This document shows, piece after piece, positions 1 through 62,355 of a stretch of 62,355 nucleotides of DNA. The notes beneath the pieces are model-generated. The model saw only the letters and a list, made by a program, of their open reading frames with translations, was not told where the DNA came from and searched no databases. The stretch lies in NCBI GenBank assembly GCA_963825095.1, contig CAWGRV010000008.1:1-62355 (forward strand). The letters are read 5' to 3'. The stretch comes from an uncultured Nitrosopumilaceae archaeon. GTDB lineage: Archaea > Thermoproteota > Nitrososphaeria > Nitrososphaerales > Nitrosopumilaceae. Within the stretch, counting starts at the first letter, position 1. Each line of letters starts with the position of its first letter. Position numbers and translations under genes: made by a program.

Positions 1-2
1 AT

Positions 3-206
3 TCTTTAATAAATATTATTAAGAGGGGTGGTGATACGGATACGAATTGTGCAATAGCCGGCGGACTTCTTGGTGCTTATTATGGCATTAATGATATGAA
101 ATATTACGCAGATTTCCTGGATAATACAAAATATACGAGAATGGAAAGATATCCCTTCTTAGCAGTTAAAAATATTAGGAAATATCTGAATTGCATTTTC
201 AAATAA
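3..206 (+). CDS. ADP-ribosylglycohydrolase, C-terminal fragment (5' end outside window)
   Basis: Frame 3 is open from the window edge to TAA at 204-206. It contains ...KRGGDTDTNCAIAGGLLGAYYG..., the GGDTDT...AI.G.L.GA..G motif typical of ADP-ribosylglycohydrolase family C-termini. It overlaps the 3' end of the convergent gene 159..896 by about 48 bp. Confidence 0.55.
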   Translation, partial: SLINIIKRGGDTDTNCAIAGGLLGAYYGINDMKYYADFLDNTKYTRMERYPFLAVKNIRKYLNCIFK

Positions 207-896
207 GCGAAATTGTAATAAAGATGGTAAAAACATGGAATCCACGCGGTCAAAGAATCCGCCATGTGGTCCTAGTAGGTTCGAATAGTCTTTTATATCT
301 ATTGATCTCTTAAAAAAAGAAGAAAATAATCCTCCCAAAATACCTAATGTAAATATTTTAATCAGTTTATAAGTTATTTCGATATTAGAACCTCTAAATA
401 ATATACAGTCGACCAAAAGATACCGCCATAAAAAGATTGACACCAGTGTCAAAATAAAACCGCCAACATAACCTTCATAAGTCTTATTTCGACTTAACCA
501 GCCAATTTTTGTTTTTCCGAATACGTAACCACAAAGATACTGAAAGACATCCGAAAGCTGACTAATTATTATTATTTCAATAAGGATTGCTCTATCTTCG
601 AAATATAACTTGCGCAGATAATAGTTAAAAAGAAATATAATAGAACCGAAAATTAGAATTATTGATTTCCTGACATTCGTTTTATTCCACAAATATGTCA
701 AGTCATATAAAACGGCCAGATTTAGACTTATGTATAATAAATTAGTAAACTTATAAATGATACAAATAGCCAAAAATAAAGCCAGGCTAATTGCAACAAA
801 AATTCTCGCTAACATGTTACTTTGATTTATAAAATTAGTAACAAGTATTAACTTTATTTTTTCCATTTCAATTTTCTGAAATTTGAACAACACCAT
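159..896 (-). CDS. phosphatidate cytidylyltransferase (CDP-diacylglycerol synthase)
   Basis: 245 aa with multiple TM segments. The C-terminus SFFKRSIDIKDYSNLLGPHGGFFDRVDSMF matches the CDS signature S-x-[LIVMF]-K-R-x4-K-D-x-[GSA]-x2-[LIF]-[PG]-x-H-G-G-[LIVMF]-x-D-R-[LIVMFT]-D. Confidence 0.8.
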   Translation of the reverse strand: MVLFKFQKIEMEKIKLILVTNFINQSNMLARIFVAISLALFLAICIIYKFTNLLYISLNLAVLYDLTYLWNKTNVRKSIILIFGSIIFLFNYYLRKLYFEDRAILIEIIIISQLSDVFQYLCGYVFGKTKIGWLSRNKTYEGYVGGFILTLVSIFLWRYLLVDCILFRGSNIEITYKLIKIFTLGILGGLFSSFFKRSIDIKDYSNLLGPHGGFFDRVDSMFLPSLLQFRLFENAIQIFPNIFNC

Positions 897-1345
897 CTTT
901 AACTGTCACATTATGGTATCGATCCTTAATGGAAAAAGTACCTGAATGTTGAACTCGAGCGAATTTCTGTCGGAACCAGGACTAGTAAGTTGATAACCAT
1001 ATTCATCTTTGTTTCTGCTGATAATTAATTGAGAATTATGATTCAAACTAAATACATTTTCGCCATTCGATAGATCACTTAAAAGCAATTTTTTCTTTCG
1101 GGGTACATTTTCTCTCTTGTCTTTTCCGAAAAAATTTTTATAATAATATAGACCTAAAGTACTTATTCCAAAGAGACCAAAGAGTTAACCAAATTTTCGT
1201 TTGGAATCCATTCGAATATTCAAATTTATATTTTTTATTGGCACACATTTTTGAATTACAAATATCAAATTTTTTTTTGATATCTTGAAAATGTTGAAAT
1301 AAATTTATTCTTTTTCATTAAAAAATTATAATAATATTAAAAAAA

Positions 1346-2164
1346 ATGTTCAACAACATTATAAATTCCCTTGAAACAATAACTTCTCTATCGAGTAATT
1401 GTAATTTTGATGAAAAGATAAGGGAATTCATGAAAACGATGAGTTTCAGTACTTTCGAAAAATTGTTAATGATGCTTTCGGGTCAAAAAAAATTAAAGAA
1501 TAAACAATACGCTATTTACAAACAGACTTATAAAGAAATGAAATATGAATTGATCGACTACATTACGAATATTTTGGATGATGTATATCCTTTTGTTATT
1601 GACTCTTGTGATGAAAGTCTGATCCTAAATGCAATAGCCCCATTCTGTTTATCAGAATACATAAAGCAAAACTGCAAACAAAAGCGTATATTTTTACCAT
1701 TAAATTATTATACGGGTCTACAATCCACAGGACATCAAGCAGTAATAATGTTTGATAATTCTCGAAAAAAAATTTATGTGATTGATCCGAATGGAAAGCC
1801 AACTTTTTTAAATGAATTATTTGATACAGATTTGAGTTCTGAAATCGAGACTATGTTAACTAAATATTTCAGCGAACTGAAGAATTTTGACTTAAATTAC
1901 AAATATGTTTGCATATCAGAATGGAACAAGAATAACATTTGCATCAATCGTACTTTTAATAATGAACTTATTGGTTCCGGTAATTGCGTAGTGACCACTT
2001 TGTTGATAGTTCAGGTTATTTGTTCGTTATCTTTGACAGCGAAAGAGATTTTTAGATCTTTCGAAAAATTGTCGGATGAAGAACTAATGTTTTTAATCAA
2101 AACATATAGTTCAGGCATTTACAATACTCTGAACCTAGAAACAAATAAAAAAATAGAAAGGTAA
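1346..2164 (+). CDS. hypothetical protein; possible papain-fold cysteine peptidase (His..Asp..Cys order reminiscent of Ulp1/C48)
   Basis: 272-aa intact ORF. TGHQAVIMFDNSRKKIYVIDPNG followed by SGNCVVTTLLIVQ gives an H-D-C arrangement. This is a weak, motif-level call only. Confidence 0.3.
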   Translation: MFNNIINSLETITSLSSNCNFDEKIREFMKTMSFSTFEKLLMMLSGQKKLKNKQYAIYKQTYKEMKYELIDYITNILDDVYPFVIDSCDESLILNAIAPFCLSEYIKQNCKQKRIFLPLNYYTGLQSTGHQAVIMFDNSRKKIYVIDPNGKPTFLNELFDTDLSSEIETMLTKYFSELKNFDLNYKYVCISEWNKNNICINRTFNNELIGSGNCVVTTLLIVQVICSLSLTAKEIFRSFEKLSDEELMFLIKTYSSGIYNTLNLETNKKIER

Positions 2165-2266
2165 TAATCAAAATTTACAAATAACCAGAATGGCAATCCG
2201 TAGTGATTTTGAAATGTTATATTTTAATATAGTTCAAAAATTATCTATACTTTTAATAAGTTATTT

Positions 2267-3880
2267 ATGGAACAAGAAAAGATAAAAGCTGAGAATGAGT
2301 TCATCGACGCTTTGCTTAATTCTTCTGAACGTGAAAGAATCAAAGAAGACGATTTGAAATTGACACAAAAAATTATTGAGACGGCCGGTGACACTTCAGT
2401 AACAAATATATTTTTATTTGGAACTTCAATTTATCTCAATTTAGATGAAATAATGGCTCATGGACTTGATGCAAAAACCATAAAAAAATTAACAAAAAAA
2501 TACGATATAATTTGGCCATGGAGCTTGCTTTATGATGCCAAAAGACAAGGAAATAATAAAAGATGGAACAAATTTCCATTATTAATTGTTTTTCCAAAGA
2601 ATGCCGAGGAAGTATCTTTCTGGATTAAGTTTTGTTCGAAATATAATTTTACTCCGAGTATCCGATCTGGTGGACACAATTATGAATATTTTTCAGGTCA
2701 AAATGAAGCCATCATAGATACAAGTAAATTATTACTCGCTTCAAATAAAAAACAAATGAAAATTAACGATGATGATACAGTCACTGTGACAGCAGGAACG
2801 AGACTCGGACTTTTATATAATAAATTAGCGGAAAAGGATCTAATTATTGCGGGTGGTATTTGTCCAAGTGTTTGTATCGGTGGGTTAATAACGGGTGGTG
2901 GTATAGGTTATATGATTAGAAAATTTGGACTCGCAATGGATAATTTAGTAGAAGCTAAAATAGTATTGGCGAGTGGGCAAATCATAGTTACTTCGAACAA
3001 AAAGAAAAACAAATATCGAGATTTATTCAAAGCAATAAAAGGGGCAGGTGCTGGAAATTTTGGAGTCATCACCAAATATAAAGTCAAAACTCATAAAATC
3101 AAAAAGGTAGTTTATTTTGTTTATACTTTTAATTTGACAGATGGCGTCGGCATCATAACTCAATTCCAAACATTAATTCAAACAGCACCCGATGACCTAG
3201 CCGGTATGGTCATAAATATTCCCACGGGAACAAATACCGTAATAATTAATGGAATTTATTCCGGAGCTCTGGATGACTTCAATAATTTGATTCAGACTGA
3301 ATTCTTGATTCCATTGAGTGATATAAATATTCATCTCGTAGAAACAAGTATACAAGTTTTATCCTTTGTTGAGGCTGAACAAAATATTGCACTCGAAGAA
3401 ACAGCCAGTTTACCGGCTTACAAGAACTATAAGATAAGATCAAATATTTATTTTACGCCAATTGATCAAGCAGGATTAGAATCAATAGTAAATTTTCTAC
3501 AAATTCCGCCAGCATTTTCCGATCCAACTTCAGGTTTTTCGGCTATCCAAATTGCGGCATTCGGCGGCTTCGTCAGCAGGGTACCGCCTTCTTCTTCGGT
3601 TTTCGGAGCAAGGAATAACGGGCCTATTTTAGCTTGGATACAATCTGCGATATATTGGAATGATTTACAGGATAGTCAACTCGCATTTGATTATATAAAT
3701 AGTTTTTACAATCTCGTTTTGCCACTGACCACAGCATTTGCCGATCCTAATGTTACCGATTTGAGTTTATCTAATTATTTAGAATCTTATTACGGAGTCA
3801 ATGTCCCTTTTCTGAGTGAAGTTAAAACAAAATATGATCCAAATAATTTGTTTCAAACATTACAACCGATACCGTTATAA
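2267..3880 (+). CDS. FAD-linked oxidase, PCMH-type FAD_binding_4 plus BBE-like C-terminus
   Basis: 537 aa. RSGGHNY...GG.C.....GG.ITGGGIGYMIRKFGLAMDNLVEAKIV resembles a FAD-binding PCMH domain. The C-terminal YDPNNLFQTLQPIP resembles the berberine-bridge (BBE) domain. Confidence 0.7.
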   Translation: MEQEKIKAENEFIDALLNSSERERIKEDDLKLTQKIIETAGDTSVTNIFLFGTSIYLNLDEIMAHGLDAKTIKKLTKKYDIIWPWSLLYDAKRQGNNKRWNKFPLLIVFPKNAEEVSFWIKFCSKYNFTPSIRSGGHNYEYFSGQNEAIIDTSKLLLASNKKQMKINDDDTVTVTAGTRLGLLYNKLAEKDLIIAGGICPSVCIGGLITGGGIGYMIRKFGLAMDNLVEAKIVLASGQIIVTSNKKKNKYRDLFKAIKGAGAGNFGVITKYKVKTHKIKKVVYFVYTFNLTDGVGIITQFQTLIQTAPDDLAGMVINIPTGTNTVIINGIYSGALDDFNNLIQTEFLIPLSDINIHLVETSIQVLSFVEAEQNIALEETASLPAYKNYKIRSNIYFTPIDQAGLESIVNFLQIPPAFSDPTSGFSAIQIAAFGGFVSRVPPSSSVFGARNNGPILAWIQSAIYWNDLQDSQLAFDYINSFYNLVLPLTTAFADPNVTDLSLSNYLESYYGVNVPFLSEVKTKYDPNNLFQTLQPIPL

Positions 3881-3884
3881 CTGT

Positions 3885-4268
3885 TTATCTCAAGTCAATA
3901 ATGTATTCTGGATTACAATTGATATCTTCATCGGTCACTGAATTGATTTCGTGGTAGGAATATTGCATACTATCTGTTTCTTTATCGTATGAAGAGCCTG
4001 TCATATATTTTATACGCGGAAATCGTTGACGAATTTCAGTGAGTAAATACTTTTTATTTTCTTTACTTAGGCCATAATTGAAACCAAATTTTGCGGTTAC
4101 TGGCCCGGTGTCTGACATTCTTTTCTCTCGATCCATAACTAAATTATAAATTCTATAAAGTTCCGTTTTCAATAAATCATCCTGTATTCTTTGTTGTTTT
4201 CGTTCATCGATCTTGTTAAATGTTTCAATGCGAAAGTCCGAAGGAAATGTTGGTTTATTCTCTGCCAT
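3885..4268 (-). CDS. hypothetical protein
   Basis: 127-aa ORF packed between neighbouring genes; no recognisable motif. Confidence 0.4.
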   Translation of the reverse strand: MAENKPTFPSDFRIETFNKIDERKQQRIQDDLLKTELYRIYNLVMDREKRMSDTGPVTAKFGFNYGLSKENKKYLLTEIRQRFPRIKYMTGSSYDKETDSMQYSYHEINSVTDEDINCNPEYIIDLR

Positions 4269-4404
4269 TATCTTTTTACTCCTAAGAAAATAATGTCCTC
4301 GCCAAAGTCTTTAAAAATCAACTTTTTATTACTTAAAAAGTTGATTTTTAGAAGCGTTAAAAATCTGGACATTATCATTTTCGGGATGAAAAAAACATGG
4401 TCAA

Positions 4405-5064
4405 ATGTTGGGATTTGACGACATATTCGGCGTTGAAATGGATTGCGTCATCTTAAAAGAATTCAATTGCAGTGTCAGGACAAAGGAATATGATTATTTG
4501 TACAACGGCACTTTTGCTTCTTTTAAGAATGATTTAGCATCTTTATTATATTTAGGCGATGCCAAAAGAATTGGTACTTTGTGGGGATGCTCGCAAGTGA
4601 ACGAGTTCCGACATTCGCGTGATCTATTCGAGTGGATGGGAAGTTTAGATATTATTTATGAAAATGATATCAGATTGTTATTACTAGTGTTACTGTTAAT
4701 AAATAAAGAATTCAAGAACTATTTTTTAAAGATGATTATGGGTTATCAGTTAAAACAATTGACAGATGGAAACAAGTTGGTTCTCAAAAAAATCAATGTT
4801 TTTGAGAACGGACAAGATGCTTTTATAACTCCCCATATCTATAAATCTCTGAAGGAAGAACTGAACTCTAAGTCAATTCAACTTATAACACCTGGTGGTA
4901 TCCAAGAAAATATTTGCAAAATGTGTTTTGAAAATGAAATAAATGTGGTTTTAATAAAGTGTGGCCATTTAGTCGTATGTGAAAGGTGCTCCAAAAACAA
5001 ATTAAAAGAATGCCCCATTTGTCGAAAACAAATTGTAGAAATTATGAAAGTTTATAGAACTTGA
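4405..5064 (+). CDS. C-terminal C3HC4 RING finger protein (putative E3 ubiquitin ligase, IAP/MDM2-type RING)
   Basis: ATG at 4405. The C-terminus is CKMCFENEINVVLIKCGHLVVCERCSKNKLKECPICRKQI, a C3HC4 RING at the extreme C-terminus. Confidence 0.65.
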   Translation: MLGFDDIFGVEMDCVILKEFNCSVRTKEYDYLYNGTFASFKNDLASLLYLGDAKRIGTLWGCSQVNEFRHSRDLFEWMGSLDIIYENDIRLLLLVLLLINKEFKNYFLKMIMGYQLKQLTDGNKLVLKKINVFENGQDAFITPHIYKSLKEELNSKSIQLITPGGIQENICKMCFENEINVVLIKCGHLVVCERCSKNKLKECPICRKQIVEIMKVYRT

Positions 5065-5068
5065 GTGA

Positions 5069-6280
5069 CTATCTAATCACATTTATGTGCCCGTTTTTGA
5101 ATTCCATGATTACCGTATTAAATTGCCAAACTTTACCGTTGACTTCTTGGGGGAATTCTAAAATATAATCATCATCACCACACCAAATGCCACCAGAATC
5201 AGCATCATATTCAAGAGGGAACAAACAAAAATACATTGACCCCAATTTATCTGGTAATTTTTCAACATTCCTAACGTCTCTTTCTAAATATTGAAAGTCT
5301 CCCCTTGATAATTCATAGTTCGTGTCCGTAATTTTATTTTTCAGGTTAATGAAATCAATTTTTTTGTCTGTACTCCAAAGCAAAAATTGGCAATAACCAC
5401 GTTTTAGATTGTAGTATGATTTATGTTCGAGAACTGCTTCATTTATTTCTGAAACCACACTCTGATAATTCATGTTTTCAAGTTTTGCTGATTCCATTGC
5501 ATCGACCTCAGAAAAACGAAATTTGAGATAAGTAACCAGGTCTGAATATTTGCTCGATTTTATCTGAACATTTATTTTCTGAGTTGACAAAGATTGAAAG
5601 CATAATTTTGGTTGATGAGATTTCATAAAATATAACGGAATATAATAATAACCATCTATCTTGACAATTTTATGTTTATTGATAAAAGGAGAAACTTCCA
5701 ACGAATACTTTATCGAATACTCATTATTTATAATTATTTGAACTTCAAAAGTGGCTAGGTCGTCCAAATTTATAATTTTTGGAATCAAAAAATAAAGATC
5801 GGATATCAAACCGATTCTTTGGATATCGTAGTCAATAGGCATTGTCGAAAATTGAATGGCTTGCAAATAATAAAGGCAATAGGTCGATCTTCTATAAATT
5901 GTCCGGTGAAAGGTGACATCAGGAGTCGTTTTTATCAATTTATAAAGTCGAGACAAATCCCTATTATAATTTTTATCGAAAGAATCAAAATTGATTTCAC
6001 ATATTGGTTCTTGATTATCTTTTATTTGTTCTTCGATTAAACTATAAAATTTCAATTCTGAATAATATTTGTAAGGATATTCATATTTTGGATTTCTAAG
6101 TAAATTCAAAATATGCCTGAACAATTTTGGATCTCTATCTATAAAATATGGCTCCTCTTTGCTGGTTTTAATAGAACCATTTACATTTTTTATACCACTG
6201 AAATAAGGGGATCTCAGTAGAGTATCTTCGGTTGTTTCGAATATTTGTCCGCCAACATTAAGGTAAACAATTTGCGACAT
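5069..6280 (-). CDS. BTB/POZ (KCTD T1-like) domain protein
   Basis: The N-terminus IVYLNVGGQIFETTEDTLLRSPYFSGI...PYFIDRDPKLFRHILNLLRNPKY is a T1/BTB tetramerisation-like signature. 403 aa. It is a paralog of 7862..8485. Confidence 0.65.
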   Translation of the reverse strand: MSQIVYLNVGGQIFETTEDTLLRSPYFSGIKNVNGSIKTSKEEPYFIDRDPKLFRHILNLLRNPKYEYPYKYYSELKFYSLIEEQIKDNQEPICEINFDSFDKNYNRDLSRLYKLIKTTPDVTFHRTIYRRSTYCLYYLQAIQFSTMPIDYDIQRIGLISDLYFLIPKIINLDDLATFEVQIIINNEYSIKYSLEVSPFINKHKIVKIDGYYYIPLYFMKSHQPKLCFQSLSTQKINVQIKSSKYSDLVTYLKFRFSEVDAMESAKLENMNYQSVVSEINEAVLEHKSYYNLKRGYCQFLLWSTDKKIDFINLKNKITDTNYELSRGDFQYLERDVRNVEKLPDKLGSMYFCLFPLEYDADSGGIWCGDDDYILEFPQEVNGKVWQFNTVIMEFKNGHINVIR

Positions 6281-6403
6281 CTTTGACTTATTCTACTTTT
6301 GATTCACTTATCTTATTTTCATAGCATATCAATTTTTTATAAAAACCAATCTAAAATTTGAAAAGATTATATATTAAATATATATTATCCTTTACATATT
6401 ACA

Positions 6404-7003
6404 ATGATTCCGCCATTAACACTTTTAGCGTGTATTGCTTTTCCCTTAAAAGAAGTTTTGAAAGATAAAAAACAAATTCGAGAATTGATTCAGTATCCAA
6501 TAGAAATAGTCACAGAAGTGTTACACAATTCTCATGATGAGAGAATCAAAACGTATTACGAAACTTATTACGCAATTGACAAAAATTTAAATTTCTTTTT
6601 AGTACAGAAATTGATTCAGAAAATAATTGATGAAACTGGAAAAGAATATGTCCATAAGATGGTTTATAAGGATTTTGAAATCTATCGCTGTTCGAGATGT
6701 GAAGAGAAAAAATCTGCAATTGTAATATTGCCTTGTTTCGATGTAAGGTTCGGTTTTGGAAGTTATTCATGTTATTATTGTTATTTAAGAAATTCTGAAA
6801 TGGACAGAGAACACAGTAAAAAATTAGTAGAGGAAAAATATATGAGAGTGGGGAAGACACTAGAAGATAAACTAAGAAATGGGGAGTTTGAGAGGATTAT
6901 TAAACAAAGGGAATATGTTAAAGAAAAATTAGAATTATTTTTATTGGATAAAGATTTAACAAATTCTTTGCATAATATCGTTACATTGTTTCAAAAAAAT
7001 TGA
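6404..7003 (+). CDS. hypothetical Cys-rich protein
   Basis: 199 aa with a CSRCEEKK...CFDVRFGFGSYSCYYCY cysteine cluster; no confident family assignment. Confidence 0.4.
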   Translation: MIPPLTLLACIAFPLKEVLKDKKQIRELIQYPIEIVTEVLHNSHDERIKTYYETYYAIDKNLNFFLVQKLIQKIIDETGKEYVHKMVYKDFEIYRCSRCEEKKSAIVILPCFDVRFGFGSYSCYYCYLRNSEMDREHSKKLVEEKYMRVGKTLEDKLRNGEFERIIKQREYVKEKLELFLLDKDLTNSLHNIVTLFQKN

Positions 7004-7072
7004 AATTTAAAATCGCTGCTAAGTCCTTTATTGAGGACTTAATTTGCTCTTACTTGAAAGCTTTTCCAACAA

Positions 7073-7345
7073 ATGGCAACAGAGGTGAGAATTCTTTCGA
7101 CCGAAGATATAATCAAGAGTTTCAAGCACTACGGTCCGACCACATTGAAACATATTCCTTGCCACAAGTGCGCAAAAAATTCTTACGTCAATATCACAGG
7201 GCCGGTGAAGTCAAACAGCCTCGACATGCATACGAAGGTGGTGCGAGGACACTTTTATTGCCAAGCATGTGCTCGTGCCCAAATGCTAAAATTTAGCCGC
7301 AATGTGACTTTCAAATCGGAAAGTGACGGAGTAACTTTGTTGTGA
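7073..7345 (+). CDS. small putative zinc-ribbon protein in a locally GC-enriched patch
   Basis: CHKC...(29 aa)...CQAC fits a C-x2-C...C-x2-C zinc-ribbon pattern. It overlaps the alternative-frame ORF 7000..7296, so only one of the two is likely real. The region 7020-7330 is visibly GC-richer than its flanks. Confidence 0.3.
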   Translation: MATEVRILSTEDIIKSFKHYGPTTLKHIPCHKCAKNSYVNITGPVKSNSLDMHTKVVRGHFYCQACARAQMLKFSRNVTFKSESDGVTLL

Positions 7346-7403
7346 AAAAATTTTTTTTGTTTATAAACCAAATTTGTATCATTTTACGTGTTTAGTAAAA
7401 TTT

Positions 7404-7751
7404 TTATTTTTTAGTTAAAAAATTTACAAAACTTTTAAGAAATGGGGAAATGTTAACCAAAAAATGAATAATTAAGAGAGAAAACCAAAACATAAGACTC
7501 GTGTAAATTGCCAATCCGATCGGAAAAACAATAATGATGGCGCTTATGAGAAAATCATTGAATTCGGCATAATAGTAAATTATTGCAGCATTCATACTAC
7601 TCGCTAGAATACCCATAGTGATCGCGATCGTTGTAAAATAGGCAGCAAATTTATAAATTCTAAATCCGAAATATCTACATATAAGTACGATAAAGGTAGT
7701 CACAATAAAAGTTGGATACGGAGAAATCAGAAAATCAATAAACCCTTGCAT
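7404..7751 (-). CDS. hypothetical multi-pass membrane protein
   Basis: 115 aa, almost entirely hydrophobic segments. rc-AAAATTGA (TCAATTTT) lies at 7801-7808, 50 bp upstream. Confidence 0.45.
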   Translation of the reverse strand: MQGFIDFLISPYPTFIVTTFIVLICRYFGFRIYKFAAYFTTIAITMGILASSMNAAIIYYYAEFNDFLISAIIIVFPIGLAIYTSLMFWFSLLIIHFLVNISPFLKSFVNFLTKK

Positions 7752-7800
7752 TCCAGAATTGAAAATCTAGCTATAAAAAAATATTCAAAAATTAAAAAAA

Positions 7801-7808
7801 TCAATTTT
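7801..7808 (-). promoter_or_regulatory. AAAATTGA early-promoter-like octamer (reverse strand) upstream of 7404..7751
   Basis: Exact octamer 50 bp upstream of the minus-strand start codon. This motif is the known Mimivirus early promoter element. Confidence 0.4.
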
Positions 7809-7861
7809 TATATAGAATGTCACTGAGTAATTTCTATCTTTAGCCAATAATAATTACGAAT

Positions 7862-8485
7862 TTAATTATTATTATTTTTATGAACATAACAAAAGTCTAC
7901 GTTACAATCGTTTCCATAAATATGAAAGTCCAATTGTGTTAAATCCGCTAATTTTTCTATAAAATTTTTCTTCAATTTGAAGTACTTAAATTGTCTATCT
8001 GTGTTAAATAATTTAAAGAATAAAAATAATTGCGGCTCCTGTATTTTCATAATATAAGTTCCTTCTGACTTGATTTCAAAACCTGAAAATTCTGATGGAT
8101 CTATTTTTAGGATCAAATCTATAATTGTGAATCTTGTGCCATCTAATGAATTCAATCGCGAATCTCCATAATAACTATTTTGTGTAGTGGAACAATATAT
8201 TGAAACATCAATATTTTTGCGTTCATAGCTTTTGATTGTTATAAAACCAAAATAATCGAACATATTATTTATATTGTTTGTTAAAATTTCATCATCCGGA
8301 TAAAAATAATTAGGATCTCTCATTTTGTTTAGAACATGCGTGAATATTTTAAAATCTAAATCCAGGAAAATTTCTTGGTCATGATCCCAAGATTCAAAAT
8401 AAGTCTTAAAATAAGGCATTTTCATCAATGTCGATTTTAGAGTTTCACACTTTTTTCCGCCAACGTTTAAAGTTATTTTATCCAT
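7862..8485 (-). CDS. BTB/POZ (KCTD T1-like) domain protein
   Basis: MDKITLNVGGKKCETLKSTLMKMPYFKTYFES...EIFLDLDFKIFTHVLNKMRDPNY; paralog of 5069..6280. Confidence 0.65.
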   Translation of the reverse strand: MDKITLNVGGKKCETLKSTLMKMPYFKTYFESWDHDQEIFLDLDFKIFTHVLNKMRDPNYFYPDDEILTNNINNMFDYFGFITIKSYERKNIDVSIYCSTTQNSYYGDSRLNSLDGTRFTIIDLILKIDPSEFSGFEIKSEGTYIMKIQEPQLFLFFKLFNTDRQFKYFKLKKNFIEKLADLTQLDFHIYGNDCNVDFCYVHKNNNN

Positions 8486-8814
8486 CGTTAATGTTCATCT
8501 TTCAAGTAATGGTGATTATGCTGAAATAAAAAAATAATCAAAATTTTTAGCCAACATATTTGATAACTGCCCATCTCTTCCGGTGCTTGAGATTTTTTAT
8601 AAGTGTAATTAAAGCATCGGAAGCAGTGTTTAATTATATTTTTGAGTTCATGTTATGATATCAAAAATGTATAATCGATTAATCGATCCCAGGAAACATA
8701 TATTATCCCCGTCCCCTTTTTGATCAAGAATGGTTTTTTGTATTTTTTGTTGCACAATGTCTTCCATATTTTTTTACCTCAAAAACACGACTTTCTGGTA
8801 GGAATTCATAAAAC

Positions 8815-9555
8815 TTAATCTCTGAATGAATAATTCGACTTTGGGTATTCATAAATATGAGTAATCCATTTTTTAGAATCGAAATTAAAATCAGAAGGGT
8901 AAATGATGCTTCTTCCTTTTTTAATTAAAAAGTCAATGAATTCATGAATATTATTTATAAAATTTATTTTGTAGGAAATTTCATTGATTTTTTTGCCATC
9001 GGACCATTTTGATTTTATAATCGATTTGATTTGAATCCCGTAATCTGATAAGAGACTATTAAAGAAACCTAAAAATGATTTGACACTGATTATATTTCTT
9101 TTATTCAAACCGAATAATGATAAACAAAACTTCGGATTGGTAAACAGGTAAGATAATTTTTTGACCACTTCTATATTACTTTGAAATTGCTTTCTTGCTA
9201 TTCTTTTCGAGTCAGATATGTTATCAAATCCGAGCATATTTATGATTTCCCTAACTATTCTATTCTTCTCCTTTTTCTTTTGAATGTCATAATCTATTTT
9301 AGTACCGATTTTGTCGGAGCCTTCTAGATTTTTATCATCTATGAGTCCTAATAAATTGAACAAAACATCTGTTTTTTGATAAAAACAATCCAAGAAATGA
9401 AAATCTATCTTGTCTATTCCAAAATTATGTTTATACATATACTTTTCTATCTGAACTTTTTCACTTCTTGTTGCTCGATTATTCATTTGCTTATTAAGCA
9501 AGATTCCAAAATCTTCTTTGCTTATATCCGGGGCCTCTAAAATTTCTTTCTTCAT
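8815..9555 (-). CDS. hypothetical protein
   Basis: 246-aa ORF. The adjacent small minus-strand ORFs 9570..9770 and 9791..10015 may be fragments of the same or a neighbouring decayed gene. Confidence 0.4.
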   Translation of the reverse strand: MKKEILEAPDISKEDFGILLNKQMNNRATRSEKVQIEKYMYKHNFGIDKIDFHFLDCFYQKTDVLFNLLGLIDDKNLEGSDKIGTKIDYDIQKKKEKNRIVREIINMLGFDNISDSKRIARKQFQSNIEVVKKLSYLFTNPKFCLSLFGLNKRNIISVKSFLGFFNSLLSDYGIQIKSIIKSKWSDGKKINEISYKINFINNIHEFIDFLIKKGRSIIYPSDFNFDSKKWITHIYEYPKSNYSFRD

Positions 9556-10104
9556 GATTTCAGTTTTATTTATTTCTTCTCTTTTCTTGGTGTGTTTGCG
9601 AGGACCAATGGAATAATATGGCTAAAATTATGACCTTTCTTTTTCAGCAAATTAAGCAAATAAGGAATAAAGTAATTTGCATTCTTATTTACGTTTTCTT
9701 GTTCGTTATAAATAGTTATCATGTCAAATAATTCAATTTCTAATTTAAGAACCATTTTATTCTTCTCCATATTAAAAATCAGGTTTTCTGTTATAATGGA
9801 TGATTATTTAATTCCATAACATAATTCTTTGGTTTCTTAAAAGTATAAAAAGAGGGCAATTCTTTATATCTCAATCCATTCGTACAGAACCATAATATTT
9901 GGTTATCAGAAAATTTTCTGCACTCTGCACACATCTGTAATAGTGATCTGGCGGAACAAGAATTCGCAGATAAGATACAATATAATTTATCAAAATGAAG
10001 AACATCAAAATTCACTCCGGCTTCGATTGTTGGACGAATAAATCACCACTTGATATTCAGACCAAAATTTATTAACATCTTTAAGTTTTTGCTTTAAAGT
10101 ATCG

Positions 10105-12062
10105 TCACTTTTTGCTGTATGGAGAATTGCTTTGATCGTCCATTTCTTTCAATTTATCATAGTATTTATTTCCAATAGTTGAAGACAAAGTAACCAAAAC
10201 AAATTTTTTACCCAAATGAATGTCTTTAAAAAAATGAGCATCAAAATAATCTCGAGCACCAACAAAGATAAAGTTTTTAGAATCAGGTTTATACAAATTT
10301 TCAATGACTTTAACATTGCCAAAATCTTTAAGAAAACTATAAGCTCGATTACAAAAATCACCATCTAAAGCCAACACTTTATTCGAATTCTTGATGATAT
10401 TTTGCAATAATTCAAAAGTATTTCTCTTTTCACTCTTTGAGAGTTGGAGATGAAAAATGATTACATAAGAGATTCGATTTCATCTAATATTATTAAATCA
10501 TAACTTGGGATATCAATTTCTAAGTTATCATCTACTTCTAAAGCAGTCCAATATTTTAGGAAGAGATTCTATTTGACAAATCAGTTTATCTGAACCAAAA
10601 TTTTTATCTAAGATAATTATCAAAACCAAAAATAGAAAAATTATGAAATATATCAAGAGTAAAACTTTGGCGATGAGAAACCCATAAAACTCTTTTGGGC
10701 TTATAAGTGGATATAATTTTCTTCACCATCGTTGTTTTTCCTGTTCCGTAGCAACTCAATATTCCGAGATGATTTGGTGTCTTTTCCTTGATACCAATGA
10801 ACTATGTTATTTATGACTTTAAAATTATCACCATGATTATTGTTAATTGAATTACATCTTGTTTCTCTGATCAAATGCTTTCTTTCTATTTTAATAGTTT
10901 CAAATAATTCCTTGATCTAAATTTTTTGGTAATTTGTTATACTTTTCCGGATTATCCAATTGCGCCAAATATTTTAAAGTCCCCATTTTTAAATTTTTCT
11001 TTTGAAACTTCGCCATTTAATAATACATATCACTTGGATCATATTTATCACTCTTTTTACTCCATTCATCCCACATATCCAAAGCATCACAATTACAATT
11101 AAATAGAATCATTCCTACCTGTAACCAATCATGATAATTGTCAGCTCTTTCAGCAGATAAGCATATCTAACAAATATTTTTGAATTCATCAAGGGGAATC
11201 TCTTTATTGGTATTTTTAAATTGTTCCTTTACTTCTTTTACAATTCTGTTTCTTAGTTTTTTTACCGCTAATAATTTCATTTACTTCATCCACATGAATC
11301 AATTTACTATTCGGTTTTATATAAGTGACTAAACAATCATAATAAAAACTCTTTGGTATCGCCATTGTATTCGTAATTAATAGCATAATCAAATTCTAAT
11401 TTGTTTTGTTTTCCCATTTTAGAATTCCATAACATCCTAAAACAACCATCTTTATAAATGGAGTGATCAAAAATATGTTTATCGACTAATGGATGTTTGA
11501 TTTGTTGCATGAATTCTTTCAGGTGATAAATATTTTCAAAATGTATAAATGGATAGATGATATGAGCTGATAATTTTTTTTTAGGATTATCACTTCTTGA
11601 GAACAATAACCGTTGGGTTTTCAATACCATATTTCAATAATTCAGTATTGATTAATTTAATAATCGCGGAAACCGTAACAGTATATAAAGTTTCTCTATC
11701 TGCATTTTTAGGGATTTTATCATTCGGATAATCCATATCAGCATGCAAAACGACTTGATTATTTTTACGATATTGTTCATAAATATGTTGAGTTTTATTT
11801 TTGATAATAGTATAAATAGTATCATAGTCGGCTAATATATAATATCTTCGCGCCTGATTTAGGCAGTTACATCTTTAGAGAAAAATGGCAGGCTTAAATT
11901 GTTTTCTTTTGCATAATCTAATGCGGGATCTTTTTTGATAAAAACATAAATTCGCGTTTGCTCCGGATTTTTTTTATCTATAGTAATTATGTGAGGAGTT
12001 TTATCTCCTACATCAACTACAGAACAATCTACACTACGAGCAGAGCTAAAGTTTTTAATCAT
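10105..12062 (-). pseudogene. decayed P-loop helicase-like gene (Walker A GYCGTGKTT, motif II IILDEIE) with primase/origin-binding-protein-like N-terminal region, broken by many frameshifts and stops
   Basis: There is no ORF longer than 100 aa across about 2 kb. Manual minus-strand translation, hopping frames, gives consecutive pieces: MIKNFSSARSVDCSVVDVGDKTPHIITIDKK...; ...DYDTIYTIIKNKTQHIYEQYRKNNQVVLHADMDYPNDKIPKNADRETLYTV...; ...HSIYKDGCFRMLWNSKMGKQNKLEFD...; ...CYGTGKTTMVKKIISTYKPKRVLWVSHRQSF...; ...IILDEIESL...; ...NKVLALDGDFCNRAYSFLKDFG.... Together these are consistent with one helicase gene of roughly 650 aa or more. Confidence 0.45.
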
Positions 12063-12878
12063 TTTTGGGTATATATATATATATCCAGAAATAATTTTTT
12101 TGATAGTAAACGTACTGAAAAAATAAAAAACTATATATTTTTATTTGATCGAATAATAAATGTGCGTTTTGCTTAATTTCCTTTTCCATCAGTTGTATCT
12201 TTTTGTATATGAGAAATCAATATAACCCTAAATCCGCACACATATATCTCAAAAAAGTTAATATATAATGTTTAACTTATTTCTTCTGATACCATCCACA
12301 TTTTACTTTATCAAAATATTTAAACAATTTATCTTCCATTCTTTCAAATGTTTCTTTATTGATATCTTTAATAATATCCAGTCGATCTATTCCAATAAAT
12401 TCTGTCAAATCATTTATTTCTTTCTTTCCGATATTTTTCAATATTTCATTAATAAACTTTAGGGCCATTTTATATTTATCCGAAGATTTATCGACACTTG
12501 TTATTATTAATTTTTGACCTTTTTTGATTTTTTTATTCTTATTATCAGAATATATTCTAAAATTATTAGGATGGTCTTGTCATCTAATTCATCAATTTAT
12601 CTTTGATGGTAGAAATCATTTGTTCTTTCTGCTCCATCTTTAATATTATATTAGATAAATTTATTTGTCTTTAGATTGCTTTTTGATAAAAATTAACGTG
12701 TTCAACATGAGTCCTCTTATATTAGACATTGCGTGACTTAAGTACGTCTGAATGTCCCGAAAAAATGGAATTACATTTTCATCATGCTGAAAAAACAGAA
12801 TTCATATCGCCACCACATTTCTTTACCATACTATGAATCTAATCATATATTTCAAAATTATCATTGCGATAGATAAAC

Positions 12879-13949
12879 TTATAAAACACTCTTTAAAATT
12901 CCATATTCATTCAATATTTTCGTCATTTCTTGGTATTGTTCTCGATTGAATGTGATCGAATAATTTGACGGTAATATTCCCTTTCTGAAACAATCTAAAA
13001 GATTACCAAATTGTGGTTCTATTTTTTGTTCCCTAGCTTCTTTCAACAGTTGTTTCATCATTGAACACTGCAAATAACATAGGGCATAGTAAAATCTCTT
13101 AATCGGTTCAATTTTGACAATGCCGGATGATCCAATCAACAGGGCAGGATAAAAATCATCAAACGGGAAAAAGATGGTTTCATCAATACCTATGTCTCCA
13201 AGGCTAGTCATCATTCTCTTTTCATTGATTCTTGAAAAACTATCGCCACATATTTCACAGTTTGTTTTTTGAATAGTTTTCCAACTTAAAAAACATTCAA
13301 TATGCACCGGTGCTGAACAATAGCAAGGACGAACCAATCTGTTTTTGGGAACAGAACATAGGCAATATTTACAAGCTTGGTCGCAAGATGTTTCTCCATA
13401 ATTTCGCAATAATGCGATCATCTCTGAAGCATTATCAATATATTCAAATCCTTCGAATTTACATTTATTGAGTTTTAAGTTAAGCCTTATGGCATTAAAA
13501 TCAAATAAATTTGATGTCATAGCATTCTTTGAATATCTTTCCAAATATTCATCGAAATTTGTTATCTTTAGACTTTTTAATTTATCCAGAAGTAATTTTA
13601 GAACAGCAAGACATTTATTAAAATTCAAACAGTATGGGTAAAATGTTTTACACTTTGTAACAATCGTTATCCCTAAGTCTATAACTTCAGAAGGAAGCAG
13701 ATTAAGTAAATCCTCTATGTCATTTGATTGAAGGAAAATGATAGAGATTAAAAATTTATTTCTAATGAATTTATTATTATTTTTAACCGTGACTGTTTTG
13801 AACTGACCTTGTTCCAAAGATTCTTGATCGATGAAATCTTTAACAAGATACGACCAAGGATAGGTATTATCTTTGAAAATAATTGTTTCAATCGAAGGAG
13901 ACTTCGAATTAATCAGATATTTATCATAAATGATATTTGGTAGTTGCAT
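12879..13949 (-). CDS. RING-CH (MARCH-type C4HC3) zinc finger protein
   Basis: CKYCLCSVPKNRLVRPCYCSAPVHIECFLSWKTIQKTNCEICGD fits C-x2-C-x10-C-x-C-x4-H-x2-C-x(n)-C-x2-C. 356 aa. Confidence 0.6.
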   Translation of the reverse strand: MQLPNIIYDKYLINSKSPSIETIIFKDNTYPWSYLVKDFIDQESLEQGQFKTVTVKNNNKFIRNKFLISIIFLQSNDIEDLLNLLPSEVIDLGITIVTKCKTFYPYCLNFNKCLAVLKLLLDKLKSLKITNFDEYLERYSKNAMTSNLFDFNAIRLNLKLNKCKFEGFEYIDNASEMIALLRNYGETSCDQACKYCLCSVPKNRLVRPCYCSAPVHIECFLSWKTIQKTNCEICGDSFSRINEKRMMTSLGDIGIDETIFFPFDDFYPALLIGSSGIVKIEPIKRFYYALCYLQCSMMKQLLKEAREQKIEPQFGNLLDCFRKGILPSNYSITFNREQYQEMTKILNEYGILKSVL

Positions 13950-14029
13950 TCTTCAAGTACTAGTAGAAATATAAAGAAAGAATAAGAATATCTAATTTCA
14001 AATTTTAAAATCTTGAACGAACATCGAAA

Positions 14030-15646
14030 TCAATCCAAAAAAAACTTATATTCTTCATTTGATAAAGTATCAATGACTCTCAACAAATCATATCCGAATG
14101 AAATAATAATTTTATTCAGAGTTCTGATTGATACTGAGATATTCTTAATGTCTTTCATTATCGGATCTATGTCTGAAATATATTTTGGTGTATTTTCAAA
14201 TTTACTATTATAAAACCTGATTATGTTCATGATTTCACTCTTATCTAATTGTTTGAAATCGAATTTGACAAATCTTGTTTTTAGTGATTTGAATGTTTCT
14301 TCATTTCCTTTCAAAATATTATCGAAATTATTACAACAATAGACGTAAATACATTTATATTTATTGTCTGTATCTACTAATTTAGTTAAATCACATAAAA
14401 ATTCTTTCATCAATGATATTTTTCGCTGTTCGATTTCGGAATTCATTTTTGGTTTAATTATCTTGATAGTTTGTTTTTTACCTTCGTTCTGTTCATTTTC
14501 TGCTTGAGAATTATTTTTTGATTCTAGAGAAACTTGAGTTTCAATGAATGTTTCGATATATTTATCTAATTCATCAATTATTATTAAATTAGGATTTTTA
14601 GGCATTTTAGTCTCAAAATTTTCTAAAATTAAGCTGTAAATTTTAGAAAATGGTATATCTGTGTACATCAACATATCTATAATGATAACAGACTCAAAGT
14701 AGTTCTGGTTATAACAATAATCAGCGAATCTTGTTTTCCCTAATCCTGGTTCGCCATTCAAAAGTATTGAAATTGGATAGTAATAATTTAATAATTCGGA
14801 AGTCCGGCAATATTCTTTTATTATATTAAATAGCTCAACAAAATTTTTAGTTGCATATAATATTTTATTTGCTTCTCTTTCTTTAAAAAGTATATTATTA
14901 TTATGCGAAACTTTCTTTGTGATGTTGTCGGTTATTAATAACTTGTTATTTTTGTTAATATTATCATTATCATGTAGTACCTTCTCGAAAATTGAATTGA
15001 AAAAATTATCATGAATACACTTTATGTATCTTATTCTAAAGACATAAATTCCTTTATTATCCGAATTATTCGATAACGAATAACTTGTCTTCTTTTCGGC
15101 ACACTCCAAAGAAATTTCGATCGGGAAAAACACTCCTCTATATTTTTTACTTTCAAATTGAGCGAGTGTGAAATCCTGAACGGCTCCCTTCTTGAAAAAA
15201 CTATAAGTCGTAAAAGTTAAATCAGAACCCGTCAACTCTTTACTTAATTGAATCAAAAGTTTAGTTGAAGAGACTAAGTGATTTTTGTAGCAGAAGTTCT
15301 TGTCATCTAAAGAATTTTCATTTACGATTAAATAATGTTCTGTGCTAATCATGCTGGAAATTTTATTTACTATGAATCGGAAAAACGATGTCAAGAATTC
15401 TCGGGGTGATGTTGTAAAATAAATAAGTGATAATATTCCGAACACTTGTAAGATTCCAAATGAAACAGAGTTGAAAGATATTCCAGCTTTTGAAACTTCT
15501 TCAAAAATTGCGAATATCCTTTGAAATATTATGTTATTTGTAAATAAGGTTCCCAATTCCATTTGAGTTAAATTTAATAATTTATTTACTTTATTTGGTA
15601 TTTTGTTCAAATTTTTGGGAAAAATATTTAGGCCAGAAAAAATCAA
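14030..15646 (-). CDS. P-loop NTPase (AAA+-like ATPase)
   Basis: Walker A LLNGEPGLGKTRF and Walker B NLIIIDELDKY within a 538-aa ORF. Confidence 0.6.
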   Translation of the reverse strand: MIFSGLNIFPKNLNKIPNKVNKLLNLTQMELGTLFTNNIIFQRIFAIFEEVSKAGISFNSVSFGILQVFGILSLIYFTTSPREFLTSFFRFIVNKISSMISTEHYLIVNENSLDDKNFCYKNHLVSSTKLLIQLSKELTGSDLTFTTYSFFKKGAVQDFTLAQFESKKYRGVFFPIEISLECAEKKTSYSLSNNSDNKGIYVFRIRYIKCIHDNFFNSIFEKVLHDNDNINKNNKLLITDNITKKVSHNNNILFKEREANKILYATKNFVELFNIIKEYCRTSELLNYYYPISILLNGEPGLGKTRFADYCYNQNYFESVIIIDMLMYTDIPFSKIYSLILENFETKMPKNPNLIIIDELDKYIETFIETQVSLESKNNSQAENEQNEGKKQTIKIIKPKMNSEIEQRKISLMKEFLCDLTKLVDTDNKYKCIYVYCCNNFDNILKGNEETFKSLKTRFVKFDFKQLDKSEIMNIIRFYNSKFENTPKYISDIDPIMKDIKNISVSIRTLNKIIISFGYDLLRVIDTLSNEEYKFFLD

Positions 15647-15715
15647 CTCAAAATATTGAAAAAATTATACAATAAATCGAGCGTATAAATAAATTACAAT
15701 ACTTGAGTATGAATC

Positions 15716-17335
15716 ATGGAGAACTATGTCACCGATCAAATACTCGGAATATACTTCATCCCGGAACTAGAATACCAAATTTTTGAGTACTTATCTCCAA
15801 TTGATGATTATAAAATCTTAGCTACAGTGAATAAATATTACAGAGATTTAATAACGAGTGATGAATTGTATAAACAATTAAAATATGTGTATGAAAAAAG
15901 GATAATCATTTCAAAAAAGGCACATTTATTACATTTAAAAGAAAATGATAATCGGGATTTCATTTTATCTTGTGCCGAAGGATATAAAGCAGCCGCAAAG
16001 TATTTTCTGAGTAAATCGACTACGAATATTCATGCTTTTGATGACCTGAGTTTTGTTTTGAGTTGTGAAAATGGATATTTAGAATTGTCTAAATTGTTAT
16101 ATGAATTTAGTGTGGAAAAAAAATCACTAATCAATATTCATACTACCGGAGGTTCTTATTTTTGGGCAGACGAAGCTCCGTTTCGGGCGTGCTGTAAAAA
16201 CGGACATTTTAAAGTAGCTAAATGGCTATGGGATCTTGGTAATAAACTCAAAGATCCGATAAATTTGCGTGCTGAATCCAGTTATGCTTTTAAATATGCC
16301 TGCGGGGAGGGACACTTAGAAATAGCTCAATGGCTATGGGACCTAAGTGATAAATTGAAGAATCCGACAGATATTCATGGTGGTTTTATAAACGCTTGTA
16401 GCAAAGGGTATTCAATGATTATCAAATGGTTATGGGAATTAAGCAATGAATTGAAATCACCGATACGGTTGGATTATAATCCTGAAGATCCAAATCGAAT
16501 TGGAATATTCGAAATTACATGTGGAAGCGGTGAACTAGAAGCAGCTCAATTATTATGGGAACTAAGCAATCATTCCATCAATATTCATGCTGGTTCTGAT
16601 GGCGCATTCGTACAAAGTATGAGTAACGGACATCTAGAACTAGGAAAATGGTTATTAAAAATTAGTCTGGAAACTAAGAGGCCCATCGATTTCCAACTAT
16701 ACTGTGATGATATATTTGCTACGAATTGCAAAAAGGGAAATATAGATGTACTTAAATGGATGTGGAAAGTGAATAGAAAAAAAAAATTATCCATAGATAT
16801 TCACTATCAATGTGAGAAACCTTTTCGGATGGCCTGTTCATATGGTCATAAAGCAGTCGTAGAATGGTTATTAAAGATTGAATCTGAAATAAAATCAAAA
16901 ATAGATATTCATGAAGTCGATGAATACGCATTTAGACACGGCTGCGGAAATGGGCATTTTCAAATTGTGAAATTGCTTATCAAAATATCGGAAAAAAGGA
17001 ATTCATTGATAAATATCCACATTTGGAACGAACATGCTTTTCGTGATGTTTGTGACCGCGGATATTTAAATATTGCAAAATATCTTTTGGAATACAGTAT
17101 AAAGATAGAATCTCTAATTAATATTCATCAAGAGCATGATTATGCTTTTCGTGTGAGTTGCCAGAATGGTCACCTAGAGATTGCTAAATGGTTATGGCAA
17201 CTAAGTGATGAAATTCATTCTCCTATTAAAATCGACCATGGACGAGATTATATCTTTTGGAGAAGTTTAATCCAAAGAACGGATGATGTTAGTGAATGGT
17301 TACAGTTAATCATTGAGAATCATGAAAAAAATTAA
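15716..17335 (+). CDS. F-box-like plus ankyrin-repeat protein
   Basis: N-terminal ILGIYFIPELEYQIFEYLSPIDDYKILATVNKYY (F-box-like), followed by at least 10 repeats of about 33 aa of the form xCxNGHLEIAKWLWxLSxxxxxPIxIH (ANK-like). Confidence 0.65.
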   Translation: MENYVTDQILGIYFIPELEYQIFEYLSPIDDYKILATVNKYYRDLITSDELYKQLKYVYEKRIIISKKAHLLHLKENDNRDFILSCAEGYKAAAKYFLSKSTTNIHAFDDLSFVLSCENGYLELSKLLYEFSVEKKSLINIHTTGGSYFWADEAPFRACCKNGHFKVAKWLWDLGNKLKDPINLRAESSYAFKYACGEGHLEIAQWLWDLSDKLKNPTDIHGGFINACSKGYSMIIKWLWELSNELKSPIRLDYNPEDPNRIGIFEITCGSGELEAAQLLWELSNHSINIHAGSDGAFVQSMSNGHLELGKWLLKISLETKRPIDFQLYCDDIFATNCKKGNIDVLKWMWKVNRKKKLSIDIHYQCEKPFRMACSYGHKAVVEWLLKIESEIKSKIDIHEVDEYAFRHGCGNGHFQIVKLLIKISEKRNSLINIHIWNEHAFRDVCDRGYLNIAKYLLEYSIKIESLINIHQEHDYAFRVSCQNGHLEIAKWLWQLSDEIHSPIKIDHGRDYIFWRSLIQRTDDVSEWLQLIIENHEKN

Positions 17336-17447
17336 CGCCCAGTATGCATGCGTGGAATTATTAATAAAAGAATGAAGGCGCTTAGACAGTGCATTGAGAT
17401 ATGAACATTGTATGCAAACCAATGCTCGGAACCATCGCCGCCGAGCA

Positions 17448-18953
17448 CAATGCTAGTAACTTAAGTAAATTTATTCATATTTTTTTTGATAATTTTAACA
17501 TTTTAATGGAAATGATTTCCTAAAATTTCATTTTTATAAATTTCAGAAAATTTCGCAAGAATTCTAAATTATTCATTTGGTCGGCTGTTGTACTTTCTTT
17601 CTGCAAAACATGAATACCTCCGGTAATCCGGCTGCCCATAAATTGATCATCTTATTACATTTTTATAAAAATGATAATGCATACCAATTTATGGGAAAAT
17701 AAAGATTATTTTTTTTCCACAGTGCAATACATGCGACCCTTACTACCCCATTTTGACCCCTTTGGTTTTTTCCTAATTCTCTTATGATGTCTGTTTTTTT
17801 GTATCAATGTAACGGTATCTTCTATTATTGATAATATTCTTAGGATTTTATTTATTCCCGTTTTGCGAGTATTGCCATAAAATAATGCATATAAGAGCTT
17901 CTTTACAAATTTCAGAGTATTCTTCCTGTTTATTTTATATTTATCGCAATTTATATTTTTCATAGCAATGTTTTCGAAAAAGCTATCAATAATAAAAATG
18001 AAATTATGTATAGCTATGTCCTGTTTAACTTTTCCAATTTCTTTTGATTCAATATCTTTCAAAGATAAATCATATTTAGCGTGTCTAAAATTTGTTTCGA
18101 TTTTCCATCGTTTCCAATATAAATCCATTAAAAAATTCATATCTTTATCTATCAATGTTGTTCCCAAAAAATAATCATTTCCATTAAGTTGGTATTTAAT
18201 TAGTTTCAACTTTATTAATGTTCCATCTATATTGATGTTTATTATTTTCTCTGAACAGTTACCATTTAGATGTTTTTTTACAATTGTCAGCGTTGAAACT
18301 AATCGAAATACAACATTTATGCCCTTTCCAATAAGTGTTCTAAATAATTCCTTACTAAAATAACCTCTATCCATTAATAAAACATCGCCAGGTCGAATAT
18401 ATTTTAATTGTCTTTTCAATATGAATCTTTCATCGGAAGAATCACTAATGGTATAATTGATGACCATTTCTTTATCGACATCATATAAACAACTTAACAA
18501 AGCGGTACAGTAATTTTGATTTTTGTCCAATTTAAATCCATTTTCACTAAGGGTAGCATTTAAGTTAATACCACTACCATCAACGGCAATATATCTTTTT
18601 TTATTATCTGCATATATAAAATCAATAAGTGATTGATTAAATATTTCAAAATGGGAATGATCAATATTAGATCGTTTATTAATAATGGCCGTTTTAGTTA
18701 CATTTAAAACATTCTTATATTTTAAAGACGAATTAACGATATCATAACTTAATTTCTCATTATTCTTACGGGAGAGAATATACACGATATCCTTAAAAAA
18801 AACCTTTCTCTTCCGTATCGAAGTGTAAAAATTCAAATCAGATAAAACTCGATTAATATAAATTTTAAAATTTTTAATGATTTTTATAGGGTCCATTAAA
18901 AATAATATATATAAAAAAATTAAAATTATAAAAAACTTAAGTTACCAGCATTG
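17448..18953 (-). mobile_element. IS4-family insertion sequence, copy 1 (1506 bp; 18-bp imperfect TIR CAATGCT[A/G]GTAACTTAAG)
   Basis: Left end caatgctagtaacttaag at 17448-17465; right end cttaagttaccagcattg at 18936-18953. The interior is about 99% identical to copy 2 at 40090..41595. No clean TSD here: the flanks cgccgagca and tgctgagcg are imperfect inverted GC-rich hairpin sequences. Confidence 0.8.
17706..18896 (-). CDS. IS4-family DDE transposase
   Basis: 396 aa. DDE residues lie in AVDGSG, LLMDRGY and KIETNF. LYWKRWKIETNFRHAK matches the IS4-family Y-(2)-R-(3)-E-(6)-K signature exactly. Confidence 0.85.
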   Translation of the reverse strand: MDPIKIIKNFKIYINRVLSDLNFYTSIRKRKVFFKDIVYILSRKNNEKLSYDIVNSSLKYKNVLNVTKTAIINKRSNIDHSHFEIFNQSLIDFIYADNKKRYIAVDGSGINLNATLSENGFKLDKNQNYCTALLSCLYDVDKEMVINYTISDSSDERFILKRQLKYIRPGDVLLMDRGYFSKELFRTLIGKGINVVFRLVSTLTIVKKHLNGNCSEKIININIDGTLIKLKLIKYQLNGNDYFLGTTLIDKDMNFLMDLYWKRWKIETNFRHAKYDLSLKDIESKEIGKVKQDIAIHNFIFIIDSFFENIAMKNINCDKYKINRKNTLKFVKKLLYALFYGNTRKTGINKILRILSIIEDTVTLIQKNRHHKRIRKKPKGSKWGSKGRMYCTVEKK

Positions 18954-19191
18954 TGCTGAGCGTAGGCTCAGTGAACGGAGTTCACTGGCTCCCCGAGCAA
19001 ACGAATGCAAAGTGAGCTTCAGCTCACCTTGCTGGCGCTCGATAATGCTGCGCATTCTCAAACTCCCAAAAAAGTTCGGGGAAGTTTGGCAAAAGCGAAG
19101 CTTTTGCTGAGCCGAAGGCTCAGTGAACTCCGTTCACTTGCTCGCAGAGCGAACGAATGCAAAGTGAGCTGAAGCTCACCTCGCTGGCGCT
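18954..19191. repeat. GC-rich palindromic repeat element (two partial tandem units) abutting the IS right end
   Basis: About 58% GC in a roughly 27% GC genome. Hairpins gctgagcgtaggctcagtgaacggagttcactg and gtgagcttcagctcac; a 44-bp direct repeat at 18997-19040 and 19149-19192. Related copies occur at 19757-19982, 35964-36156, 48021-48146 and 56620-56780. Confidence 0.7.
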
Positions 19192-19756
19192 CAATGCTGG
19201 TACCTTAAGGAAAAAGTATGTCAGTCTCCGAAAATATAATTGTTGTCTTCAACGACGAAAAGATCATCTCCGTCATATAAATCCGTTTCCTATCACACAT
19301 GAGTGCCACGCGATAGTACCATGCGATGGATGAATTGCATCAATTTGAATGATTCCACGCAAATAATTCCAACGCATGGTTCCTTCGCGTGAAATTCATA
19401 TTTTACTTTCTGTGACTTCCCAAAGCACTTCTGCCCTCGCCGCCATTCCTTCTTAATTTATTGTGAGGCCATTATTTGCAGTACTTTAAAGCCTCACATA
19501 AATCGCCCGCGCCAAAGGCGCATTAAGTATTTAATCCTTTTCCTATCACACATTAGTGCCGCGCGATAGTACCGTGCTTGAGATAAATTGCATAAATCCC
19601 AAGTGTTCTATGCAAAGAATTCCAATGCATGGTTCCTTCGCGCAAAATAAAAGAAAAGAACCGCTTAAAATAATGTTCATGTGTATCACTTTTAAAATGG
19701 AAAATTTCAAAAATTATTGGGCGTTTATCATACTTTTCCTTAAGGTACCAGCATTG
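19192..19756. mobile_element. MITE-like non-autonomous element (565 bp) with 19-bp perfect TIRs CAATGCTGGTACCTTAAGG and 10-bp TSD CGCTGGCGCT
   Basis: The left TIR at 19192-19210 is the exact reverse complement of 19738-19756. The flanks 19182-19191 and 19757-19766 are both cgctggcgct. The TIR differs from the IS TIR only at AAC versus ACC. The interior has no long ORF, a roughly 110-bp direct repeat (19279-19390 versus 19540-19650) and a hairpin tgtgaggc...gcctcaca. It is inserted inside a GC-rich repeat unit; the uninterrupted homologous unit is at 19021-19060. Confidence 0.65.
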
Positions 19757-19982
19757 CGCTGGCGCTCGATAATGCTGCGCATTCTCAAACTCCCAAAAAA
19801 GTTCGGGGAAGTTTGGCAAAAGCTTTGCTTTTGCTGAGCCTTCGGCTCTGTGAACTTCGTTCACTTGCTCGTAGAGCAAACGAATGCAATTCGTCGAACG
19901 GAGCGAGATAATACGCAGTATTATTATGAGTCGAGCATTAGCGAGGCGACCTTCGGTTCGCTGAAAAATTGACTCTCAGGAG
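19757..19982. repeat. GC-rich palindromic repeat element
   Basis: gcgctggcgctcgataatgctgcgcattctcaaactcccaaaaaagttcggggaagtttggcaaaagc... is nearly identical to 19030-19095. It continues with the ...gagcaaacgaatgcaa... and gagtcgagc...gagataatacgcagtattatt modules shared with the 48021 and 56620 copies. Confidence 0.65.
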
Positions 19983-20019
19983 CAATTTATTATTTCGCTC
20001 GTTAATTTTCGCAAAATAA

Positions 20020-20027
20020 AAAATTGA
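20020..20027 (+). promoter_or_regulatory. AAAATTGA early-promoter-like octamer upstream of the P450 gene
   Basis: Exact octamer 53 bp upstream of the ATG at 20080. Confidence 0.4.
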
Positions 20028-20079
20028 ATTCTAAAATTTAAAAATATACTATTTAATTATATAATAAAAATTCGAGACT

Positions 20080-21723
20080 ATGGGCTTTTATACAGTACTG
20101 TTAGTTACGATACCGGTCATCTTTTTAGTTTCACTTTTATTCAGAAAACGGCGATCCACGCCTTACGAAAAGTATCCTGGTCTCCATGGACGTTCAGGAA
20201 AAATGCTTTCCATGTATTACGTTATGACGAAGGGAGTTTGGAACTTTGTTATGTATCTTTACGAGAAATACAAATCATCCGATTACAGACCTATTCATTT
20301 TACTACGATGATGGGAAACCCGGCCCTATTTATCTACAATCCAGATCACATAATACAAGCGCTAACTGATATTGATCATTTTGAATGGACCAGTGAACGC
20401 GAAACGGTCGAACACGTTGGACGACTTCTCCCCGATGCAATTATAACGACATGGGATTACAAAGAGTGGCATCCAAAGAGAGCCCGGATAGTTTATTACT
20501 TGAGTGGTCGTGCGCTTGAAAAGGCAAAAGAATTCTCGATCCGGTGTGCACGCGAAAATTTTCTTCCCGAATTGAAGAAAATTGCGGACGGCAGGGCAGT
20601 GGATTTAGGACCTATCATTTTCAGGTACGCGACTTTGTCTACGTTGATGGAAATGTTCGATCTAAAACGCGAAGATATTCCGGATCAGACTTTGGATCAC
20701 ATCACAAAACTTTTCTCTTACATTTGGAAACGTATATTTAACCCCCTGATTCTCTTAAGAATGAAAATGGATAATATGATGCCTTTTCTTGGTTTGGAAA
20801 AAGAATACAAAGAAGATGTGCGAGCATTTTATGATTTATTAGCACCTCACCAAGAGCGTCTGAGATATGCGGATACATTGGGCGGATCAACGGTTCGAGG
20901 TCATACTAAATTTAATCCGAACTTTAAGAGCGCAGCAGTTTTTGCAAAATCGATCTTGAATATAGAAGAAGCCGAACTTGAACAACAGATGAAAGATCAT
21001 TATGCTGGATTAGAAAAAGAACGAGATGATCTTCACCATGTCTCATTCTATCTAGCCGGTAAACTGAAACTACCCGAAGATCAATTAGGGAAATTTGCAG
21101 GTCATCTGAGCGACGGTAATCCCATTGATTTACAAAAAGTGGTCAACGAAACATTGACCCTCATGTTAGGAGGCGCAGAAACGAATGCTATATTCTTCCA
21201 ATGGATTCTTCTACACATGTCTGCCACTCCTGCCACTCAACAACGCGTTTATGAAGAATTAAAAGACAAAGAACTGGTACCGATGCCCGAACGAAAGGGG
21301 CTTATCAATAATATTGTTCAAGAAGTATTCAGATTATCAGGTCCAACTTATTACAGTCAACGGGGTTGCCATACAAAAACAATACTTCAACCGGGAAATT
21401 TCGAAGTTCCAGCTGGCACAATCATGACCTTTTCACAATTACTACAAAGTACACTGGAAGAGAATTTTCCAGATGCACTAAAATTTGATCCGGATAGATG
21501 GGCACAAGAAATGAAGCCCAAAGCTGGTACTTTCCTACCATTTGTGAAGGGAAGAAGAACATGTCCTGGAGCGGAACAAGCCCAGTTCGAGGCGGCCTTA
21601 TTCATAACAGTTCTTTTCCAGAATTTTAGAATAGAACGCGCTGATGATAAAGAAATAGGAAAGCTTTGTGGGCTTACAGTCATGCCGGATCCACCCATTA
21701 TGTTAAAAATAAAGGCCGTGTAA
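20080..21723 (+). CDS. cytochrome P450 monooxygenase with N-terminal membrane anchor
   Basis: 547 aa. TM segment LLVTIPVIFLVSLLF, EVFR (ExxR), FDPDRW (PERF-like), and heme-binding loop FLPFVKGRRTCPGAEQA (FxxGxRxCxG). The gene is noticeably GC-richer than its surroundings. Confidence 0.85.
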   Translation: MGFYTVLLVTIPVIFLVSLLFRKRRSTPYEKYPGLHGRSGKMLSMYYVMTKGVWNFVMYLYEKYKSSDYRPIHFTTMMGNPALFIYNPDHIIQALTDIDHFEWTSERETVEHVGRLLPDAIITTWDYKEWHPKRARIVYYLSGRALEKAKEFSIRCARENFLPELKKIADGRAVDLGPIIFRYATLSTLMEMFDLKREDIPDQTLDHITKLFSYIWKRIFNPLILLRMKMDNMMPFLGLEKEYKEDVRAFYDLLAPHQERLRYADTLGGSTVRGHTKFNPNFKSAAVFAKSILNIEEAELEQQMKDHYAGLEKERDDLHHVSFYLAGKLKLPEDQLGKFAGHLSDGNPIDLQKVVNETLTLMLGGAETNAIFFQWILLHMSATPATQQRVYEELKDKELVPMPERKGLINNIVQEVFRLSGPTYYSQRGCHTKTILQPGNFEVPAGTIMTFSQLLQSTLEENFPDALKFDPDRWAQEMKPKAGTFLPFVKGRRTCPGAEQAQFEAALFITVLFQNFRIERADDKEIGKLCGLTVMPDPPIMLKIKAV

Positions 21724-21879
21724 AATTTTTTTATATCAAAATCTAAAAAAAGTTTTTCTAATTCACGGCAACCAAATTGACTGCCCTATAGAATTGCAGC
21801 AAAAATTAGATTAAGGACTAAGTATCCAAAAATCCAATTTTATTTTGAAATTCAGTTTTTTATTTGTAAATCCAAATTG

Positions 21880-22401
21880 CTAATTTACTTCAAGTAACCT
21901 GTAATGCTCAATATATTTATCAACAATAGTATAAACATATTTTATTTTATTTTTTTCTTTACTAATTCGACATTTACTAAATTTTATCATTTTCAAAAGA
22001 TAATCCATACATTTCGTTCTTTCGGGTGTATACTTATCCAAAGTGGAGACTAGTAAGCCATCATTGGCATTGGGCTGATGAATTATTGGAGCATCTAACG
22101 TAAATACTTTTTCATTAGTTTCTCTTGTCGTAGAATTGTAAAACTTAAAGTACTCGTTTATAACGTCATGAATTTGTAAAGATAATTTTAATTTGCAATA
22201 ACAAAACGAAACAATTGTAATCAAACCGTAATGAAAACCAAAATGACATAAACCTTCGGGCTCATTTCTTGACTTTTTGTAGATGTCCATTATGTCGTTT
22301 TCCTTAATAAAATTGCAAATTTCATAGAAATGATTTTGACCATAAACTTCGATGAATAACTTTTCATATTTGTTTAGATTCTCCTCATCCATGATTTTCA
22401 C
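21880..22401 (-). CDS. hypothetical protein
   Basis: 173-aa intact ORF; no motif recognised. Confidence 0.4.
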   Translation of the reverse strand: MKIMDEENLNKYEKLFIEVYGQNHFYEICNFIKENDIMDIYKKSRNEPEGLCHFGFHYGLITIVSFCYCKLKLSLQIHDVINEYFKFYNSTTRETNEKVFTLDAPIIHQPNANDGLLVSTLDKYTPERTKCMDYLLKMIKFSKCRISKEKNKIKYVYTIVDKYIEHYRLLEVN

Positions 22402-22592
22402 TTATAATTATCGATATAAATATTTTTTTAGACTGAAATAATTTAATGGAAAAGTGTTTGTCGAGAAAGTGGAGCGCTGGTTCGATGGTGGTCAGGTATC
22501 GGCCAGTAAATAGAAAGATCTATTTTTTGTTCGAAAAATTGAACCAATAAGTATAAGATTATACTTTTACACATTTCTGTTGTAGATGAAAC

Positions 22593-22835
22593 ATGATGTA
22601 CGAAACGATGGACTTAGAAGAAACGAAGGACGACCCGGCGTTCGCAATAGATAAGTTATCAGATTTTATTCGGTCAGTTGCCGAATGCAAAATTTGTTAT
22701 GGCATCTTGAAAAATGCCAAAGAAACGAACTGTTGTCATACTGTCTTTTGCGAAGCATGTATATCTCAATGGGTAAATGTGAGTCGCGGAACATGTCCGA
22801 TATGTCGCGTATTTTTATACCTATTCCAAACCTAA
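22593..22835 (+). CDS. small C3HC4 RING finger protein
   Basis: CKICYGILKNAKETNCCHTVFCEACISQWVNVSRGTCPICR. Confidence 0.5.
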   Translation: MMYETMDLEETKDDPAFAIDKLSDFIRSVAECKICYGILKNAKETNCCHTVFCEACISQWVNVSRGTCPICRVFLYLFQT

Positions 22836-22944
22836 TTTGGAGACTGAGCTCAAAAAATTTGTTTTCTTAGTCGATGAGTATTATCAACAAAAATTTGGCA
22901 TACTTTCCGTCCTCTCCATTTTCCTTTTTGTCACCTTATTACAT

Positions 22945-23460
22945 TTAAATCGCTAAACTCTTTCTGTAAAAATTCTCCAAATCTTTTTCTTTTATTTTTC
23001 TTAGTCCATTTTTTATATTCCTCATCAATTTTTCCTCTTTGTAATTATTTTCTTTCCTTCTCACCATTGATTTCAACTTCGAAAATACTTTTTCTATTGG
23101 ATTATATTCTGGCGAATATGGTACGTTGTATATTATATTGTGATTATTTTTCGCCACATATTCTTTTAATCGTTTCGTGTGATGTATTCTCGCGTTGTCC
23201 ATCAATAAATATTTATTTTCGTCAATTTTGCTTATTAACTCTTCTATGAACTTTAGAAATGTCTCGCCATTTGCCGAATCTTTTATTATCTTTGTATGCA
23301 ATATTTTTCTGTTTGAAATCGCACATATCAGAGTGTATCTTTTGAAGTGTTTAAAGTATTTTTTTAATATCATTTTTTTGCCTTTTTCCGACCAACCGTA
23401 ATTATTTGCAATTCTATTATCAAAATGCGTTTCATCTATTGATATTATATTTCCCTGCAC
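22945..23460 (-). pseudogene. Tc1/mariner (IS630-like, DDE_3) transposase, catalytic-domain-only fragment
   Basis: 171 aa: DETHF...GWSEKG...LICAIS...LLMDNARIHH...YNVPYSPEYNPIEKVFSKLK is the classic DD(34)E catalytic core. The N-terminal HTH DNA-binding domain is missing, because upstream is occupied by an HNH gene. Confidence 0.7.
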
Positions 23461-23505
23461 TCCTTTCAGGAGTTTCGCTGAGCGAAGCGAACGAGTTCGC
23501 CTAAA

Positions 23506-23961
23506 TTATTTAAAATTCGAATAATTTCTCTTATTATATTTTGCTCTATTCTCTATTTTCCATAAAGGTTGTAAATTTCGAAAATTGAAACACTCAAAAA
23601 TATTTTGTTTTATAGAGAAATCAAATGAAGAAACAGGAATAATATGGTCTATTTCCCATTCTCCATAATTTTTAAAATTCATACCTTCGATAAGCAAATC
23701 AAAAATGTGTTTTTCTAATTCCTGAATAGAACAACCAATTATTTCCTGATAGGAATTGTTGAGGATTAAATTGTTATCCTTGTATATCTTATAGATCCTA
23801 TTTTTAATATTATCATAGATTTTAAAAAATCCGCCTTTATTTCTCTGATTTTTTGCTTTTTGAATAAGTTTCTTTTTAATTCTTTTTTGTTTATATTAGT
23901 CTTTATAAAAGAGTGTTATTTTTTCAGAAATGTATGCCTGTTTATTGAATTCTTCACTCAT
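23506..23961 (-). pseudogene. HNH endonuclease, apparently frameshifted
   Basis: The C-terminal reading frame ...GMNFKNYGEWEIDHIIPVSSFDFSIKQNIFECFNFRNLQPLWKIENRAKYNK carries an HNH motif. That frame extends upstream without an ATG, to a TAA at about 23890. An ATG at 23961 opens a different frame, MSEEFNKQAYISEKITLFYKD*, so an N-terminal piece and a C-terminal piece sit in different frames. Confidence 0.5.
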
Positions 23962-23978
23962 ATAAGTTTAAATATTAG

Positions 23979-24254
23979 CTTTTATTTAAATATAAAGAAA
24001 ATTTCAAATTTATAGCGAAGTTTACTTCGCCGAGCAAAGCGAGACGCCAGAGGCGTGCATGGAAAGCAGAAGAAATTTGTTTAAGACATGGCTTGCTACG
24101 TTGCGAAAACGTTCATAATGGCGAACCAAAAAAACAAATTTTAATGAACCGAGATTTCAATGCGGCAATGAATATATTAAGAAAAGCAAAATGCATATTG
24201 AAGAATTTGCCAATACCAGAATATTTGCAAAGGAAAAAAGAAAGAAAAGATTAA
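23979..24254 (+). pseudogene. TnpB/Fanzor-like (IS200/IS605 OrfB) C-terminal relic
   Basis: An open frame with no start codon encodes ...AWKAEEICLRHGLLRCENVHNGEPKKQILMNRDFNAAMNILRKAKC.... The (D/N)RDxNAAxNIL motif is characteristic of TnpB/Fanzor RuvC-III C-termini. Only about 90 codons remain. It overlaps a GC-rich hairpin at 24005-24060. Confidence 0.5.
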
Positions 24255-24588
24255 AAAATCAGTCCAGTTTCATCGACTAGGACATAGGCAAAAAGGCGAA
24301 ACCAAATAAACCGATACAGAAAAGACGCGCCCGAGTAGCTCTTTTACAGTATGAAAAAACTAACCATTCCAAAAATACTCAAAAAAAATGCTCAAAAAAA
24401 AAATTTGAAAATTTCTACAAATAAAAAATGGAATGGGTATAAAATTTTCTGAGAGTAAATGAATAGATCATCACTCGGAGTCTTAAAATTGGACATATTA
24501 AAGATGCATTGGAGTGTTATCAAAGAAGGTCAGGTGACAATAAAAAAGCTGAGTGTGAAACCTATTTGGCTATATTGGAAAACAAATT

Positions 24589-25722
24589 TTAAATTTTTTT
24601 CTTTATCCTAATATATTTTTTTCCACCTCTTTGGGTCATTTTATGTGTCTCCGTAAGATTCATATTTAGACTTCTGATCTTTTCAAAATAAGTTTCTATG
24701 TCTATGTTTTGGCCTTTTGCTATTTTACTAAGCATTGACACCATAAAAATGAGAATGCTGTTAATAGTGCTAGTAATTTTTTCAAAATTTGGTATTTTGT
24801 TTTCTTCGAGTTTTTGTTTTACTTTATTTGTCGAATCCAATATTTTGTGACCCAATCTATTAAAAATGTCTTTATCACTTTTGATACTATCGTAAAAATG
24901 TAAAGGGAAATAATTAGCCGATTGTCTACCATATAAAATTTCTCTAATTTTCTCCTGGCCGAACCACATTTCTAAAATAACAAGTGCTATTGCCCACCAA
25001 TCGGAGGTTTGAATTACTTGTATTGATACTTCTTTATTTAGTGAGTCATTCAACTGTGGAGAGGCATAAAGTGGTGTGATATCAGTTACTTTACATATAT
25101 TAGTACTAGAATGAAAACAAAACGTGTCGAAATCAGTAATTGCTAGTGAATTATCATGCAAATTGACTAGTATGTTATTCGGTTTTATATCTCCATGGGC
25201 TGCTCCTTCCTTGTGTAAATAATGGACTGCCTCGAATAATTCTTTTACCCATTTAATAAATTGATCAAAAAAATATTGAGGATTTAATGTTATATTTTTC
25301 TCAAAAGAGCCCTTTTTTTCTATTTCTCGTAACAGATCGGTATTAAAATACTTCATTAAAATATAACCACAAATATTGTCTTTATTTTCAATACCTAAAT
25401 AGCAATTAATGTTATCATGTTTGCATACCGTTTCAGTGGATAAAGATAGAAATCCCTTTTTGGAAAATTCGTTAAAGATTTCCATTTCATTTTTAAATTT
25501 TTCTTTATTTTCTTCATCGTTCAATAGCTCAATTACTTTCAGTGCATAACTCGACTCTTGAGTTTTCGGATCTTGTAATAGCAGTAAATAGACTTTGCCG
25601 TAAGCTCCCTGCCCTAAAACACGAGTCACCCTAAATCCTCGGAGTAATTTTACTTTCAGCTCCTTTCCCAAATCGACATTTTGGTTTATATATTTTGATA
25701 AATCACAAGACTGTTCAGTCAT
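24589..25722 (-). CDS. Ser/Thr protein kinase
   Basis: VLGQGAYGKVY (Gly loop), YALKVI (VAIK), HGDIKPNNILV (catalytic loop) and ITDFDT (DFG-like) within a 377-aa ORF. Confidence 0.8.
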   Translation of the reverse strand: MTEQSCDLSKYINQNVDLGKELKVKLLRGFRVTRVLGQGAYGKVYLLLLQDPKTQESSYALKVIELLNDEENKEKFKNEMEIFNEFSKKGFLSLSTETVCKHDNINCYLGIENKDNICGYILMKYFNTDLLREIEKKGSFEKNITLNPQYFFDQFIKWVKELFEAVHYLHKEGAAHGDIKPNNILVNLHDNSLAITDFDTFCFHSSTNICKVTDITPLYASPQLNDSLNKEVSIQVIQTSDWWAIALVILEMWFGQEKIREILYGRQSANYFPLHFYDSIKSDKDIFNRLGHKILDSTNKVKQKLEENKIPNFEKITSTINSILIFMVSMLSKIAKGQNIDIETYFEKIRSLNMNLTETHKMTQRGGKKYIRIKKKI

Positions 25723-25798
25723 TTTATTTTTTCTATAATATTAAAGATGACAAAAGAATGAGAATTTAAGGAGTTTCGAAATCAAATTGATGCATCTA

Positions 25799-25806
25799 AA
25801 AAATTG
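25799..25806 (+). promoter_or_regulatory. AAAATTGA early-promoter-like octamer upstream of the Rieske oxygenase gene
   Basis: Exact octamer 51 bp upstream of the ATG at 25857. Confidence 0.4.
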
Positions 25807-25856
25807 AAAAGTTTTAGTAATTCAATATAAAATATGATAGATAATCAATAATAATC

Positions 25857-27044
25857 ATGTTGTCTATAAATGCCGATTATTTTTTATACTTATTTTTGAT
25901 AATAACGATAGGGGTTAGCGGTTTCCTGGTCAAACGTTTGTATACCATTTTATTTTTACCCTATGAAATAAATGAACCAAAAATTGAAATTGAAATTGCC
26001 AGATCAAAAAATCCATTTTCGAGGAAATTCGGGAAATTACCTCCGCCATTCCCGAATTCCTGGTTCAGGATAGCATTCTCGAAAGAGATTCCAGTTGGGA
26101 CTGTAAAAAAAGTCGATGTCCTTGGACACCAATTGGCCATTTTCCGGGGCGAAAATGAAAGAGTATGTGCCTTGGATGCTTACTGTCCTCATTTAGGTGC
26201 CAATTTGGGTGATGGTACGGTTACGGGAAATTGTATACAATGTCCTTTTCATGGGTGGGAATTCAATGGTTCAGATGGAAAATGCATGCGCATACCTTAT
26301 AATGAGAATGTACCTGATTTTGCACGTGCCAAGACATATACTGTCCTAGAATCAAATAATATGATATTGCTTTGGCATGATGCTGAAAATAGAGATATTC
26401 AATGGTATCCACCTTTTGAAATTAAAGCCGATGATATTTCAAACGGCGAATTTCTATTTCACGGATCATCGGAACATTTTATCACCTGCCATATTCAAGA
26501 CATACCCGAGAATGGACCAGATCGAGCCCATTTAAATTTTCTGCATAAAAAACTAATTTTAGAATGGATTCCAATGGCAGAACATAAATGGGATGCAACC
26601 TGGCAACCTGGAAACGAGAAAGGAAAAGATGAACATTTAGCCTATATAAATTTGACACAAGAAATGGTGATCGCCGGATTTAGAATTCCTGGTACTTTTA
26701 TTTCTGTTAAAATCATTCAAATTGGACCTGGACTTGTTCAACTAATTTTCAATACATTTCTTGGAAGAATAGTGGTAATAGAAAGTGTTACACCAATAGA
26801 ACCGTTATTACAAAAGGCGGGTCATGTCGTATTCGCAGAAAAGAAAGTGCCACGCTTCATCGCCAAATTTGTTCTCTGGGGTCTATTAAAACAATTCGAG
26901 AGAGATGTACCCATATGGAATAAAAAAACTTTTATCTCTCAACCACTTGTAGTTAAAAACGATGGACCGTTATTAGTTTATCGTCGCTGGATGGCCAAAT
27001 TCTATTCAGAAAATTCTTTTAGGATAGAAGCGAAGGATTGGTGA
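25857..27044 (+). CDS. Rieske [2Fe-2S] non-heme iron oxygenase, Neverland/DAF-36 (cholesterol 7-desaturase)-like or KshA-like
   Basis: N-terminal TM segment. Rieske motif CPHLGANLGDGTVTGNCIQCPFHGWEF (CxH-x17-CxxH). Mononuclear-iron motif DIPENGPDRAHLNFLH (D-x3-D-x2-H-x4-H). Confidence 0.8.
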   Translation: MLSINADYFLYLFLIITIGVSGFLVKRLYTILFLPYEINEPKIEIEIARSKNPFSRKFGKLPPPFPNSWFRIAFSKEIPVGTVKKVDVLGHQLAIFRGENERVCALDAYCPHLGANLGDGTVTGNCIQCPFHGWEFNGSDGKCMRIPYNENVPDFARAKTYTVLESNNMILLWHDAENRDIQWYPPFEIKADDISNGEFLFHGSSEHFITCHIQDIPENGPDRAHLNFLHKKLILEWIPMAEHKWDATWQPGNEKGKDEHLAYINLTQEMVIAGFRIPGTFISVKIIQIGPGLVQLIFNTFLGRIVVIESVTPIEPLLQKAGHVVFAEKKVPRFIAKFVLWGLLKQFERDVPIWNKKTFISQPLVVKNDGPLLVYRRWMAKFYSENSFRIEAKDW

Positions 27045-27114
27045 ATAAAAAATTTGAAAATGAATTGCAAACATTTCTTTATTTAATCAATAGATACCCA
27101 GATAAGACAAGACA

Positions 27115-28593
27115 ATGGAGCAATATCTAAACAAAACATTATCGGTAACTCATAATTTATTGGATTATCCAGAATTCGAGATAAAAAATTTTTGTTCCGA
27201 ATTTTTAGACAGCCAAATTGAATGCAGTGACATAATGGTCTATTCGGCTGTTTTGGAATTGTCTCTGGACTTCTTATTTCAGACCAGAGTTTACGAGCAA
27301 TTAGTTTCTTTCTTTCAGCAGAGTCCCTACCCGTATAATGAAATATATATCAGTCAATTAAAATTTGCTAACTACCAAAGCCTGATACTGCAGTTGAAAC
27401 GGGATATACTTTTAAAAAGGATCGAACTAAGTTATGATTTTTTACGGAGCAAAAATTTTTACATTGTCAGTTTTCAAGAAGATAGGAATTCTCTTTGCCC
27501 GATCATGGAACTGTGGAATGTCAAATTAGACAATAATAATCGCGTTTTAAAAGTAATTAGGTTAGAAGAAGATGAGAAATATAAATTCGATTATTCTCAT
27601 ATACTTTGTGAATCTATCATCGCTAAAAAAATTTTAACAAAATACAAAATCGAAGGCGTTTTGGCCCTACTAATAATTTATTTTCACGAAATGTATGACA
27701 TATTTCTTAAAGGAGATGGACCCGAGTCTTTAATTCTAAAACGACAGGTAGAGCCGTTCAATACCGCATATATCAAAATAAAGAATGCGATGAAACAGAA
27801 TCTAGACAGAGCCGATAAAATAATTTTACCGGCGCAAAATTTATTGGGCAAAAGAAATTTTGTGCAGTACTCATTCGAAAATACCAATTTATTTGCCATC
27901 ATATATGTATTTATGAAACAATCCTTATATCGATGGATTACTTTTTTGGAAAGATTTATAGAATTTGATTCTTTAGAAAAGCAATTGAACTCTTGGCATT
28001 TAAAAAAGAAAATTCAATATGTATTTTTCAAAAGAATCCAAAAGAACGGCAAAGATAAATTATTATTCCGCAATCAAGATATTTGGACATCTTTCTATAA
28101 AAATTATGACTCCATTTGTGATCAAGAATATGAGAAATTATCAGAACAATACAACTATAAACCAGAATTTGAGGAATTGAAGAGAATATTATCGGCAACC
28201 ACAAGACAAGAATGGTTAATGGTGTTGAAAAATCTCATCAAATACAATGCAACGAGTTTATGGAAACTAGTTTTTGCACTGGATCCAGGATTCAACCAAG
28301 TTTTATTTGGGCACGATTTTTCTTGCGAATATTCGCCGTTTAAACTTTTAGTATCTTCGAAAATAAATTTTATCAACATCGAAGGTGGGAAATATTATTC
28401 CGAATGTATTGAATATCCTATTCAAGCTACCACTTACGAAGAAACCGATGAGTGGGATAACATTTATAGTTCACATCATTATTACGAGTATGATCACCGG
28501 AACACTACTCTGATGATCAGACATAAGCAAAGGAATCAGGACGAAGTAAACAATTTATTGGCCGAAAAAAATAAAAGAAAAAAATGTAATTAA
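27115..28593 (+). CDS. hypothetical protein
   Basis: 492-aa intact ORF; no recognisable motif. Confidence 0.45.
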   Translation: MEQYLNKTLSVTHNLLDYPEFEIKNFCSEFLDSQIECSDIMVYSAVLELSLDFLFQTRVYEQLVSFFQQSPYPYNEIYISQLKFANYQSLILQLKRDILLKRIELSYDFLRSKNFYIVSFQEDRNSLCPIMELWNVKLDNNNRVLKVIRLEEDEKYKFDYSHILCESIIAKKILTKYKIEGVLALLIIYFHEMYDIFLKGDGPESLILKRQVEPFNTAYIKIKNAMKQNLDRADKIILPAQNLLGKRNFVQYSFENTNLFAIIYVFMKQSLYRWITFLERFIEFDSLEKQLNSWHLKKKIQYVFFKRIQKNGKDKLLFRNQDIWTSFYKNYDSICDQEYEKLSEQYNYKPEFEELKRILSATTRQEWLMVLKNLIKYNATSLWKLVFALDPGFNQVLFGHDFSCEYSPFKLLVSSKINFINIEGGKYYSECIEYPIQATTYEETDEWDNIYSSHHYYEYDHRNTTLMIRHKQRNQDEVNNLLAEKNKRKKCN

Positions 28594-28596
28594 AAC

Positions 28597-29763
28597 TTAC
28601 TTTTTTTGGCACTTTGCAGTATCCAATGAATCTAACCAATTTTTAACTCCATCGTGATTTCTTTTTTCACTCGCTCGGAAGGCGAAATTTTCTATTCTGG
28701 AAGGCATCGCACCTCTGGAACTGTATCTCACAAGTATATAATTGTGAGTGTGAATATTTATCGGGGAGTCAATTTCATTACCTAAATTGTGAAGCCATTT
28801 TGCTACATCAAGATGACCATTTGCACAACTCCATGCAAATGAAAAATCATCCTTGGCGTGAATATCAATGGGCGAACCAATAATATTACTAAGATCATGC
28901 AACCAAGTCGCAATTTCCAAATGCCCATGTTGACAACTTTTCCTAAATGCAGCTTCTTGTTGATCATGCATATCGATCGGAAAACCGAGTTGATTTCCAG
29001 TTTCGAAGAACCATTTTGCTATGTCTAAATGGCCATACTGACAACTATCGATGAATGCAATGGTCGCTCTATAACGACAACCTGTACTATCCGAAAAAAT
29101 AGTATTAAGAACAGTTTTATCTTTTTCGCACAGTAGTTTTACTATTTCGAGATATCCAAATTGGATGGTCAATTGTAACGCTTCATAATTCATATAATTG
29201 AGGCGAATGGGTGGTTTTAATTTATCTTTATGATCAAGTAAAAATTGTACTATTTCCGTATGTCCTCTACTGCAAGAACAATTTAGCGTGTGATTGTTTT
29301 CATTGAATCCGAACGGTAAACTTTCATTTGGAGATCGATTTTTAATGTTCCAATCTGCTAGCCATTTTACTATGTTTAATTTGTTGCTAATACTGGCTTG
29401 GATCATCGCATTCGGAAATATCTCGAGTTTATTTATCACGTGTTTTTCGTAATAACGCGCAACATTAAGAAGACCAAAAGCGCATGCTTTTATAAAAAGC
29501 CATTCCCTCGTCTCAATTTTATCTAAATTTTTAATCCGAACAGAAAAATGCAAAACATTGTAATTTTTACAATCGCCGCTCAAAAAAAATTGTTTGAATT
29601 CTTTGAAAATTGGAAGGTCATCAATTAAATAATAATAGTATCTATTCAGAAGAGCCATATTTCGTAAATCGAGAAATGGATCCAAATAATCAATAACCAT
29701 ATATTCTAATTCCAGAGGACCGATAATAGAATTCGTCATTTTGATTTTTAAAAAATCTAGCAT
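28597..29763 (-). CDS. F-box-like plus ankyrin-repeat protein
   Basis: N-terminal IIGPLELEYMVIDYLDPFLDLRNMALLNRYYY, then ANK-like repeats (SCQHGHLEIATWLHDLSNIIGSPIDIH...). Paralog of 15716..17335. Confidence 0.6.
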   Translation of the reverse strand: MLDFLKIKMTNSIIGPLELEYMVIDYLDPFLDLRNMALLNRYYYYLIDDLPIFKEFKQFFLSGDCKNYNVLHFSVRIKNLDKIETREWLFIKACAFGLLNVARYYEKHVINKLEIFPNAMIQASISNKLNIVKWLADWNIKNRSPNESLPFGFNENNHTLNCSCSRGHTEIVQFLLDHKDKLKPPIRLNYMNYEALQLTIQFGYLEIVKLLCEKDKTVLNTIFSDSTGCRYRATIAFIDSCQYGHLDIAKWFFETGNQLGFPIDMHDQQEAAFRKSCQHGHLEIATWLHDLSNIIGSPIDIHAKDDFSFAWSCANGHLDVAKWLHNLGNEIDSPINIHTHNYILVRYSSRGAMPSRIENFAFRASEKRNHDGVKNWLDSLDTAKCQKK

Positions 29764-29806
29764 TTATATACTTAATAAAAAAATATCAATATTTTTTAAT
29801 CTTTTC

Positions 29807-30484
29807 CTAGAGACAGTAAATGTACGTTTCATCGGGTGTACAAGTTGTTCCCGATCTGCAGTTTTGTTCTCGATCCCAATAAGTTGTTCCATTTTGAAAC
29901 ACATTACAGGTTTGATAAATTTTGTCTGTTAAGCATCTCATTGATCTGTAAATGCATACTTGATTCGTGTTGGTATTTACACAATTCGAACCCTGTGTGT
30001 CCGTTATCGACAGAGTAAATGTCAAAGCAGTAATTACTTCCGCGTCGGCCTTTGCCTTAATTGTGAAAACGGTCGGCGGAAGTATTTCAGAAGGAATACC
30101 TGTTAGATAAAGTAATCCTTCTTCACTTATATTCATACTTAAACCATTCGGCAACGCCGGTTGAATGCACGGAGGATACCATAAATAATTATCCGATGAA
30201 CTTTCAACAAAATATTGGCCGATGTTTTCATTAAAGTTAAAAGTTGAAGGCAAATTTGGAGAAAAATACGCATCATAATTTGTGCTTAGAGATGCACAAC
30301 CGCCAAACAACTGATTACACGTATTGCAAACCGGACAACAATCGCATACGCCTTCTATGGTGCAAAAAGAAATAATAGATTGAGTGTTACAACTGGCCGG
30401 TCCATAACACCCGCATCCTTTCACATTATAGATGTAAAAGAATACAAAACAACAAATAGATAATAAGCAACTCACAGTTCTCAT
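29807..30484 (-). CDS. secreted cysteine-rich protein (possible carbohydrate-binding module)
   Basis: Signal peptide MRTVSCLLSICCFVFFYIYNVKG. Cys clusters are at both ends, the C-terminal one being C-x8-C-x6-C-x8-C-x15-C-x5-C-x8-C. rc-AAAATTGA lies at 30532-30539, 48 bp upstream. Confidence 0.45.
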   Translation of the reverse strand: MRTVSCLLSICCFVFFYIYNVKGCGCYGPASCNTQSIISFCTIEGVCDCCPVCNTCNQLFGGCASLSTNYDAYFSPNLPSTFNFNENIGQYFVESSSDNYLWYPPCIQPALPNGLSMNISEEGLLYLTGIPSEILPPTVFTIKAKADAEVITALTFTLSITDTQGSNCVNTNTNQVCIYRSMRCLTDKIYQTCNVFQNGTTYWDREQNCRSGTTCTPDETYIYCL

Positions 30485-30575
30485 TTTCTCAATGACGAAT
30501 GTGAATTATCAATTAATTTTTATATTCAATTTCAATTTTTTTCGATTTTATAAATTTGACACTTACCGAATGTGA

Positions 30576-30583
30576 AAAATTGA
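30576..30583 (+). promoter_or_regulatory. AAAATTGA octamer upstream of 30628..31137; a divergent partner, TCAATTTT at 30532-30539, serves 29807..30484
   Basis: Exact octamers on both strands within a 143-bp divergent intergenic region. Confidence 0.4.
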
Positions 30584-30627
30584 ATAATATTTTGCCTATT
30601 CTGTTTGATTAAAGTAAGATTTAGAAA

Positions 30628-31137
30628 ATGTTGGATTTTTTCGAATCGATAAAATCGCGTAAGAATAAGTGTGAGACTGCAAATTATGAGATAATTTTTA
30701 CACCTCTTGACAAACTGAGATATGGTCCAGAAATATATTTGCAATGTTTATCAGATAAGGAAATAGCTAAGAAATATATCGATGCCATTAAAAAAGAAGA
30801 TATTGCTTTCTTCAAAAATACGAATGTGAAAATACCGACAATAAAAGATAACATTTGTCAAGAAGAAAAATCAATATTTCAAATTGCCGGCGATTATAAA
30901 GTACGAAAATATTCACAGAGGAATAATCAAAAAATTAGTAAAATGACGGGCAATGCTATGTGGGAACTTTTTAAGGAAGAAAAAGCTGGCCACATTTATA
31001 AAGTTACCTTTGGAAAAAACGAAAAGATGGAGAAATTATGGACTGAAACCTCAAACAAACAGCAAAGGGTTAGAATTGAGTATGATGTAACGGAAGAAAA
31101 TTCTGTGCTGAAGATTGTGAAATTCGAAATCACGTAA
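30628..31137 (+). CDS. hypothetical protein
   Basis: 169-aa ORF preceded by the promoter-like octamer. Confidence 0.45.
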   Translation: MLDFFESIKSRKNKCETANYEIIFTPLDKLRYGPEIYLQCLSDKEIAKKYIDAIKKEDIAFFKNTNVKIPTIKDNICQEEKSIFQIAGDYKVRKYSQRNNQKISKMTGNAMWELFKEEKAGHIYKVTFGKNEKMEKLWTETSNKQQRVRIEYDVTEENSVLKIVKFEIT

Positions 31138-31231
31138 TGTTTGATAAAAATTGCGAGATATAGTTTATTTATATGGCTAAAAAAATTGATTTCATCCAAG
31201 AATAAAATATTAAACTATACAAATTTTAAAA

Positions 31232-32908
31232 ATGAATCTGGACATTGATTCTCTGGAAATAAAAGCCACTTATAATGGGGTATTATTTAGGAAAAAAAAT
31301 ACCGACGAGTGGTTTTGTTTCGGAAGTAATTATCATGGGGAATTCGGTTTAGGATATTTTTCTTCTGTTTATATCAAGAAATCAAATCCCATTAAAGTTC
31401 CCTGGAAAGCCGACGAAGTAATCACAGACGGAGGTTACCACCTATTTTTTAGAAAAGAATCAGAATGGTTTGTTATGGGTGATAACAATTGTGGTCAATT
31501 GGGACTCGGCGAAAACATGCCTGGCAAGATTTTTAACCCCATAAGATCGTCAATTCAGAACATCGTTAAAGTATTTACACATCCAAATAAAACTTATATA
31601 GTAGTACAAGAAAATCAGAAAGAAGTTTGTTATGTCGCCGGAAATAATCACTATGGAGAACTTGGATTAGGAGAGAATAGTCCAATGATGGTTTTCTCTT
31701 TCACCAAAGTCGATTGGATTCCGAAAAAAATATTACACGAAAATCTCTACACAATTATTTTGATGAATGATGGAAAATGGTACGAATTAGGAGCCAATTA
31801 TGATGAACAACAAGGATTAATGAGAAAAATCGATGGTGGATATCCAAACAACATTTTGTACCCAACTCTGTGTCAGCGACCGTATACAAATCCATTCAGT
31901 GACGACGAAGTTTCTATCATTTGTCAGGAATGCAAATTTTCGATAGTTGAGAAGTCTTACCATAATAAAAAGTTTTGTGATGATTGCTTATTCAGGTCCA
32001 GTAAATTAGATGGTAAAGATCTTGAAAATTATAATAGAAAAAAACTATTAGAAGAAGACATAAATTTGCCCGATTTGGGATCTTTGTTAATAAACAAATA
32101 TGAGCCCTTAAAGCAATATTTTGAGAATTTGCGCACGGCAGATCTTACTAATTTGAATTCAGATGATTTGGTGAATTATGTCATCCCGGAACATAAAGTG
32201 TTGATGAAACTATTTATAAAAGAACATTTATGGAGCATATTGCGGTGTAATTTCGACCATTTAGATACAGATTATGATGCCAAATTTCAAGAATTTAGTC
32301 TTGATCCGAACGAAGAAGGATTTCTGGATTTGCGAAGGAAAGTTCATACGAATTCCTTTGCGACGTACAGTGATCCAATCTCATTAGTTACTTTATGTTC
32401 TTCAATAAAGCATAACGATAAAATTCAGATTCTTGATATTTCTGACTGTAATTTGTGGGACCAAGATGTTAAACTAATTCGAGAGTTAGTAGCAAATCTG
32501 CCTAATTTAAGAATACTCAAGTTGGGTAAAAATCATTTTAATGGACGAGATAGTGGAGGACTAATCAAAACAAGGATGATCCAAATTGATGATGATTTTA
32601 AGGCAATGTTAAATTTGGAAAATATAGAATATGTAGATATTACTGGTACCTGTCTGGCGAGCATAACAAGAAAAGATTTCTTGAACAAACTAAATTTGAA
32701 GCAAATATCAAAATTGATTTGGATCGCAGTAGAATGGTTGTATAAAGGAAACTGGAATACTATTATAAATGACAAAAATTTAATCGAAATTATTTTGAAA
32801 CAACACGAGAAATATCATAAAGATAAACTAACTAAAAAGGAAACAAAAGGAGAAAAGAAAAATAGAACAGTTTGGCATAAACCAAGTAAATATGATCTTA
32901 ACAAATAA
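31232..32908 (+). CDS. RCC1-repeat (N-terminal) plus leucine-rich-repeat (C-terminal) protein
   Basis: Repeated GxNxxGQLGLG-type motifs (GSNYHGEFGLG, GDNNCGQLGLGEN, GNNHYGELGLGEN) are typical of RCC1 blades. The C-terminus ILDISDCNLWDQDVKLIRELVANLPNLRILKLGKNHF is LRR-like. AAAATTGA lies at 31182-31189. Confidence 0.6.
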   Translation: MNLDIDSLEIKATYNGVLFRKKNTDEWFCFGSNYHGEFGLGYFSSVYIKKSNPIKVPWKADEVITDGGYHLFFRKESEWFVMGDNNCGQLGLGENMPGKIFNPIRSSIQNIVKVFTHPNKTYIVVQENQKEVCYVAGNNHYGELGLGENSPMMVFSFTKVDWIPKKILHENLYTIILMNDGKWYELGANYDEQQGLMRKIDGGYPNNILYPTLCQRPYTNPFSDDEVSIICQECKFSIVEKSYHNKKFCDDCLFRSSKLDGKDLENYNRKKLLEEDINLPDLGSLLINKYEPLKQYFENLRTADLTNLNSDDLVNYVIPEHKVLMKLFIKEHLWSILRCNFDHLDTDYDAKFQEFSLDPNEEGFLDLRRKVHTNSFATYSDPISLVTLCSSIKHNDKIQILDISDCNLWDQDVKLIRELVANLPNLRILKLGKNHFNGRDSGGLIKTRMIQIDDDFKAMLNLENIEYVDITGTCLASITRKDFLNKLNLKQISKLIWIAVEWLYKGNWNTIINDKNLIEIILKQHEKYHKDKLTKKETKGEKKNRTVWHKPSKYDLNK

Positions 32909-33219
32909 ATGTATGTTAAGAAAAAATTTGAAATCTAATTCGAAAATGAATCTCGTTAAAAAACGAATAAAGAAACAAGCACAGTCAAATATAATGCCGA
33001 ACAGTCTTCCCCTCAATTCTCAGGATCCTTTTAAGATGGCATGCACACATGTTCATGTTCATACGATGAGGCGGCTATTTGAAATGATTAGTGATCCAGA
33101 TTCAAATGAATCATTGATTCAAACCAAGCAAGATGTGTATATTTTTTTATTAAAGGACGAAAAATTGATATTGGGACTTTTTAATTTACTTTTTTTATAT
33201 AATTAATTAAGTATTTAAC

Positions 33220-34706
33220 ATGCAGTCTATTTATTGCCTATTTTTTCTTGCATTCGTTTTGGTTTCTTATGCCTCCAAAAAGCCAAACATAATTTTCATT
33301 CTCACCGATGACCAAGATTACATGTTGGCTGGTTGGAATGATAAAAGTTACGAACTGATCGGAAAAAAAGGTATTGAATTTTATAGTTATTACGCACATT
33401 CACCGATATGCTGTGTTTCAAGAAGTGCCATCTTAACAGGGAGATACATGCATAATATCCGAGAAACTTCATTTCCAGGAATTTGTTCTGAAAATCGTGA
33501 TTGCGGCTGCATGTATATAAATACTGATTCAGACTTCGAAATGCATAACATTGCTGTTTACATGCAAGATCTTGGTTACGCGACAGGTTATTTTGGCAAA
33601 TATTTAAATAGTGAGGCACTCACTCCCTATTGTTCCACCAAAGGACAAAACAATACCGCAGCACCTTCGTGGGATCACTTCAGTATACAATGCGATATCA
33701 CTTATTTCAATGATACTTGGAGTGTAAATGGGAAAGTGTCCAAGTTTCCGGACTACACGATCGCAAAAATAGGAAATGATAGCGTAAAATGGTTAAATAA
33801 CATTTTGTCTAATCCGAATCACAAACCGGTTTTCGCGATCCTTGCACCACATGCCCCACACGCACCGTACACGCCGGCTCCGTGGTATGTCAATGCTACT
33901 ATTCCTGGTAGCAATCCGGTCTTACCGTCCTACAATTATTCAGCCATGGATCACCCAGAATTCATTGCTGATATTCCTCCCCTGAATCAAGTTTTGGAAA
34001 CAGAGTTAGAATTCATTTTTAAGCAGAGAGCAAGAACAATTTTGTCAGTCGATGATGTTACAACGGCGGTTTTAGATGTACTTAAAGAGTATGAAGAACT
34101 AGATAATACTTATATATTTTTTTCTTCAGATAACGGATATCATTTGGGTGAGTTTCGTTTGAATGCGGCAAAAACCCATCCTTACGAATTTGATATAAGA
34201 GTACCATTTGGGGTTAGAGGACCAAATATCATACCCGAGACGAAAGGATTTCTCCAATCTCGGGGATAGATTTAGCTCCAACTTGGCTTGAATTGGCTGG
34301 ACGAAAAGAAAAGCCCCGATTTATGGATGGAATATCTTTTGCGTCCTTATTAACTAACAATACTAGTAATTTTACTCAAAATGTAATCTTGATCGAATAT
34401 TACTCCATTAATAATGGGAGCAAAAATCTGTGGGATAATGGTAATCAGGCTTCAAATAACACACATAGATCCATAAGAATCATAGATCCAATCATGGGAA
34501 ATTTGTCTTACATGGAATACGCCGAAGTATCCGATTGGTCCTTTAGTGATATAATATTCTATGAACTATATGACTTAGCTGAAGATCCCTATCAGTTAAA
34601 CAATTTATACTCTACGATTTCGCCGAAAATGAAAACATTCTTGCATGATTCTCTGTTGAGGCTATGGAATTGCGGTGACGCGTATACTTGGAATAAAACT
34701 TCTTGA
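33220..34706 (+). pseudogene. sulfatase (N-acetylglucosamine-6-sulfatase-like) interrupted by a 1-bp frameshift
   Basis: ORF 33220..34269 (signal peptide, IIFILTDDQDY, SPICCVSRSAILTGRYMHN) and ORF 34293..34706 together align along the intact paralog 52440..54149. Comparison with the paralog (KVFVPISGVDLAPTWIELAGG) shows that a single missing C in the run ctcc[c]aatc near 34255 restores ...GFLPISGIDLAPTWLELAGRKEKPRFMDG.... Confidence 0.7.
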
Positions 34707-34989
34707 TTGTCCGAAATTGACTTATCTCAAACCGCCATTTGTCCTGCATTTATGATGAATCGAAGAATGCTTGTTTCTTGTGCTAATAATTATTTAGCTC
34801 TAGAAGTTTACTACAGTATCTTTTCGCTTGCTTTCCTTTTTATTTTAACCTACATCGTCGATTATTGCAGAAACTCTTGAAAAATCACTTATAAGTCCAA
34901 TTATTTGTATTACGATCAATGCATCACAATTCAAATCAAAAAAATGATAATACTTTCGCATCAAATTTTTTTATGCGTGTAGCTCGGAA

Positions 34990-34997
34990 AAAATTGA
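34990..34997 (+). promoter_or_regulatory. AAAATTGA octamer upstream of 35064..35819
   Basis: Exact octamer 67 bp upstream of the start. Confidence 0.35.
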
Positions 34998-35063
34998 AAG
35001 AATAAATTGTTGTATTGCTCTATTAAGTTAATTCCGGATCGAACTCAAACCATTTAATCCGAC

Positions 35064-35819
35064 ATGAGTCAAATTGAAGAGCAAAAAAACGAAAATCCTC
35101 AAGATGTAAGTCATGAGACCTACCGAGAATACGAAATTCCTGATCCAGAACCTATGGAAAATTGGTCTGACAATTTTCTGAGAAAGTTTCCGCTGTGGCT
35201 TGATACAATAAACGATGAGTCATGGTGGAAATGTTATTTTCCGGATATTCCCTATAAGCAGACTGATCTAGTCAAGAAATGGATTTTCAATTGTCTTGAA
35301 ATGACAGTCTCACCAGTTAAAATCTTCGTTCCAAGAGTGGCAAAAGATGAATGGGCAATACCAATTCCCTGGGCCATCATTGTACATATGTATGTTTTAC
35401 CGTTGAATGTTTCGGGAAATACTCCAATATTTATCAGAATCAGAGAGAATCCAGATTCGAGAAAACTCAAAGAGTACTTAAATTCATTTTGGAACAATTA
35501 TCAGAAGGGATATATATGCCATATCAACTTCTTCGGGAAAAAATGTGCCGAAAACATGCAAAAAATATCGCCTAGGGACCAAATCGAATGCGAAATCCTA
35601 AGGTTTAATGATGTGATCCGACCAGTTCAAATAAATCCTGCAACGAAAGTCAATCAAAATTTGGAAGTATATACGTTCCAAGTCGAATTGTCTGGAAAAT
35701 TTAATGGAGAAACCGTTAAGTTATTTTCTTCTTCTCTGAATGAACACACGGAAGAAGCCAGGAAACTTATGGTGTCGATTGGAATCTGTTACAACGATTT
35801 GTACGATGATTCAAAATAA
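35064..35819 (+). CDS. hypothetical protein
   Basis: 251-aa intact ORF. Confidence 0.45.
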   Translation: MSQIEEQKNENPQDVSHETYREYEIPDPEPMENWSDNFLRKFPLWLDTINDESWWKCYFPDIPYKQTDLVKKWIFNCLEMTVSPVKIFVPRVAKDEWAIPIPWAIIVHMYVLPLNVSGNTPIFIRIRENPDSRKLKEYLNSFWNNYQKGYICHINFFGKKCAENMQKISPRDQIECEILRFNDVIRPVQINPATKVNQNLEVYTFQVELSGKFNGETVKLFSSSLNEHTEEARKLMVSIGICYNDLYDDSK

Positions 35820-35963
35820 GAACTCTTCCGAGTACTATTTAATAAATGAAAAAATTTATAACTACTTGTTTGAGTGGTATTTCAGCCACGCGAATGCCTT
35901 TTTGACGATATTGACATCGCGTTTTGAAAACTTTTGTCTATATGTTTTTCCTTGTGTTTCACT

Positions 35964-36156
35964 ATCGCTCGGCAAAAGCTTTGCTTTCGCCCGCGTAAAG
36001 CGAGGTAAGCAGTTGCTGCTTGACGAACTTTGTTCGCTTATCAAGATGTTAGTTTCTTTACCAAGCAGCACCGTCGGTGATCTCGCTCTGTTCGGCAGCT
36101 ACGCTGCATTTCAGGATTTTATTTGACCAGCATTGTGCTCGGCGAACATAATTCGC
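35964..36156. repeat. GC-rich palindromic repeat element with solo IS-end-like motif
   Basis: cgctcggcaaaagctttgctttcgcc (compare gctcagcaaaagctttgcttttgc elsewhere), ...accagcattgtgctcggcgaacataattcgccg at 36126-36156. The motif accagcattg|tgctSRgcg is the same junction seen at the IS copy 1 right end (18944-18962). Confidence 0.5.
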
Positions 36157-36220
36157 CGTTTAGTTTCTTTATTAAATTCAAAATCCACTAAATAATTTTC
36201 AGTATATAAATATAATAAAA

Positions 36221-37984
36221 ATGAGTGGCTCGAAGGAGTTATGTAAGAAAAATGATTTTAAAAATGAGGAAATTAAAGATGAAATAGAAGTTGTGCCATT
36301 ACAAACATACGAAACAGACGAATCAAGTAAAAAAGAAAAAAGATCTAAGGAACATAAACATCATAAGAAACATAAAAGTCATAAGCAATCCAAAAGCTCG
36401 AGGGAAGGAAAAAATTTGATTGGGCCAACAGGCCATACTGGTCCTACTGGACCAACAGGTCCTACTGGACCAACAGGTCCTACTGGACCAACAGGTCCTA
36501 CTGGTCTGGGAATTACTGGCCCAACAGGTTCTACAGGTTCCAATGGTCTGGGAATTACTGGTCCAACTGGAGTTCCTGGTCCAACTGGATCCATCGGGCC
36601 GGGCGCGAGCACTGTAGAAACAATTGCAGATTTAAGATTAACACAACCTTCATCAAACGTCGATTCAGTCACAGTTGAAGGTTATTATAACATCGGTGAT
36701 TTAGGCGGCGGGGAATTTGTTTATAATCCAAACGATACTACAAGCGCTGATAATGGAGGCACTATTATTGTGGCGAATGGTTTGTATCGTTGGTATCGGT
36801 TGAGTGATGGTGTTGTGACCGTGAAGCAATTTGGGGCCCAGGGCAATGGGATAAATGACGACACAACCGCCATTCAAAATGCTATAAATTTTGGTTCTGG
36901 CACGATTTATGTACCAAAAGGTAACTATTTAATAAGCCAATCAATTGTTTTCAATAATCCCGTAAACATAATCGGTGATGTACCAACAAGTTTTTTAAAT
37001 TCAGGAATGACGCCAACTAGTCCATATGCCTCTTGCCTAAAACTTGCGAACAACGCAAACTGCCCAATGTTTCTAATTAATACTTCTGAATCTCCGTATG
37101 GTGGTATTATTCAAAATCTAGAATTTAATGGCAATGATGCAAATCAAACTGGTGGCACAAATGTTTATGGCCTTTATTTTGCAAATGGCACCAGTGGTAC
37201 TATCGGCAGTCAATGGAAGATAGAAAAATGCTATATACATAATATTTATGATCACGGAATATTGATTGATACAGATCATATAGGGGTGAAACTCTTATAT
37301 GTTCAAGTATTTCGTGTGGGTACCGGCAGTTTAAGTGGATCTGGAATAGTTGCAAATGGAAGTAATGCAACGTTTTTCAATTGTAATATCGGGGAATGTT
37401 GGTACAATGGATTCTTGCTCCAAACCGGAAATAGTAACCTTTCCCAATGTAGTATATTTAGTTCTGGACGGTCATTTACTGGAACTGTCGGAACAGCAGC
37501 CGGTCGTGCCATTAATGTAGCTTCGAATGGTTCAAATAATATGATAATTGGTTGTACAATATCAGGAAATTATGGTGGTGGAATTTATCTGGACGGAGAC
37601 TACAACACTATTACGGGATGTTTATTTGCTGGAAATAACGGTGCTGAATTAACAGGTGTTCATGGATCTGATATTTATGTTGCCGATACTTCCGGTACGC
37701 AAACGATAGCAGCAAATGTGTTTGCTCAGCCTTCAGCGAACTATACAAGTCAATATGGCGTTCAATTCGCATCAAACGCAGCGGCCAGAATGAATAGCAA
37801 TACATTCGATAATACTAATTTTACGGTCTCTTTTACAAATCAAACGGCTTATATATTAGACGCCACGACTTCGGTGGCTGCAAGTACAGGATCAGCTATT
37901 TTACCATCAAATCCAGTTGGTTTTATAGAGGTGAATTTAAACGGCACCGGTACCTTATATAAAATACCGTATTACAATGTGTGA
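36221..37984 (+). CDS. collagen-like protein with pectate-lyase-fold (PF12708-like) right-handed beta-helix domain
   Basis: His/Lys-rich N-terminal leader ([16 protein letters not shown]). A G-P-T-G tandem array sits at about 36418-36600, built from 18-bp units. Then comes ...[31 protein letters not shown]...[39 protein letters not shown], typical of pectate-lyase-superfamily, tailspike or depolymerase N-termini. Parallel beta-helix repeats follow. Confidence 0.8.
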
Positions 37985-38050
37985 AAACGACAAAAATAGA
38001 AAATCAAAACTTGATTGTTATGCGATAATTAGAAACTATGTTCAAAATCC

Positions 38051-40089
38051 ATGAAATATTTCGCTTATATAAATATAATCAAAATGGATGAATCAGAGGA
38101 ATCCCAGAGAAATGATTTCAAAAATGATCAAATCGAAAATGAAATAGAAATTACGCCGTTGCAAATATACCGTAAATATGAGGTGAATAAAAAAGAAAAG
38201 GGATCCAAAAAACACAAACATCATAAAATGTGCAAAAGTGAGAAAAAATCCGGAGACTCGAGAAAAAAAAAATATTTAATTGGGCCAACTGGTCCTAGCG
38301 GCCCAACAGGCCACATTGGTCCAACCGGTCCAACTGGTAAAAACGGTCTGGGAATTACTGGCGCGACTGGATCGATCGGACCAACCGGTACAGAGTTAAC
38401 CTTGCCGAATATAGCATCCCTCAGGGCAACTGCTCCTAATTCGAGTTTGGAATCACTTGTTGTCGAAGGATATTACATTCCCGGGGATGGAGGTGGTGGT
38501 ACATTTTTTTATGATTCTACTGATGTAATAACCCCGGATAACGGGGGAACAGTAATCGTCGCATCTGGCTCATCTGACCCAACTGCAAGATGGAAAAGAA
38601 TTTATGTTCCGAGAAACATATCAGCAAAATGGTTTGGTGCAAAAGGAGACGGAGCCACAGATGACACCATCGCTTTGACAAATTGTTTAGATCTGGCTCA
38701 GAACCTGAATGGAGCCTCCATATATCTGCCTTCTGGAATTTATGTTATTTCGGAGACATTGAATGTAACAGTTTCGAATGTAAGCATTAAAGGTGATGGG
38801 CATCCCGTATGGACAGACGTCAATCCAGATCAAGACTATACTTGTATCAGTTGGAATGGGGCGAGCGGAGCAGCGATGCTTTCAGTATCGGCAATAGAAG
38901 GGCCGAGTAATGATGTTATAAGCTGCGTCGATGTAATCGGAGTGGGATTCTTGGGCAATGGAACAGCTGCCTACGGAATTGCAATTGGCTCGCAATGGTA
39001 TGGTAAATATGATGTTTATATAGAAAATTGTACGATAGCCCTCTTTTATACTTATTGCCTCGCCCAATTAGCCAAACATTGTGATGTACAAATGTTGGAT
39101 GTTTTATTAAATGGTAAACAGATTAGTGGAACAGGTGCGGGATTATTGTTGACCGGGAATGCTGAAAGTTTGCCGGCAGGCTCGGACACTTCGCTTTGTA
39201 TTTTCAGGCATGTGAGTGTGTTAATCGGCGAAAATAATACCGGAGTGATTTTAGGTAACACCGATCACAATTTATTTTTAATTCTAGCGACGCCACCAAA
39301 GACAGCCACAACCGGTCCAAGTGTTGTCTTTCAAGCGGCTGCAACGGGCCAAGAACCGGCGCGTTACAATCTCATAATTGAATTGGCTAGCGGAAAGGGA
39401 CAAGTAGTAGCTCAGGGAACGGAAACACAAGTCAATCCCTCTAATGGAAATATTATTCAATATATCAACTTCGTAGGAGCCGCATTGCCCTCTATTGGCA
39501 CCGGGGCCGACTTAGCTTGGGGTTCAGATAATAATATTTTCGGTCCGCGCGGATTTTTCGGAGTAGCGATTGCGGATCAATTCGGCACTGCGAGAACGGC
39601 TTACGATGCATTAACTACTGAATCTTTGAGAGTGGCTAATGGAATGAGTAACCATATTATCTTATCGAATCCGCCAAATACCGTAAATTGGAGTGTGAAT
39701 ATAGAAAATTCCAATGGTGAAATGAGAATGTACAGTACAACTAACCCAACTGAACCATTAGTCGTGAGTAATCCAATGGCCGCGGCATCACCAGTCGTTT
39801 TCGCGTCATCCGCTGATCTTTCTCATGAAATATCAGCCGCCGGTACTGAAACATTACGCCTAAATAATTCATCTAGTAATCATTTATTGTTGACAGCTAA
39901 TACGCACGATGCGGATCAATGGGGAATGAATATCGACGGATCAGGAAATTTAAATTTCACTCATCCGGCCGGGACGGGTACTGGAAGTTTTACCGGGGAT
40001 ATGACATTTAACAATCAATTAACAGTTACTGATAATTTCAATCCGCAGAGTAAAACCATATTTGGTGCCACTGCAAGTCCAGCACCGCA
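38051..40089 (+). pseudogene. collagen-like/beta-helix fibre protein, 5' part, disrupted by IS4-family insertion
   Basis: Same architecture as 36221..37984: K/H-rich leader, GPTG repeats, LRATAPNSSLESLVVEGYYIPGDGGGGTFFY...AKWFGAKGDGATDDTIAL. The native frame runs into the IS at 40090. The annotated ORF end (40165, ...HNASNLSKFIHIFFDNFNILMEMIS) is IS-encoded read-through. Confidence 0.75.
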
Positions 40090-41595
40090 CAATGCTAGTA
40101 ACTTAAGTAAATTTATTCATATTTTTTTTGATAATTTTAACATTTTAATGGAAATGATTTCCTAAAATTTCATTTTTATAAATTTCAGAAAATTTCGCAC
40201 GAATTCTAAATTATTCATTTGGTCGGCTGTTGTACTTTCTTTCTGCAAAACATGAATACCTCCGGTAATCCGGCTGCCCATAAATTGATCATCTTATTAC
40301 ATTTTTATAAAAATGATAATGCATACCAATTTATGGGAAAATAAAGATTATTTTTTTTCCACAGTGCAATACATGCGACCCTTACTACCCCATTTTGACC
40401 CCTTTGGTTTTTTCCTAATTCTCTTATGATGTCTGTTTTTTTGTATCAATGTAACGGTATCTTCTATTATTGATAATATTCTTAGGATTTTATTTATTCC
40501 CGTTTTGCGAGTATTGCCATAAAATAATGCATATAAGAGCTTCTTTACAAATTTCAGACTATTCTTCCTGTTTATTTTATATTTATCGCAATTTATATTT
40601 TTCATAGCAATGTTTTCGAAAAAGCTATCAATAATAAAAATGAAATTATGTATAGCTATATCCTGTTTAACTTTTCCAATTTCTTTTGATTCAATATCTT
40701 TCAAAGATAAATCATATTTAGCGTGTCTAAAATTTGTTTCGATTTTCCATCGTTTCCAATATAAATCCATTAAAAAATTCATATCTTTATCTATCAATGT
40801 TGTTCCCAAAAAATAATCATTTCCATTAAGTTGGTATTTAATTAGTTTCAACTTTATTAATGTTCCATCTATATTAATGTTTATTATTTTCTCCGAACAG
40901 TTACCATTTAGATGTTTTTTTACAATTGTTAGCGTTGAAACTAATCGAAATACAACATTTATGCCCTTTCCAATAAGTGTTCTAAATAATTCCTTACTAA
41001 AATAACCTCTATCCATTAATAAAACATCGCCAGGTCGAATATATTTTAATTGTCTTTTCAATATGAATCTTTCATCGGAAGAATCACTAATGGTATAATT
41101 GATGACCATTTCTTTATCAACATCATATAAACAACTTAACAAAGCGGTACAGTAATTTTGATTTTTGTCCAATTTAAATCCATTTTCACTAAGGGTCGCA
41201 TTTAAGTTAATACCACTACCATCAACGGCAATATATCTTTTTTTATTATCTGCATATATAAAATCAAGAAGTGATTGATTAAATATTTCAAAATGGGAAT
41301 GATCAATATTAGATCGTTTATTAATAATGGCCGTTTTAGTTACATTCAAAACATTCTTATATTTTAAAGACGAATTAACGATATCATAACTTAATTTCTC
41401 ATTATTCTTACGGGAGAGAATATACACGATATCCTTAAAAGAAACCTTTCTCTTCCGTATCGAAGTGTAAAAATTCAAATCAGATAAAACTCGATTAATA
41501 TAAATTTTAAAATTTTTAATGATTTTTATAGGGTCCATTAAAAATAATATATATAAAAAAATTAAAATTATAAAAAACTTAAGTTACCAGCATTG
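40090..41595 (-). mobile_element. IS4-family insertion sequence, copy 2, with 9-bp target-site duplication AGCACCGCA
   Basis: TIRs at 40090-40107 and 41578-41595. The direct repeat agcaccgca lies at 40081-40089 and 41596-41604. It is inserted inside the collagen/beta-helix gene. Confidence 0.85.
40348..41538 (-). CDS. IS4-family DDE transposase (copy 2)
   Basis: 396 aa, differing from copy 1 at 3 residues (F33S, I-to-L, T-to-S); same YREK signature. Confidence 0.85.
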   Translation of the reverse strand: MDPIKIIKNFKIYINRVLSDLNFYTSIRKRKVSFKDIVYILSRKNNEKLSYDIVNSSLKYKNVLNVTKTAIINKRSNIDHSHFEIFNQSLLDFIYADNKKRYIAVDGSGINLNATLSENGFKLDKNQNYCTALLSCLYDVDKEMVINYTISDSSDERFILKRQLKYIRPGDVLLMDRGYFSKELFRTLIGKGINVVFRLVSTLTIVKKHLNGNCSEKIININIDGTLIKLKLIKYQLNGNDYFLGTTLIDKDMNFLMDLYWKRWKIETNFRHAKYDLSLKDIESKEIGKVKQDIAIHNFIFIIDSFFENIAMKNINCDKYKINRKNSLKFVKKLLYALFYGNTRKTGINKILRILSIIEDTVTLIQKNRHHKRIRKKPKGSKWGSKGRMYCTVEKK

Positions 41596-41893
41596 AGCAC
41601 CGCAAGCTTTTGGAAATATAACAGCAAATGGCGTAATTGGAGTTTTGACTTTCAACGGTCTAAATCAGGCAGCCGGGTCAACAACATCAGCCACTGTCAC
41701 AAATTCATTTGCTGATGCAAATAGTTTTATCTTTTTGACAATACAGAGTTACACAGGAACATATTTTATAAATGGTTATCCTAAGTTTGAAATAGGCGGT
41801 AAGAGTGCGGGCAGCTTTACACTTATCTTAAACAATACTGGAACAACAGCATTAAGCGGCACAGTTGAAGTCGCTTATCAATTATTGAATTAA
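41596..41893 (+). pseudogene. 3' part of the IS-disrupted collagen/beta-helix gene
   Basis: Reading in the 38051 frame, across one copy of the TSD, gives ...SPAP-QAFGNITANGVIGVLTFNGLNQAAGSTTSATV...AYQLLN* with no frameshift. The track ORF 41645..41893 begins at an in-frame TTG. Confidence 0.7.
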
Positions 41894-42258
41894 TTCTCGG
41901 TTCCGCATGATTGTGGAATATTTTGGAATTGAGAAGTCAAAAATAGCATTTTTCTTTTCTGCTTAAAAAATTGGCATACTTTTAGTCCTTTCTATTTTAT
42001 TTTTTTAATGCTCTATCACTTTTTTTAGAATGATAATGAAGTTTGACAATAATTTTACAACCTTTAAGGGTACTGATGAAAGGCTCCTGAGGGCCCAAAT
42101 TATAACCCTTAATTGGATATACATGTACGGTTACGCAAACCAATATTGAAAATATATAAAGGCAAATTTCAAAGACAAATCCGAAGAAAAAAATATTTAA
42201 TGCAGATGTGATTGAAATAAAAAATGATATGTTTGCCGGTTATATGAAAAATTAAGGT

Positions 42259-43599
42259 TTAAGACGGAGTATAGGAGAGACTCGCGCTAAATGAAAGTTG
42301 AGTAATATCAGCGGCAGCTGCATCCGACGACGCATTCGCAGGTCTTATTCTGATACCAATTCGATCTCCGACACTAACCACTAATGGTCCGACGCTGAAG
42401 TTAGTAGCAGCGTAAAAAGTACCGGCAACAATACCGGGACCAGCAAATGTGACTGAACAATTCAATGGGGTAGTAACATATGACGATGCGACATGATTCG
42501 TCCCATCATTCGGGCTGGATGGTGCGCGAAAAACGGTAAATATATACGTCAACGGATTTGTATTAATGAAAGCGACAGATGCAACAAGTAAATCTACGCT
42601 GACCTGAAGGTTCTGCACGGTACCATTGAACGGTATCGGAAACGCAAATCCGGCAGCTTGTGGCGGCATTGTCGATTCACCACTGCCATTAATAGTTTCG
42701 ACTGTATTATTACCAAAACCCATTAGAATTGGAGCGGCTTGAACAACTGTTGCCCCGCTAATAATAATTCCAGTTGAAAAAGGGATTATTCCTGCCGAGC
42801 CGGCGATCCCCTGCGGTCCCGTCGGGCCAATTAATCCCTGTAAGCCCTGTATTCCTTGAATGCCTTGTGGTCCGGCAATACCTTGCGGACCAGTTGGCCC
42901 AATAGGTCCTTGCGGACCAACTGGACCGGCAGGACCAACGGAACCTGTACCGCCTGTACCCCCACCCGCAGCACCAGTCGGACCCAGAGGGCCTGCAACG
43001 CCCTGAATACCCTGGATACCCTGAATGCCTTGAGTGCCGGTAGGACCAATGGGTCCCTGGAGACCGGTAACACCCTGCAAACCTTGAATTCCTTGGATGC
43101 CCTGTATCCCCGGTATTCCCGGTATTCCTATCGGACCGGTGGGACCGGTGATTCCGGAAGAACCCGCGCCAGTCGGGCCAGTTGGACCAGTTGGACCAGT
43201 CGGGCCAGTTGGGCCAGTTGGACCGATAAATCCATTCAAACCTTGTTTACCTCTTCTGCCTCTTTTTCCCCTACTACCCTTCTTGCCCCTTTCACCCCGG
43301 GTACATTTTTCAGAATGATGCTTTTTATGATGAACTTTTTTGCTACAAGATTCTTTTGAATGATGCTCCTTACCATGGGATCTTTTGCTGCTCGCTTTTT
43401 TAGAATGATGGTCCTTACTGTGAGATTTTGTGCTACAGGATTCTTTTGAATGATGCTGTTGCCTGTGAGATTTTTTCCGGTAGCTACTTTTTTTTTTTAA
43501 TCCATCACGATGCCCATATTTTTTGCCTAGGCGATCAATGGCCTTTAGCCCGAAAAACCGTTTCACTTGACGACGATCTTTGTCATTTCTTTTTTTCAT
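42259..43599 (-). CDS. collagen-like protein with His-rich N-terminal leader and C-terminal globular domain
   Basis: The leader has repeated HHSKESCS/KKxHH units. About 200 residues of G-x-y (GPTGPTG..., GIQGIQG...) follow. The C-terminal roughly 150-aa domain is possibly C1q/BclA-like, by inference only. Confidence 0.75.
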
Positions 43600-43812
43600 A
43601 GATATAATTTTAATAGAGAAATTAGAAAAATTATTACTATAGATAATTTGGTAAATATATCCCGTTTATGATATTTAGCCAAATTATTTGCTGTCGAAGA
43701 ACATTTTGAGGTTATTCATTCACGCTGTGTGTGATTACCAAAACGTCAAAAGACTTAGAATTTAATTCTTTTGATTGCTAAAAAAAACATAATTCAGACG
43801 GATATGTACAGA

Positions 43813-46311
<2,499 letters not shown>

Positions 46312-46638
46312 TTATGTGTTTTTTTATGACTCTTTGAGTGTCGGCGTTTTCCACTACCGAAAGATTTTATTTTGGACTTTTTATGTGACGTTTCTATTTT
46401 TTTCAGAAGTCTCTTTTTTTTAGCACTTTTTTTACCCATGATTGTATAACATTTCTTGCTATATTTTTTTGCCAACAGCAAGATATTATTTTACTTGTTA
46501 AATGATGATTATTGGTTATACCAACTGAAATAATATAATTTTCTAAAAATGACAAGATTTTATTTTTATTATTTGCTTAACCGGTAAATAATAAATTTAA
46601 TAATACAAAATAAATTTCTTGGTTGGTTATTTCACAAC

Positions 46639-47967
46639 TTAAAATTTATAGACGTAAGTTGTTCCATTATTAAAGGTGGTCGGGGTCGGAACATCAAAAT
46701 AGGGCAAATAGTAGGCAAAATTTGTATTTTCACCAATTACGAGTCTTCTTTCGGACGAAGATAAGGCAGCCCCGAAGAAATCCAGCTGATGGGGATTTGG
46801 ATTCAATAGCGTGGTTAGGTATGTCCATTGATTGTGGCAAAGTTTATAAATCTCGACGCTTCCAACGTGTTTCATTGTCCCATCCAATGAACTGTTATTA
46901 TTTGTAATGAAGATATATTCTTCGTGTAGAACCAAGTTCGTTCCAAATGCTCCTTGAAGAGCTGGAACTTGCGGATAAATCTTTGTAACAAATTGCCAAT
47001 TTCTGACACCATTATTCTCATAGGCACTGTAAATATATACTGCACCGGCCAAGAAAACGGCTTGTGGATTTGTACTGTCGAGCGGAGCGCCAATTATAGC
47101 CCAATCCTTATTGAATTCGATCCTGAATCCGAACAAATCACCAATACCCTCCGGGCTGGGCGGCGGAGGGCTATTTCCCCTTAATAATTCGACAAATTCC
47201 CATTGACCGCTATAATCATTTAATTTATAGAAATAGGCGTAACCATTATCTGGCGGGTTGGACCCAAATTGTGTGTAATTACCTTCGGCCGTGATGAAGG
47301 CATACTTACCGCGAACGAAGCAAGCACCACCAATTGCCTGATTGAAAATCGGACCAGTGGGACTCGTAATTTTTTGGGTTAATGTCCAAAGGCTACCTAT
47401 TAAGCGGAAGACGTAAACGTTCCCAGCCAAGGGAACCCCTTCTATTTGATTCTGAGGAGCCCCGATAAAGGCCCACTCATCATTGAAATCCATATATTGA
47501 CCACCAAATTCGATTCCATAAGTTACGCTGTCGTAAACATAAGTAGGGGGATCGTTGGGTAGCAAAGTTTGTTTTAAATTCCATTGTCCGTTGCAAAGAT
47601 AAAAGACTAAAACAGCACCACCAGGATGCGGGTCGGGGCCCGGACCTCCAGATACTTTAGAGCCAAAAGAGCACATCGCCCATTTGTCGTCGATTTTGAG
47701 CGAATTGAATGCCCCAGGGACATCGCTAGACAATAGCTCTGAAAAAGGAGCTTGTGATTCAATAAATTGATCATGATGCTCATTGTAAAAGATTAGAGCA
47801 CCGGCATTGGAGACTGAATCAACCGTGGCATTTTGGGCCGTAATGGCAAGATTATGCGAATCTACAGATACGGCTGCCCCAAAACCATCTCCCAAAGTGG
47901 TATCGCCAACAACACTTCCCGGTAAAGGTGAAGCCATCGTTTGAATTAGTGTAAATTGTTCAGACAT
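46639..47967 (-). CDS. FG-GAP repeat (integrin-alpha-like beta-propeller) protein
   Basis: Repeated FG-x(n)-D-x-IGAP-x(n)-G-x-VY motifs (FGGQYMDFNDEWAFIGAPQN...GNVYVF, FGFRIEFNKDWAIIGAPLDS...GAVYIYS). Paralog of 48162..49511. Confidence 0.6.
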   Translation of the reverse strand: MSEQFTLIQTMASPLPGSVVGDTTLGDGFGAAVSVDSHNLAITAQNATVDSVSNAGALIFYNEHHDQFIESQAPFSELLSSDVPGAFNSLKIDDKWAMCSFGSKVSGGPGPDPHPGGAVLVFYLCNGQWNLKQTLLPNDPPTYVYDSVTYGIEFGGQYMDFNDEWAFIGAPQNQIEGVPLAGNVYVFRLIGSLWTLTQKITSPTGPIFNQAIGGACFVRGKYAFITAEGNYTQFGSNPPDNGYAYFYKLNDYSGQWEFVELLRGNSPPPPSPEGIGDLFGFRIEFNKDWAIIGAPLDSTNPQAVFLAGAVYIYSAYENNGVRNWQFVTKIYPQVPALQGAFGTNLVLHEEYIFITNNNSSLDGTMKHVGSVEIYKLCHNQWTYLTTLLNPNPHQLDFFGAALSSSERRLVIGENTNFAYYLPYFDVPTPTTFNNGTTYVYKF

Positions 47968-48020
47968 TACTATAGTAGTAAATAAGATTTTTATTCAATT
48001 TGTGGATGTGAAATTTCAAT

Positions 48021-48146
48021 AATATTGCGTATTATCTCGCTTCGCTCGACTCATTACATTCGTTTTCTCGGAGAGCAAGTGAACAGAGTTCACTGAGCCT
48101 ACGGCTCAGCAAAAGCTTTGCTTTTGCGCAATGCTTAGCATTGCCG
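48021..48146. repeat. GC-rich palindromic repeat element (reverse orientation) between the FG-GAP paralogs
   Basis: Reverse complement of the 19822-19930 and 56700-56780 modules (gagtcgagcgaagcgagataatacgcaatatt; ctcagtgaactctgttcacttgctc; gctcagcaaaagctttgcttttgc). It ends with the mini-palindrome caatgcttagcattg at 48120-48134. Confidence 0.65.
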
Positions 48147-48161
48147 AACATGTTGACTTAT

Positions 48162-49511
48162 TTAATATTTGTAAACATAGGTGTTTCCATTATTAAAAGT
48201 AGTCGGTACGGGCACGTCAGTATACGGCAGATAATAAGAGAAATTGGGATTCTCACCAATTACAAGTCTATTCTGGGACGCAGATAAGTCTCCGCCGAAG
48301 AAATCTAATTGATGAGGATTAGGGTTTAATATGGTGGTAAGATAGGTCCATTGGCCATTGCAAAGCTTATAAACTTCAACGGATCCGACATGTTTCATGG
48401 TACCATCTGATGAACTGTTGTTATTTGTAATGAAGATATAGTCTTCGTATAGAACCAAATTTGTTCCAAATGCTCCTTGAACGGCTGGATTTTGAGGATA
48501 CAGCTTTGTGACAAATTGCCAATTAGTGACTCCTTTATTATTATACGCACTGTAAATATACACTGCACCGGCGATAAAAACACCTTGCGGGTTTGTATTG
48601 TCGAGTGGGGCTCCGATAACGGCCCAATTGTTATTAAATTCAATTCTGAATCCAAATAAATCACCAATGCCATTTGGGCTGGGCGGCAGAGGACTGTTTC
48701 CTCTCAATAGTTCGACGAATTCCCACTGATTTGTGTGTTGGTTTAATTGATAGAAGTAAGCATAACCGTTATCGGGAGGATTAGAACCGAATTGTGTATA
48801 GTTACCTTCCGCGGTAATAAAGGCATAATTACCATTTATATAAGAAGCCCCTCCGATAGATTGATTGAAAATCGGCCCAGTTGGACTTGTGATCTTTTGG
48901 GTTAATTGCCATTTTTCGTTCTCCAGATGAAAAACGGATACATTTCCAGCCAAGGGTACACCGTCTATCTGATTTTGTGGAGCGCCTATAAAAGCCCAAT
49001 CACCATCAAAATCCAAATATTGACCTCCGAATTCAATTCCGTAAGTGAAATTATTATAAACATAAGTGGGAGGATCACTTGGTAATAGAGTTTGAACCAA
49101 ATTCCACTGATTACCTTCGAGTTTAAAAACCAGTACGCAACCGCCCGGATGTGCAGCGGGGCCGGGACCTCCAGAGACTTTTGCACCAAATCCTCCCATC
49201 GCCAGACATCCTTGAATTTTAAGGGCGTTAAATGCGCCCGGGACATCGCTAGTAAGTAATTCTGAGAATGGCGGCTGAGACTGTGAAAACTGATTGTGCT
49301 TCTGAGTGTAGAAGAGTAAAGCCCCAGTATTGGAAATAGAATCAACAGTGGCATTCTGAGCAGAGACAACTAACTGATCACCGTCTATGGAGACAGCGGA
49401 GCCGAAACCGTCGCCCAAGGTTGTGGTACCCACAACGCTACCCGGCAAAGGAGAACTAAGAGTTTGAAGGAGTACGAATTGTTCAGACATTTCTATAATG
49501 TTAGGGAACAA
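48162..49511 (-). CDS. FG-GAP repeat (integrin-alpha-like beta-propeller) protein
   Basis: 449 aa, about 75% identical to 46639..47967. Confidence 0.6.
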   Translation of the reverse strand: MFPNIIEMSEQFVLLQTLSSPLPGSVVGTTTLGDGFGSAVSIDGDQLVVSAQNATVDSISNTGALLFYTQKHNQFSQSQPPFSELLTSDVPGAFNALKIQGCLAMGGFGAKVSGGPGPAAHPGGCVLVFKLEGNQWNLVQTLLPSDPPTYVYNNFTYGIEFGGQYLDFDGDWAFIGAPQNQIDGVPLAGNVSVFHLENEKWQLTQKITSPTGPIFNQSIGGASYINGNYAFITAEGNYTQFGSNPPDNGYAYFYQLNQHTNQWEFVELLRGNSPLPPSPNGIGDLFGFRIEFNNNWAVIGAPLDNTNPQGVFIAGAVYIYSAYNNKGVTNWQFVTKLYPQNPAVQGAFGTNLVLYEDYIFITNNNSSSDGTMKHVGSVEVYKLCNGQWTYLTTILNPNPHQLDFFGGDLSASQNRLVIGENPNFSYYLPYTDVPVPTTFNNGNTYVYKY

Positions 49512-49698
49512 AAATTTTTTTCAGTAGGGGGAGAAAATACGAAAAAAAAATTATGCAGGGAAATTTCATTCATTTTCTACCTCAAAACTTAGTCCAAAAA
49601 ATCCAATATATCTTAGGATTTTTCTATATCCAATACAAAAAATTGAATTTCAAAGTGCTTGAAAATAGAATGTTTAATCAAAGTTTAAATTCCATCTA

Positions 49699-50283
49699 GT
49701 GCTACCAATGTATCGTCTCTTTACGCTCGTTATTGCCGTTTGTCTGCTCGGAATGTGCTCCGCAACATGTTCCAGCGATAGTGTCTCCACCCTCAATGAA
49801 TTCTTTGAGGCAACAAGCACGACCAGCGGATTCGCGGTAGTGTCTTTGGCTTGGACGACTGCAGGAACCAAGGTCGGATCTGCTGTCTCGCCCGTCGGAT
49901 CCAGCGGTAATTACACTGGCCTTAAAGTTCAGACCTCTGGTTCAGGAAACTCCGCTGATGTTACCATTTCGTTCAGTTACACGTTGTCAGGTTTAGGCTG
50001 CAGATATGGCGGTCCATTTTACGGTCCTCCTGCCGTTGTCTGGTTCACTCAAAACGGAGTTAGACAATGGTCGAGCCATATCCAGCCGATCAGCCTGAGT
50101 CAGGAAACCAACCCCACCGCTTTCTCCGGAGGATGGACTGATATTACTCTCACTGCCAGCAGTGATGATACTTATGGTATTGAAGTTGTCGTCGCTACAG
50201 CCATAAATAGTAGCACTTGCACAATTGAAATCTCGGACGTCGATTCGTCTTCATTCCGTATTGGCAATCCCACGACATGTTAA
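49699..50283 (+). CDS. secreted protein encoded in a GC-rich island
   Basis: Signal peptide MLPMYRLFTLVIAVCLLGMCSA, a Ser/Thr/Gly-rich mature part and terminal cysteines. The ORF is about 50% GC, strikingly above the local background. Confidence 0.5.
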   Translation: MLPMYRLFTLVIAVCLLGMCSATCSSDSVSTLNEFFEATSTTSGFAVVSLAWTTAGTKVGSAVSPVGSSGNYTGLKVQTSGSGNSADVTISFSYTLSGLGCRYGGPFYGPPAVVWFTQNGVRQWSSHIQPISLSQETNPTAFSGGWTDITLTASSDDTYGIEVVVATAINSSTCTIEISDVDSSSFRIGNPTTC

Positions 50284-50343
50284 TTGAAATATAAGTTTTA
50301 TTTATTCACTTATTTGAAATAATATGAAATTAAAAAAAATCAA

Positions 50344-50489
50344 TTTTCAGATTATTATCGCAATCCTCAATCCTATTTTGAATCTTTCTCGTAAACTCGC
50401 AAGATTAAAAATTGAATTTTCAGATTATTATCTTAATCCTCAATCCTATTTTGAATCTTTCTCGTAAACTCGCAAGATTAAAAATTGAA
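50344..50489. repeat. 73-bp perfect-ish tandem duplication (2 units), each carrying AAAATTGA
   Basis: Units are 50344-50416 and 50417-50489: ttttcagattattatc[g/t][c/t]aatcctcaatcctattttgaatctttctcgtaaactcgcaagattaaaaattgaa. They lie immediately upstream of the small ORF 50538..50723. Confidence 0.8.
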
Positions 50490-51286
50490 ATGGAAAATTC
50501 TAATTTAGTTTATTTTATATTTTGAAAAAACTCAACAATGGAACAAATTATGCGGGAGAAACTGTGCATGTTATCAAAAATGAAGGCCGAAAGAACTTCT
50601 TATTTGAGGAGGTCTGATTTCGAAGATGCCAACAATAATGGTTGGATGGCAAGTCGCGCATTAAATAATGTTCATGAATCAAGCCAAAGTTATACAAACC
50701 TTACGAAGAAATTAAGGTTTTAGCAGAAAAAATGGATCCAGAAATTTTTAAGAAAATGGCGATCGAAACTTATTTTATGTACAAGAATTGAATCATGGCT
50801 CATCCACAATCACAATTTCCATGATTTATTTTTTTATTTTAGACGCACTAAAATAAAAAATCAAACCTGGATTTAGATGTGCCCTGAATCCCGTATGGAG
50901 TACCCCCCGAACAATCATAATCACCAAATGACGAAAAAATTGAAAATAAAAAAAATTTTTTATAATGTGTTAAGAATATACCGAAAGATGAATCTCTTGA
51001 AACCCAACCCATTACAAGGGAAAGAAGAATTTTTTGTGATATTTGTACCTGATGATAAAAAAAGATTCGGAAGATACAATATTTTACGGCAATTTTCAAA
51101 TAAAAAAGATGCAGCAAATTATAGTTACGCCATCAATATGGATAATATTGTCTATTTTCAAAATAATAATATAGAAATACCGAAAATAAGGGATTTAATT
51201 TCGAATGAAATGGTAATCGTATTTTCAATCAAGGGGAATAGCGAAATAAGCAGAAGAATCAGTTCTTTATAGAGAAAAATTTTATA

Positions 51287-51733
51287 TTAATGCACCACGC
51301 AACACAAATATAGTCTGAAAAACAAAAGCCAGCCAGCGCAAATTAAATATAGCAACCATCCGAAAATGAGATTGGCCAAAGTACAAAAATACAGGCTGGG
51401 ATCTTGAGTCTTACAAACTGGAGAATATCGGAATAAAGCGAATGATCCTATTATATTGAAAATGATTAAGAACACAAATCCAATTACAGTTCCCAATATC
51501 AGAACGTAAATGTGCTTGTAGTCCCGCCAAAACAGAATCAAAAGTAACTCAAAGATAATTAGAAAAATGATGTTAAATGTAGCATTAAGACATAACCAAC
51601 TCGACAGTGGAAGAAAACTCTGATCATCACAAGTGCTCTTTCTTTCAAGCCATCCTACGGTGATAGAAGCAATCGCACTCCCCACGACGCTTGCTATAAG
51701 AATCGAGAATAAAACGATATGTATTTTTCTCAT
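51287..51733 (-). CDS. hypothetical 4-TM membrane protein
   Basis: 148 aa with four long hydrophobic segments. Confidence 0.45.
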   Translation of the reverse strand: MRKIHIVLFSILIASVVGSAIASITVGWLERKSTCDDQSFLPLSSWLCLNATFNIIFLIIFELLLILFWRDYKHIYVLILGTVIGFVFLIIFNIIGSFALFRYSPVCKTQDPSLYFCTLANLIFGWLLYLICAGWLLFFRLYLCCVVH

Positions 51734-51887
51734 TCCGAAACGTGATCATGATAAAATAATTTAGAATGAATAGATATTTCAAACTTCAATTTTTTTTATT
51801 TGGCTTATTGAGACTCCAAAATGACGACCCAGAAATTTGAAATATTAACCTCATAAATTAAACCGACTCATTTATACTGTTCTAAAA

Positions 51888-52413
51888 ATGTCGCACGATC
51901 CAATTTGCCAAGATAATTTATGCATACTTGGAAAATATTTTGTAATAGAAATTGAATATTTGATTTTAGAATTTTTGGACCCCATCAAAGATTACAAAAA
52001 TTTAGTTTTGGTCAATAAATATTACAATGATTTAGTACAACAAGATCAAACTTTCATTCAAAAATTTTAAAAAAGCGAATTTTGCTTTGCCAAAATTTGT
52101 GGTAGAAAGTTGCTATCGAGTATTTAGTAACCGAGATCGAAACTTTATTGGTGTGTGTAGTCTTGGTCACTTTAATCTTGCAAAATATCTATACAAAAAA
52201 AATAAGCCAAAAATAGAAGGTTTCGTTTCATCTATTTTCTATGCCGCAGCATTAGAACATAAACCTGCGATGATGCTATGGTTATTAGAAATGCAAACTC
52301 TTTGTGAAATAATTGAAGTAACTAAATGCAGTGATAGAATGGAATATTTTTGGCGGAATAGAGAAGCAATTATTAAAAAAATCAAACGACAAACTGATGT
52401 CGAAAAAAATTGA
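51888..52413 (+). pseudogene. truncated, frameshifted F-box/ankyrin paralog
   Basis: ORF 51888..52070 (ILGKYFVIEIEYLILEFLDPIKDYKNLVLVNKYYNDL, F-box-like) and ORF 52087..52413 (VCSLGHFNLAKYLY..., ANK-like) are in different frames. Together they align with the N-terminal roughly 170 aa of 28597..29763. Confidence 0.4.
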
Positions 52414-52439
52414 TTTTTCTATTTTAAGATTTATTATTT

Positions 52440-54149
52440 TTGTTAATTTTTTTATCCCCAATGCGCAGGTTATCTATTCTAGAAAACCTAGCAATTATTT
52501 CTATCGTAATCGTTTCCATCGTTGCCAAAAAACCAAACATTATTTTTATCATAACCGATGATCAAGATTACATGCTCGCCGGATGGAATGATCAGAGTTA
52601 TAAATTGATAGGAGATCAAGGTATGGAATTTTATGGCTACTATACTCATTCACCCATTTGTTGTATATCGAGAAGTGCCATCTTAACAGGAAGATATATG
52701 CACAATATTCGAGAATCTTCTTTTCCGGGAATTTGTGACGACAATGCCACAGATTGTGGCTGCATGTACATAAATACCGACGCGGCTTTTGAACAACATA
52801 GTGTGGCCATGAATATGCAAGAATTAGGCTACACAACCGGTTACTTCGGAAAATACCTTAATACCCAAGCATTGGTACCATATTGTTTTAGTGGTTCAAG
52901 TAATAGGATTGCGCCGGGATGGGATCAATTTAATATACAATGCTATCAAACTTATTTCAACGACACGTGGAGTATAAATGGAAACGTGTCAATGTTCCCA
53001 GATTACACTATTTCAAAAATAGGAAATGATAGTATAGCTTGGTTAGCATCAATACTATCCCAATCTGATCATAAGCCCATTTTCACAATGTTGGGTCCGC
53101 GTGCGCCGCATCCACCCTACACTCCAGCTCCATGGTATGCTAATGCAAATATATCGGCTCAAAATCCAACTTTCCCATCTTTTGATTACGCAGCAACGGA
53201 TCATCCACCTTTCATAGCGAATATTCCGGCCTTGACTTCAAAATGGACAGAAGAATTGGCTTTTGATTTCGTACAAAGAGCAAGAACCATGTTATCGGTT
53301 CATGATCTGACATTAGCAATTTTAAATATTCTGGAACATTATCAGGAAATAAATAATACGTATCTTTTTTTCGGTTCGGACAACGGTTTCCACTTAGGCG
53401 AATTTAGATTATCGGATGACAAAACACACCCGTATGAATTCGATGTGCGAGTACCCTTTAGTATTCGAGGTCCCAATATTCAATCTGGAACCAAAGTATT
53501 TGTGCCGATTTCGGGAGTTGATTTAGCTCCAACATGGATTGAATTAGCAGGAGGCCAACAAAAACCAGCGTACATGGATGGGAGATCTTTTGCTTCATTA
53601 TTAACTAACAGTTCAAGTAATTTCAAGCAGAATGTCGTTTTGATAGAATATTATTCTACAAATAATGGGAGTACCGATCCGTGGAAAAATGGTAATGATG
53701 ATACAAATAACACTCATAGATCTATCAGGATAATAGATCCAGTTATAGGGAATCTATCCTATATAGAATACGCCCAGGTTTTTGATTGGTATTTTAGCAA
53801 TATTATATTTTATGAGTTATACGATCTGATTAAAGATCCCTATCAGCTAGATAATATTTATTCTAAACAGTCTTCGGACATGAAAGATTGGTTGCATATA
53901 TCACTTTTAAATTTATGGACTTGCGGTCCTGCATATGTCTGGAATGAGACTTCGATGTGTCCAGAATTATCTTATCTCAAGCCACCAACATTTACAATAA
54001 ATAAAGCATCAAACTTTTCTTACTTTAATATGATTCTATGTTTCGACTTATTTCTATTGCTGTTAACTGTCATTATAATCTTTAATTTCATGAGAATATA
54101 CAACATGATTTGGATCTCGAAGCAAGAAATTTATCGACAAAAATTATAG
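52440..54149 (+). CDS. sulfatase (N-acetylglucosamine-6-sulfatase-like) with signal peptide and C-terminal TM anchor
   Basis: 569 aa. IIFIITDDQDY, SPICCISRSAILTGRYMHN (sulfatase signature region, with Ile in place of the canonical Pro), GPRAPHPPYTPAPWY. C-terminal hydrophobic segment FNMILCFDLFLLLLTVIIIFNFM. Intact paralog of the frameshifted 33220..34706. Confidence 0.8.
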   Translation: MLIFLSPMRRLSILENLAIISIVIVSIVAKKPNIIFIITDDQDYMLAGWNDQSYKLIGDQGMEFYGYYTHSPICCISRSAILTGRYMHNIRESSFPGICDDNATDCGCMYINTDAAFEQHSVAMNMQELGYTTGYFGKYLNTQALVPYCFSGSSNRIAPGWDQFNIQCYQTYFNDTWSINGNVSMFPDYTISKIGNDSIAWLASILSQSDHKPIFTMLGPRAPHPPYTPAPWYANANISAQNPTFPSFDYAATDHPPFIANIPALTSKWTEELAFDFVQRARTMLSVHDLTLAILNILEHYQEINNTYLFFGSDNGFHLGEFRLSDDKTHPYEFDVRVPFSIRGPNIQSGTKVFVPISGVDLAPTWIELAGGQQKPAYMDGRSFASLLTNSSSNFKQNVVLIEYYSTNNGSTDPWKNGNDDTNNTHRSIRIIDPVIGNLSYIEYAQVFDWYFSNIIFYELYDLIKDPYQLDNIYSKQSSDMKDWLHISLLNLWTCGPAYVWNETSMCPELSYLKPPTFTINKASNFSYFNMILCFDLFLLLLTVIIIFNFMRIYNMIWISKQEIYRQKL

Positions 54150-54689
54150 TCGTTCAAATTCAGAATGTCTATTTTCCAAAATTTTTTTATCGCGCAATTC
54201 CAAGAAAATAAATATTAATAACGGTATCAATAACAATGCTCCGGTTAACGAAAGTAACACTATTATAACTATCGTCAGTGGGGATACACTGGAGGGCACC
54301 AATGTCAAACTAGAAAGAATTGCTTTTGGATCATAGTAGCATTTGACAATATATTGTAATATTGTATCATTCAGAGAACAAATTTGCGGATTATCACTAT
54401 AAGTGTAACTGAAATTCTGAAAGTAATCTGTTGAATTCAGTTCAAATTCAAGAAGAACTGTTAATTTATAGCAAGTATAGTCCGCACAATAATGTACGGG
54501 TGCGAGAAATCTCTGAGAATTGCAATTACATTCTTTTTCAATCAAAGAACAATTTAAGACCGTACAATTCGAGGGCAATAAATGTGATATTTCATCAAAA
54601 TACCAGAATTTTAAAACAAGACCCAAAAGGACCGTCACGACAGCTAAAACTATCACGTTAAAAAGTAAAGCTTTGAAATTTGACTTCAT
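54144..54689 (-). CDS. hypothetical membrane glycoprotein-like protein (N- and C-terminal TM segments, Cys-rich ectodomain)
   Basis: 181 aa; hydrophobic N- and C-termini; NCTVLNCSLIEKECNCNSQRF... between them. Confidence 0.4.
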   Translation of the reverse strand: MKSNFKALLFNVIVLAVVTVLLGLVLKFWYFDEISHLLPSNCTVLNCSLIEKECNCNSQRFLAPVHYCADYTCYKLTVLLEFELNSTDYFQNFSYTYSDNPQICSLNDTILQYIVKCYYDPKAILSSLTLVPSSVSPLTIVIIVLLSLTGALLLIPLLIFIFLELRDKKILENRHSEFERL

Positions 54690-54776
54690 TTTTCAAATCA
54701 ACTTTCACTAAAGAATACTATTTTTCGATTGGAAATCAATTTTTTTTAAAAATATTTATATTAGTATAAAATATAT

Positions 54777-55028
54777 ATGGATAAGAATACAGTTTTTATT
54801 GTAGCAATAGTGGTTATAGTTTTGATTATTTTGTTTTTCATTTTCACAGGCTCGATAAATGAAGGTATGGTGGCGTTACCGCAAATGAGAGGACCGAAAT
54901 GTCCAGATAGACAATGTTTTAGTCCAAATCAAAACAGGTGTGTGCTTATCGGTTCCCGATGCCCCTTACAACATAGAGGGGAATTCGGTCACATTGGGGC
55001 AGGTTGTAAGTGTCAACCTGGATTTTAA
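54777..55028 (+). CDS. small Cys-rich membrane-anchored protein
   Basis: 83 aa. N-terminal TM segment, then CPDRQCFSPNQNRCVLIGSRCPLQHRGEFGHIGAGCKCQPGF. Confidence 0.35.
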   Translation: MDKNTVFIVAIVVIVLIILFFIFTGSINEGMVALPQMRGPKCPDRQCFSPNQNRCVLIGSRCPLQHRGEFGHIGAGCKCQPGF

Positions 55029-55058
55029 TAATACATTTCAATCAAACTAAAAATTGAG

Positions 55059-55286
55059 ATGGAATTAGTCTGTCCGATCACACATGAGGAAATAAAGGAA
55101 ATAGGTATCACTTGTTTCGGATCGATTTATGAATATGACGCTATAAAATCATGGTTTCAGAATCACAGTATCGATCCATCAACAAATCTGCATGTGCCGA
55201 CAAAAGTTATTATAAAAGTACCAGAACACCTCAAATATAGGGTCAGTGAAATTGCAGCTGAGTACAAACGATCAACAAAATTATGA
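55059..55286 (+). CDS. small U-box domain protein
   Basis: MELVCPITHEEIKEIGITCFGSIYEYDAIKSWFQNHSIDPSTNLHV fits the U-box pattern (CPIT.E.M...G.....I..W......P.T...L). Confidence 0.5.
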   Translation: MELVCPITHEEIKEIGITCFGSIYEYDAIKSWFQNHSIDPSTNLHVPTKVIIKVPEHLKYRVSEIAAEYKRSTKL

Positions 55287-55397
55287 TGTTCTGGTCTCTT
55301 CTTATTTGAAGAAGCCCCGAGCGAATACGAAAAATTATGCAAGATAAAGAAAAATGTCGACAATATCGATAAAATTTATTGGCGAAAGTACAATGAT

Positions 55398-55853
55398 ATG
55401 AAGAGAAATTATTTTCAAAATAATGATAATCTTGCTTTATATTTTGCCTGTGGGGGCACCAATCCAAACGAAAATGATAAGATAAAAAGACCGGATAACA
55501 CCGGAATTTTATCTCAATTTATCAACCTTTCAGATATTTCTCTAACAAATAAAAATTTCAAATGTGAGAAATTCGATTTCGCAAATTTAGAAAATTGTAA
55601 ATTTACGAAATGCCATTTTGATAGAGCTACTTTTTATGGAACTAATTTGACAAATACAACCTTTATAGCATGCAGATTTGACGGTGAGGAAGTCTGTTTC
55701 TATAAAGCTTTCGGAGAAAAAACTAAGTTCATCAATTGTATATTTGAATATCCCGATAAATGGGTGGCCACCGCTGATCGAGTTGAAGCGACTAAAATTT
55801 TAAAATCAAGAGTGTTAGAAAATAGTCCCCATGTAGTAGCTCTTTCCGGATGA
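55398..55853 (+). CDS. pentapeptide-repeat-like protein
   Basis: FDFANLENCKFTKCHFDRATFYGTNLTNTTFIACRFDG shows A(D/N)LxX-type quasi-repeats. Confidence 0.45.
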   Translation: MKRNYFQNNDNLALYFACGGTNPNENDKIKRPDNTGILSQFINLSDISLTNKNFKCEKFDFANLENCKFTKCHFDRATFYGTNLTNTTFIACRFDGEEVCFYKAFGEKTKFINCIFEYPDKWVATADRVEATKILKSRVLENSPHVVALSG

Positions 55854-55857
55854 TGAT

Positions 55858-56547
55858 TCAGAAAGTATCATATATGGGAACCGCAGGTGAAGAATTATTC
55901 TCTCGTTGGGCTTTTTTAGCTGCGTGTCTCTTCATAATCAATTTAATTTGCTCTCCAAATTCAGTTTCGAACAATTTATCTTGTAATTCTTTAAATTTTT
56001 CTTCTTGATCATTTTCATTTTCCATTGCCGCAATTACTAACAAATCATTAATTAGTTTTTTCTTTTCTTTATAATCAGTTATTAATTCATCGAATTGCCT
56101 TTCTAACAGTTCGTGTTTGTGAGCCAATTTATCAAATTTATTTTCTACATCTTTCGTTAGTTTCTCAAATTTTTGGTTCATTCTTGCTTCGAAGGATATT
56201 TTCTCATCTGAAAGTACAATTATTATCGGTTCAGTTTTGATATAGGCGGATTTCATCCGAATTTCAATGATCAAATCTTGATAGGGGTCATAAGTTTTCG
56301 GGAAATTAATTGTTATATTGTCTTTGTCCGATAATTTCTGATTTGCTAGGTCGCTAAACATTTCATAGATGTTAATGGGGCTAAATTTGACATTTGTTGA
56401 TTTCATATTGGTCGGTGCCTTTTCCGTAATTTTATTACTCCAAACTAAAAATTCCGATTTATGAGTTGCTCTGATAGTGAGAGTATCTTCCAAAAGAGAT
56501 ACTGCATATTTAAAGGGCTCAATTTCGAATTCTAGTGTTCGATGCAT
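55858..56547 (-). CDS. hypothetical protein with coiled-coil C-terminus
   Basis: 229-aa intact ORF. Confidence 0.45.
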   Translation of the reverse strand: MHRTLEFEIEPFKYAVSLLEDTLTIRATHKSEFLVWSNKITEKAPTNMKSTNVKFSPINIYEMFSDLANQKLSDKDNITINFPKTYDPYQDLIIEIRMKSAYIKTEPIIIVLSDEKISFEARMNQKFEKLTKDVENKFDKLAHKHELLERQFDELITDYKEKKKLINDLLVIAAMENENDQEEKFKELQDKLFETEFGEQIKLIMKRHAAKKAQRENNSSPAVPIYDTF

Positions 56548-56619
56548 TTTTAGAAATCAGCTATTGTGAATGAACAATTGTGAATGAAATTATTTTAGAC
56601 AAAAGGAATTTCAATATTT

Positions 56620-56780
56620 CAGTGAGCTTCAGCTCACCTCGCGTATGCTCGACTCACGATGTTCGTTTGCTCAGGAAGCCAGTGAATGTTGTTCACTGAG
56701 CGATAGCGAAACGCACGAAGTGTGTGCCGAGTAAACGAATGTAATGAGTCGAGCGGAGCGAGATAATGCGCAGCATTATT
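56620..56780. repeat. GC-rich palindromic repeat element
   Basis: cagtgagcttcagctcacctcgc; cagtgaatgttgttcactgagcg; gtaaacgaatgtaatgagtcgagcggagcgagataatgcgcagcattatt. The same modules occur at 18954-19190, 19757-19982 and 48021-48146. Confidence 0.65.
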
Positions 56781-56782
56781 GA

Positions 56783-56790
56783 AAAATTGA
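56783..56790 (+). promoter_or_regulatory. AAAATTGA octamer upstream of 56844
   Basis: Exact octamer 54 bp upstream of the ATG at 56844, directly after the GC-rich repeat. Confidence 0.4.
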
Positions 56791-56843
56791 AGAATTTAAT
56801 CATTGTTTTTATTGTTCAAATTTAGAACAAATTGGACTATTAA

Positions 56844-58665
56844 ATGGGGCCCTTTGTAGTTTTCTTTTTAATATTCACCACGGTAGCGACATCCTCTCAA
56901 TGGATCAAGATAGAAAATTACAATATTAAAAAAACAAATGATGGTTCGAAATGTTCTATTATTGTTCGTGAATCAGAATTGATTGGAAGAAACAACATTT
57001 GCTCGTCGAAAATTACTTTTCACATCGCCCTTAAGCAAAATGAAATTGGTGTTCGACAATTGGAAAATTATATTTTGAATTCTGCGAGCAACATTGACTC
57101 GGAATATTATGGTCAATATTTATCAATTAGCGCCATCAGTGATTTAGTATCGCCCCCAAAGAGAGAAGCTGATTTGGTACTTCAGTGGCTTAATAAGAAT
57201 AACATTTTCGATTGCCAGAATTTCGGTGATTCCATAAAATGTTCAGGGAGAAATCAAAGATGTGGAACTTTTATTCGAAAATCAGGTTAATTTATACCTG
57301 AATGTTAATAAAAAAATATTAATCTATAAATCTGATCAAAATTACGTATTCCCGAAGCATTTGGAAAACATTATAGAATTCGTTGATGGCATTTCGAATC
57401 CTTTAATAGATTTTCCCGTCAAAAATTAAATGTCAAATCCACTTCTGAACCTGACCCCGGCGCCTTCACGAGAGAAGTCATGCAAAGGCTTTATAATATG
57501 ACAGATACTTATGTCTATGTGAACTCGAGTGTTGGAGCGATGGAATTTATGGGCCCCGAAGGATTTTCCAACAGAGATTTATCAAAAAGTCAACAGGCAA
57601 ATGGAATAACCATAAACAAAATTCGGAATATTATAGGTTACAATAATCCATTTCCTGATACTGAAAGTGAATTAGATGTGCAAGTGATGTGTTGGGCGGC
57701 GACGAATGCGAGTTTGTGGTACGATCATGAAAATGGTTGGATATATGCTTGGGCCATTAGTACGTTTAACAGAGAAACAATTCCGGAGGTACTTTCTTAG
57801 TTGGGGCTGGGATGAAACGCAACAGTGTAGCCTTTTTAATTGTTCAGGAAATATTAATAATACAATGTCATATGTAAAAAGATGCGATGTCGAATTATTA
57901 AAAATCACCGCACGGGGAAGTACAATTTTAGTTGCTTCAGGAGATGCTGGTTCTCCGGATAGAACTAATGAAATGTGTTAAATAAGAAAAAGGTCCATAT
58001 GGGTGGACTGCCATGAATCCTATATTTCCGGGAGATTCCCGTATGTCCTGAGCGTCGGAGCAACTTATATAGTTGAAGGAAGAAGCATCATCGTTCAATT
58101 ACTCGACGCCAATTTGTACTCATGTTTTTGGTTGTGCGAACGGAACCCAGGAAAATGGCGTTGAATATGACGTTGTAAACTGGACGACAGGTGGAGGTTT
58201 CGCGCATTGGAATGAAAGGCCAACATGGCAAGAGAAACAAGTTAATATTTATTTAGAATCAGGAATAGCATTACCGAATTGCACGTATTTCAATGCGTCC
58301 AATAGAGCATATCCTGATGTTTCAGCAGTTGGACACAATTGCGCGATTTATGAATTAGGTTGGGAATTTGTCGATGGTACATCGTGTTCAACTCCCGTTT
58401 TTGCAGGTATTATCACTAATTTGAATAGTTTCCAGAAACAAAGAGGAAAACCGATATTGGGGTTTGCCAATCCTTTATTGTATAAATGTATCTAGAAAGT
58501 CCCAATACATTTAATGATGTGACGCTAGGAACTACAGCCTGCACAGAATTCAAATGTTGTGGACAAGATTTTGGTTTTTTGGCGAATCAAGCATGGGATC
58601 CGGTTGGCGGTTTAGGCACACCGAATGTAGAGAATATGAAGAATTATTTGGTCCAAAATACCTAA
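56844..58665 (+). pseudogene. sedolisin / tripeptidyl-peptidase (S53) family gene broken into 5 or more pieces
   Basis: The pro-domain piece is 56844..57290: signal peptide, ...YYGQYLSISAISDLVSPPKREADLVLQWLNKNNIF. The catalytic pieces are: 57480..57800 (ESELDVQ); 57706..57981 (SWGWDETQQC...VASGDAGS); 58073..58495 (GGGFAHWNERPTWQ...PDVSAVG...DGTSCSTPVFAGI); and 58510..58665 (FNDVTLG...GFLANQAWDPVGGLGTPN). The pieces lie in frames 0, 0, 1, 2 and 1, with an in-frame stop between the first two. Confidence 0.65.
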
Positions 58666-58805
58666 ATTGAGACTTCGAATATTGCATATTCTGCATCCTA
58701 ATTCTTTATTTATTCACTCGGTTCATAAATAAAAAATTGAGACTTCGAATATTGCATATTCTGCATCCTAATTCTTTATTTATTCACTCGGTTCATAAAT
58801 AAAAA
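58666..58805. repeat. 70-bp tandem duplication (2 units)
   Basis: attgagacttcgaatattgcatattctgcatcctaattctttatttattcactcggttcataaataaaaa at 58666-58735 and again at 58736-58805, immediately after the sedolisin pseudogene stop. Confidence 0.8.
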
Positions 58806-58915
58806 AGAAATCAAAGAAAAAATCAGTCCAATTTGGATTCATCGAGAAACTCTTTCCACAGAATGAAAATATCCGGACTATTTAAAAAAATTGAAAATTT
58901 CTTTTAATGCCTTAG

Positions 58916-60417
58916 TTGATTAAGATAAAACGAACTAGTAATTTATTCACCATGTTGAGAAGCTCAACTCGAACATTTAGGAACAATTCTTATCAGAAAT
59001 CTTATACCTGTGTTAGTTTGAATAAAATCTCACGCCGGAATATGGTCGATTTTAGTTATGTACAAAATTTGGCAACTAATTATTATGCATCTTTGACTGT
59101 AGCCGCTGGTCTAGGATTATGTGCATTTGCAGCAACCCGCTATAAGGTGGCAGGCGCCGATAGTTACCTCGTGCGAACTGGTCTTGGTATTAAGGATATC
59201 AAAATCACTAAAAACAAGGTTTTCTTTGGCCTTTCCAAAAGTATAAGTTTATAAATATGCATCCAAAACCCTATTCATTCACTCTCCAATCAATGTCTTT
59301 AGAAAAAATCCAATTCAAATTGCCTGCTATATTTATCATAGGTCCAAAAAACGATATGGAAGCATTGACGAAATATGTTCGAACAGTAGAGGCATTAGAG
59401 AGTGACAAAACAATTGATTCGATTATCTTAGGAATTTTAGAGGGCGAAACGAGATTGCATTCTTCAACGATGAGTATCGAAGAGATTTTTAACAATAGAC
59501 AAGCCTTCAAAGATAAGCTTTTAAAAAATATCCAACAGGAGCTGGACGAAATAGGATTATTAGCATTTTCACCAAATCTCAAGGATTTAGATGATGATCC
59601 GCATAGTGATTCAAAGTATTTCTATAATATGAGACAAAAGACTCTGTCTTATGCGGAAAATCAAGCTAGAATAGATATTGCCGAAAATAAAAAGAAAGGA
59701 GAAATTGGAGAGAAAGAAAGAACATCCTTAATCCGGCAACAAGTGGCCCAATATGAATCAGAAACGGTTCAAAAGGAAAATGAGCGATTCCAAGAAATAG
59801 AAAAATCCAAAGCAGCCCTCGAAGTAGTTCGAGCAGAAGCATACAGGTTACAAGAAATAGCGAAAATAGAGTCAGCAAATGCAACCCACAAAAGAGCTGC
59901 AGAATTAGAACAGGAGGTCGAACAAAAGAGAATCGCCACACAGACTGAAAGAACGAGGGTATCGGAAATGTCAAAAGCACAAGTTCAAGCAGAAGTAATA
60001 ATGAAAGAAACCGAAGGACAGGCAAATGCCCTCAGAATGAAGTCGGACGCAGAATTATATGCAGCCCAGCAACACGCCAAAGGTATTTATGCCCTTTATG
60101 AAGCCCAAGCGAATGGAGTTAATAAACTGATTGAATCTTTCGGAAGTAATTCAGAAACATTACTTAAATATTTAATGATGGAAAAAGGAATACTTGAAAA
60201 ATTACTCGCGACAAGCGCAGATGCTATCCGAGGTCTCAATCCAAAGATCACAATTTGGAATACTTCTTCCGATTCTAAAAATAATACAAATTATACGGAC
60301 GTCATAAGAGATATTTTCAAAACTATTCCAATTTCCACTCAAATAATTCAAGATCAAACCGGAATCAAAATTGCCGATAATATAATCAAAGTGCCTAGTG
60401 AAGAATCCAGAAATTGA
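58916..60417 (+). pseudogene. flotillin-like SPFH/band-7 protein with one frameshift near 59225-59255
   Basis: ORF 59257..60417 aligns by eye with flotillin. ...ALTKYVRTVEALESDKTIDSIILGILEGETRLHSSTMSIEEIFNNRQAF matches [34 protein letters not shown]. It also has Glu/Ala/Gln-rich flotillin repeats and a C-terminal ...KITIWNTSSD... segment. The N-terminal hydrophobic hairpin part (ORF 58916..59254, ...TNYYASLTVAAGLGLCAFAATRYKVAGADSYLVRTG...) is in another frame. Confidence 0.65.
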
Positions 60418-60624
60418 ACTAGTACGTGCCTATGAGATATGTTATTTACTCACACGGATGCCAAATTTAAAAATTTGTTTTATTTGTTGTAAAGACTTTC
60501 TATTAAAATTGCACATACTATCATATCTCAAGAAAAAATATATTCAGAAAATTGAAATATTAAAATTCGGAATAGGCCATCATAATAGGAACCATTATAA
60601 ATACTTTTACAAGCTTTTCGTTCA

Positions 60625-60957
60625 ATGAGTAAATTGAAGTATGGCTCCTGCACAAATATCATCAAGACTAATTTAATCGTTAGAAATCTCAACGATCCTT
60701 CAATTATCTATGGACGAAACCTAAACAATCACAAACAAGCGTTTGATCTCATGAGCAGTTTCTTAAAAAAAGACACAGAGTATGCAGATATAAATTTCGA
60801 GATCTTTAACGAAGACACCAAGAAAACAGAATGGTTCGGAGATTCGTGGAAACTAGGATATGAATTCAAAAAATTGGGTGATATTGATAAACAAACACAA
60901 ATGTCTGAAGTTAATGGAAAAAGAATCATCCCCGAAACAATTTATGCTCTTCTGTAG
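60625..60957 (+). CDS. hypothetical protein
   Basis: 110-aa ORF; AAAATTGA at 60548-60555, 70 bp upstream. Confidence 0.4.
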   Translation: MSKLKYGSCTNIIKTNLIVRNLNDPSIIYGRNLNNHKQAFDLMSSFLKKDTEYADINFEIFNEDTKKTEWFGDSWKLGYEFKKLGDIDKQTQMSEVNGKRIIPETIYALL

Positions 60958-61095
60958 GTATTTAGATTGTTTCAATTATTAGGCACTATTATGACTTTTT
61001 TATTTTTTTTATAACTAGAGCAATCGAAAATTTCGAAAAAATATCATAATTAACAAAGAGCTATATTCAAAAAAAGCAGTTAATGAGAGAGGCAA

Positions 61096-62248
61096 ATGAC
61101 TGATAATTTGAATAGTCTAATAGACAACTATTTCAATTCATATACCGATAAAAGCCGATGTTACTGTGCTTCAGAACAAGACATTAAATTTCAACCATCA
61201 CATATCGAATTATTTCGTCTTCATGATGATATCCCAAAGGTTCAATTCCTATTAGCATACTACAATCAGACAAAAAAGAATTTAGACGAGACAAAGAAAT
61301 ACATTGATCTCGCTATTCGCAGCGGTATTGGGTTAGCCCATAATATATCAGGGGATGTTTGGACGATTCTACCGCAGCTGAGCAATAGAATATTTCTCAC
61401 AAGCCATCGAGCATGGTTCCGTTAGAGCTTACTCTAATCTGGCGCGGCAATTTTTCGATCAGGGAAATAAAGAATTGGCTGTCAAATATTTTGAAGCCGG
61501 AATAAAACAAAATATAATATGTTGTAAATTTTTGTATCTTTATTCATTCGACAGGGATAAAGAAAATTACATTGAAGAAGTATCGTACTGTGCTAAAAAC
61601 GGTTGCCGAGGTGCATTAAATGTGGTTTATCGTCATGAGACTGATGAAAATAAGAAAAAAGAGTGGATAAAATTAGGAGCAAAAAAGGGTTTTGATACCT
61701 ACATTTTGAAACTAATTGATTATTATGAAAATCATAATCAATTTAAATTTTGGAGATTACTGAGAGAATCTAAAAATAACATTAATGCCGATGTTTTATT
61801 GCATGTCGGCAAAAAATATTTGCAGTGGAATTTGGCTTCCGAATGCATGGATACGCTTTATAGAGGCTTACAAGCCGACTATTATGAATGTTACGATTTT
61901 TTAAGGACAAATCTTGATACCGTTTATGAAAAACCGGAACAATTAGAAACAATGCTTAAATTTTTAGAAAAAAATAAAAAAGACATAATAGACGAATTGA
62001 ATCTAACTCTTGCCTATAATCTGGTTGGAAAATGGAACAACTCAAAAGAAATATTAGAAAAAATAAAAGACGAATATTATCAGAATCTTGGATATTTTAG
62101 ATACTATTATAATATGCGTAAATACGACAAATCGTTTGAACATCTAATAAAAGCCTATGAACTGAACAAAGAAAAATTCTCTGGCTATGCCGACTTAGGA
62201 GTAATGTATTTTAGGAATGGCCAGAATGAAAAAGCATTGAAAATATAG
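61096..62248 (+). pseudogene. Sel1-like repeat protein, apparently frameshifted near 61370 (3' end may extend beyond the annotated stop)
   Basis: ORF 61096..61425 (...KKYIDLAIRSGIGLAHNISGDVW...) and ORF 61475..62248 are in different frames. The latter's frame is open from 61375 (AIEYFSQAIEHGSVRAYSNLARQFFDQGNKELAVKYFEAG..., classic Sel1 spacing; it starts at TTG in the track). Both carry Sel1/TPR-like repeats. Confidence 0.45.
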
Positions 62249-62355
62249 ATGAGGGTATTATACTGAATCACCAGAATTGTTATACAGTTCTGGCGGACTA
62301 TTGCAGAGAAGGGCAGTATTACGAATCCGTTCAAGGTTTAATACAACCCCTGAAA

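What the first reader, a model, noticed from the sequence alone, without database searches (positions are those of the whole stretch)
19182..19766. MITE-like 565-bp element with 19-bp perfect TIRs cognate to the IS4-family TIRs and a 10-bp TSD
caatgctggtaccttaagg (19192-19210) and its exact reverse complement (19738-19756) bracket a non-coding 565-bp segment. Both flanks are cgctggcgct, and the corresponding uninterrupted target (caccttgctggcgctcgataatgctg) is present 150 bp away at 19025-19050. The TIR differs from the autonomous IS TIR only by AAC versus ACC, which suggests the IS4-family transposase could mobilise it. The interior carries a roughly 110-bp direct repeat and a stem-loop but no ORF. 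This would be an autonomous/non-autonomous transposon pair in a viral genome.
Basis: seen in the sequence. Interest (0 to 1): 0.75.

Follow-up and report, generated by a model that had tools for sequence, protein, structure and literature searches.

The report
Small non-coding transposon in giant virus
A 565-base non-coding mobile element carrying the same kind of end sequences as a bacterial-type (IS4-family) jumping gene in the same giant-virus contig has inserted cleanly into an intergenic repeat; this is a new example of a known kind of element, not a new kind.

Summary
Window 19192-19756 is a 565-bp element with perfect 19-bp terminal inverted repeats (28/29 when extended) and identical 10-bp flanks, CGCTGGCGCT. 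Removing the element plus one flank copy restores the ~152-bp register of a GC-rich tandem repeat and reproduces the neighbouring unit, so the duplication was made by insertion.

The interior has no ORF over 44 aa and no transposase remnant. It holds two 116-nt direct repeats, each an imperfect hairpin.

The contig carries two 1506-bp IS copies that differ at 11 positions. Each encodes an intact 396-aa DDE transposase with the IS4 YREK signature. One copy splits a gene and has a 9-bp duplication. A related autonomous IS elsewhere has an end that matches 18/19, so the true partner may be another lineage.

Gene content and AAAATTGA promoter motifs point to a Mimiviridae-like giant virus.

No second copy was found in the window, IMG/VR, JGI metagenomes or GTDB genomes. 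The rest of this assembly could not be searched, so family status and trans-mobilisation are not shown. Bacterial MITEs with the same ends and 10-11-bp duplications do exist.

Verdict: a real, single-copy, MITE-like non-autonomous IS4-family element; a new member of a known kind.

The parts
19192..19756 (.). 565-bp non-autonomous MITE-like element
   Evidence: It is bounded by perfect 19-bp TIRs and a 10-bp TSD. It has no ORF over 44 aa and no transposase remnant (blastx E>=2). GC is 38.8% against 25.6% for the IS. There is no Rfam match.
19192..19220 (+). Left terminal inverted repeat (19 nt perfect, 29 columns with one indel)
19729..19756 (-). Right terminal inverted repeat
19182..19191 (.). 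Left copy of the target-site duplication CGCTGGCGCT
19757..19766 (.). Right copy of the target-site duplication CGCTGGCGCT
19280..19395 (+). Internal direct repeat 1, containing an imperfect hairpin (19299-19330/19368-19399)
19533..19648 (+). Internal direct repeat 2 (81% identical to repeat 1), also predicted to form a hairpin
19030..19039 (.). Paralogous uninterrupted target (TGCTGGCGCT) in tandem-repeat unit 1; it serves as the 'empty site' reference
18954..19990 (.). GC-rich (~50% GC) hairpin-cluster repeat, about 2.6 tandem units of ~152 bp. The element interrupts it. Related copies lie at 48018-48127, 56611-56782 and 35967-35991.
17448..18953 (-). IS copy A (1506 bp), 238 bp from the element. 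The transposase ORF is 17706-18896 (-), 396 aa. No target-site duplication is recognisable.
40090..41595 (-). IS copy B (1506 bp; 11 differences from copy A). The transposase ORF is 40348-41538 (-). The 9-bp TSD AGCACCGCA lies at 40081-40089 and 41596-41604. The copy interrupts a collagen/pectate-lyase-like gene that starts at 38051.

Best explanation
The 565-bp segment is a non-autonomous, MITE-like transposable element of an IS4-family lineage. It inserted by DDE-transposase cut-and-paste integration into unit 2 of a GC-rich intergenic hairpin repeat of a Mimiviridae-like giant-virus genome. Staggered target cleavage and repair duplicated 10 bp.

The element supplies only the ~19-29-bp transposase-binding ends. 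The enzyme must come in trans from an autonomous family member. That could be the resident 1506-bp IS (two intact, 99.3%-identical copies in this contig) or a closer relative with ACC..GG-type ends.

Shown: the anatomy, the precise insertion, the lack of coding capacity, the shared end-sequence family, the IS4-type transposase, and recent IS activity in this genome. Inferred: which transposase moved it, that it moved as a short element, and that it can still move.
For: - **Ends and flanks.** The TIRs are perfect over 19 nt and the flanks are identical over 10 nt.
- **Precise insertion.** Excising the element plus one flank copy restores the 152-bp repeat register and matches unit 1.
- **Shared ends.** The element's ends match the IS right end at 17/19 and the left end at 16/19. 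Six sites are found against 0.01 expected.
- **Transposase family.** PF01609 at E 1.6e-15. The best NCBIfam hit is IS4 family transposase NF033592 at E 6e-28. D105, D175, E266 and Y259/R262/E266/K273 are invariant across 15 homologues. The best annotated relatives are IS4-like ISPa1635 transposases.
- **Recent IS activity.** The two copies differ at 11 of 1506 positions and both ORFs are intact. Copy B has a 9-bp TSD, and removing it restores a 775-aa ORF.
- **TSD length fits the family.** A relative in L039 has a 10-bp TSD. Bacterial MITEs with the same ends have 10- and 11-bp TSDs (L029 91 bp, L032 158 bp). Published IS4-family duplications are about 10 bp (PMC2266710).
- **No coding remnant.** The interior has no transposase similarity and no ORF over 44 aa.
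- **Viral target.** The target repeat is dispersed in this contig, so the insertion happened in the viral genome.
- **Viral context.** F-box/ankyrin, BTB, RCC1, kinase and collagen genes. AAAATTGA is enriched (37 against 21.6 +/- 4.5) and sits 35-75 nt upstream of many ORFs. The same locus in a Logan contig (sequencing run ERR12036782) lies next to a D5-like primase-helicase gene.
Against: - Only one copy is known. There is none elsewhere in the 62-kb window, in IMG/VR or in JGI metagenome contigs, where the single hit (L020) is a chance match inside a ciliate kinase gene. None was recognised in GTDB genomes: the three ACC-type hits (L026, L033, L038) have no partner inverted repeat within the DNA fetched and no similarity to the interior, and were not examined further.
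- No orthologous empty site was seen in another strain.
- The TIR differs from the resident IS ends at conserved position 12 and at position 19. A different lineage (L057) matches better, at 18/19.
- Similarity to the resident IS stops after 18-19 nt.
- The transposase scores below NCBIfam's IS4 equivalog cut-off (97.9 against 115 bits).
- Trans-mobilisation was not tested.
Confidence: 0.85

Rival explanations
1. It is the decayed remnant of a once-autonomous IS of a sister lineage that inserted here at full length. It then lost its transposase in situ through internal deletion or replacement. On this reading it never transposed as a short element.
For: Only a single copy is known. ACC..GG-type ends belong to an autonomous relative (L057). 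A decayed 1823-bp family member with only transposase fragments exists in a giant-virus MAG (L003).
Against: There is no trace of transposase coding sequence (blastx E>=2). No interior similarity exists to any family IS retrieved. The TIRs (19/19) and TSD (10/10) are perfect, which argues for a young insertion, yet complete erasure of 1.2 kb of coding sequence would require age or a clean replacement. The two ends share a 28/29 subterminal match with each other, which is typical of MITEs built from one IS end.
Confidence: 0.08
2. The element and its flanking GC-rich repeat were acquired together from a bacterium by horizontal transfer. The transposition event would then have happened in a bacterial genome, not in the virus.
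For: The same end sequence occurs on IS ends and MITEs in bacterial MAGs (L021, L022, L035, L029, L032). The region is much more GC-rich than the rest of the contig.
Against: The target repeat family is dispersed in other intergenic regions of this contig (48018-48127, 56611-56782, 35967-35991). The resident IS is active in viral genes. Neither the repeat-containing region (18900-20100) nor the element has a match in the phage collection, and the element's end and interior patterns gave no real match in IMG/VR, JGI metagenome contigs or GTDB genomes. The repeat itself was not searched for in those three collections.
Confidence: 0.04
3. It is a chance or structural inverted repeat belonging to the hairpin-rich GC repeat, and is not a mobile element.
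For: The surrounding DNA is full of short palindromes.
Against: A 19-nt perfect inverted repeat that also matches the ends of two ISs is not expected by chance (0.01 expected against 6 found). The identical 10-bp flanks and the exact restoration of the repeat register are the signature of insertion. The element's composition and sequence are unrelated to the repeat.
Confidence: 0.01

Closest known systems
IS4-family insertion sequences (IS4/IS231-type subgroups) and their non-autonomous derivatives in bacteria (IS231-derived MIC231 cassettes and MITEs)
   Same: The transposase is a DDE enzyme with the Y-x2-R-x3-E-x6-K signature. The IS is 1506 bp long with ends starting CA. The ends fit both published consensus strings, '-AATR--------WTW' (IS4 subgroup) and, apart from position 3, 'CAT-------AA--TAA' (IS231 subgroup). 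Target duplications are about 9-10 bp (PMC2266710 Table 1). Non-autonomous elements that share only the ends with the IS are the MIC/MITE pattern. Trans-mobilisation of MIC231 by IS231A transposase is from my own knowledge of Chen et al. 1999, a paper cited in PMC2266710.
   Different: The transposase is only about 24% identical to annotated bacterial IS4-family transposases and scores below the NCBIfam equivalog cut-off. The host is a giant virus of eukaryotes. The element carries no passenger gene, so it is a MITE and not a MIC. Position 12 of its TIR is C where the IS231 consensus has A.
Bacterial MITEs with the same ends, found here: L029 6533-6623 (Elusimicrobiaceae MAG) and L032 3772-3929 (Syntrophaceae MAG)
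   Same: Their ends are CAATGC(T/C)(G/A)GT(A/C)ACTTAAG-type, their TSDs are 10-11 bp, and they are non-coding.
   Different: They are much shorter (91 and 158 bp) with unrelated interiors, and they sit in GC-rich bacterial genomes.
ISvEsV1_1, the IS4-subgroup element of Ectocarpus siliculosus virus 1
   Same: It is an IS4-family IS resident in two copies in a large eukaryotic dsDNA virus (PMC2266710). It was recovered here as L049/L050 on a 335,593-bp IMG/VR contig that I take to be EsV-1 from its length (own knowledge).
   Different: Transposase identity is only 25%. The virus belongs to a different family. No cognate non-autonomous element was reported in the text read.
MITEs of giant and large DNA viruses: Submariner (Tc1/mariner) and hAT/CMC MITEs of pandoraviruses; IS200/IS605_NA of ascoviruses
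   Same: These are short, non-coding elements bounded by TIRs and TSDs inside viral genomes, with partners recognised by end similarity alone (PMC4495683; PMC6004678).
   Different: They belong to eukaryotic superfamilies (TA or 8-bp TSD) or to IS200/IS605. They are multi-copy (up to 90). Their partners are mostly in the cellular host. That survey found none in Mimiviridae and none of the IS4 family.

Membership tests
MITE (miniature inverted-repeat transposable element) | Short length (below about 600-800 bp) | tested here: met
   565 bp
MITE (miniature inverted-repeat transposable element) | Terminal inverted repeats | tested here: met
   19/19 perfect, and 28/29 when extended
MITE (miniature inverted-repeat transposable element) | Target-site duplication generated by insertion | tested here: met
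   The 10-bp CGCTGGCGCT is present on both sides. Excision restores the repeat register and matches the paralogous unit.
MITE (miniature inverted-repeat transposable element) | No coding capacity | tested here: met
   The longest ORF is 44 aa. blastx against 25 family proteins gives E>=2.
MITE (miniature inverted-repeat transposable element) | Multiple homogeneous copies in the genome | tested here: inconclusive
   There is one copy in the 62-kb contig and no other recognised copy in IMG/VR, JGI metagenomes or GTDB genomes. The other contigs of this assembly could not be retrieved.
MITE (miniature inverted-repeat transposable element) | Ends similar to those of an autonomous element that can supply transposase | tested here: met
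   17/19 and 16/19 to the resident IS ends, and 18/19 to an autonomous relative in L057. Actual mobilisation was not tested.
IS4 family (for the partner IS and the end type) | DDE transposase of the DDE_Tnp_1 type with the Y-(2)-R-(3)-E-(6)-K signature | tested here: met
   PF01609 at E 1.6e-15. YWKRWKIETNFRHAK is present. D105, D175, E266, Y259, R262 and K273 are invariant in 15 homologues.
IS4 family (for the partner IS and the end type) | Score above NCBIfam's curated IS4 equivalog cut-off | tested here: not met
   NF033592 is the best hit (E 6e-28), but 97.9 bits is below the 115-bit cut-off. This is a divergent member at family level.
IS4 family (for the partner IS and the end type) | Target duplication of about 10 bp (against 4-5 bp in IS701/ISH3) and ends starting CA | tested here: met
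   9 bp for IS copy B, 10 bp for the element, and 10 bp in L039. The criterion is from PMC2266710.
MIC231-type mobile insertion cassette | IS231-type ends bracketing passenger gene(s) | tested here: not met
   There is no ORF over 44 aa. The ends fit the IS231 consensus only partly, with C at position 12.
Submariner / Tc1-mariner viral MITEs | TA target-site duplication and Tc1/mariner-type ends | tested here: not met
   The TSD is 10 bp of GC-rich sequence. The definition is from PMC4495683.

The most novel reading that the evidence does not exclude
A prokaryote-type IS4-family transposition system is currently active inside a Mimiviridae-like giant virus and works entirely in trans in the cytoplasmic virus factory. 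It moves both full ISs and cargo-bearing non-autonomous elements, preferentially into GC-rich hairpin (REP/BIME-like) intergenic repeats. The 565-bp element spreads paired ~100-nt hairpin modules that act as transcript-end or regulatory signals for viral genes.
Probability: 0.15. Interest if true: 0.6.

Novelty: new member of a known kind. Interest (0 to 1): 0.4.

Why it matters
Transposable elements are rarely documented in viruses. The published survey of MITEs in 5170 viral genomes found them only in pandoraviruses, ascoviruses and polydnaviruses, mostly with partners in the cellular host (PMC6004678). Here the candidate partner is in the same genome: a bacterial-type IS4-family IS that is intact, present in two copies and splits a gene. 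It sits in a Mimiviridae-like genome, 238 bp from a non-autonomous element that carries cognate ends.

That gives a compact, testable case of autonomous and non-autonomous transposon dynamics within a giant virus, and of bacterial-type mobile DNA working in a eukaryotic virus. It extends known categories (IS4-derived MITEs, ISs in giant viruses, MITEs in giant viruses) and does not create a new one.

Tried and rejected
- **Structured RNA.** Rfam with permissive thresholds on 18700-20200 gave no match, and there are no tRNAs in the window. The interior is not a known RNA family.
- **Phage collection.** blastn of the region found nothing.
- **Deletion derivative of the resident IS.** Rejected. 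blastn similarity stops at the 18-19-nt ends, and blastx to 25 family proteins is at noise level.
- **Other copies.** I searched the exact 19-mer in JGI metagenome contigs. The only hit, L020, lies in a ciliate-type contig with C4A4 telomere repeats and a kinase gene, so it is a chance match. I also searched a degenerate end pattern in IMG/VR and GTDB genomes, an internal-repeat motif and the subterminal pattern in IMG/VR. No other copy was recognised. The three ACC-type GTDB hits (L026, L033, L038) lack a partner repeat within the DNA fetched and any interior similarity, and were not examined further.
- **Sister contig.** Attempts to retrieve the 75,747-bp contig that carries the 99%- and 82%-identical transposases failed.
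- **Other samples.** Logan contigs from ERR12036782 carry the neighbouring ankyrin and P450 genes but came without DNA, so the empty-versus-filled test in another sample was not possible. Looking up the 108-aa ORF that overlaps the element found nothing.
- **Orthologous loci.** The search for related loci with the P450 gene or with the single transposase in IMG/VR gave nothing.
- **Sigma-70 promoter and terminator scan.** Counts were not above shuffled expectation and the scan does not apply to a giant virus.
- **Whole-element fold.** z = -9.2, but this mainly reflects the TIRs and the internal palindromes. I do not take it as evidence of an RNA function.

Full report

Yes. The 19-mer CAATGCTGGTACCTTAAGG is at 19192-19210 on the + strand, and its exact reverse complement is at 19738-19756. 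Allowing up to 3 mismatches, the window holds six sites: these two and the four ends of two insertion sequences. Shuffles of the window give 0.01 expected. With one indel the inverted repeat extends to 29 columns (19192-19220 / 19729-19756, 96.6%).

Both flanks, 19182-19191 and 19757-19766, read CGCTGGCGCT. The interior has a 116-nt direct repeat (19280-19395 versus 19533-19648, 81%). Each copy contains a long imperfect palindrome. The longest ATG ORF is 44 aa.

**2. Is the 10-bp repeat a true target-site duplication?**

The element sits in a GC-rich (about 50% GC) array of ~152-bp tandem units that begins immediately after IS copy A (18954 onward). I deleted 19192-19766, which is the element plus one flank copy, and laid the remainder out in 152-nt rows. 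The units then fall into register. The restored unit 2 reads ...GCTCACCTCGCTGGCGCTCGATAATGCTGCGC..., and unit 1 reads ...GCTCACCTTGCTGGCGCTCGATAATGCTGCGC....

The duplication is therefore exactly the short stretch next to the TIRs. Unit 1 (19030-19039) serves as a paralogous empty site.

**3. The candidate autonomous partner.**

- **Two copies.** Two 1506-bp elements lie at 17448-18953 and 40090-41595. They differ at 11 positions. Each has an intact 396-aa ORF on the minus strand.
- **Transposase family.** The protein matches PF01609 DDE_Tnp_1 (E 1.6e-15). Its best NCBIfam model is 'IS4 family transposase' NF033592 (E 6e-28). At 97.9 bits it falls below the 115-bit equivalog cut-off, so it is a divergent member.
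- **Catalytic residues.** In an alignment of 15 homologues (30-82% identity), D105, D175 and E266 are invariant, as is the IS4 signature Y259-x2-R262-x3-E266-x6-K273.
- **Annotated relatives.** The nearest annotated relatives are IS4-like ISPa1635 transposases at about 24% identity.
- **Recent activity.** Copy B is flanked by a 9-bp duplication, AGCACCGCA. Removing the copy extends the truncated 704-aa collagen/pectate-lyase-like ORF to 775 aa. The IS has therefore transposed recently within this genome.
- **Copy A.** It has no recognisable duplication: CGCCGAGCA on the left against TGCTGAGCG on the right. A later rearrangement is possible.

**4. How the element's ends relate to the IS ends.**

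| End | Sequence (5'-3', reading inward) |
|---|---|
| IS left end | CAATGCTAGTAACTTAAGT |
| IS right end | CAATGCTGGTAACTTAAGT |
| 565-bp element, both ends | CAATGCTGGTACCTTAAGG |

Identity is 16/19 to the left end and 17/19 to the right end. Similarity ends after these 18-19 nt. The rest of the element matches neither the IS nor any family protein. Its GC content is 38.8%, against 25.6% for the IS.

The same end type is widespread:

- A decayed 1823-bp element, plus at least seven copies at contig ends, occur in the giant-virus MAG GVMAG-M-3300005286-3 (about 22% GC).
- An IS with a 10-bp TSD (GTCTATGCAT) sits in a 44-kb contig of ORFan and ankyrin genes (L039).
- An IS with CAATGGTGGTACC ends is in L043.
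- Ends at three contig termini occur in a 42%-GC 'proteobacterium' MAG (L021, L022, L035).
- Two bacterial MITEs of 91 and 158 bp have 10- and 11-bp TSDs (L029, L032).

In L057, a partial IS that still encodes the transposase C-terminus ends in CAATGCTGGGACCTTAAGG. That is 18/19 identical to the element's TIR and shares its ACC..GG signature. ACC-type ends therefore belong to autonomous members of the family. The element's parent or partner may be a lineage other than the resident IS. One candidate is the 82%-identical transposase P0002 on a sister contig, which I could not retrieve.

**5. Context: is this a virus?**

- The window is an entire 62,355-bp NCBI/ENA contig.
- Its genes include F-box/ankyrin, BTB, RCC1, protein kinase, collagen/beta-helix, P450, Rieske/KshA and sulfatase.
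- The octamer AAAATTGA is the Mimiviridae early-promoter motif (own knowledge: Suhre et al. 2005). It occurs 37 times against 21.6 +/- 4.5 expected. It sits 35-75 nt upstream of many ORF starts in the correct orientation.
- A Logan contig (sequencing run ERR12036782) that carries the identical ankyrin protein also carries a D5-like primase-helicase gene.

The 'viral genome' claim is supported. The target repeat family recurs in other intergenic regions of the contig, so the insertion happened in the viral genome.

**6. Mechanism (inference from the family).**

IS4-family DDE transposases such as Tn5 and Tn10 bind terminal sequences of about 19 bp, pair the ends, excise the element through hairpin intermediates, and integrate with a staggered cut of about 9-10 bp. 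Repair of that cut gives the duplication. The 565-bp element provides only the ends, so it needs transposase in trans.

The perfect TIRs and TSD suggest a young insertion. The 81%-identical internal repeats are older than the insertion.

What the interior does is unknown. Possibilities include hairpin transcript-end signals of the kind used by mimiviruses, but nothing here tests that.

**7. Comparison with what is known, and novelty.**

- IS4-family elements generate duplications of about 10 bp, and one (ISvEsV1_1) is known in a phycodnavirus (PMC2266710). That element is only 25% identical here.
- The window IS ends fit the published IS4-subgroup end consensus and most of the IS231 one.
- Non-autonomous IS231 derivatives (MIC231) are classical in the literature.
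- Viral MITEs are known from pandoraviruses, ascoviruses and polydnaviruses, but not from Mimiviridae and not from the IS4 family in the survey I read (PMC4495683, PMC6004678).
- Literature searches found no report of an IS4-type MITE in a giant virus.

This is a new member of a known kind.

**8. Limits.**

Only one copy is known. No orthologous empty site or polymorphism could be examined. Neither the rest of the assembly nor the raw reads were accessible. Trans-mobilisation is untested.

Noticed in passing
window 18954-19990; also 48018-48127, 56611-56782, 35967-35991: A GC-rich (~50% GC) mosaic of short hairpin modules forms a ~152-bp tandem array and dispersed intergenic copies in a 34%-GC genome. 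Between copies the stems are kept but the loops are flipped (GAGCC-GAAG-GCTC vs GAGCC-TTCG-GCTC; GTGAAC-GGA-GTTCAC vs GTGAAC-TCC-GTTCAC; GTGAGC-TTCA-GCTCAC vs -TGAA-). This recalls bacterial REP/BIME elements. Both IS copy A and the 565-bp element sit in it.
   Followed up: partly
window 8815-12708 (minus strand): The D5-like primase-helicase region is broken into at least 9 short ORFs in shifting frames, and so is the small gene next to it. A Logan contig from ERR12036782 with the identical neighbouring ankyrin protein has an intact 1078-aa PriCT_2/Herpes_ori_bp gene and a 151-aa gene there. This is either local indel errors in this assembly or a real pseudogene.
   Followed up: partly
window 17448-18953: IS copy A lacks a target-site duplication: left flank CGCCGAGCA against right flank TGCTGAGCG, 6/9. 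Its right flank is the first base of the GC-rich repeat. This suggests an IS-mediated rearrangement or later change of the flank.
   Followed up: partly
window 40081-41604: IS copy B interrupts a collagen/pectate-lyase-like (fibre-type) gene. Precise removal of the IS and one 9-bp TSD copy restores a 775-aa ORF starting at 38051.
   Followed up: yes
window-wide, e.g. 20020, 25800, 31182, 33161, 49639, 52406 (+); 6329, 30532, 54736 (-): AAAATTGA is enriched (37 against 21.6 expected) and positioned 35-75 nt upstream of ORF starts. This is the Mimiviridae-type early promoter signature.
   Followed up: partly
L057 1-440 and 440-1873 (JGI 3300069939, 17.6% GC): Two different ISs of the same family lie back to back in a (TA)n tract. 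The partial one has an ACC..GG-type end that is 18/19 identical to the window element's TIR.
   Followed up: partly
L002, L003, L004, L007, L012, L013, L016 (IMG/VR GVMAG-M-3300005286-3): A related IS-like element (ends CAATGCTGGTAACTTAAGG) lies at many contig ends of a 22%-GC giant-virus MAG. The only complete copy (L003 85-1907, 1823 bp) has just fragments of the transposase. The 10 nt next to the ends average about 60% GC, which hints at a preference for GC-rich targets.
   Followed up: partly
L029 6533-6623; L032 3772-3929: Bacterial MAGs (Elusimicrobiaceae, Syntrophaceae) carry 91-bp and 158-bp MITEs with the same end sequence and 10-11-bp target duplications.
   Followed up: partly

What the first reader, a model, noticed from the sequence alone, without database searches (positions are those of the whole stretch)
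18954..19982. Family of GC-rich, hairpin-dense intergenic repeats scattered through an AT-rich genome
Six or more loci share modules absent from coding DNA: (i) gctgagc-N-ggctcagtgaacNgagttcactg, a perfect hairpin cagtgaac/gttcactg; (ii) gcRaacgaatgcaaagtgagctKMagctcacctYgctggcgctc; (iii) gataatgctgcgcattctcaaactcccaaaaaagttcggggaagtttggcaaaagc; (iv) gagtcgagcRgagcgagataatRcgcagYattatt; and (v) gctcagcaaaagctttgcttttgc. The loci are 17415-17447, 18954-19191, 19757-19982, 35964-36156, 48021-48146 (inverted) and 56620-56780; short related hairpins occur at 23463-23500 and 24005-24060. They are about 55-60% GC against roughly 27% background. They occur in both orientations, always intergenic, and often next to mobile-element ends: they flank IS copy 1 on both sides, host the MITE, and abut the Tc1/mariner-HNH-TnpB remnants. 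They could be a second MITE-like family, preferred IS target sites, or structured regulatory or non-coding RNA elements such as transcript 3'-end hairpins. Spurious small ORFs 18877..19110 and 19556..19837 share the peptide RSIMLRILKLPKKFGEVWQK only because of the repeat.
Basis: seen in the sequence. Interest (0 to 1): 0.7.

Follow-up and report, generated by a model that had tools for sequence, protein, structure and literature searches.

The report
Hairpin repeats tied to HNH element
The GC-rich hairpin repeats scattered between genes of this AT-rich giant-virus contig are real, and they are built from the same sequence modules that form the inverted ends of a small HNH-endonuclease mobile element found in several giant viruses, so they are most likely endonuclease-less relics or derivatives of that selfish element rather than ordinary gene-regulation signals.

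Summary
The repeats exist. By sequence, four loci are homologous: 18954-19982, 48014-48146 (inverted), 56611-56790 and, weakly, 35964-36160. The first is a 152-bp tandem array of about 2.4 units, split by a 565-bp MITE. The contig is Mimiviridae-like.

Differences between copies sit mostly in hairpin loops, several of which are exactly reverse-complemented, while the stems are kept. All loci carry a 12-nt signature, GAGCGAAGCGAG (7 hits against 1.1 expected), which is usually followed by a stem-loop of arbitrary sequence.

The two short hairpin sites at 23459-23505 and 24010-24062 flank an HNH-endonuclease pseudogene. Intact homologues in nine other viral contigs, including Hyperionvirus, are bracketed by GC-rich inverted repeats of 18-147 nt. 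Seven of these carry the signature: TCGCTTCGCTCAG upstream and CTGAGCGAAGCGA downstream. Two copies at unrelated loci share the whole unit. Nineteen related Mimiviridae loci and 80 bacterial loci lack it.

Loops are enriched for C-GNA-G, the very stable DNA mini-hairpin, equally on both strands. This points to a DNA-level role, not an RNA one.

Best reading: these are non-autonomous or solo-end derivatives of an HNH mobile element. They resemble mitochondrial GC clusters or REP elements, which is new for giant viruses. Mobility and nuclease specificity are inferred. No target-site duplication or empty site was found.

The parts
18954..19191 (+). Left part of the GC-rich hairpin array: unit 1 (152 bp) plus the first 86 bp of unit 2. 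Contains hairpins CTGAGC/GCTCAG, CAGTGAAC/GTTCACTG, GTGAGC/GCTCAC and GCAAAAGC/GCTTTTGC.
   Evidence: (D18)
19192..19756 (.). A nested 565-bp MITE, not a member of the hairpin family. Its TIR CAATGCTGGTACCTTAAGG matches the IS4-like IS ends. Its 10-bp TSD CGCTGGCGCT lies at 19182-19191 and 19757-19766.
   Evidence: (I22)
19767..19990 (+). Right part of the array: the rest of unit 2, then unit 3, which diverges after about 57 nt into a signature-plus-hairpin module (GAACGGAGCGAG at 19896, then ATAATAC-GCA-GTATTAT). It ends in a palindromic tail, TAGCGAGGCGACC-TTCG-GTTCGCTG, followed by AAAATTGA at 19965-19972.
48014..48146 (-). Inverted copy, 84-95% identical to the array over 55-110 nt. It carries an exact signature at 48036-48047 on the minus strand. 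It lies 16 nt after the stop of gene 48162-49511(-) and upstream of gene 46639-47967(-).
   Evidence: (I1-I4)
56611..56790 (+). A copy of about 175 bp that is one long imperfect palindrome, lying between divergent genes. The left arm contains CTCGCGTATGCTCGAC. The right arm contains GTCGAGCGGAGCGAG (signature at 56751) followed by the hairpin ATAATGC-GCA-GCATTAT. Nested inner arms are present. The outer ends read TCAATATTTCA and TGAAAAATTGA.
   Evidence: (I3, I6)
35964..36160 (+). Degenerate relative. It contains GCAAAAGC-TTT-GCTTTCGC, CGAAC-TTT-GTTCGCTTA (a 14-nt match to the HNH-element TIR of L117), degenerate signatures at 35993 and 36083, and a solo IS-end remnant ACCAGCATTG at 36126-36135.
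23459..23505 (.). GC-rich hairpins with the signature (GAGCGAAGCGAA at 23480), immediately 3' of the HNH pseudogene. The signature segment is inverted relative to the canonical right end seen in L096 and L117.
23506..23961 (-). HNH endonuclease pseudogene of about 151 codons with one in-frame stop. It is 48-50% identical to the intact 161-aa HNH ORF of L003.
24010..24062 (.). 5' flank of the HNH pseudogene: hairpin GCGAAG-TTTA-CTTCGC, signature GAGCAAAGCGAG (24032), then hairpin ACGCC-AGA-GGCGT. It matches the corresponding flank of the Hyperionvirus HNH element over 37 nt at 86% identity, including a compensatory change in the stem.
17448..18953 (-). IS4-like insertion sequence, copy 1 (DDE_Tnp_1 transposase, 396 aa). 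It abuts the array and has no TSD. It is context only, not a family member. Copy 2 at 40090-41595 has a 9-bp TSD AGCACCGCA.

Best explanation
The repeats are a family of short GC-rich palindromic DNA modules. They belong to, and are most likely derived from, the inverted termini of a small mobile element of about 0.6-1.2 kb that carries a free-standing HNH endonuclease gene and lives in Mimiviridae-like giant viruses.

**Structure of a full element.** Each end is a conserved 12-13-nt signature next to stem-loops of arbitrary sequence.
- The upstream end carries TCGCTTCGCTCAG.
- Next come an early-type promoter and the HNH gene.
- The downstream end carries CTGAGCGAAGCGA(G).

**What this window holds.**
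- One decayed element: the HNH pseudogene at 23506-23961 with signature and hairpin flanks.
- Four HNH-less clusters at 19k, 36k, 48k and 56k. These are solo ends or internally deleted, MITE-like derivatives.

**Inferred steps.**
- The nuclease recognises the signature plus an extruded DNA hairpin.
- The breaks it makes are repaired by recombination with other copies. This spreads and reshuffles modules, and no target-site duplication results.
- Palindromy then drives loop inversions, tandem amplification (the 152-bp array) and inversions between copies.
- The clusters also attract the GC-preferring IS4-like IS and its MITE.
For: **Shown in this window**
- The copies are homologous and dispersed, in both orientations.
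- They enlarge otherwise short spacers. The 48k and 56k spacers are 194 and 296 nt, and about 61 and 116 nt without the element. Typical spacers are 4-150 nt.
- The signature GAGCGAAGCGAG occurs 7 times at up to 2 mismatches, against 1.08 expected. Five hits are in the hairpin loci, including both flanks of the HNH pseudogene.
- Between array units 1 and 2, 11 of 15 substitutions lie in hairpin loops. Two loops are exact reverse complements (GGA/TCC, TTCA/TGAA) and the stems are intact.

**Shown in related loci**
- The window HNH is 48-50% identical to an intact ORF in L003, which is flanked by 147-nt GC-rich inverted repeats.
- Nine further HNH loci have GC-rich inverted repeats or hairpins at both ends: L003, L072, L093 (Hyperionvirus), L095, L096, L117, L118, L120 and L088. 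Seven carry the signature. It is always the L form upstream. The R form lies downstream, degenerate in L093 and L118.
- L096 and L117 share the whole unit, including the outer hairpins, but have unrelated flanks.
- The signature is followed within 0-3 nt by a perfect stem of at least 5 bp in 20 of 29 cases, against 8.3% at random positions. The stems all differ.
- Window modules match HNH-element TIRs of other viruses. Examples are a 17-nt exact match to L003, a 37-nt match at 86% to Hyperionvirus, and 13-14-nt matches to L096 and L117.
- The modules are absent from 19 Rpb1-syntenic loci of other Mimiviridae.
- They are also absent from 80 bacterial or archaeal loci with distant HNH homologues.
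- More distant viral HNH homologues lack the signature.
- A 35-nt GC-rich hairpin is inserted inside the HNH motif in L088.
- Of 88 triloops in the clusters, 45 are GNA or TNC, against 11.7% in controls. Thirty-four are closed by C-G, and the two polarities are equal at 22 and 23.
- The signature contains GCGAAGC, the very stable DNA mini-hairpin described in PMC13037366 and PMC3201870.
- The HNH protein matches the PHROG family named 'endonuclease VII' at E 1e-8.
Against: - No target-site duplication and no clean filled-versus-empty site was found for any copy. Mobility of the HNH-less clusters is therefore inferred from distribution, not demonstrated.
- HNH nucleases are not known transposases, and nothing here shows that this one cuts the signature or a hairpin.
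- The window's own HNH is a pseudogene, and its two flanks carry the signature in direct, not inverted, orientation.
- Much of the 152-bp unit has no counterpart in any HNH-element end examined. An example is ...CGATAATGCTGCGCATTCTCAAACTCCCAAAAAAGTTCGGGGAAGTTTG.
- The loci found through GCTCAGTGAACNNNGTTCAC were selected by that pattern, so that shared hairpin alone is weak evidence.
- L120 has long GC-rich TIRs but no signature within one mismatch.
- The opposite causality is not fully excluded. The hairpin clusters could be older, with HNH genes homing into them.
Confidence: 0.6

Rival explanations
1. They are the virus's own transcription-termination and polyadenylation hairpins (the Mimiviridae 'hairpin rule'). 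They look similar because of duplication or gene conversion between spacers, and any link with HNH genes is secondary.
For: - The contig uses the Mimiviridae early promoter AAAATTGA, and hairpin-dependent 3'-end formation is a family trait (PMC6163669, PMC5871332, PMC4402537).
- The 19k, 36k and 48k copies lie downstream of a gene on the same strand, and the non-palindromic parts keep the same orientation relative to transcription.
- In L011, L018 and L030 related clusters start right after stop codons, and in L030 they follow both genes of a convergent pair.
- Gene 48162-49511(-) has no other 3' hairpin.
Against: - The 56k copy lies between divergent genes, with no 3' end nearby.
- Other genes in the window use AT-rich, unique palindromes at the stop codon, or show none under the criteria used.
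- Nineteen related Mimiviridae loci have no such modules.
- Loop motifs have no strand polarity and match stable DNA loops, not stable RNA loops.
- Identity of 85-95% between distant spacers indicates recent copying.
- The modules travel with the HNH gene between unrelated loci.
Confidence: 0.15
2. They are cis-acting DNA signals of the virus itself, such as replication-initiation, recombination or cruciform sites. They are maintained by selection, and mobile DNA (HNH, IS, MITE) merely accumulates at them.
For: - C-GNA-G mini-hairpins are enriched on both strands, and stems are conserved while loops flip.
- Mobile elements cluster at these sites.
- A gene block bracketed by inverted clusters in L003 is inverted in its relative L098.
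Against: - The distribution among related viruses is patchy. There are none in 19 syntenic loci, including a relative with 72% Rpb1 identity.
- Copy structure is highly variable and reshuffled.
- The same modules form the ends of a unit found at unrelated loci.
- An essential signal would be expected in all relatives and at conserved positions.
Confidence: 0.08
3. They are products or targets of the IS4-like IS and MITE family in the same window: excision footprints, decayed ends or preferred insertion sites. They have no connection with the HNH gene.
For: - The MITE sits in the array and IS copy 1 abuts it.
- The hairpin GCAATGC-TTA-GCATTGC at 48128-48144 equals two abutted IS termini.
- ACCAGCATTG at 36126 is a solo IS end, and CAATGCTCGG occurs at 17422.
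Against: - Apart from those short motifs, the clusters share nothing with the IS or MITE ends.
- The IS makes 9-10-bp TSDs, and the clusters have none.
- Related clusters occur in other viruses, where the fetched loci show no such IS.
- The IS-related traces are better explained as nested insertions into GC-rich targets.
Confidence: 0.05
4. They encode small structured non-coding RNAs.
For: Folding energies are strong, for example -86 kcal/mol for 201 nt at the 56k locus. A compensatory change preserves the ATAATAC/GTATTAT stem as ATAATGC/GCATTAT.
Against: - There is no Rfam match.
- Module order is reshuffled between copies, and loops are reverse-complemented rather than conserved.
- Loop motifs have no strand polarity.
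- No promoter precedes any copy consistently.
Confidence: 0.03

Closest known systems
Mobile palindromic GC clusters of yeast and other fungal mitochondrial genomes (e.g. GC42; PMC4478555)
   Same: - Short GC-rich palindromic modules lie in the spacers of a very AT-rich, compact genome.
- Their distribution among relatives is sporadic, and copies occur in both orientations.
- Modules diversify rapidly and show 'merger and shuffling' into composite clusters.
- No transposase is encoded within the module.
- Occasional insertion into coding sequence occurs (here L088).
   Different: - The host is a giant virus, not an organelle.
- The putative target-site duplication reported for mitochondrial clusters was not seen here.
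- Here the modules carry a conserved 12-nt signature and form the inverted ends of an HNH-endonuclease gene.
- No sequence relationship with the mitochondrial clusters was tested.
REP/BIME elements and their RAYT (Y1) transposases in bacteria
   Same: The logic is the same: a short conserved motif sits next to an imperfect palindrome of variable sequence. Units occur singly, in inverted pairs and in arrays. A single protein gene is flanked by inverted copies of the units it is thought to act on.
   Different: - The associated protein is an HNH (beta-beta-alpha-Me) nuclease, not an IS200/IS605-type Y1 transposase.
- The signature differs from the REP GTAG motif.
- The host is a eukaryotic virus.
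- The comparison rests on general knowledge. Only the motif-plus-hairpin syntax was measured here.
Free-standing HNH homing endonuclease genes of phages and giant viruses
   Same: This is a small HNH ORF inserted between unrelated genes, with its own promoter. Its phyletic distribution is patchy, and distant homologues occur in phage and bacterial contigs.
   Different: Classical free-standing homing endonuclease genes have no terminal inverted repeats and leave no families of gene-less repeats. This subfamily is bracketed by 18-147-nt GC-rich inverted repeats carrying a fixed signature.
MITEs of giant viruses (Pandoravirus 'submariner', pithovirus M1/M2 repeats) and the IS4-derived MITE in this window
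   Same: These are short, non-coding, multicopy elements, partly with inverted ends, that lie in spacers. They are related through their ends to a longer protein-coding element.
   Different: There is no TSD and no DDE transposase partner. The structure is modular and reshuffled rather than a fixed consensus. The real MITE in this window (19192-19756) shows the contrast, with clean TIRs and a 10-bp TSD. The comparison with Pandoravirus and pithovirus repeats is from memory and was not tested.
Mimiviridae 'hairpin rule' 3'-end palindromes
   Same: These are hairpin-forming sequences between genes of a Mimiviridae-like genome. Some copies lie directly after stop codons.
   Different: Hairpin-rule palindromes in this window are AT-rich and unique to each gene. 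The repeats here are GC-rich, multicopy, shared between viruses, absent from most relatives, and also present between divergent genes.

Membership tests
MITE (non-autonomous class II transposon) | Terminal inverted repeats bounding each copy | tested here: inconclusive
   The 56k copy is a long imperfect palindrome with matching outer ends (I6, 30). The 48k copy, the 36k copy and the 19k array have no clear TIR pair.
MITE (non-autonomous class II transposon) | Target-site duplication of fixed length | tested here: not met
   No TSD was seen at the HNH-less copies, apart from a possible 4-bp GAAT at 56k that is within chance. None was seen at the boundaries of the full HNH elements L093, L096 and L117.
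MITE (non-autonomous class II transposon) | Ends shared with an autonomous element that encodes a transposase | tested here: inconclusive
   The ends are shared with a protein-coding element. However, the protein is an HNH nuclease, not a known transposase.
Palindromic GC-cluster mobile DNA (mitochondrial type) | Short GC-rich palindromes dispersed in the spacers of an AT-rich genome, in both orientations | tested here: met
Palindromic GC-cluster mobile DNA (mitochondrial type) | Sporadic presence among close relatives (presence/absence polymorphism) | tested here: inconclusive
   The modules are absent from 19 related Mimiviridae loci, including a relative with 72% Rpb1 identity. No strain-level filled-versus-empty pair was available for this virus.
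Palindromic GC-cluster mobile DNA (mitochondrial type) | Merger and shuffling of modules into new clusters | tested here: met
   The order and orientation of shared modules differ between the 19k, 48k and 56k copies and between viruses.
REP/RAYT-like system | Conserved short motif adjacent to a variable palindrome | tested here: met
   In 20 of 29 signature instances a perfect stem of at least 5 bp follows within 0-3 nt, against 8.3% at random positions. All the stems differ.
REP/RAYT-like system | Associated Y1 (IS200/IS605-type TnpA) transposase flanked by the repeats | tested here: not met
   The flanked gene is an HNH nuclease. Only a TnpB remnant lies nearby, and no Y1 gene was seen.
Free-standing HNH homing endonuclease gene | HNH catalytic motif in a small stand-alone ORF between unrelated genes | tested here: met
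   - The motif EIDHI.P...NLQPLW..EN..K is conserved in 30 homologues.
- Matches are Pfam HNH_4 (weak) and PHROG 'endonuclease VII' at E 1e-8.
- The predicted model has pLDDT 88, and its only weak fold matches include HNH domains.
Free-standing HNH homing endonuclease gene | Cleavage of the cognate empty site and copying by repair | not testable with these tools
   This needs biochemistry or co-infection genetics.
Mimiviridae hairpin-rule terminators | Palindrome coincides with the polyadenylation site at the 3' end of a gene | not testable with these tools
   No transcript data are available. By position, three loci are compatible and one (56k, between divergent genes) is not.
IS200/IS605-type element ends | Subterminal hairpins flanking tnpA/tnpB | tested here: not met
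   Only a C-terminal TnpB remnant at 23997-24254 abuts one hairpin site. The hairpin modules flank the HNH gene in ten loci, only two of which have a TnpB fragment nearby.

The most novel reading that the evidence does not exclude
This is a previously undescribed class of giant-virus mobile element. A minimal HNH nuclease recognises a 12-nt motif containing the ultra-stable GCGAAGC DNA mini-hairpin, together with an adjacent extruded stem-loop. That logic resembles REP/RAYT or IS200, but uses a different enzyme fold. The nuclease thereby mobilises both itself and a cloud of gene-less hairpin modules. These modules colonise spacers, occasionally land in coding sequence, seed inversions and tandem arrays, and create GC-rich landing pads for other transposons in otherwise AT-rich Mimiviridae genomes.
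Probability: 0.3. Interest if true: 0.8.

Novelty: new variant of a known kind. Interest (0 to 1): 0.66.

Why it matters
The known mobilome of giant viruses consists of virophages, transpovirons, IS607-type and other IS elements, introns and inteins, and a few MITE families. No description of an HNH gene bracketed by signature-bearing hairpin repeats, or of GC-cluster-like repeats in Mimiviridae, was found in the searchable literature.

- It gives a concrete, testable candidate for how palindromic 'GC clusters' spread. That question is still open even for mitochondria. The candidate is a defined nuclease acting on a defined motif-plus-hairpin substrate.
- It explains several practical observations:
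  - assemblies of this virus break at these sites;
  - most HNH homologues sit on contigs of 1-3 kb, which is what assembly breaks at repeats would produce;
  - spurious ORFs are called across the repeats;
  - IS elements pile up at them.
- It flags the clusters as likely drivers of inversions and tandem duplications in giant-virus genomes.

Tried and rejected
- **Rfam and tRNA scans.** Scans of the whole window found nothing.
- **Exact-pattern scans of IMG/VR.**
  - Two window modules gave no hits.
  - A third pattern returned mostly chance or unrelated hits. Some were AT-rich contigs with their own GC clusters. One was a 56-bp tandem repeat in a giant-virus MAG.
- **Metagenome scan.** It returned 44 loci, of which only 5 (L011, L016, L018, L027, L030) were AT-rich relatives. 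The rest were chance matches in GC-normal DNA.
- **Insertion boundaries.** I aligned the spacer after gene 46639-47967 with the one after its tandem paralogue 48162-49511. Homology stops at the stop codon.
- **Other contigs of the same genome.** Look-ups through the IS transposase gave only a 1.6-kb Logan contig. Two look-ups were 'not on record'.
- **Structure and sequence searches for the HNH protein.**
  - The profile search against PDB sequences gave only an insignificant hit to T7 endonuclease I (E 0.6).
  - Foldseek against the PDB gave nothing below E 0.6.
  - The 'structure-specific nuclease' idea therefore rests only on a PHROG family name.
- **TSD searches.** Searches at the boundaries of L093, L096, L117 and the window copies were negative.
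- **PgV-MIGE.** This is the known multicopy element of PgV and CeV (PMC4669402). It could not be compared because the describing paper is not held.
- **Promoter donation.** I considered that the clusters donate the AAAATTGA promoter to downstream genes, because the motif abuts the element end at 19965 and 56783. The motif cannot be assigned to the element rather than the flank, so this is left as an observation.
Full report
**1. Context**

The window is a complete 62,355-bp public contig held by NCBI and ENA. Overall GC is 34%, and ordinary intergenic spacers are 15-30% GC and mostly 4-150 nt long.

The contig looks like a Mimiviridae-type giant virus.
- The early-promoter octamer AAAATTGA occurs 37 times, against 21.6 expected, and typically sits 50-65 nt upstream of start codons.
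- Genes include collagen-like and beta-helix proteins, ankyrin/F-box, BTB, a protein kinase and a P450.
- No tRNA and no Rfam family is present.
- The same virus is present in at least two other public sequencing runs. Their assemblies break at these repeats.

**2. The observation**

blastn of each claimed locus against the window and the repeat finder show real homology among four places:
- 18954-19191 plus 19757-19982;
- 48014-48146, which is inverted;
- 56611-56790;
- 35964-36160, which shares only 17-21-nt matches.

The main matches are as follows.

| Match | Length | Identity | E-value |
|---|---|---|---|
| 19031-19162 vs 19758-19889 | 132 nt | 92% | 1e-48 |
| 19089-19143 vs 48073-48127 | 55 nt | 95% | 2e-19 |
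| 19827-19925 vs 48018-48116 | 99 nt | 85% | 6e-17 |
| 48014-48071 vs 56727-56784 | 58 nt | 91% | 1e-16 |

Other points on the observation:
- 17415-17447, 23463-23500 and 24005-24060 give no significant match to the others in that blastn search.
- Seventeen of the window's 28 GC-rich perfect hairpins (stem at least 6, loop 3-5) fall in the 1.8% of the window covered by these loci.

**3. Anatomy of the main locus**

A 565-bp MITE (19192-19756) sits inside the cluster. Its terminal repeats are those of the IS4-like IS in this window, and it has a 10-bp duplication CGCTGGCGCT. With the MITE and one duplication copy removed, the cluster is a head-to-tail array with a period of 152 bp.
- Units 1 and 2 are complete.
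- Unit 3 follows the pattern for about 57 nt and then changes into another module.
- That module ends ...GAACGGAGCGAG-ATAATAC-GCA-GTATTAT....
- A palindromic tail and an AAAATTGA at 19965 follow it.

Units 1 and 2 differ by 15 substitutions. Eleven lie in the roughly 17 loop nucleotides of the five hairpins. Two loops are exact reverse complements (GGA/TCC and TTCA/TGAA) and a third is nearly so (GAA/TTT). The stems are unchanged.

The same pattern is seen between loci. GAA pairs with TTC, TTT with AAA, and GCA with TGC. One stem differs by a compensatory pair, ATAATAC/GTATTAT against ATAATGC/GCATTAT. The hairpin, not the primary sequence, is what persists.

**4. The lead that changed the interpretation**

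A scan for GCTCAGTGAACNNNGTTCAC found related hairpin strings in other AT-rich viral and metagenomic contigs.

In one of them, L003, two hairpin clusters form 147-nt inverted repeats that are 86% complementary. They bracket a 161-codon ORF. That ORF is an HNH endonuclease.

It is 48-50% identical to a pseudogene in the window at 23506-23961 on the minus strand, which has one in-frame stop.

**5. Testing the association**

Homologues of this HNH were collected from viral contigs and from the large protein database. The database search gave 195 proteins at E <= 1e-8, including Hyperionvirus1_185, and most sit on contigs of 1-3 kb.

Contexts were read for nine further loci. All have GC-rich hairpins at both ends. 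Measured inverted repeats are as follows.

| Locus | Inverted-repeat length |
|---|---|
| L072 | 18 nt |
| L093 (Hyperionvirus) | 35 nt |
| L096 | 38 nt |
| L120 | about 105 nt |
| L095 | 115 nt |
| L003 | 147 nt |

Seven loci carry a common signature. It reads TCGCTTCGCTCAG upstream of the gene and CTGAGCGAAGCGA(G) downstream, always in that arrangement. The downstream copy is degenerate in L093 and L118.

L096 and L117 share the whole unit but have unrelated flanks. This shows the hairpin ends travel with the gene. No target-site duplication is visible. The shared unit consists of, in order:
- an outer hairpin;
- the signature;
- an inner repeat;
- an AAAATTGA promoter;
- the HNH gene;
- an inner repeat;
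- the signature;
- an outer hairpin.

Three sets of loci lack the signature:
- more distant HNH homologues in viral contigs;
- 80 bacterial or archaeal loci;
- 19 loci of other Mimiviridae syntenic with L003's RNA polymerase gene, including a relative at 72% amino-acid identity. These also lack the hairpin clusters.

**6. Linking the HNH ends to the window's repeats**

The signature GAGCGAAGCGAG, at up to 2 mismatches, occurs 7 times in the window against 1.08 expected. Five hits are in the hairpin loci: 19896, 23480, 24032, 48036 (minus strand) and 56751.

Across the window and ten related loci, 20 of 29 signature instances are followed within 0-3 nt by a perfect stem of at least 5 bp. The figure at random positions is 8.3%. 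The stem sequences all differ.

Other modules are shared too:
- a 17-nt exact match between 48034-48050 and L003;
- a 37-nt, 86% match between the window HNH's 5' flank and the Hyperionvirus element, including a compensatory stem change;
- 13-14-nt matches of the array and the 36k locus to the inner repeats of L096 and L117.

The 56k copy has the full-element topology. It has left-type and right-type arms with nested inner arms, but only about 90 nt where the gene would be.

**7. DNA or RNA?**

Among 88 triloop hairpins in the clusters of the window and 12 related loci, 45 have GNA or its complement TNC. The control rate is 11.7%. Thirty-four of the 45 are closed by C-G, and the two polarities are equally frequent at 22 and 23.

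C-GNA-G is the very stable DNA mini-hairpin, and the signature itself contains GCGAAGC, the prototype of that motif (PMC13037366, PMC3201870). The lack of strand polarity, together with the loop flips, favours structures formed by DNA on either strand. It does not favour a transcript feature.

**8. Position relative to genes**

- The clusters account for the excess length of their spacers.
- Three lie between tandem genes, and their non-palindromic parts keep the same orientation relative to transcription.
- The 56k copy lies between divergent genes.
- Ordinary 3'-end palindromes in this window are AT-rich and unique to each gene.
- A secondary role as terminators is possible for some copies but cannot explain the family.

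**9. Interpretation**

The best-supported explanation (confidence about 0.6) is that the repeats are gene-less derivatives or solo ends of an HNH-endonuclease mobile element family. They are kept and reshuffled at the DNA level.

*Shown:*
- homology and dispersal of the copies;
- the signature-plus-hairpin syntax;
- its specific association with one HNH subfamily;
- movement of the whole unit between loci;
- patchy distribution among relatives.

*Inferred:*
- the HNH cuts at the signature or hairpin;
- spread is by break repair;
- the gene-less clusters are mobilised in trans rather than left behind by deletion.

*Weak points:*
- there is no TSD and no empty site;
- the window's own copy is a pseudogene;
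- much of the 152-bp unit has no counterpart elsewhere.

**10. Comparison with known systems**

- The closest analogue in behaviour is the mobile palindromic GC cluster of AT-rich mitochondrial genomes (PMC4478555).
- The closest in logic is REP/RAYT, which also pairs a motif with a variable palindrome and a flanked gene.
- The protein belongs with free-standing HNH homing endonucleases, which normally lack inverted ends.
- The family fails strict MITE membership (no TSD, no transposase) and REP/RAYT membership (no Y1 enzyme).
- I found no description of such an element in giant viruses.
- PgV-MIGE could not be compared.
- I therefore rate this a new variant of a known kind.

Noticed in passing
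17448-18953 and 40090-41595: There are two copies of a 1506-bp IS4-like IS (DDE_Tnp_1, 396 aa) that differ at 11 positions. Copy 2 splits a collagen/beta-helix gene (38051-40165 continuing at 41645-41893) and has a 9-bp TSD AGCACCGCA. Copy 1 has no TSD (flanks CGCCGAGCA / TGCTGAGCG), which suggests recombination between IS copies.
   Followed up: partly
48128-48144; 36126-36135; 17422-17435: Three short traces of the IS/MITE ends lie inside or beside the hairpin loci. The hairpin GCAATGC-TTA-GCATTGC equals two abutted IS termini. ACCAGCATTG is a solo right end. CAATGCTCGGAACC is a degenerate left end. They could be excision footprints or old nested insertions.
   Followed up: no
22945-23460(-), 23997-24254(+); L118 238-2237: The HNH pseudogene sits between a DDE_3 (Tc1/IS630-type) transposase fragment and a TnpB C-terminal remnant. 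In L118 an intact HNH element lies between a 305-aa ORF and a TnpB C-terminal fragment (Cas12f1-like TNB). HNH elements may insert into, or co-localise with, TnpB elements.
   Followed up: partly
L088 and L089, 1566-1600: In a giant-virus MAG (GVMAG-M-3300010334-28), a 35-nt GC-rich hairpin sequence is inserted between NYGEW and EIDH of the HNH motif. It breaks the reading frame. This is a direct case of a mini-hairpin landing in coding DNA.
   Followed up: partly
L003 6590-8435 vs L098 6294-7716: In L003 a two-gene block is bracketed by inverted hairpin clusters. The same block is in the opposite orientation in the nearest relative (Rpb1 72% identical), which has no clusters. This is compatible with an inversion by recombination between the clusters.
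   Followed up: partly
19965-19972, 56783-56790; L003 9172-9180: An AAAATTGA or AAAAGTTGA promoter-like motif directly abuts the outer end of several clusters and faces the neighbouring gene. The P450 gene has a second AAAATTGA at 20020. It is unclear whether the elements carry outward promoters.
   Followed up: partly
56844-58650: A sedolisin (kumamolisin-type) protease gene appears fragmented into several ORFs. The pro-domain is at 56844-57290, followed by further pieces up to about 58650. It lies just downstream of the 56k hairpin copy.
   Followed up: no
50334-50479 and 58664-58803: There are two AT-rich two-copy tandem repeats, of 73 bp (95% identical) and 70 bp (100% identical). They are unrelated to the hairpin family.
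   Followed up: no
L048, L050, L051, L054, L058, L059, L064 (IMG/VR contigs): These very AT-rich contigs (23-27% GC) are filed as viral. They carry their own GC-rich clusters (e.g. GGCGCCCCGGCCCC...) next to a chance match to one window module. They resemble organellar DNA with GC clusters rather than relatives of this virus.
   Followed up: no
L056 94-334: A 56-bp tandem repeat with at least 5 copies lies at the end of a giant-virus MAG contig (GVMAG-M-3300023174-43). It contains CGAATGYAATGAGCCGA, a motif also present in the window's modules and in L027.
   Followed up: no

What the first reader, a model, noticed from the sequence alone, without database searches (positions are those of the whole stretch)
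20080..27044. Cytochrome P450 and Neverland-like Rieske sterol desaturase within 7 kb: candidate sterol-modifying pair, with P450 compositionally atypical
A membrane-anchored P450 (20080..21723) and a membrane-anchored Rieske non-heme iron oxygenase of the cholesterol-7-desaturase/KshA type (25857..27044) both have AAAATTGA-type promoters. They are separated by a Ser/Thr kinase and mobile-element debris. Both enzyme classes act on sterol or steroid rings. The P450 ORF is markedly GC-richer than its neighbours and directly follows IS/MITE/GC-repeat DNA, consistent with relatively recent acquisition.
Basis: partly seen in the sequence, partly recalled or inferred. Interest (0 to 1): 0.55.

Follow-up and report, generated by a model that had tools for sequence, protein, structure and literature searches.

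The report
Giant-virus sterol desaturase plus orphan P450
A mimivirus-like giant virus carries an intact copy of the eukaryotic enzyme that turns cholesterol into 7-dehydrocholesterol, 4 kb from a cytochrome P450 that fits no known family; the first is a credible virus-encoded sterol-modifying gene, but the two are not shown to work together.

Summary
Both genes are real and intact.

**Rieske gene (25857-27044).** It belongs to the Neverland/DAF-36 cholesterol 7-desaturase family. It is 40-52% identical to eukaryotic members (E 1e-90 to 1e-130), against 1e-33 for bacterial KshA. All metal-binding motifs are present, and it has an N-terminal membrane anchor.

**P450 (20080-21723).** It has all P450 signatures, but it is an orphan. 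Among 1.84 billion representative proteins only one cluster exceeds 50% identity, and everything else is 30% or less. Sequence and fold searches do not place it in a sterol CYP family.

**Linkage.** Orthologues of both genes co-occur in two other giant-virus-like sources. On a 460-kb contig they lie about 320 kb apart, so the 4-kb spacing here is not conserved. The P450's conserved neighbours are a DHRS9-like short-chain dehydrogenase and a fatty-acid-hydroxylase-like/P450 fusion. Neither is in this window.

**Recent acquisition.** This is not supported. GC3 and codon usage of the P450 sit within about 1 SD of the window's genes, and its GC excess is mainly at first codon positions. Its orthologues are 66-67% identical, more conserved than the Rieske protein.

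**Verdict.** The Rieske gene is a new viral member of a known enzyme family. The "sterol pair" reading is only partly supported.

The parts
17445..18957 (-). Insertion sequence with a DDE_Tnp_1 transposase (ORF 17706-18896). Terminal inverted repeats are GCACAATGCT(A/G)GTAACTTAAG. A second copy lies at about 40087-41599.
   Evidence: Pfam E 1.6e-15. Second transposase ORF 40348-41538. Repeat family D4. Ends read. Identity between the copies was measured only over parts of the element: an exact run of 113 nt then a mismatch, 300 nt reported as 100%, and 98% over the last 60 nt.
18958..19960 (.). GC-rich (0.43) block of dispersed hairpin-containing repeats. It includes a MITE-like unit (about 19186-19765) whose inverted ends resemble the IS ends. 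Related units lie at 48014-48127 and 56727-56784.
   Evidence: Repeat families D9, D12, D14, D18 and I1-I4. Self-BLAST. Sequence read. GC profile.
19965..20027 (+). Two AAAATTGA motifs (19965-19972 and 20020-20027), a mimivirus-type early-promoter octamer, 115 and 60 nt upstream of the P450 start.
   Evidence: The promoter function is inferred from established knowledge of Mimiviridae, not tested here.
20080..21723 (+). Cytochrome P450, 547 aa, with an N-terminal signal anchor. It is an orphan lineage-specific family. All heme-binding and catalytic signatures are intact.
   Evidence: Pfam. Homologue searches. Alignment motifs: G364-G-A-E-T368, E415-x-x-R418, F469-x-P-x-R473-W, F488-x-x-G-x-R-x-C495-x-G497. 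Hydropathy. AF2 model with pTM 0.70.
21880..22401 (-). ORF of 173 aa with no recognisable domain, lying between the two enzymes. Not linked to them.
   Evidence: No Pfam match.
22593..22835 (+). Small RING-finger ORF (80 aa) with AAAATTGA 58 nt upstream.
   Evidence: Pfam zf-C3HC4_2 E 1.8e-8. Motif at 22535.
22945..23697 (-). Mobile-element debris: a truncated DDE_3 (IS630/Tc1-like) transposase catalytic domain (22945-23460) and a 63-aa ORF with a weak HNH-like match (23506-23697).
   Evidence: Pfam DDE_3 E 1.4e-28, catalytic domain only. HNH_4 E 0.002, 18.4 bits against a curated cut-off of 22, covering about 15 residues.
24589..25722 (-). Ser/Thr protein kinase, 377 aa. It is divergently oriented to the Rieske gene. 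There is no evidence of a functional link.
   Evidence: Pfam Pkinase E 8.5e-28.
25800..25807 (+). AAAATTGA motif 57 nt upstream of the Rieske start codon.
25857..27044 (+). Neverland/DAF-36-type Rieske non-heme-iron sterol C7(8)-desaturase homologue, 395 aa, with an N-terminal membrane anchor.
   Evidence: Pfam Rieske plus KshA_C. 40-52% identity to cholesterol 7-desaturases. Motifs C110-x-H112...C129-x-x-H132 and E218-x3-D222-x2-H225-x4-H230, and D350, are all in invariant columns of A1. Forms a clade with two viral orthologues in 85 of 100 bootstraps.

Best explanation
The window is a contig of a mimivirus-like giant virus.

**Rieske gene.** Gene 25857-27044 is a captured eukaryotic Neverland/DAF-36 Rieske oxygenase. 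It most likely sits in the host endoplasmic reticulum through its N-terminal anchor and takes electrons from host reductases, since no redox partner is encoded in the window. It would then introduce the C7(8) double bond into delta-5 sterols, for example cholesterol to 7-dehydrocholesterol. This would change the sterol make-up of infected-cell or virion membranes, or supply a delta-5,7 precursor for further oxidation.

**P450.** Gene 20080-21723 is an intact, ER-anchored P450 that founds an orphan, lineage-specific CYP family. It probably oxidises a lipid-type substrate. In relatives its conserved genomic partners are a membrane-anchored DHRS9-like short-chain dehydrogenase and a fatty-acid-hydroxylase-like/P450 fusion, not the Rieske gene.

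**History and linkage.** Both genes carry the AAAATTGA early-promoter octamer. Both have been inherited within a small clade of giant viruses. Their 4-kb proximity here results from rearrangement in a region rich in mobile elements, not from a conserved cluster.

**Shown versus inferred.** Shown: domain identities, motif integrity, family placement of the Rieske protein, orphan status of the P450, co-occurrence, and lack of conserved adjacency. Inferred: viral origin, ER location, electron source, substrate, and any shared pathway.
For: **Rieske protein**
- Pfam Rieske plus KshA_C.
- 739 homologues. The top hits are 40-52% identical, and those that carry a source name are named cholesterol 7-desaturase, nvd or DAF-36 (fish, insect, Capsaspora, Balamuthia, Acrasis).
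- KshA scores only 1e-33, and aromatic-ring oxygenases 1e-9 or weaker.
- It retains every invariant column of a 27-sequence NVD alignment.
- It forms a viral clade with P0006 and P0008 in 85 of 100 NJ bootstraps, nested among protist sequences.
- The family's activity (cholesterol to 7-dehydrocholesterol in animals, Tetrahymena and Capsaspora) is described in PMC4967820 and the references it cites.

**P450**
- Pfam match, with all signature motifs.
- Only P0002 and P0003 are similar (66-67% identity); everything else is 30% or less.

**Co-occurrence**
- P0003 and P0008 lie on the same 460,155-nt contig.
- P0002 and P0006 come from the same JGI sample.

**Conserved P450 neighbours**
- SDR and FA_hydroxylase-like/P450 fusion.

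**Giant-virus character**
- AAAATTGA is enriched and positioned upstream of genes.
- Genes are dense, and the gene content includes ankyrin, BTB, RING, collagen-like and IS genes.
Against: - No enzyme activity was measured.
- No ferredoxin, cytochrome b5 or reductase is present in the window.
- The window contains no giant-virus hallmark gene, so viral origin rests on promoter motif, gene content and relatives.
- Co-occurrence in three sources may only reflect that these are close relatives sharing most genes.
- The P450's best weak matches mix sterol and non-sterol families.
- The FA_hydroxylase match of the fusion protein is below Pfam's threshold.
- The tree is neighbour-joining only, and the sister group of the viral clade is unresolved.
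Confidence: 0.6

Rival explanations
1. True two-enzyme sterol pathway. The Rieske desaturase and the P450 act in sequence on the same sterol, for example C7 desaturation followed by P450 side-chain hydroxylation or desaturation. Their proximity here reflects functional coupling.
For: - Identical distribution of the two gene families across the three known sources.
- Both proteins are N-terminally anchored and both genes carry AAAATTGA.
- The P450's top PDB matches by sequence and by fold include CYP24A1, CYP11A1 with cholesterol, and CYP46A1.
- In Capsaspora a Rieske C7-desaturase and a P450 C22-desaturase act in sequence on cholesterol (PMC4967820).
- In relatives the P450 sits beside a DHRS9-like SDR and a domain related to sterol-desaturase/FA-hydroxylase enzymes.
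Against: - The two genes are about 320 kb apart in the 460-kb relative.
- The P450 is 30% or less identical to any named family. Equally good matches are CYP4C1-like, BM3, CYP3A4 and CYP97C1.
- Co-occurrence among close relatives is expected for any two lineage-specific genes.
Confidence: 0.3
2. The P450 was acquired recently by horizontal transfer along with mobile-element DNA, which would explain its higher GC content.
For: - It lies directly downstream of an IS, a MITE-like unit and GC-rich repeats.
- Its GC is 0.406 against 0.26-0.30 for the adjacent genes.
Against: - GC3 is 0.359 against a window mean of 0.311 (SD 0.048), and codon-usage divergence is 0.056 against a mean of 0.054.
- The excess is concentrated at first codon positions (GC1 0.51 against about 0.38 for the window's ORFs).
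- Orthologues keep high GC1 (0.47) and the same GC2 (0.35), while their GC3 is lower in the AT-rich relative and higher in the GC-richer one (0.24 and 0.40).
- 66-67% identical orthologues exist in two other viral sources. No cellular donor exceeds 30% identity.
Confidence: 0.07
3. The contig is cellular (an AT-rich protist), so both genes are ordinary host sterol and lipid genes, not viral genes.
For: - No giant-virus hallmark gene lies in the window.
- No relatives were found in IMG/VR with five single-protein scans.
- The nearest non-viral Rieske relatives are protist transcripts.
Against: - Genes are uninterrupted and densely packed on both strands.
- AAAATTGA is enriched (37 against 21.6 expected) and lies upstream of 16 of 46 ORFs (within 150 nt; nearest copy 34-77 nt from the ATG).
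- Paralogous ankyrin, BTB, RING and collagen-like families and prokaryote-type IS elements are typical of Mimiviridae.
- The relatives lie on a 460-kb contig with similar content, including a NUMOD4/HNH endonuclease.
- The three Rieske proteins share a shortened N-terminal region unlike that of the protist proteins.
Confidence: 0.05
4. The Rieske protein is a KshA-like steroid 9-alpha-hydroxylase or another catabolic Rieske oxygenase, not a C7-desaturase.
For: - It has the Pfam KshA_C domain, and its best solved-structure matches are KshA enzymes.
Against: - No NVD structure appears among the PDB matches, so the PDB ranking cannot discriminate.
- Against the sequence database, NVD/DAF-36 proteins score 320-450 bits and KshA scores about 119 bits.
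- It is nested inside the eukaryotic NVD group.
Confidence: 0.05

Closest known systems
Neverland (Nvd) / DAF-36 / Tetrahymena Des7p cholesterol 7-desaturase family (Rieske non-heme-iron oxygenases)
   Same: - Same two-domain architecture (Rieske plus KshA_C).
- All Fe-S and mononuclear-iron ligands are present.
- N-terminal membrane anchor.
- 40-52% identity over 85-100% of the length.
   Different: - It is encoded by a giant-virus-like genome with a viral early-promoter motif.
- The region between the anchor and the Rieske domain is shorter than in cellular members.
- Together with two viral orthologues it forms its own clade.
- Activity is untested.
KshA, the oxygenase of 3-ketosteroid 9-alpha-hydroxylase (actinobacteria)
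   Same: Same fold family and the same Pfam C-terminal domain. It also acts on a steroid ring.
   Different: - Similarity is much weaker: 119 bits, covering only residues 59-190 and 343-385.
- KshA is soluble, works with the KshB reductase, and is catabolic.
- No KshB-like gene is present here.
Giant-virus cytochromes P450 (Mimivirus, Tupanvirus, Pandoravirus, klosneuviruses; Lamb et al. 2019, cited in PMC11814380 and PMC9270025)
   Same: A P450 of unknown function in a giant virus, with no adjacent redox partner and no identifiable cellular donor.
   Different: - Identity to every viral P450 model in BFVD is 18% or less.
- It forms a separate three-member family. In relatives that family has a conserved SDR neighbour and a neighbouring FA_hydroxylase-like/P450 fusion.
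Sterol side-chain P450s (CYP11A1, CYP24A1, CYP46A1) and CYP4-type fatty-acid hydroxylases
   Same: These are the best, though weak, sequence and fold matches. All signature motifs are shared.
   Different: - Identity is 13-30%, mostly over the C-terminal half only.
- An insertion of about 90 residues (259-350) is modelled with low confidence.
- It falls below the 40% family criterion for all of them.

Membership tests
Neverland/DAF-36 cholesterol 7-desaturase | Rieske [2Fe-2S] motif C-x-H...C-x-x-H | tested here: met
   C110-P-H112 and C129-P-F-H132, all in invariant columns of A1. Pfam Rieske E 8.7e-24.
Neverland/DAF-36 cholesterol 7-desaturase | Mononuclear non-heme iron motif (E/D)x3Dx2Hx4H plus a distal Asp in a KshA_C-type catalytic domain | tested here: met
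   E218-N-G-P-D222-R-A-H225-L-N-F-L-H230 and D350 are invariant in A1. PF19298 E 2.3e-20.
Neverland/DAF-36 cholesterol 7-desaturase | Closer to characterised or annotated NVD/DAF-36 proteins than to KshA or other Rieske oxygenases | tested here: met
   320-450 bits to NVD-type proteins against 119 bits to KshA and 61 bits or fewer to other families. Nested in the NVD group in the NJ tree. A maximum-likelihood tree with outgroups was not run.
Neverland/DAF-36 cholesterol 7-desaturase | N-terminal membrane anchor (microsomal enzyme) | tested here: met
   A single hydrophobic segment within about residues 1-33, and none elsewhere.
Neverland/DAF-36 cholesterol 7-desaturase | Catalyses C7(8)-desaturation of cholesterol or other delta-5 sterols | not testable with these tools
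   Needs heterologous expression and GC-MS of sterols.
Cytochrome P450 superfamily | Cys-ligand loop FxxGxRxCxG, K-helix ExxR, I-helix (A/G)Gx(D/E)T, PxRW/F motif | tested here: met
   F488-V-K-G-R-R-T-C495-P-G497; E415-V-F-R418; G364-G-A-E-T368; P471-D-R-W474. Pfam E 9.6e-35.
Named sterol-metabolising CYP family (CYP51, CYP710, CYP11, CYP24, CYP27, CYP46) | At least 40% identity to members (the nomenclature criterion), or robust grouping with the family | tested here: not met
   Best match outside its own cluster is 30% identity or less. PDB sequence E-values are no better than 1.7e-16, over the C-terminal half only. Foldseek matches are 13-18% identical and mix sterol and non-sterol families.
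Conserved sterol gene cluster (P450 plus Rieske as a unit) | Adjacency conserved in related genomes | tested here: not met
   On ERZ25039558 contig_44097 the Rieske gene is at about 131 kb and the P450 at about 454 kb. No shared flanking genes.
Conserved sterol gene cluster (P450 plus Rieske as a unit) | Co-occurrence of both genes across related genomes | tested here: inconclusive
   Both are present in all 3 known sources. With only three close relatives this does not separate functional linkage from shared ancestry.
Mimiviridae-type early gene | AAAATTGA octamer within about 40-120 nt upstream of the start codon | tested here: met
   At -60 and -115 for the P450 and at -57 for the Rieske gene. 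The motif is significantly enriched in the window. Expression timing itself was not tested.
Recently transferred gene (compositional outlier) | GC3 or codon usage clearly outside the genome's distribution | tested here: not met
   GC3 z is about +1.0. Codon-usage divergence is 0.056 against a mean of 0.054 (SD 0.024).

The most novel reading that the evidence does not exclude
A small clade of giant viruses encodes its own multi-enzyme sterol-remodelling route. The components would be the Neverland-type C7-desaturase, the orphan P450, a second P450 fused to a fatty-acid-hydroxylase/sterol-desaturase-like membrane domain, and a DHRS9-like dehydrogenase. The route would convert host or prey sterols into delta-5,7 sterols and then into oxidised steroids that change viral-factory or virion membranes or act as signals. 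This would give the first defined substrate class for giant-virus P450s.
Probability: 0.15. Interest if true: 0.8.

Novelty: new member of a known kind. Interest (0 to 1): 0.45.

Why it matters
**Open question.** Giant-virus P450s have been known since 2009-2019, but none has an assigned substrate. Reviews only speculate that these viruses alter host sterols or lipids (PMC11814380, PMC9270025).

**What this adds.** A Neverland/DAF-36 orthologue is an enzyme with one well-defined reaction, cholesterol to 7-dehydrocholesterol. Finding it intact in three related giant-virus-like genomes is concrete, testable evidence that some giant viruses modify sterol rings. In the full-text library, no paper combined Neverland with giant viruses. 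None combining a Rieske protein, sterols and Mimiviridae described such an enzyme.

**How to follow it up.** The finding gives a short list of co-inherited candidates to test on sterols: the orphan P450, the fusion P450 and the SDR.

**Limits.** Capture of single host metabolic genes by giant viruses is common. The functional link between the two genes in this window is not demonstrated.

Tried and rejected
1. **IMG/VR scans with the single P450 and Rieske proteins.** No relatives. The 27-sequence Rieske alignment gave only one distant giant-virus locus (L006, 31% identity) and one unrelated hit.
2. **Metagenome-contig scans.** The P450 alignment found nothing. The Rieske alignment returned 80 loci, mostly GC-rich and therefore probably bacterial KshA-like genes (organisms not checked). 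None carried an orthologue of the P450, the SDR or the fusion P450; the best P450 matches were only 24-27% identical.
3. **Profile search with distant P450 relatives in the word-indexed database.** It added only four weak hits.
4. **AF2 model and Foldseek.** They confirm the P450 fold but rank CYP11A1, CYP97C1, BM3, CYP3A4 and CYP46A1 almost equally, so no family could be assigned. The AFDB library was unavailable.
5. **Remnants of the SDR or fusion P450 in the window.** tblastn found none.
6. **Redox partners in the window.** None found. The HPGG hits are FG-GAP proteins, not cytochrome b5.
7. **Mimivirus-style 3' hairpins after the P450, Rieske and kinase genes.** Not significant (z -1.8, +0.3, +1.7).
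8. **Phage DNA database.** No match, as expected for a giant virus.
9. **Identifying the source record of the window.** Not on record. Three more window proteins had no IMG/VR relatives.
10. **Lamb et al. 2019 (PMC6589655).** Not held in the library.

Full report
**1. What is in the sequence.**

The ORF at 20080-21723 (+) encodes a 547-aa protein that matches Pfam p450 (E 9.6e-35). The ORF at 25857-27044 (+) encodes a 395-aa protein that matches Rieske (8.7e-24) and KshA_C (2.3e-20).

Several features lie between them:
- an ORF with no recognisable domain (21880-22401, minus strand);
- a small RING ORF (22593-22835);
- a DDE_3 transposase reduced to its catalytic domain (22945-23460, minus strand);
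- a 63-aa ORF with a weak, sub-threshold HNH-like match (23506-23697, minus strand; E 0.002);
- a Ser/Thr kinase (24589-25722, minus strand).

Upstream of the P450 lies an IS with a DDE_Tnp_1 transposase and terminal inverted repeats (17445-18957). A second copy lies at about 40087-41599, at least 98% identical over the stretches compared. A block of about 1 kb with GC 0.43 follows the IS. It is made of dispersed hairpin-containing repeats, and it includes a MITE-like unit of about 580 bp whose ends resemble the IS ends. Related units lie at 48014-48127 and 56727-56784.

Each enzyme has one hydrophobic segment, at its N-terminus.

AAAATTGA lies 60 and 115 nt upstream of the P450 start and 57 nt upstream of the Rieske start. 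The octamer occurs 37 times in the window against 21.6 +/- 4.5 expected. It precedes 16 of 46 ORFs in sense orientation (within 150 nt; nearest copy 34-77 nt from the ATG). The descriptive part of the finding is therefore correct.

**2. What kind of genome this is.**

The window is a complete 62,355-nt contig. Several features point to a Mimiviridae-like giant virus:
- dense, uninterrupted genes on both strands;
- the positioned AAAATTGA motif, which from established knowledge is the mimivirus early-promoter element;
- paralogous ankyrin, BTB, RING and collagen-like genes;
- prokaryote-type IS elements.

No hallmark gene (capsid, PolB and so on) lies in the window. IMG/VR holds no close relatives. 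Viral origin is therefore an inference, though a strong one. Two related sources support it. One is a 460-kb ENA contig and the other is a set of JGI contigs, and both have similar gene content.

**3. The Rieske protein belongs to the Neverland/DAF-36 family.**

The homologue search gave 739 hits. The best 120 are 38-52% identical over 81-100% of the query (E 1e-90 to 1e-130). Where a source names them, they are almost all called cholesterol 7-desaturase, nvd or DAF-36. They come from fish, amphibians, insects, molluscs, echinoderms, Capsaspora, Balamuthia and Acrasis.

Solved structures give only KshA (1.9e-33, partial coverage). More distant Rieske oxygenases follow at 1e-16 or weaker.

In a 27-sequence alignment the window protein keeps every invariant residue. 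These include the Rieske ligands (C110, H112, C129, H132). They also include the mononuclear-iron motif E218-x3-D222-x2-H225-x4-H230 and D350.

In a neighbour-joining tree of 121 homologues, the window protein groups with P0006 and P0008. The tree was rooted on a distant giant-virus homologue. The grouping is recovered in 85 of 100 bootstraps on a 65-sequence subset. The clade sits among protist and metagenomic sequences, with a Stenamoeba (Amoebozoa) transcript nearby. Its sister group is unresolved.

The family's known reaction is C7(8)-desaturation of cholesterol to 7-dehydrocholesterol. It has been demonstrated in insects, nematodes, Tetrahymena and Capsaspora (PMC4967820 and the references it cites).

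**4. The P450 is intact but an orphan.**

All signature motifs are present: I-helix GGAET, ExxR, PxRW, and the FxxGxRxCxG cysteine loop.

An exhaustive HMMER search was run over 1.84 billion representative proteins. Only one cluster is more than 50% identical (P0003, 68%). The next best matches are 24-30% identical (E 1e-32 or weaker). The word-indexed search adds P0002 (66%). Under the 40% nomenclature rule, these three proteins make up a new CYP family.

The best PDB sequence matches are CYP24A1 (1.7e-16), an ancestral CYP11A1, CYP170A1-like, CYP46A1 and CYP175A1. They cover only the C-terminal half.

An AlphaFold2 model (pLDDT 66, pTM 0.70) has the P450 fold, with an insertion of about 90 residues (259-350) modelled at low confidence. 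Foldseek ranks CYP11A1 with cholesterol, CYP97C1, P450 BM3, CYP3A4/5 and CYP46A1 within one order of magnitude of each other, at 13-18% identity.

The best viral model is a Terrestrivirus 'CYP4C1-like' protein at 16% identity. Named distant sequence relatives include insect CYP4C1-like proteins and a red-algal P450.

The protein therefore sits somewhere in the broad group that contains both sterol side-chain hydroxylases and fatty-acid hydroxylases. A lipid-like substrate is plausible. A sterol substrate is neither supported nor excluded.

**5. Are the two genes linked?**

*For.* The two families have the same known distribution. P0003 (P450) and P0008 (Rieske) lie on the same 460,155-nt contig. 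P0002 and P0006 come from the same JGI sample, 3300086555.

*Against.*
- On the 460-kb contig the genes are about 320 kb apart.
- Apart from the two genes themselves, no flanking gene is shared between the window and the flanks of the relatives. The one exception is a small fragment at 41597-41890.
- With only three close relatives, co-occurrence cannot be separated from shared descent.

*What is conserved next to the P450 in both relatives.*
- Downstream lies a 280-298-aa SDR with an N-terminal anchor. Its best solved relative is human DHRS9, a retinol/3-alpha-hydroxysteroid dehydrogenase-type enzyme (6e-16).
- Upstream and divergent lies a 697-aa protein in which a multi-pass N-terminal domain is fused to a second P450. 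That domain is weakly similar to FA_hydroxylase (PF04116, the family of sterol C4-methyl oxidases and C5-desaturases). The match is E 1e-6 but below the Pfam cut-off.
- Neither gene is detectable in the window. Here the P450 is flanked by mobile-element DNA instead.

This context slightly favours a membrane-lipid or sterol-oxidising role for the P450. It also shows that the 4-kb proximity to the Rieske gene comes from rearrangement, not from a conserved cluster.

**6. Composition and acquisition.**

| Measure | P450 | Window ORFs (mean +/- SD) |
|---|---|---|
| GC | 0.406 | 0.339 +/- 0.057 |
| GC3 | 0.359 | 0.311 +/- 0.048 |
| Synonymous codon-usage divergence | 0.056 | 0.054 +/- 0.024 |

The GC excess sits mainly at first codon positions (GC1 0.51), which reflects amino-acid content. 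The orthologues show high GC1 (0.47) and the same GC2 (0.35), while their GC3 is lower in the AT-rich relative and higher in the GC-richer one (0.24 and 0.40).

The P450 orthologues are also more conserved (66-67% identity) than the Rieske orthologues (50-51%). The idea that the P450 arrived recently is therefore not supported. Both genes appear to have been present in the common ancestor of these viruses.

**7. Most likely mechanism.**

*Shown.* There are two intact, separately promoted genes. Each encodes an oxygenase with a single N-terminal anchor. One is an NVD-family sterol desaturase homologue and the other is an orphan P450.

*Inferred.*
- Both are made early in infection and inserted into host ER-derived membranes.
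- They use host NADPH-P450 reductase and/or cytochrome b5, or partners encoded elsewhere in the genome. None is present in the window.
- The Rieske enzyme converts delta-5 sterols to delta-5,7 sterols.
- The P450 oxidises a lipid that may or may not be the same sterol.

My confidence that the Rieske protein is a sterol C7-desaturase is about 0.75. My confidence that the P450 acts in the same pathway is about 0.3.

**8. Novelty.**

P450s in giant viruses are known, and their substrates are unknown. A Rieske pheophorbide-a-oxygenase domain has been noted in Phycodnaviridae.

No paper in the searchable library combines Neverland with giant viruses, and none combines cholesterol 7-desaturase with Nucleocytoviricota. 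The two papers that mention Rieske, sterol and Mimiviridae together do not describe such an enzyme. One is the pan-genome survey read; the other is an unrelated paper on mitochondrial ORFans.

One JGI auto-annotation already labels P0006 'cholesterol 7-desaturase'. IMG/VR holds one further, distant NVD-like gene in a giant-virus MAG (L006).

The finding is best described as a new viral member of a known enzyme family, sitting next to a new orphan P450 family. It is not a new kind of system.

Noticed in passing
L001 7742-12575 and L008 2-4233 (relatives, outside the window): A conserved three-gene arrangement around the P450 orthologue. Upstream and divergent is a 697-aa fusion of a multi-pass FA_hydroxylase-like domain (sub-threshold PF04116; HxxHH-type motif in L008) to a second P450. 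Downstream is a membrane-anchored SDR whose best PDB relative is DHRS9. All of this is absent from the window.
   Followed up: partly
L006 9764-11146 (IMG/VR GVMAG-M-3300014493-9): A second, independent giant-virus NVD-like Rieske gene. It is 460 aa, 31% identical, and has a low-complexity N/Q-rich insertion. It lies directly downstream of a gene that resembles a mitochondrial-carrier protein by eye (no domain search was run).
   Followed up: partly
window 17445-18957 and about 40087-41599: Two copies of an IS of about 1.5 kb (DDE_Tnp_1 transposase, 21-nt terminal inverted repeats), at least 98% identical over the stretches compared. This suggests recent transposition. It is also a possible source of assembly or rearrangement breakpoints.
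   Followed up: partly
window 18958-19960, 48014-48127, 56727-56784: A family of GC-rich dispersed repeats that contain short perfect hairpins (for example CAGTGAAC-GGA-GTTCACTG and GTGAGC-TTCA-GCTCAC). It includes a MITE-like element of about 580 bp (19186-19765) whose ends resemble the IS ends.
   Followed up: partly
window 9570-12520, minus strand: About 3 kb with only short, consecutive minus-strand ORFs. One carries a P-loop (GTGKTT). It looks like a frameshifted or decayed large gene, possibly a helicase/primase-type NTPase.
   Followed up: no
window 159-896 (-) and 2267-3880 (+): Two further genes possibly related to lipids or oxidation: a CTP_transf_1 cytidylyltransferase (CDP-diglyceride synthase/dolichol kinase family, E 6.6e-29) and an FAD_binding_4 plus BBE flavin oxidase (5.5e-23 and 6e-11).
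   Followed up: no
window 33220-34706 and 52440-54149: Paralogous sulfatase genes (75-79% DNA identity). The first copy is split into two ORFs (Sulfatase and SGSH_C), so it is probably disrupted.
   Followed up: no
window 36221-40165, 42259-46481, 46639-49511: A GC-rich (0.40-0.49) block of collagen-repeat/beta-helix (pectate-lyase-like) genes and tandem FG-GAP paralogues. These genes, not the P450, are the real compositional outliers of the window.
   Followed up: no
window 50334-50479 and 58664-58803: Tandem duplications of 73 and 70 nt in intergenic DNA. The repeats at 50407-50479 and at 58664-58803 begin with the AAAATTGA/AAATTGA promoter-like motif, so promoter regions appear to be duplicated.
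   Followed up: no

What the first reader, a model, noticed from the sequence alone, without database searches (positions are those of the whole stretch)
22886..24254. Composite graveyard of three unrelated mobile-element genes: Tc1/mariner DDE fragment, HNH endonuclease, TnpB/Fanzor-like relic
Within 1.4 kb there are three elements. The first is a minus-strand Tc1/mariner catalytic core lacking its HTH half. The second is an abutting minus-strand HNH endonuclease split across two frames. The third is a plus-strand 90-codon frame without a start codon ending ...CENVHNGEPKKQILMNRDFNAAMNILRKAKC*, a TnpB/Fanzor C-terminal signature. GC-rich hairpins (23463-23500; 24005-24060) sit at the junctions. 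This suggests successive insertions into one another followed by decay. TnpB/Fanzor homologs in giant viruses are of current interest, and this relic marks a former ISvMimi-like element.
Basis: partly seen in the sequence, partly recalled or inferred. Interest (0 to 1): 0.6.

Follow-up and report, generated by a model that had tools for sequence, protein, structure and literature searches.

The report
Gutted Fanzor transposon carrying HNH cassette
The three "unrelated relics" are two ends of one giant-virus jumping gene (a Tc1/mariner-type transposon that normally carries a Fanzor RNA-guided nuclease), and its 2.3-kb middle has been replaced by a small, already broken HNH nuclease cassette; this kind of element is known and the copy is ordinary.

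Summary
An intact 3.38-kb relative (L010) has a 314-aa IS630/Tc1-mariner DD34E transposase gene and a 680-aa Fanzor1 gene. The two genes are transcribed divergently and sit between imperfect terminal inverted repeats (TIRs). Window 22814-23455 matches one end of that element at 97.5% identity, and 24061-24443 matches the other end at 94.8%. The 2.3 kb between them in L010 is replaced in the window by 605 bp (23456-24060). This insert is a self-contained HNH cassette bounded by GC-rich hairpin inverted repeats, and the same architecture flanks HNH homologues in three unrelated metagenome contigs. The HNH gene lies in one frame with a single TAA at codon 22, not in two frames. The nuclease is Fanzor1, closest to SpuFz1 (E=1.4e-44), not an ISvMimi/IS607-type element. 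The same deletion derivative occurs at one or more other genomic sites, so it behaves as a non-autonomous transposon. Fanzor1 plus IS630/Tc1-mariner elements in giant viruses, including gutted copies, are already published. It is a new member of a known kind, with modest interest.

The parts
22593..22835 (+). Host RING-finger gene (80 aa) into whose 3' end the element inserted. Its last codons and stop codon (...RVFLYLFQT*) are supplied by the transposon end.
   Evidence: Pfam zf-C3HC4_2 1.8e-8. Homology to the element begins at 22814. An AAAATTGA promoter-like motif lies 58 nt upstream, at 22535.
22814..22843 (.). Terminal inverted repeat on the transposase side (TTTATACCTATTCCAAACC...).
   Evidence: the repeat finder pair I1, 22813-22843 with 24414-24444, 31 nt, 77% complementary. 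Three copies (window, L010, L011) lose similarity exactly here. The TIR motif TTTATACCC.TTCC is conserved in L171 and L172.
22945..23455 (-). 3' part of the IS630/Tc1-mariner DD34E transposase gene. It covers residues 146-314 of 314. The catalytic D (IDET), D (MDNA) and E (NPIE) are all present, and the N-terminal DNA-binding half is deleted.
   Evidence: Pfam DDE_3 1.4e-28 and NCBIfam IS630 2.3e-27. 98% identity to P0069 residues 146-314. blastn to L010 is 97.5% over 22814-23455.
23456..23505 (.). Gene-downstream end of the HNH cassette: TGCA followed by three short GC-rich stem-loops (CTCCTTTCAGGAG, TTCGCTGAGCGAA, GCGAACGAGTTCGC). This is an inverted-repeat arm of the cassette.
   Evidence: Fold -11.9 kcal/mol, z = -3.4. 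15/15 nt match to the TIR of the L012 and L013 HNH cassettes. The junction with transposon sequence is at 23455/23456. The same junction is present in L011 and is implied by the N-terminus of P0001.
23506..23961 (-). HNH (His-Me finger) endonuclease pseudogene. It is 151 codons in one frame with a single nonsense codon (TAA, codon 22, plus-strand 23896-23898).
   Evidence: Translation. 46 homologues, the closest about 60% identical and 141-167 aa long. Invariant W..DHI...NLQPLW motif, with Lys in homologues at the stop position. PHROG 1035 endonuclease VII 7.4e-9. 8 of 24 family members hit Pfam HNH or HNH_4. The same TAA is present in L011.
23962..24060 (.). Gene-upstream end of the HNH cassette: an AT-rich promoter-like stretch, then GC-rich stem-loops (GCGAAGTTTACTTCGC, ACGCCAGAGGCGT) ending ...TGCAT. 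This is the second inverted-repeat arm.
   Evidence: Fold -10.4 kcal/mol, z = -2.3. Inverted-repeat pair 23474-23492 / 24020-24038. The core TCTCGCTTTGCTCGGCGAA (reverse complement of 24026-24044; L174 shares at least CTCGCTTTGCTCGGCGAA, 18 nt) lies upstream of the HNH gene in L174, with a compensatory change in the adjacent stem.
24061..24254 (+). Last 64 codons plus stop codon of a Fanzor1 (eukaryotic/viral TnpB-like RNA-guided nuclease) gene. It retains the HGLLR motif and the third RuvC motif NRDFNAAMNIL.
   Evidence: blastn to L010 4096-3695 at 94.8%; only 2 substitutions fall in the coding part. The parent 680-aa protein matches SpuFz1 8GKH at E=1.4e-44 over residues 8-673. Exhaustive phmmer gave 50 hits, the full-length ones (580-845 aa) at their extreme C-termini.
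24255..24413 (+). 3' non-coding region of the Fanzor gene, retained and identical to L010 apart from a roughly 20-nt indel in an A-rich repeat. It contains a conserved small hairpin module at 24343-24368 (TTTAC-AGT-ATGAAAAA-ACT-AACCATT). This is a candidate part of the guide-RNA (omegaRNA/fRNA) scaffold or a transposase-binding site.
   Evidence: Alignment. Thirteen lineage variants of the module: 5 of 5 pairs show compensatory changes, 86% of cells paired against 60% in shuffles, 0 of 500 shuffles as high, slid controls at most 45%.
24414..24443 (.). Terminal inverted repeat on the Fanzor side (...ATGGAATGGGTATAAA).
   Evidence: the repeat finder pair I1. Similarity between the window and L010 ends exactly here. 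L171 ends ...GGAACGGGTATAAA.

Best explanation
Window 22814-24443 is a 1.63-kb non-autonomous, internally replaced copy of a roughly 3.4-kb giant-virus DNA transposon.

The parent element has imperfect TIRs of about 30 bp. Between them lie a 314-aa IS630/Tc1-mariner DD34E transposase gene and a divergently transcribed 680-aa Fanzor1 gene with a 3' non-coding tail of about 190 nt.

In this copy, 2.3 kb (the first 145 transposase codons, the 55-bp promoter spacer and the first 616 Fanzor codons) has been replaced by a 605-bp HNH-endonuclease cassette. The cassette brings its own promoter-like region and GC-rich hairpin inverted-repeat ends. Its HNH gene carries a nonsense mutation.

Shown:
- co-linearity with an intact element;
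- exact junctions;
- the TIRs;
- a second copy at a different site with the same transposase-side junction and the same HNH stop codon (that contig does not reach the Fanzor-side junction), plus a third copy implied by a protein;
- conservation of the cassette architecture elsewhere.

Inferred:
- The derivative no longer encodes any working protein but keeps both TIRs. It would therefore be moved in trans by the transposase of intact copies in the same virus population, by cut-and-paste.
- It also keeps the Fanzor 3' tail and right end, where Fanzor/TnpB guide RNAs are encoded. It could therefore still supply a guide RNA to Fanzor made elsewhere.
- The HNH cassette arrived in one event, because both junctions coincide with the cassette's natural termini. 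The route was either its own endonuclease-driven insertion with loss of the intervening DNA, or capture as filler DNA during double-strand-gap repair after excision.
For: - Co-linearity: window 22814-23455 = L010 7076-6435 (97.5%) and window 24061-24443 = L010 4096-3695 (94.8%), with L010 genes at 3903-5945(-) and 6001-6945(+).
- Parent nuclease: it matches the solved Fanzor1 structures SpuFz1 (1.4e-44, near full length) and PpFz1 (1.3e-37). D410, E585 and R647 are invariant and D648 nearly invariant in 18 relatives.
- Transposase: DDE_3 and IS630 hits.
- Ends: the TIR pair and identical element boundaries in three copies with unrelated flanks.
- Other copies of the derivative: L011, an independent Logan assembly, matches window 22814-23927 at 98.2%, including the hairpin junction and the HNH TAA, but has a different flank. 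P0001, on another contig of 75,747 nt, begins MRSAKLLKGVQGN, which is read-through of the same hairpin junction.
- Layout in relatives: the divergent DDE_3/Fanzor layout and the TIR motif recur in L171 and L172. 38 of 77 IMG/VR relatives, many from giant-virus MAGs, have a DDE_3 homologue within about 3 kb.
- HNH cassette architecture: inverted repeats plus outer variable hairpins occur in L012, L013 and L174.
- Literature: Fanzor1 with IS630-Tc1-Mariner elements, including non-autonomous copies with both ends kept, is described in a giant virus (bioRxiv 10.1101/2024.09.03.611062; PMC10530073).
Against: - The right-hand junction (24060/24061) is seen only in this contig. L011 stops before it, so a metagenome assembly join there is not excluded.
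- No target-site duplication could be demonstrated. Flanks next to TTTA...TAAA show no direct repeat in the window, in L010, in L172 or in 9 IMG/VR copies.
- Trans-mobilisation and guide-RNA function are inferences with no expression or activity data.
- The conserved 3' hairpin has only a 3-bp stem in this lineage.
- The other copies could come from related strains rather than from the same genome.
Confidence: 0.85

Rival explanations
1. One reading: three unrelated mobile elements (a Tc1/mariner element, an HNH element and an ISvMimi-like TnpB element) inserted successively into one another at this spot and then decayed independently.
For: Three different nuclease or transposase families are present within 1.4 kb and none is intact.
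Against: - The DDE and Fanzor fragments are co-linear with one intact TIR-bounded element.
- The same two-gene layout recurs in relatives.
- There is no serine recombinase or IS607 feature, and the nuclease is Fanzor1.
- Both fragments are 95-99% identical to the intact copy, so there has been little independent decay.
Confidence: 0.04
2. Assembly artefact: the metagenome assembler joined a transposon end, an HNH cassette and another transposon end through shared repeats, and no such molecule exists.
For: The window is a whole metagenome-type contig of 62,355 nt. The genome contains multiple copies of the transposon and many related GC-rich hairpin repeats. The right junction is unsupported elsewhere.
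Against: The left junction, the hairpins and the HNH gene with the same stop codon are reproduced in an independent Logan assembly of another run. They are also implied by a protein on a third contig. The junctions fall exactly at the cassette's natural termini rather than inside shared repeats.
Confidence: 0.06
3. Sub-mechanism A. The HNH cassette is itself mobile, a free-standing homing-endonuclease-type unit with hairpin TIRs. It invaded an intact Fanzor transposon, and the 2.3 kb was lost in the same break-repair event. The derivative then spread by transposition in trans.
For: - The cassette has conserved modular inverted-repeat ends in four unrelated loci.
- Both junctions coincide with those ends.
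- A homologous HNH gene also lies inside another Fanzor/mariner element, L040.
- Cassette-end modules occur scattered in other intergenic hairpin arrays of the window.
Against: - No target-site similarity was found between the two breakpoints in L010 beyond a TTTCC/GGAAA inverted pentamer.
- Only 1 of 77 Fanzor loci carries such an HNH gene.
- The HNH gene was already broken in both copies that can be read.
- No empty or filled site pair for the cassette is known.
Confidence: 0.4
4. Sub-mechanism B. The cassette is passive filler. After excision of a copy, gap repair from a sister copy aborted and switched template to an HNH locus elsewhere in the viral genome. This is the usual way internally deleted Tc1/mariner, P and Ac derivatives with foreign inserts arise.
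For: Internally deleted derivatives that retain both ends are typical of cut-and-paste DNA transposons and are reported for giant-virus Fanzor elements. The HNH gene is non-functional.
Against: There is no microhomology at either junction. Template switching would rarely start and stop exactly at the natural ends of another unit. No donor HNH locus is present in this 62-kb window.
Confidence: 0.3

Closest known systems
Fanzor1-encoding IS630/Tc1-Mariner elements of giant viruses (families A-C of the Chlamydomonas endogenous giant virus 'Punuivirus', bioRxiv 10.1101/2024.09.03.611062). More generally, Fanzor1 associated with Mariner/Tc1 transposons (Sci Adv 2023, PMC10530073).
   Same: - The full-length element carries a Fanzor1 gene and an IS630/Tc1-mariner transposase between TIRs.
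- There are multiple nearly identical copies per virus.
- Non-autonomous copies keep both ends but have lost or degraded their gene content.
- The host is a giant virus.
   Different: - The interior is replaced by a foreign HNH cassette rather than simply deleted.
- This Fanzor lineage lacks the CxxC...CxxC zinc-finger cysteines and has a conserved HGLLR motif instead.
- The virus is Mimiviridae-like by promoter motif, not the algal virus of that paper.
- No phylogeny was built here.
SpuFz1, the Spizellomyces punctatus Fanzor1 (PDB 8GKH)
   Same: The parent 680-aa protein aligns over nearly its whole length (E=1.4e-44), including the three RuvC motifs. The window relic aligns to the segment HGLL.C...NRD.
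   Different: - The window keeps only the last 64 residues, so no nuclease can be made.
- Guide RNA was not demonstrated.
- Host and transposon context differ.
   Same: A TnpB-superfamily nuclease carried by a transposon in a giant virus.
   Different: Those use a serine recombinase (TnpA) and Fanzor2. Here the partner is a DDE transposase, and the nuclease matches the Fanzor1 structures. Neither TnpA nor an IS607 feature was found.
Free-standing HNH homing endonuclease genes of large DNA viruses and phages (for example T4 mob/seg-type 'intronless homing', and the HNH genes in Bodo saltans virus, PMC5871332)
   Same: A small stand-alone HNH gene with its own promoter-like signal, lodged between or inside other genes, often found decayed.
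   Different: - It is bounded by modular GC-rich hairpin inverted repeats, which I did not find described in the papers read.
- The target site is unknown.
- The gene here is a pseudogene.
Internally deleted non-autonomous Tc1/mariner derivatives and MITEs (for example the Submariner MITEs of Pandoravirus; from my own knowledge)
   Same: They retain TIRs, have lost transposase function and depend on autonomous copies.
   Different: This copy still carries long gene fragments and a foreign gene cassette, and only 2-3 copies are documented.

Membership tests
IS630/Tc1-mariner (DDE_3) transposase | DDE_3 catalytic domain scoring above the curated threshold | tested here: met
   Pfam DDE_3 100.1 bits against a 28.6 cut-off, E=1.4e-28. 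NCBIfam IS630 scores 96.2 bits against a 100 cut-off, just below threshold because only half the protein is present.
IS630/Tc1-mariner (DDE_3) transposase | D, D, E triad with about 34 residues between the second D and the E (DD34E) | tested here: met
   Read directly from the translation: SIDET, LLMDNA and NPIEK, with 34 residues between the D of MDN and the E of PIE.
IS630/Tc1-mariner (DDE_3) transposase | N-terminal paired helix-turn-helix DNA-binding domain | tested here: not met
   The window copy starts at residue 146 of 314. The intact L010 protein has the extra 145 residues, but they give only a weak HTH_33 hit (E=0.018).
IS630/Tc1-mariner (DDE_3) transposase | Terminal inverted repeats flanking the element | tested here: met
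   31-nt pair, 77% complementary, at the exact limits of homology among three copies. The motif is conserved in L171 and L172, and relatives in IMG/VR have perfect 22-bp TIRs.
IS630/Tc1-mariner (DDE_3) transposase | TA target-site duplication | tested here: inconclusive
   Every copy begins TTTA and ends TAAA, with no direct repeat outside those bases. This fits a TA duplication within a TTTAAA target, or a TIR that includes TTTA with no duplication. No empty site was available to decide.
Fanzor1 (TnpB-like RNA-guided nuclease) | Full-length sequence homology to experimentally characterised Fanzor1 | tested here: met
   For the parent (L010): 8GKH SpuFz1 E=1.4e-44 over residues 8-673, and 9CF0 PpFz1 1.3e-37. 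For the window fragment alone: Pfam Cas12f1-like_TNB only E=0.07, but exhaustive phmmer gave 50 hits at E<=1e-3, the full-length ones (580-845 aa) at their extreme C-termini.
Fanzor1 (TnpB-like RNA-guided nuclease) | Split RuvC catalytic D...E...D | tested here: not met
   The parent family has invariant D410 (GIDP) and E585 (VNE) and nearly invariant D648 (NRD). The window retains only the third motif (NRDFNAAMNIL), so it cannot encode an active nuclease.
Fanzor1 (TnpB-like RNA-guided nuclease) | Zinc-finger (CxxC...CxxC) insertion between RuvC-II and RuvC-III | tested here: not met
   L010 and its close relatives have no cysteine pairs there and carry an invariant HGLLR instead. More distant giant-virus relatives (L017, L040) do have TSCxCSxC...C..C.
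Fanzor1 (TnpB-like RNA-guided nuclease) | Guide RNA (omegaRNA/fRNA) encoded at the 3' end of the gene and running to the transposon right end | tested here: inconclusive
   The 3' tail is retained and almost identical to L010. It includes a hairpin module with covariation across 13 lineages. Rfam gave no match, and a 3-sequence consensus fold was uninformative. There are no RNA data.
   The partner gene is a DDE_3 transposase. The best solved matches are all Fanzor1.
HNH (His-Me finger) endonuclease | Catalytic beta-beta-alpha motif residues (DH ... N ... N/H) | tested here: met
   WEIDHIIP...NLQPLW..EN..K, with D105, H106, N129, Q131, P132 and L133 invariant in 24 sequences. PHROG 1035 endonuclease VII 7.4e-9.
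HNH (His-Me finger) endonuclease | Pfam HNH-family model above the gathering score | tested here: not met
   The window copy scores 13.3-13.5 bits against cut-offs of 21.4 and 22. 8 of 24 family members hit HNH and 8 of 24 hit HNH_4 at E<=0.01, best 5.7e-6. A profile search against PDB sequences found nothing.
HNH (His-Me finger) endonuclease | Intact open reading frame | tested here: not met
   TAA at codon 22 of 151. There is no alternative ATG before residue 94. The same stop codon is present in L011.
Free-standing homing endonuclease cassette | Site-specific cleavage of a cassette-free allele, with copying into it | not testable with these tools
   No empty or filled allele pair was found. 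Only the conserved inverted-repeat architecture in the window, L012, L013 and L174 is shown.

The most novel reading that the evidence does not exclude
The 605-bp HNH unit may represent an undescribed class of small mobile cassette in Mimiviridae-like giant viruses. It would consist of an early-promoter-driven HNH gene bounded by modular GC-rich inverted repeats made of short stem-loops, whose stems co-vary between copies. The HNH-less arrays of the same stem-loop modules scattered through intergenic regions of this genome (18953-19205, 19745-19960, 35966-36160, 48030-48150) would be its MITE-like offspring. On this reading the locus records one selfish element (an HNH cassette) gutting and then hitch-hiking on another (a Fanzor1 transposon), while the Fanzor guide-RNA region stays usable in trans.
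Probability: 0.25. Interest if true: 0.55.

Novelty: new member of a known kind. Interest (0 to 1): 0.3.

Why it matters
- It converts a puzzling "graveyard" into a clear case: a non-autonomous Fanzor1/Tc1-mariner transposon in a Mimiviridae-like giant virus.
- It points to an intact sister copy (L010) encoding a complete, zinc-finger-less Fanzor1 and its transposase, which could be tested as an RNA-guided nuclease.
- About 80 related loci in giant-virus metagenome bins share a co-varying 3' hairpin that may help define the guide RNA of this clade.
- The HNH cassette with hairpin inverted repeats is a small lead on how selfish elements nest and disable one another in giant-virus genomes.
- None of this overturns current understanding.

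Tried and rejected
- A word-indexed homology search with the 89-aa fragment found nothing. The exhaustive search was needed.
- A single-sequence search of IMG/VR with the transposase gave only relatives of about 30% identity. The same search with the Fanzor gave none. An alignment-based search worked.
- Exact-pattern searches found nothing for the right TIR or for the right junction.
- Exact look-ups of P0001, P0066 and P0068 were not on record. The sister contigs of 75,747 and 167,012 nt therefore could not be read.
- Rfam gave no meaningful match in 22400-24800.
- A consensus fold of three 3' tails was uninformative.
- A PDB profile search for the HNH family gave no hit.
- Target-site duplication: I tried every register around TTTA/TAAA in the window, L010, L172 and 9 IMG/VR copies without a consistent external repeat.
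- No other copy of any of the three genes exists in the window.
- An apparent 18-bp in-frame deletion at the Fanzor junction was rejected. It is explained by a GGAAAGCAG direct repeat in L010, and the junction is simply at 24060/24061.
- A 27-nt match of the cassette TIR in a GC-rich bacterial LRR gene (L173) was judged unrelated.
- One of my notebook entries gives the HNH stop codon as 23898-23900. The correct position is 23896-23898.
Full report
WHAT IS IN THE SEQUENCE

The window is AT-rich (34% G+C) and is a complete contig of 62,355 nt in public collections.

- On the minus strand, 22945-23460 is a 171-codon ORF. It hits Pfam DDE_3 at E=1.4e-28 and the NCBIfam IS630 transposase model over positions 146-297 of 299. 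The catalytic D (SIDET), D (LLMDNA) and E (NPIEK) are all present, with 34 residues between the last two.
- Also on the minus strand, 23506-23961 is a single 151-codon frame with one internal TAA at codon 22 (plus-strand 23896-23898). It is not split over two frames.
- On the plus strand, 23985-24254 is stop-free for 89 codons and ends ...RKAKCILKNLPIPEYLQRKKERKD*.
- Short GC-rich stem-loops lie at 23459-23500 and 24015-24057. They fold better than shuffles, with z = -3.4 and -2.3.

THE DECISIVE COMPARISON

A homology search with the DDE fragment found a 90%-identity cluster. It contains the window's own protein, truncated versions on contigs of 75,747 and 167,012 nt, and a 314-aa full-length protein. 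The contig encoding the full-length protein was retrieved as L010 (ENA ERZ25039558 contig_54161). blastn of the whole window against L010 gave two strong matches:
- 22814-23455 = L010 7076-6435, at 97.5% identity;
- 24061-24443 = L010 4096-3695, at 94.8% identity. The differences are two substitutions and one indel of about 20 nt in an A-rich repeat.

In L010 these two blocks are the outer parts of one 3.38-kb unit. That unit holds a 680-aa gene (3903-5945, minus strand) and the 314-aa transposase gene (6001-6945, plus strand), which diverge from a 55-bp spacer. In the window, L010 4097-6434 (2.3 kb) is missing and 605 unrelated bases (23456-24060) stand in its place. The junctions are sharp and show no microhomology.

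THE 680-aa PROTEIN IS A FANZOR1

A phmmer search against PDB sequences matches Spizellomyces punctatus Fanzor1 (8GKH) at E=1.4e-44 over residues 8-673. It also matches Parasitella Fanzor1 at 1.3e-37 and Guillardia Fanzor1 at 2.9e-9.

In an alignment of 18 relatives, the RuvC residues D410 (GIDP) and E585 (VNE) are invariant, as is R647, and D648 (NRD) is nearly invariant. An HGLLR motif is also invariant. The usual zinc-finger cysteines are absent in this lineage.

The window keeps only the last 64 codons (KAEEICLRHGLLRC...NRDFNAAMNIL...). By itself the fragment gives only a sub-threshold Pfam hit (Cas12f1-like_TNB, E=0.07) and nothing in the word-indexed search. An exhaustive phmmer search against 1.8 billion representatives gave 50 hits at E<=1e-3 (best 8e-12), the full-length ones (580-845 aa) at their extreme C-termini.

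'ISvMimi-like' is not. Those elements are IS607-type with a serine recombinase and Fanzor2, as summarised in PMC10530073.

ONE ELEMENT WITH TERMINAL INVERTED REPEATS

The limits of homology (22814 and 24443) coincide with a 31-nt imperfect inverted repeat, 22813-22843 with 24414-24444. Three copies (window, L010, L011) share ...GGAATAGGTATAAA at the transposase end and diverge completely beyond it. The window and L010 share ...GGAATGGGTATAAA at the Fanzor end.

Two relatives whose Fanzor proteins are about 50% identical (L171, L172) have the same divergent DDE_3/Fanzor layout and the same terminal motif TTTATACCC.TTCC.

An alignment-based search of IMG/VR found 77 loci encoding relatives at 27-41% identity, many of them from giant-virus MAGs. 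Of these, 38 have a DDE_3 homologue within about 3 kb upstream. Several are bounded by perfect 22-bp repeats, TTTACACCCTTGAAGATTTAAA.

No external target-site duplication is visible in any copy. All copies begin TTTA and end TAAA. This fits a TA duplication inside a TTTAAA target, which I infer from the family rule, but it cannot be proved without an empty site.

The element sits in the 3' end of an 80-aa RING-finger gene (22593-22835), whose last nine codons and stop codon now come from the repeat.

THE HNH CASSETTE

The HNH-like frame has 46 homologues; the closest are about 60% identical and 141-167 aa long. The alignment shows the His-Me finger signature W-E-I-D-H-I...N-L-Q-P-L-W..E-N..K. 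Homologues have Lys at the position of the window's TAA, so one AAA-to-TAA change accounts for the stop.

The window copy is below Pfam thresholds. However, 8 of 24 family members hit HNH and 8 of 24 hit HNH_4, and the protein hits PHROG 1035 'endonuclease VII' at 7.4e-9.

In three other metagenome contigs the homologous gene is flanked by the same kind of ends:
- L012 has a 38-nt inverted repeat, 87% complementary.
- L013 has a 28-nt perfect inverted repeat, TTCGCTTCGCTCAGCTCACTTTGTTCGC.
- Both also have an outer stem-loop whose stem sequence differs between copies.
- L174 shares the core TCTCGCTTTGCTCGGCGAA with the window's upstream end. The neighbouring stem has changed compensatorily, GCGAAG/CTTCGC against GCGAAC/GTTCGC.

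The L012 and L013 repeats have their best match in the window (15/15 nt) inside 23477-23491. In the window the two arms are degraded, at 19 nt and 74% complementarity.

L012 and L013 carry AAAATTGA about 40-45 nt upstream of the HNH start (43 and 41 nt to the motif's first base). This octamer is enriched in the window (37 occurrences against 21.6 +/- 4.5 in shuffles). It also sits about 34-74 nt (mostly 47-60) upstream of many ORFs. It is the Mimiviridae-type early promoter motif, as stated for BsV, mimiviruses and CroV in PMC5871332.

Both junctions with transposon DNA fall exactly at those ends, which argues for a single replacement event.

THE DERIVATIVE HAS MOVED OR BEEN COPIED

L011 is a 1,156-nt contig from an independent Logan assembly (SRR28023564). 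It matches window 22814-23927 at 98.2%, with the same DDE/hairpin junction and the same TAA in the HNH gene, but it has an unrelated flank beyond the repeat.

P0001, on the 75,747-nt contig, starts MRSAKLLKGVQGN. The window's minus strand reads LRSAKLLKGVQGN through the hairpin. That makes a third copy of the same junction.

The cluster also contains split full-length copies on the 167,012-nt contig.

The unit therefore behaves as a non-autonomous transposon. It has both repeats, no working gene and at least two locations. Mobilisation in trans by the 314-aa transposase is inferred, not shown.

THE RETAINED 3' TAIL

In TnpB and Fanzor systems the guide RNA is encoded at the 3' end of the gene and runs to the right end of the transposon (PMC10530073). 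The window keeps this whole region.

Across 13 distinct lineages a module TTTACAC-stem-(T)GAAA-loop-stem-AACCTT lies between the stop codon and the right end. All five pairs show compensatory changes, and 86% of cells pair against 60% in shuffles (0 of 500 shuffles as high). Slid controls reach at most 45%. The sequences were picked by flanking motifs, not by pairing.

The window's version (24343-24368) has only a 3-bp stem. This is suggestive of a guide-RNA scaffold or a transposase-binding site, but it is not decisive. Rfam has nothing there.

ORIGIN

No hallmark capsid or polymerase gene lies in the window. The following point to a Mimiviridae-like giant virus, by inference:
- the promoter motif;
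- the gene content, which includes BTB, ankyrin, RCC1, collagen-like repeats, a kinase, a P450 and a sulfatase;
- the giant-virus MAG relatives.

COMPARISON WITH WHAT IS KNOWN

Fanzor1 associated with Mariner/Tc1 transposons is established (PMC10530073). A 2024 preprint on a Chlamydomonas giant endogenous virus describes three Fanzor1 families. [quoted passage not shown] The locus is therefore a new member of a known kind.

The less familiar part is the HNH cassette with modular hairpin inverted repeats that replaced the core. I found no description of it in the papers searched, but that search was shallow.

VERDICT

The best explanation is a gutted Fanzor1/Tc1-mariner transposon with an HNH cassette in place of its core (confidence 0.85). 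Interest is modest (0.3).

Noticed in passing
window 18943-19960, and 17706-18896 (-): A 1.2-kb intergenic region is packed with short GC-rich stem-loops (for example GCTGAGCGTAGGCTCAG, TGAACGGAGTTCA, GAGCTTCAGCTC). An array of about 150 nt is repeated directly (about 19030-19160 and 19755-19890), and a second internal repeat occurs at about 19290 and 19543. The region lies next to a 396-aa DDE_Tnp_1 (IS4/IS5-like) transposase gene (Pfam 1.6e-15). It could be another mobile element or its remains.
   Followed up: partly
window 35966-36160 and 48030-48150: Further HNH-less arrays of the same kind of GC-rich stem-loops. Pieces of the L012/L013 HNH-cassette repeat occur in them: TAAGCGAACAAAGT at 36027-36040 and GAGCGAAGCGA at 48037-48047. 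CAAAGTGAGCTGA also occurs at 19160-19172. This suggests a modular repeat family related to the cassette ends.
   Followed up: partly
window, whole (for example 20020, 22535, 25800, 30576, 31182, 33161, 49639): AAAATTGA is enriched (37 occurrences against 21.6 +/- 4.5 in shuffles). It sits about 34-74 nt (mostly 47-60) upstream of many ORF starts on the correct strand. This is the Mimiviridae-type early promoter motif and indicates the kind of virus.
   Followed up: partly
L040 1762-6982: A distant relative of the element (5.2 kb) carries a DDE transposase, a 113-aa ORF, a 160-aa HNH of the same family, a 359-aa cysteine-rich ORF and a zinc-finger-containing Fanzor. It also has two tandem left-end repeats, at 1762 and 1794. 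HNH genes have therefore lodged in Fanzor/mariner elements more than once, but in only 1 of 77 loci.
   Followed up: partly
L029, L031, L051 (IMG/VR): Elements of 2.4-2.6 kb, bounded by the perfect 22-bp repeat TTTACACCCTTGAAGATTTAAA, contain only the Fanzor gene and no transposase. They are another non-autonomous form. Elements of 4.4-5.2 kb carry a transposase plus cargo ORFs.
   Followed up: no
L098 about 1150-2300: A more distant HNH homologue (37% identical) on a 160-kb AT-rich contig is flanked by a 126-nt inverted repeat that is itself built from several short stem-loops. It shares no sequence with the GC-rich repeats seen here.
   Followed up: no
L173 700-726: The 27-nt core of the HNH-cassette repeat matches exactly inside a GC-rich bacterial gene for a leucine-rich-repeat protein (…LASLSSLTSLRSL…). 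I judged it a coincidence of a quasi-pentameric sequence, but an exact 27-mer is unexpected.
   Followed up: no
window 36400-39400 and 42780-46300: Long GC-rich stretches encode collagen-like Gly-X-Y repeats (GGACCAACTGGTCC... periodicity) inside large ORFs on both strands. They account for most GC-rich islands in the window.
   Followed up: no
L013 3440-3500: The HNH ORF in L013 runs on into a degenerate extra copy of the cassette repeat (3446-3475), giving a C-terminal tail ...SEAEQGRSN. This shows that the hairpin repeats can be duplicated within a cassette.
   Followed up: no
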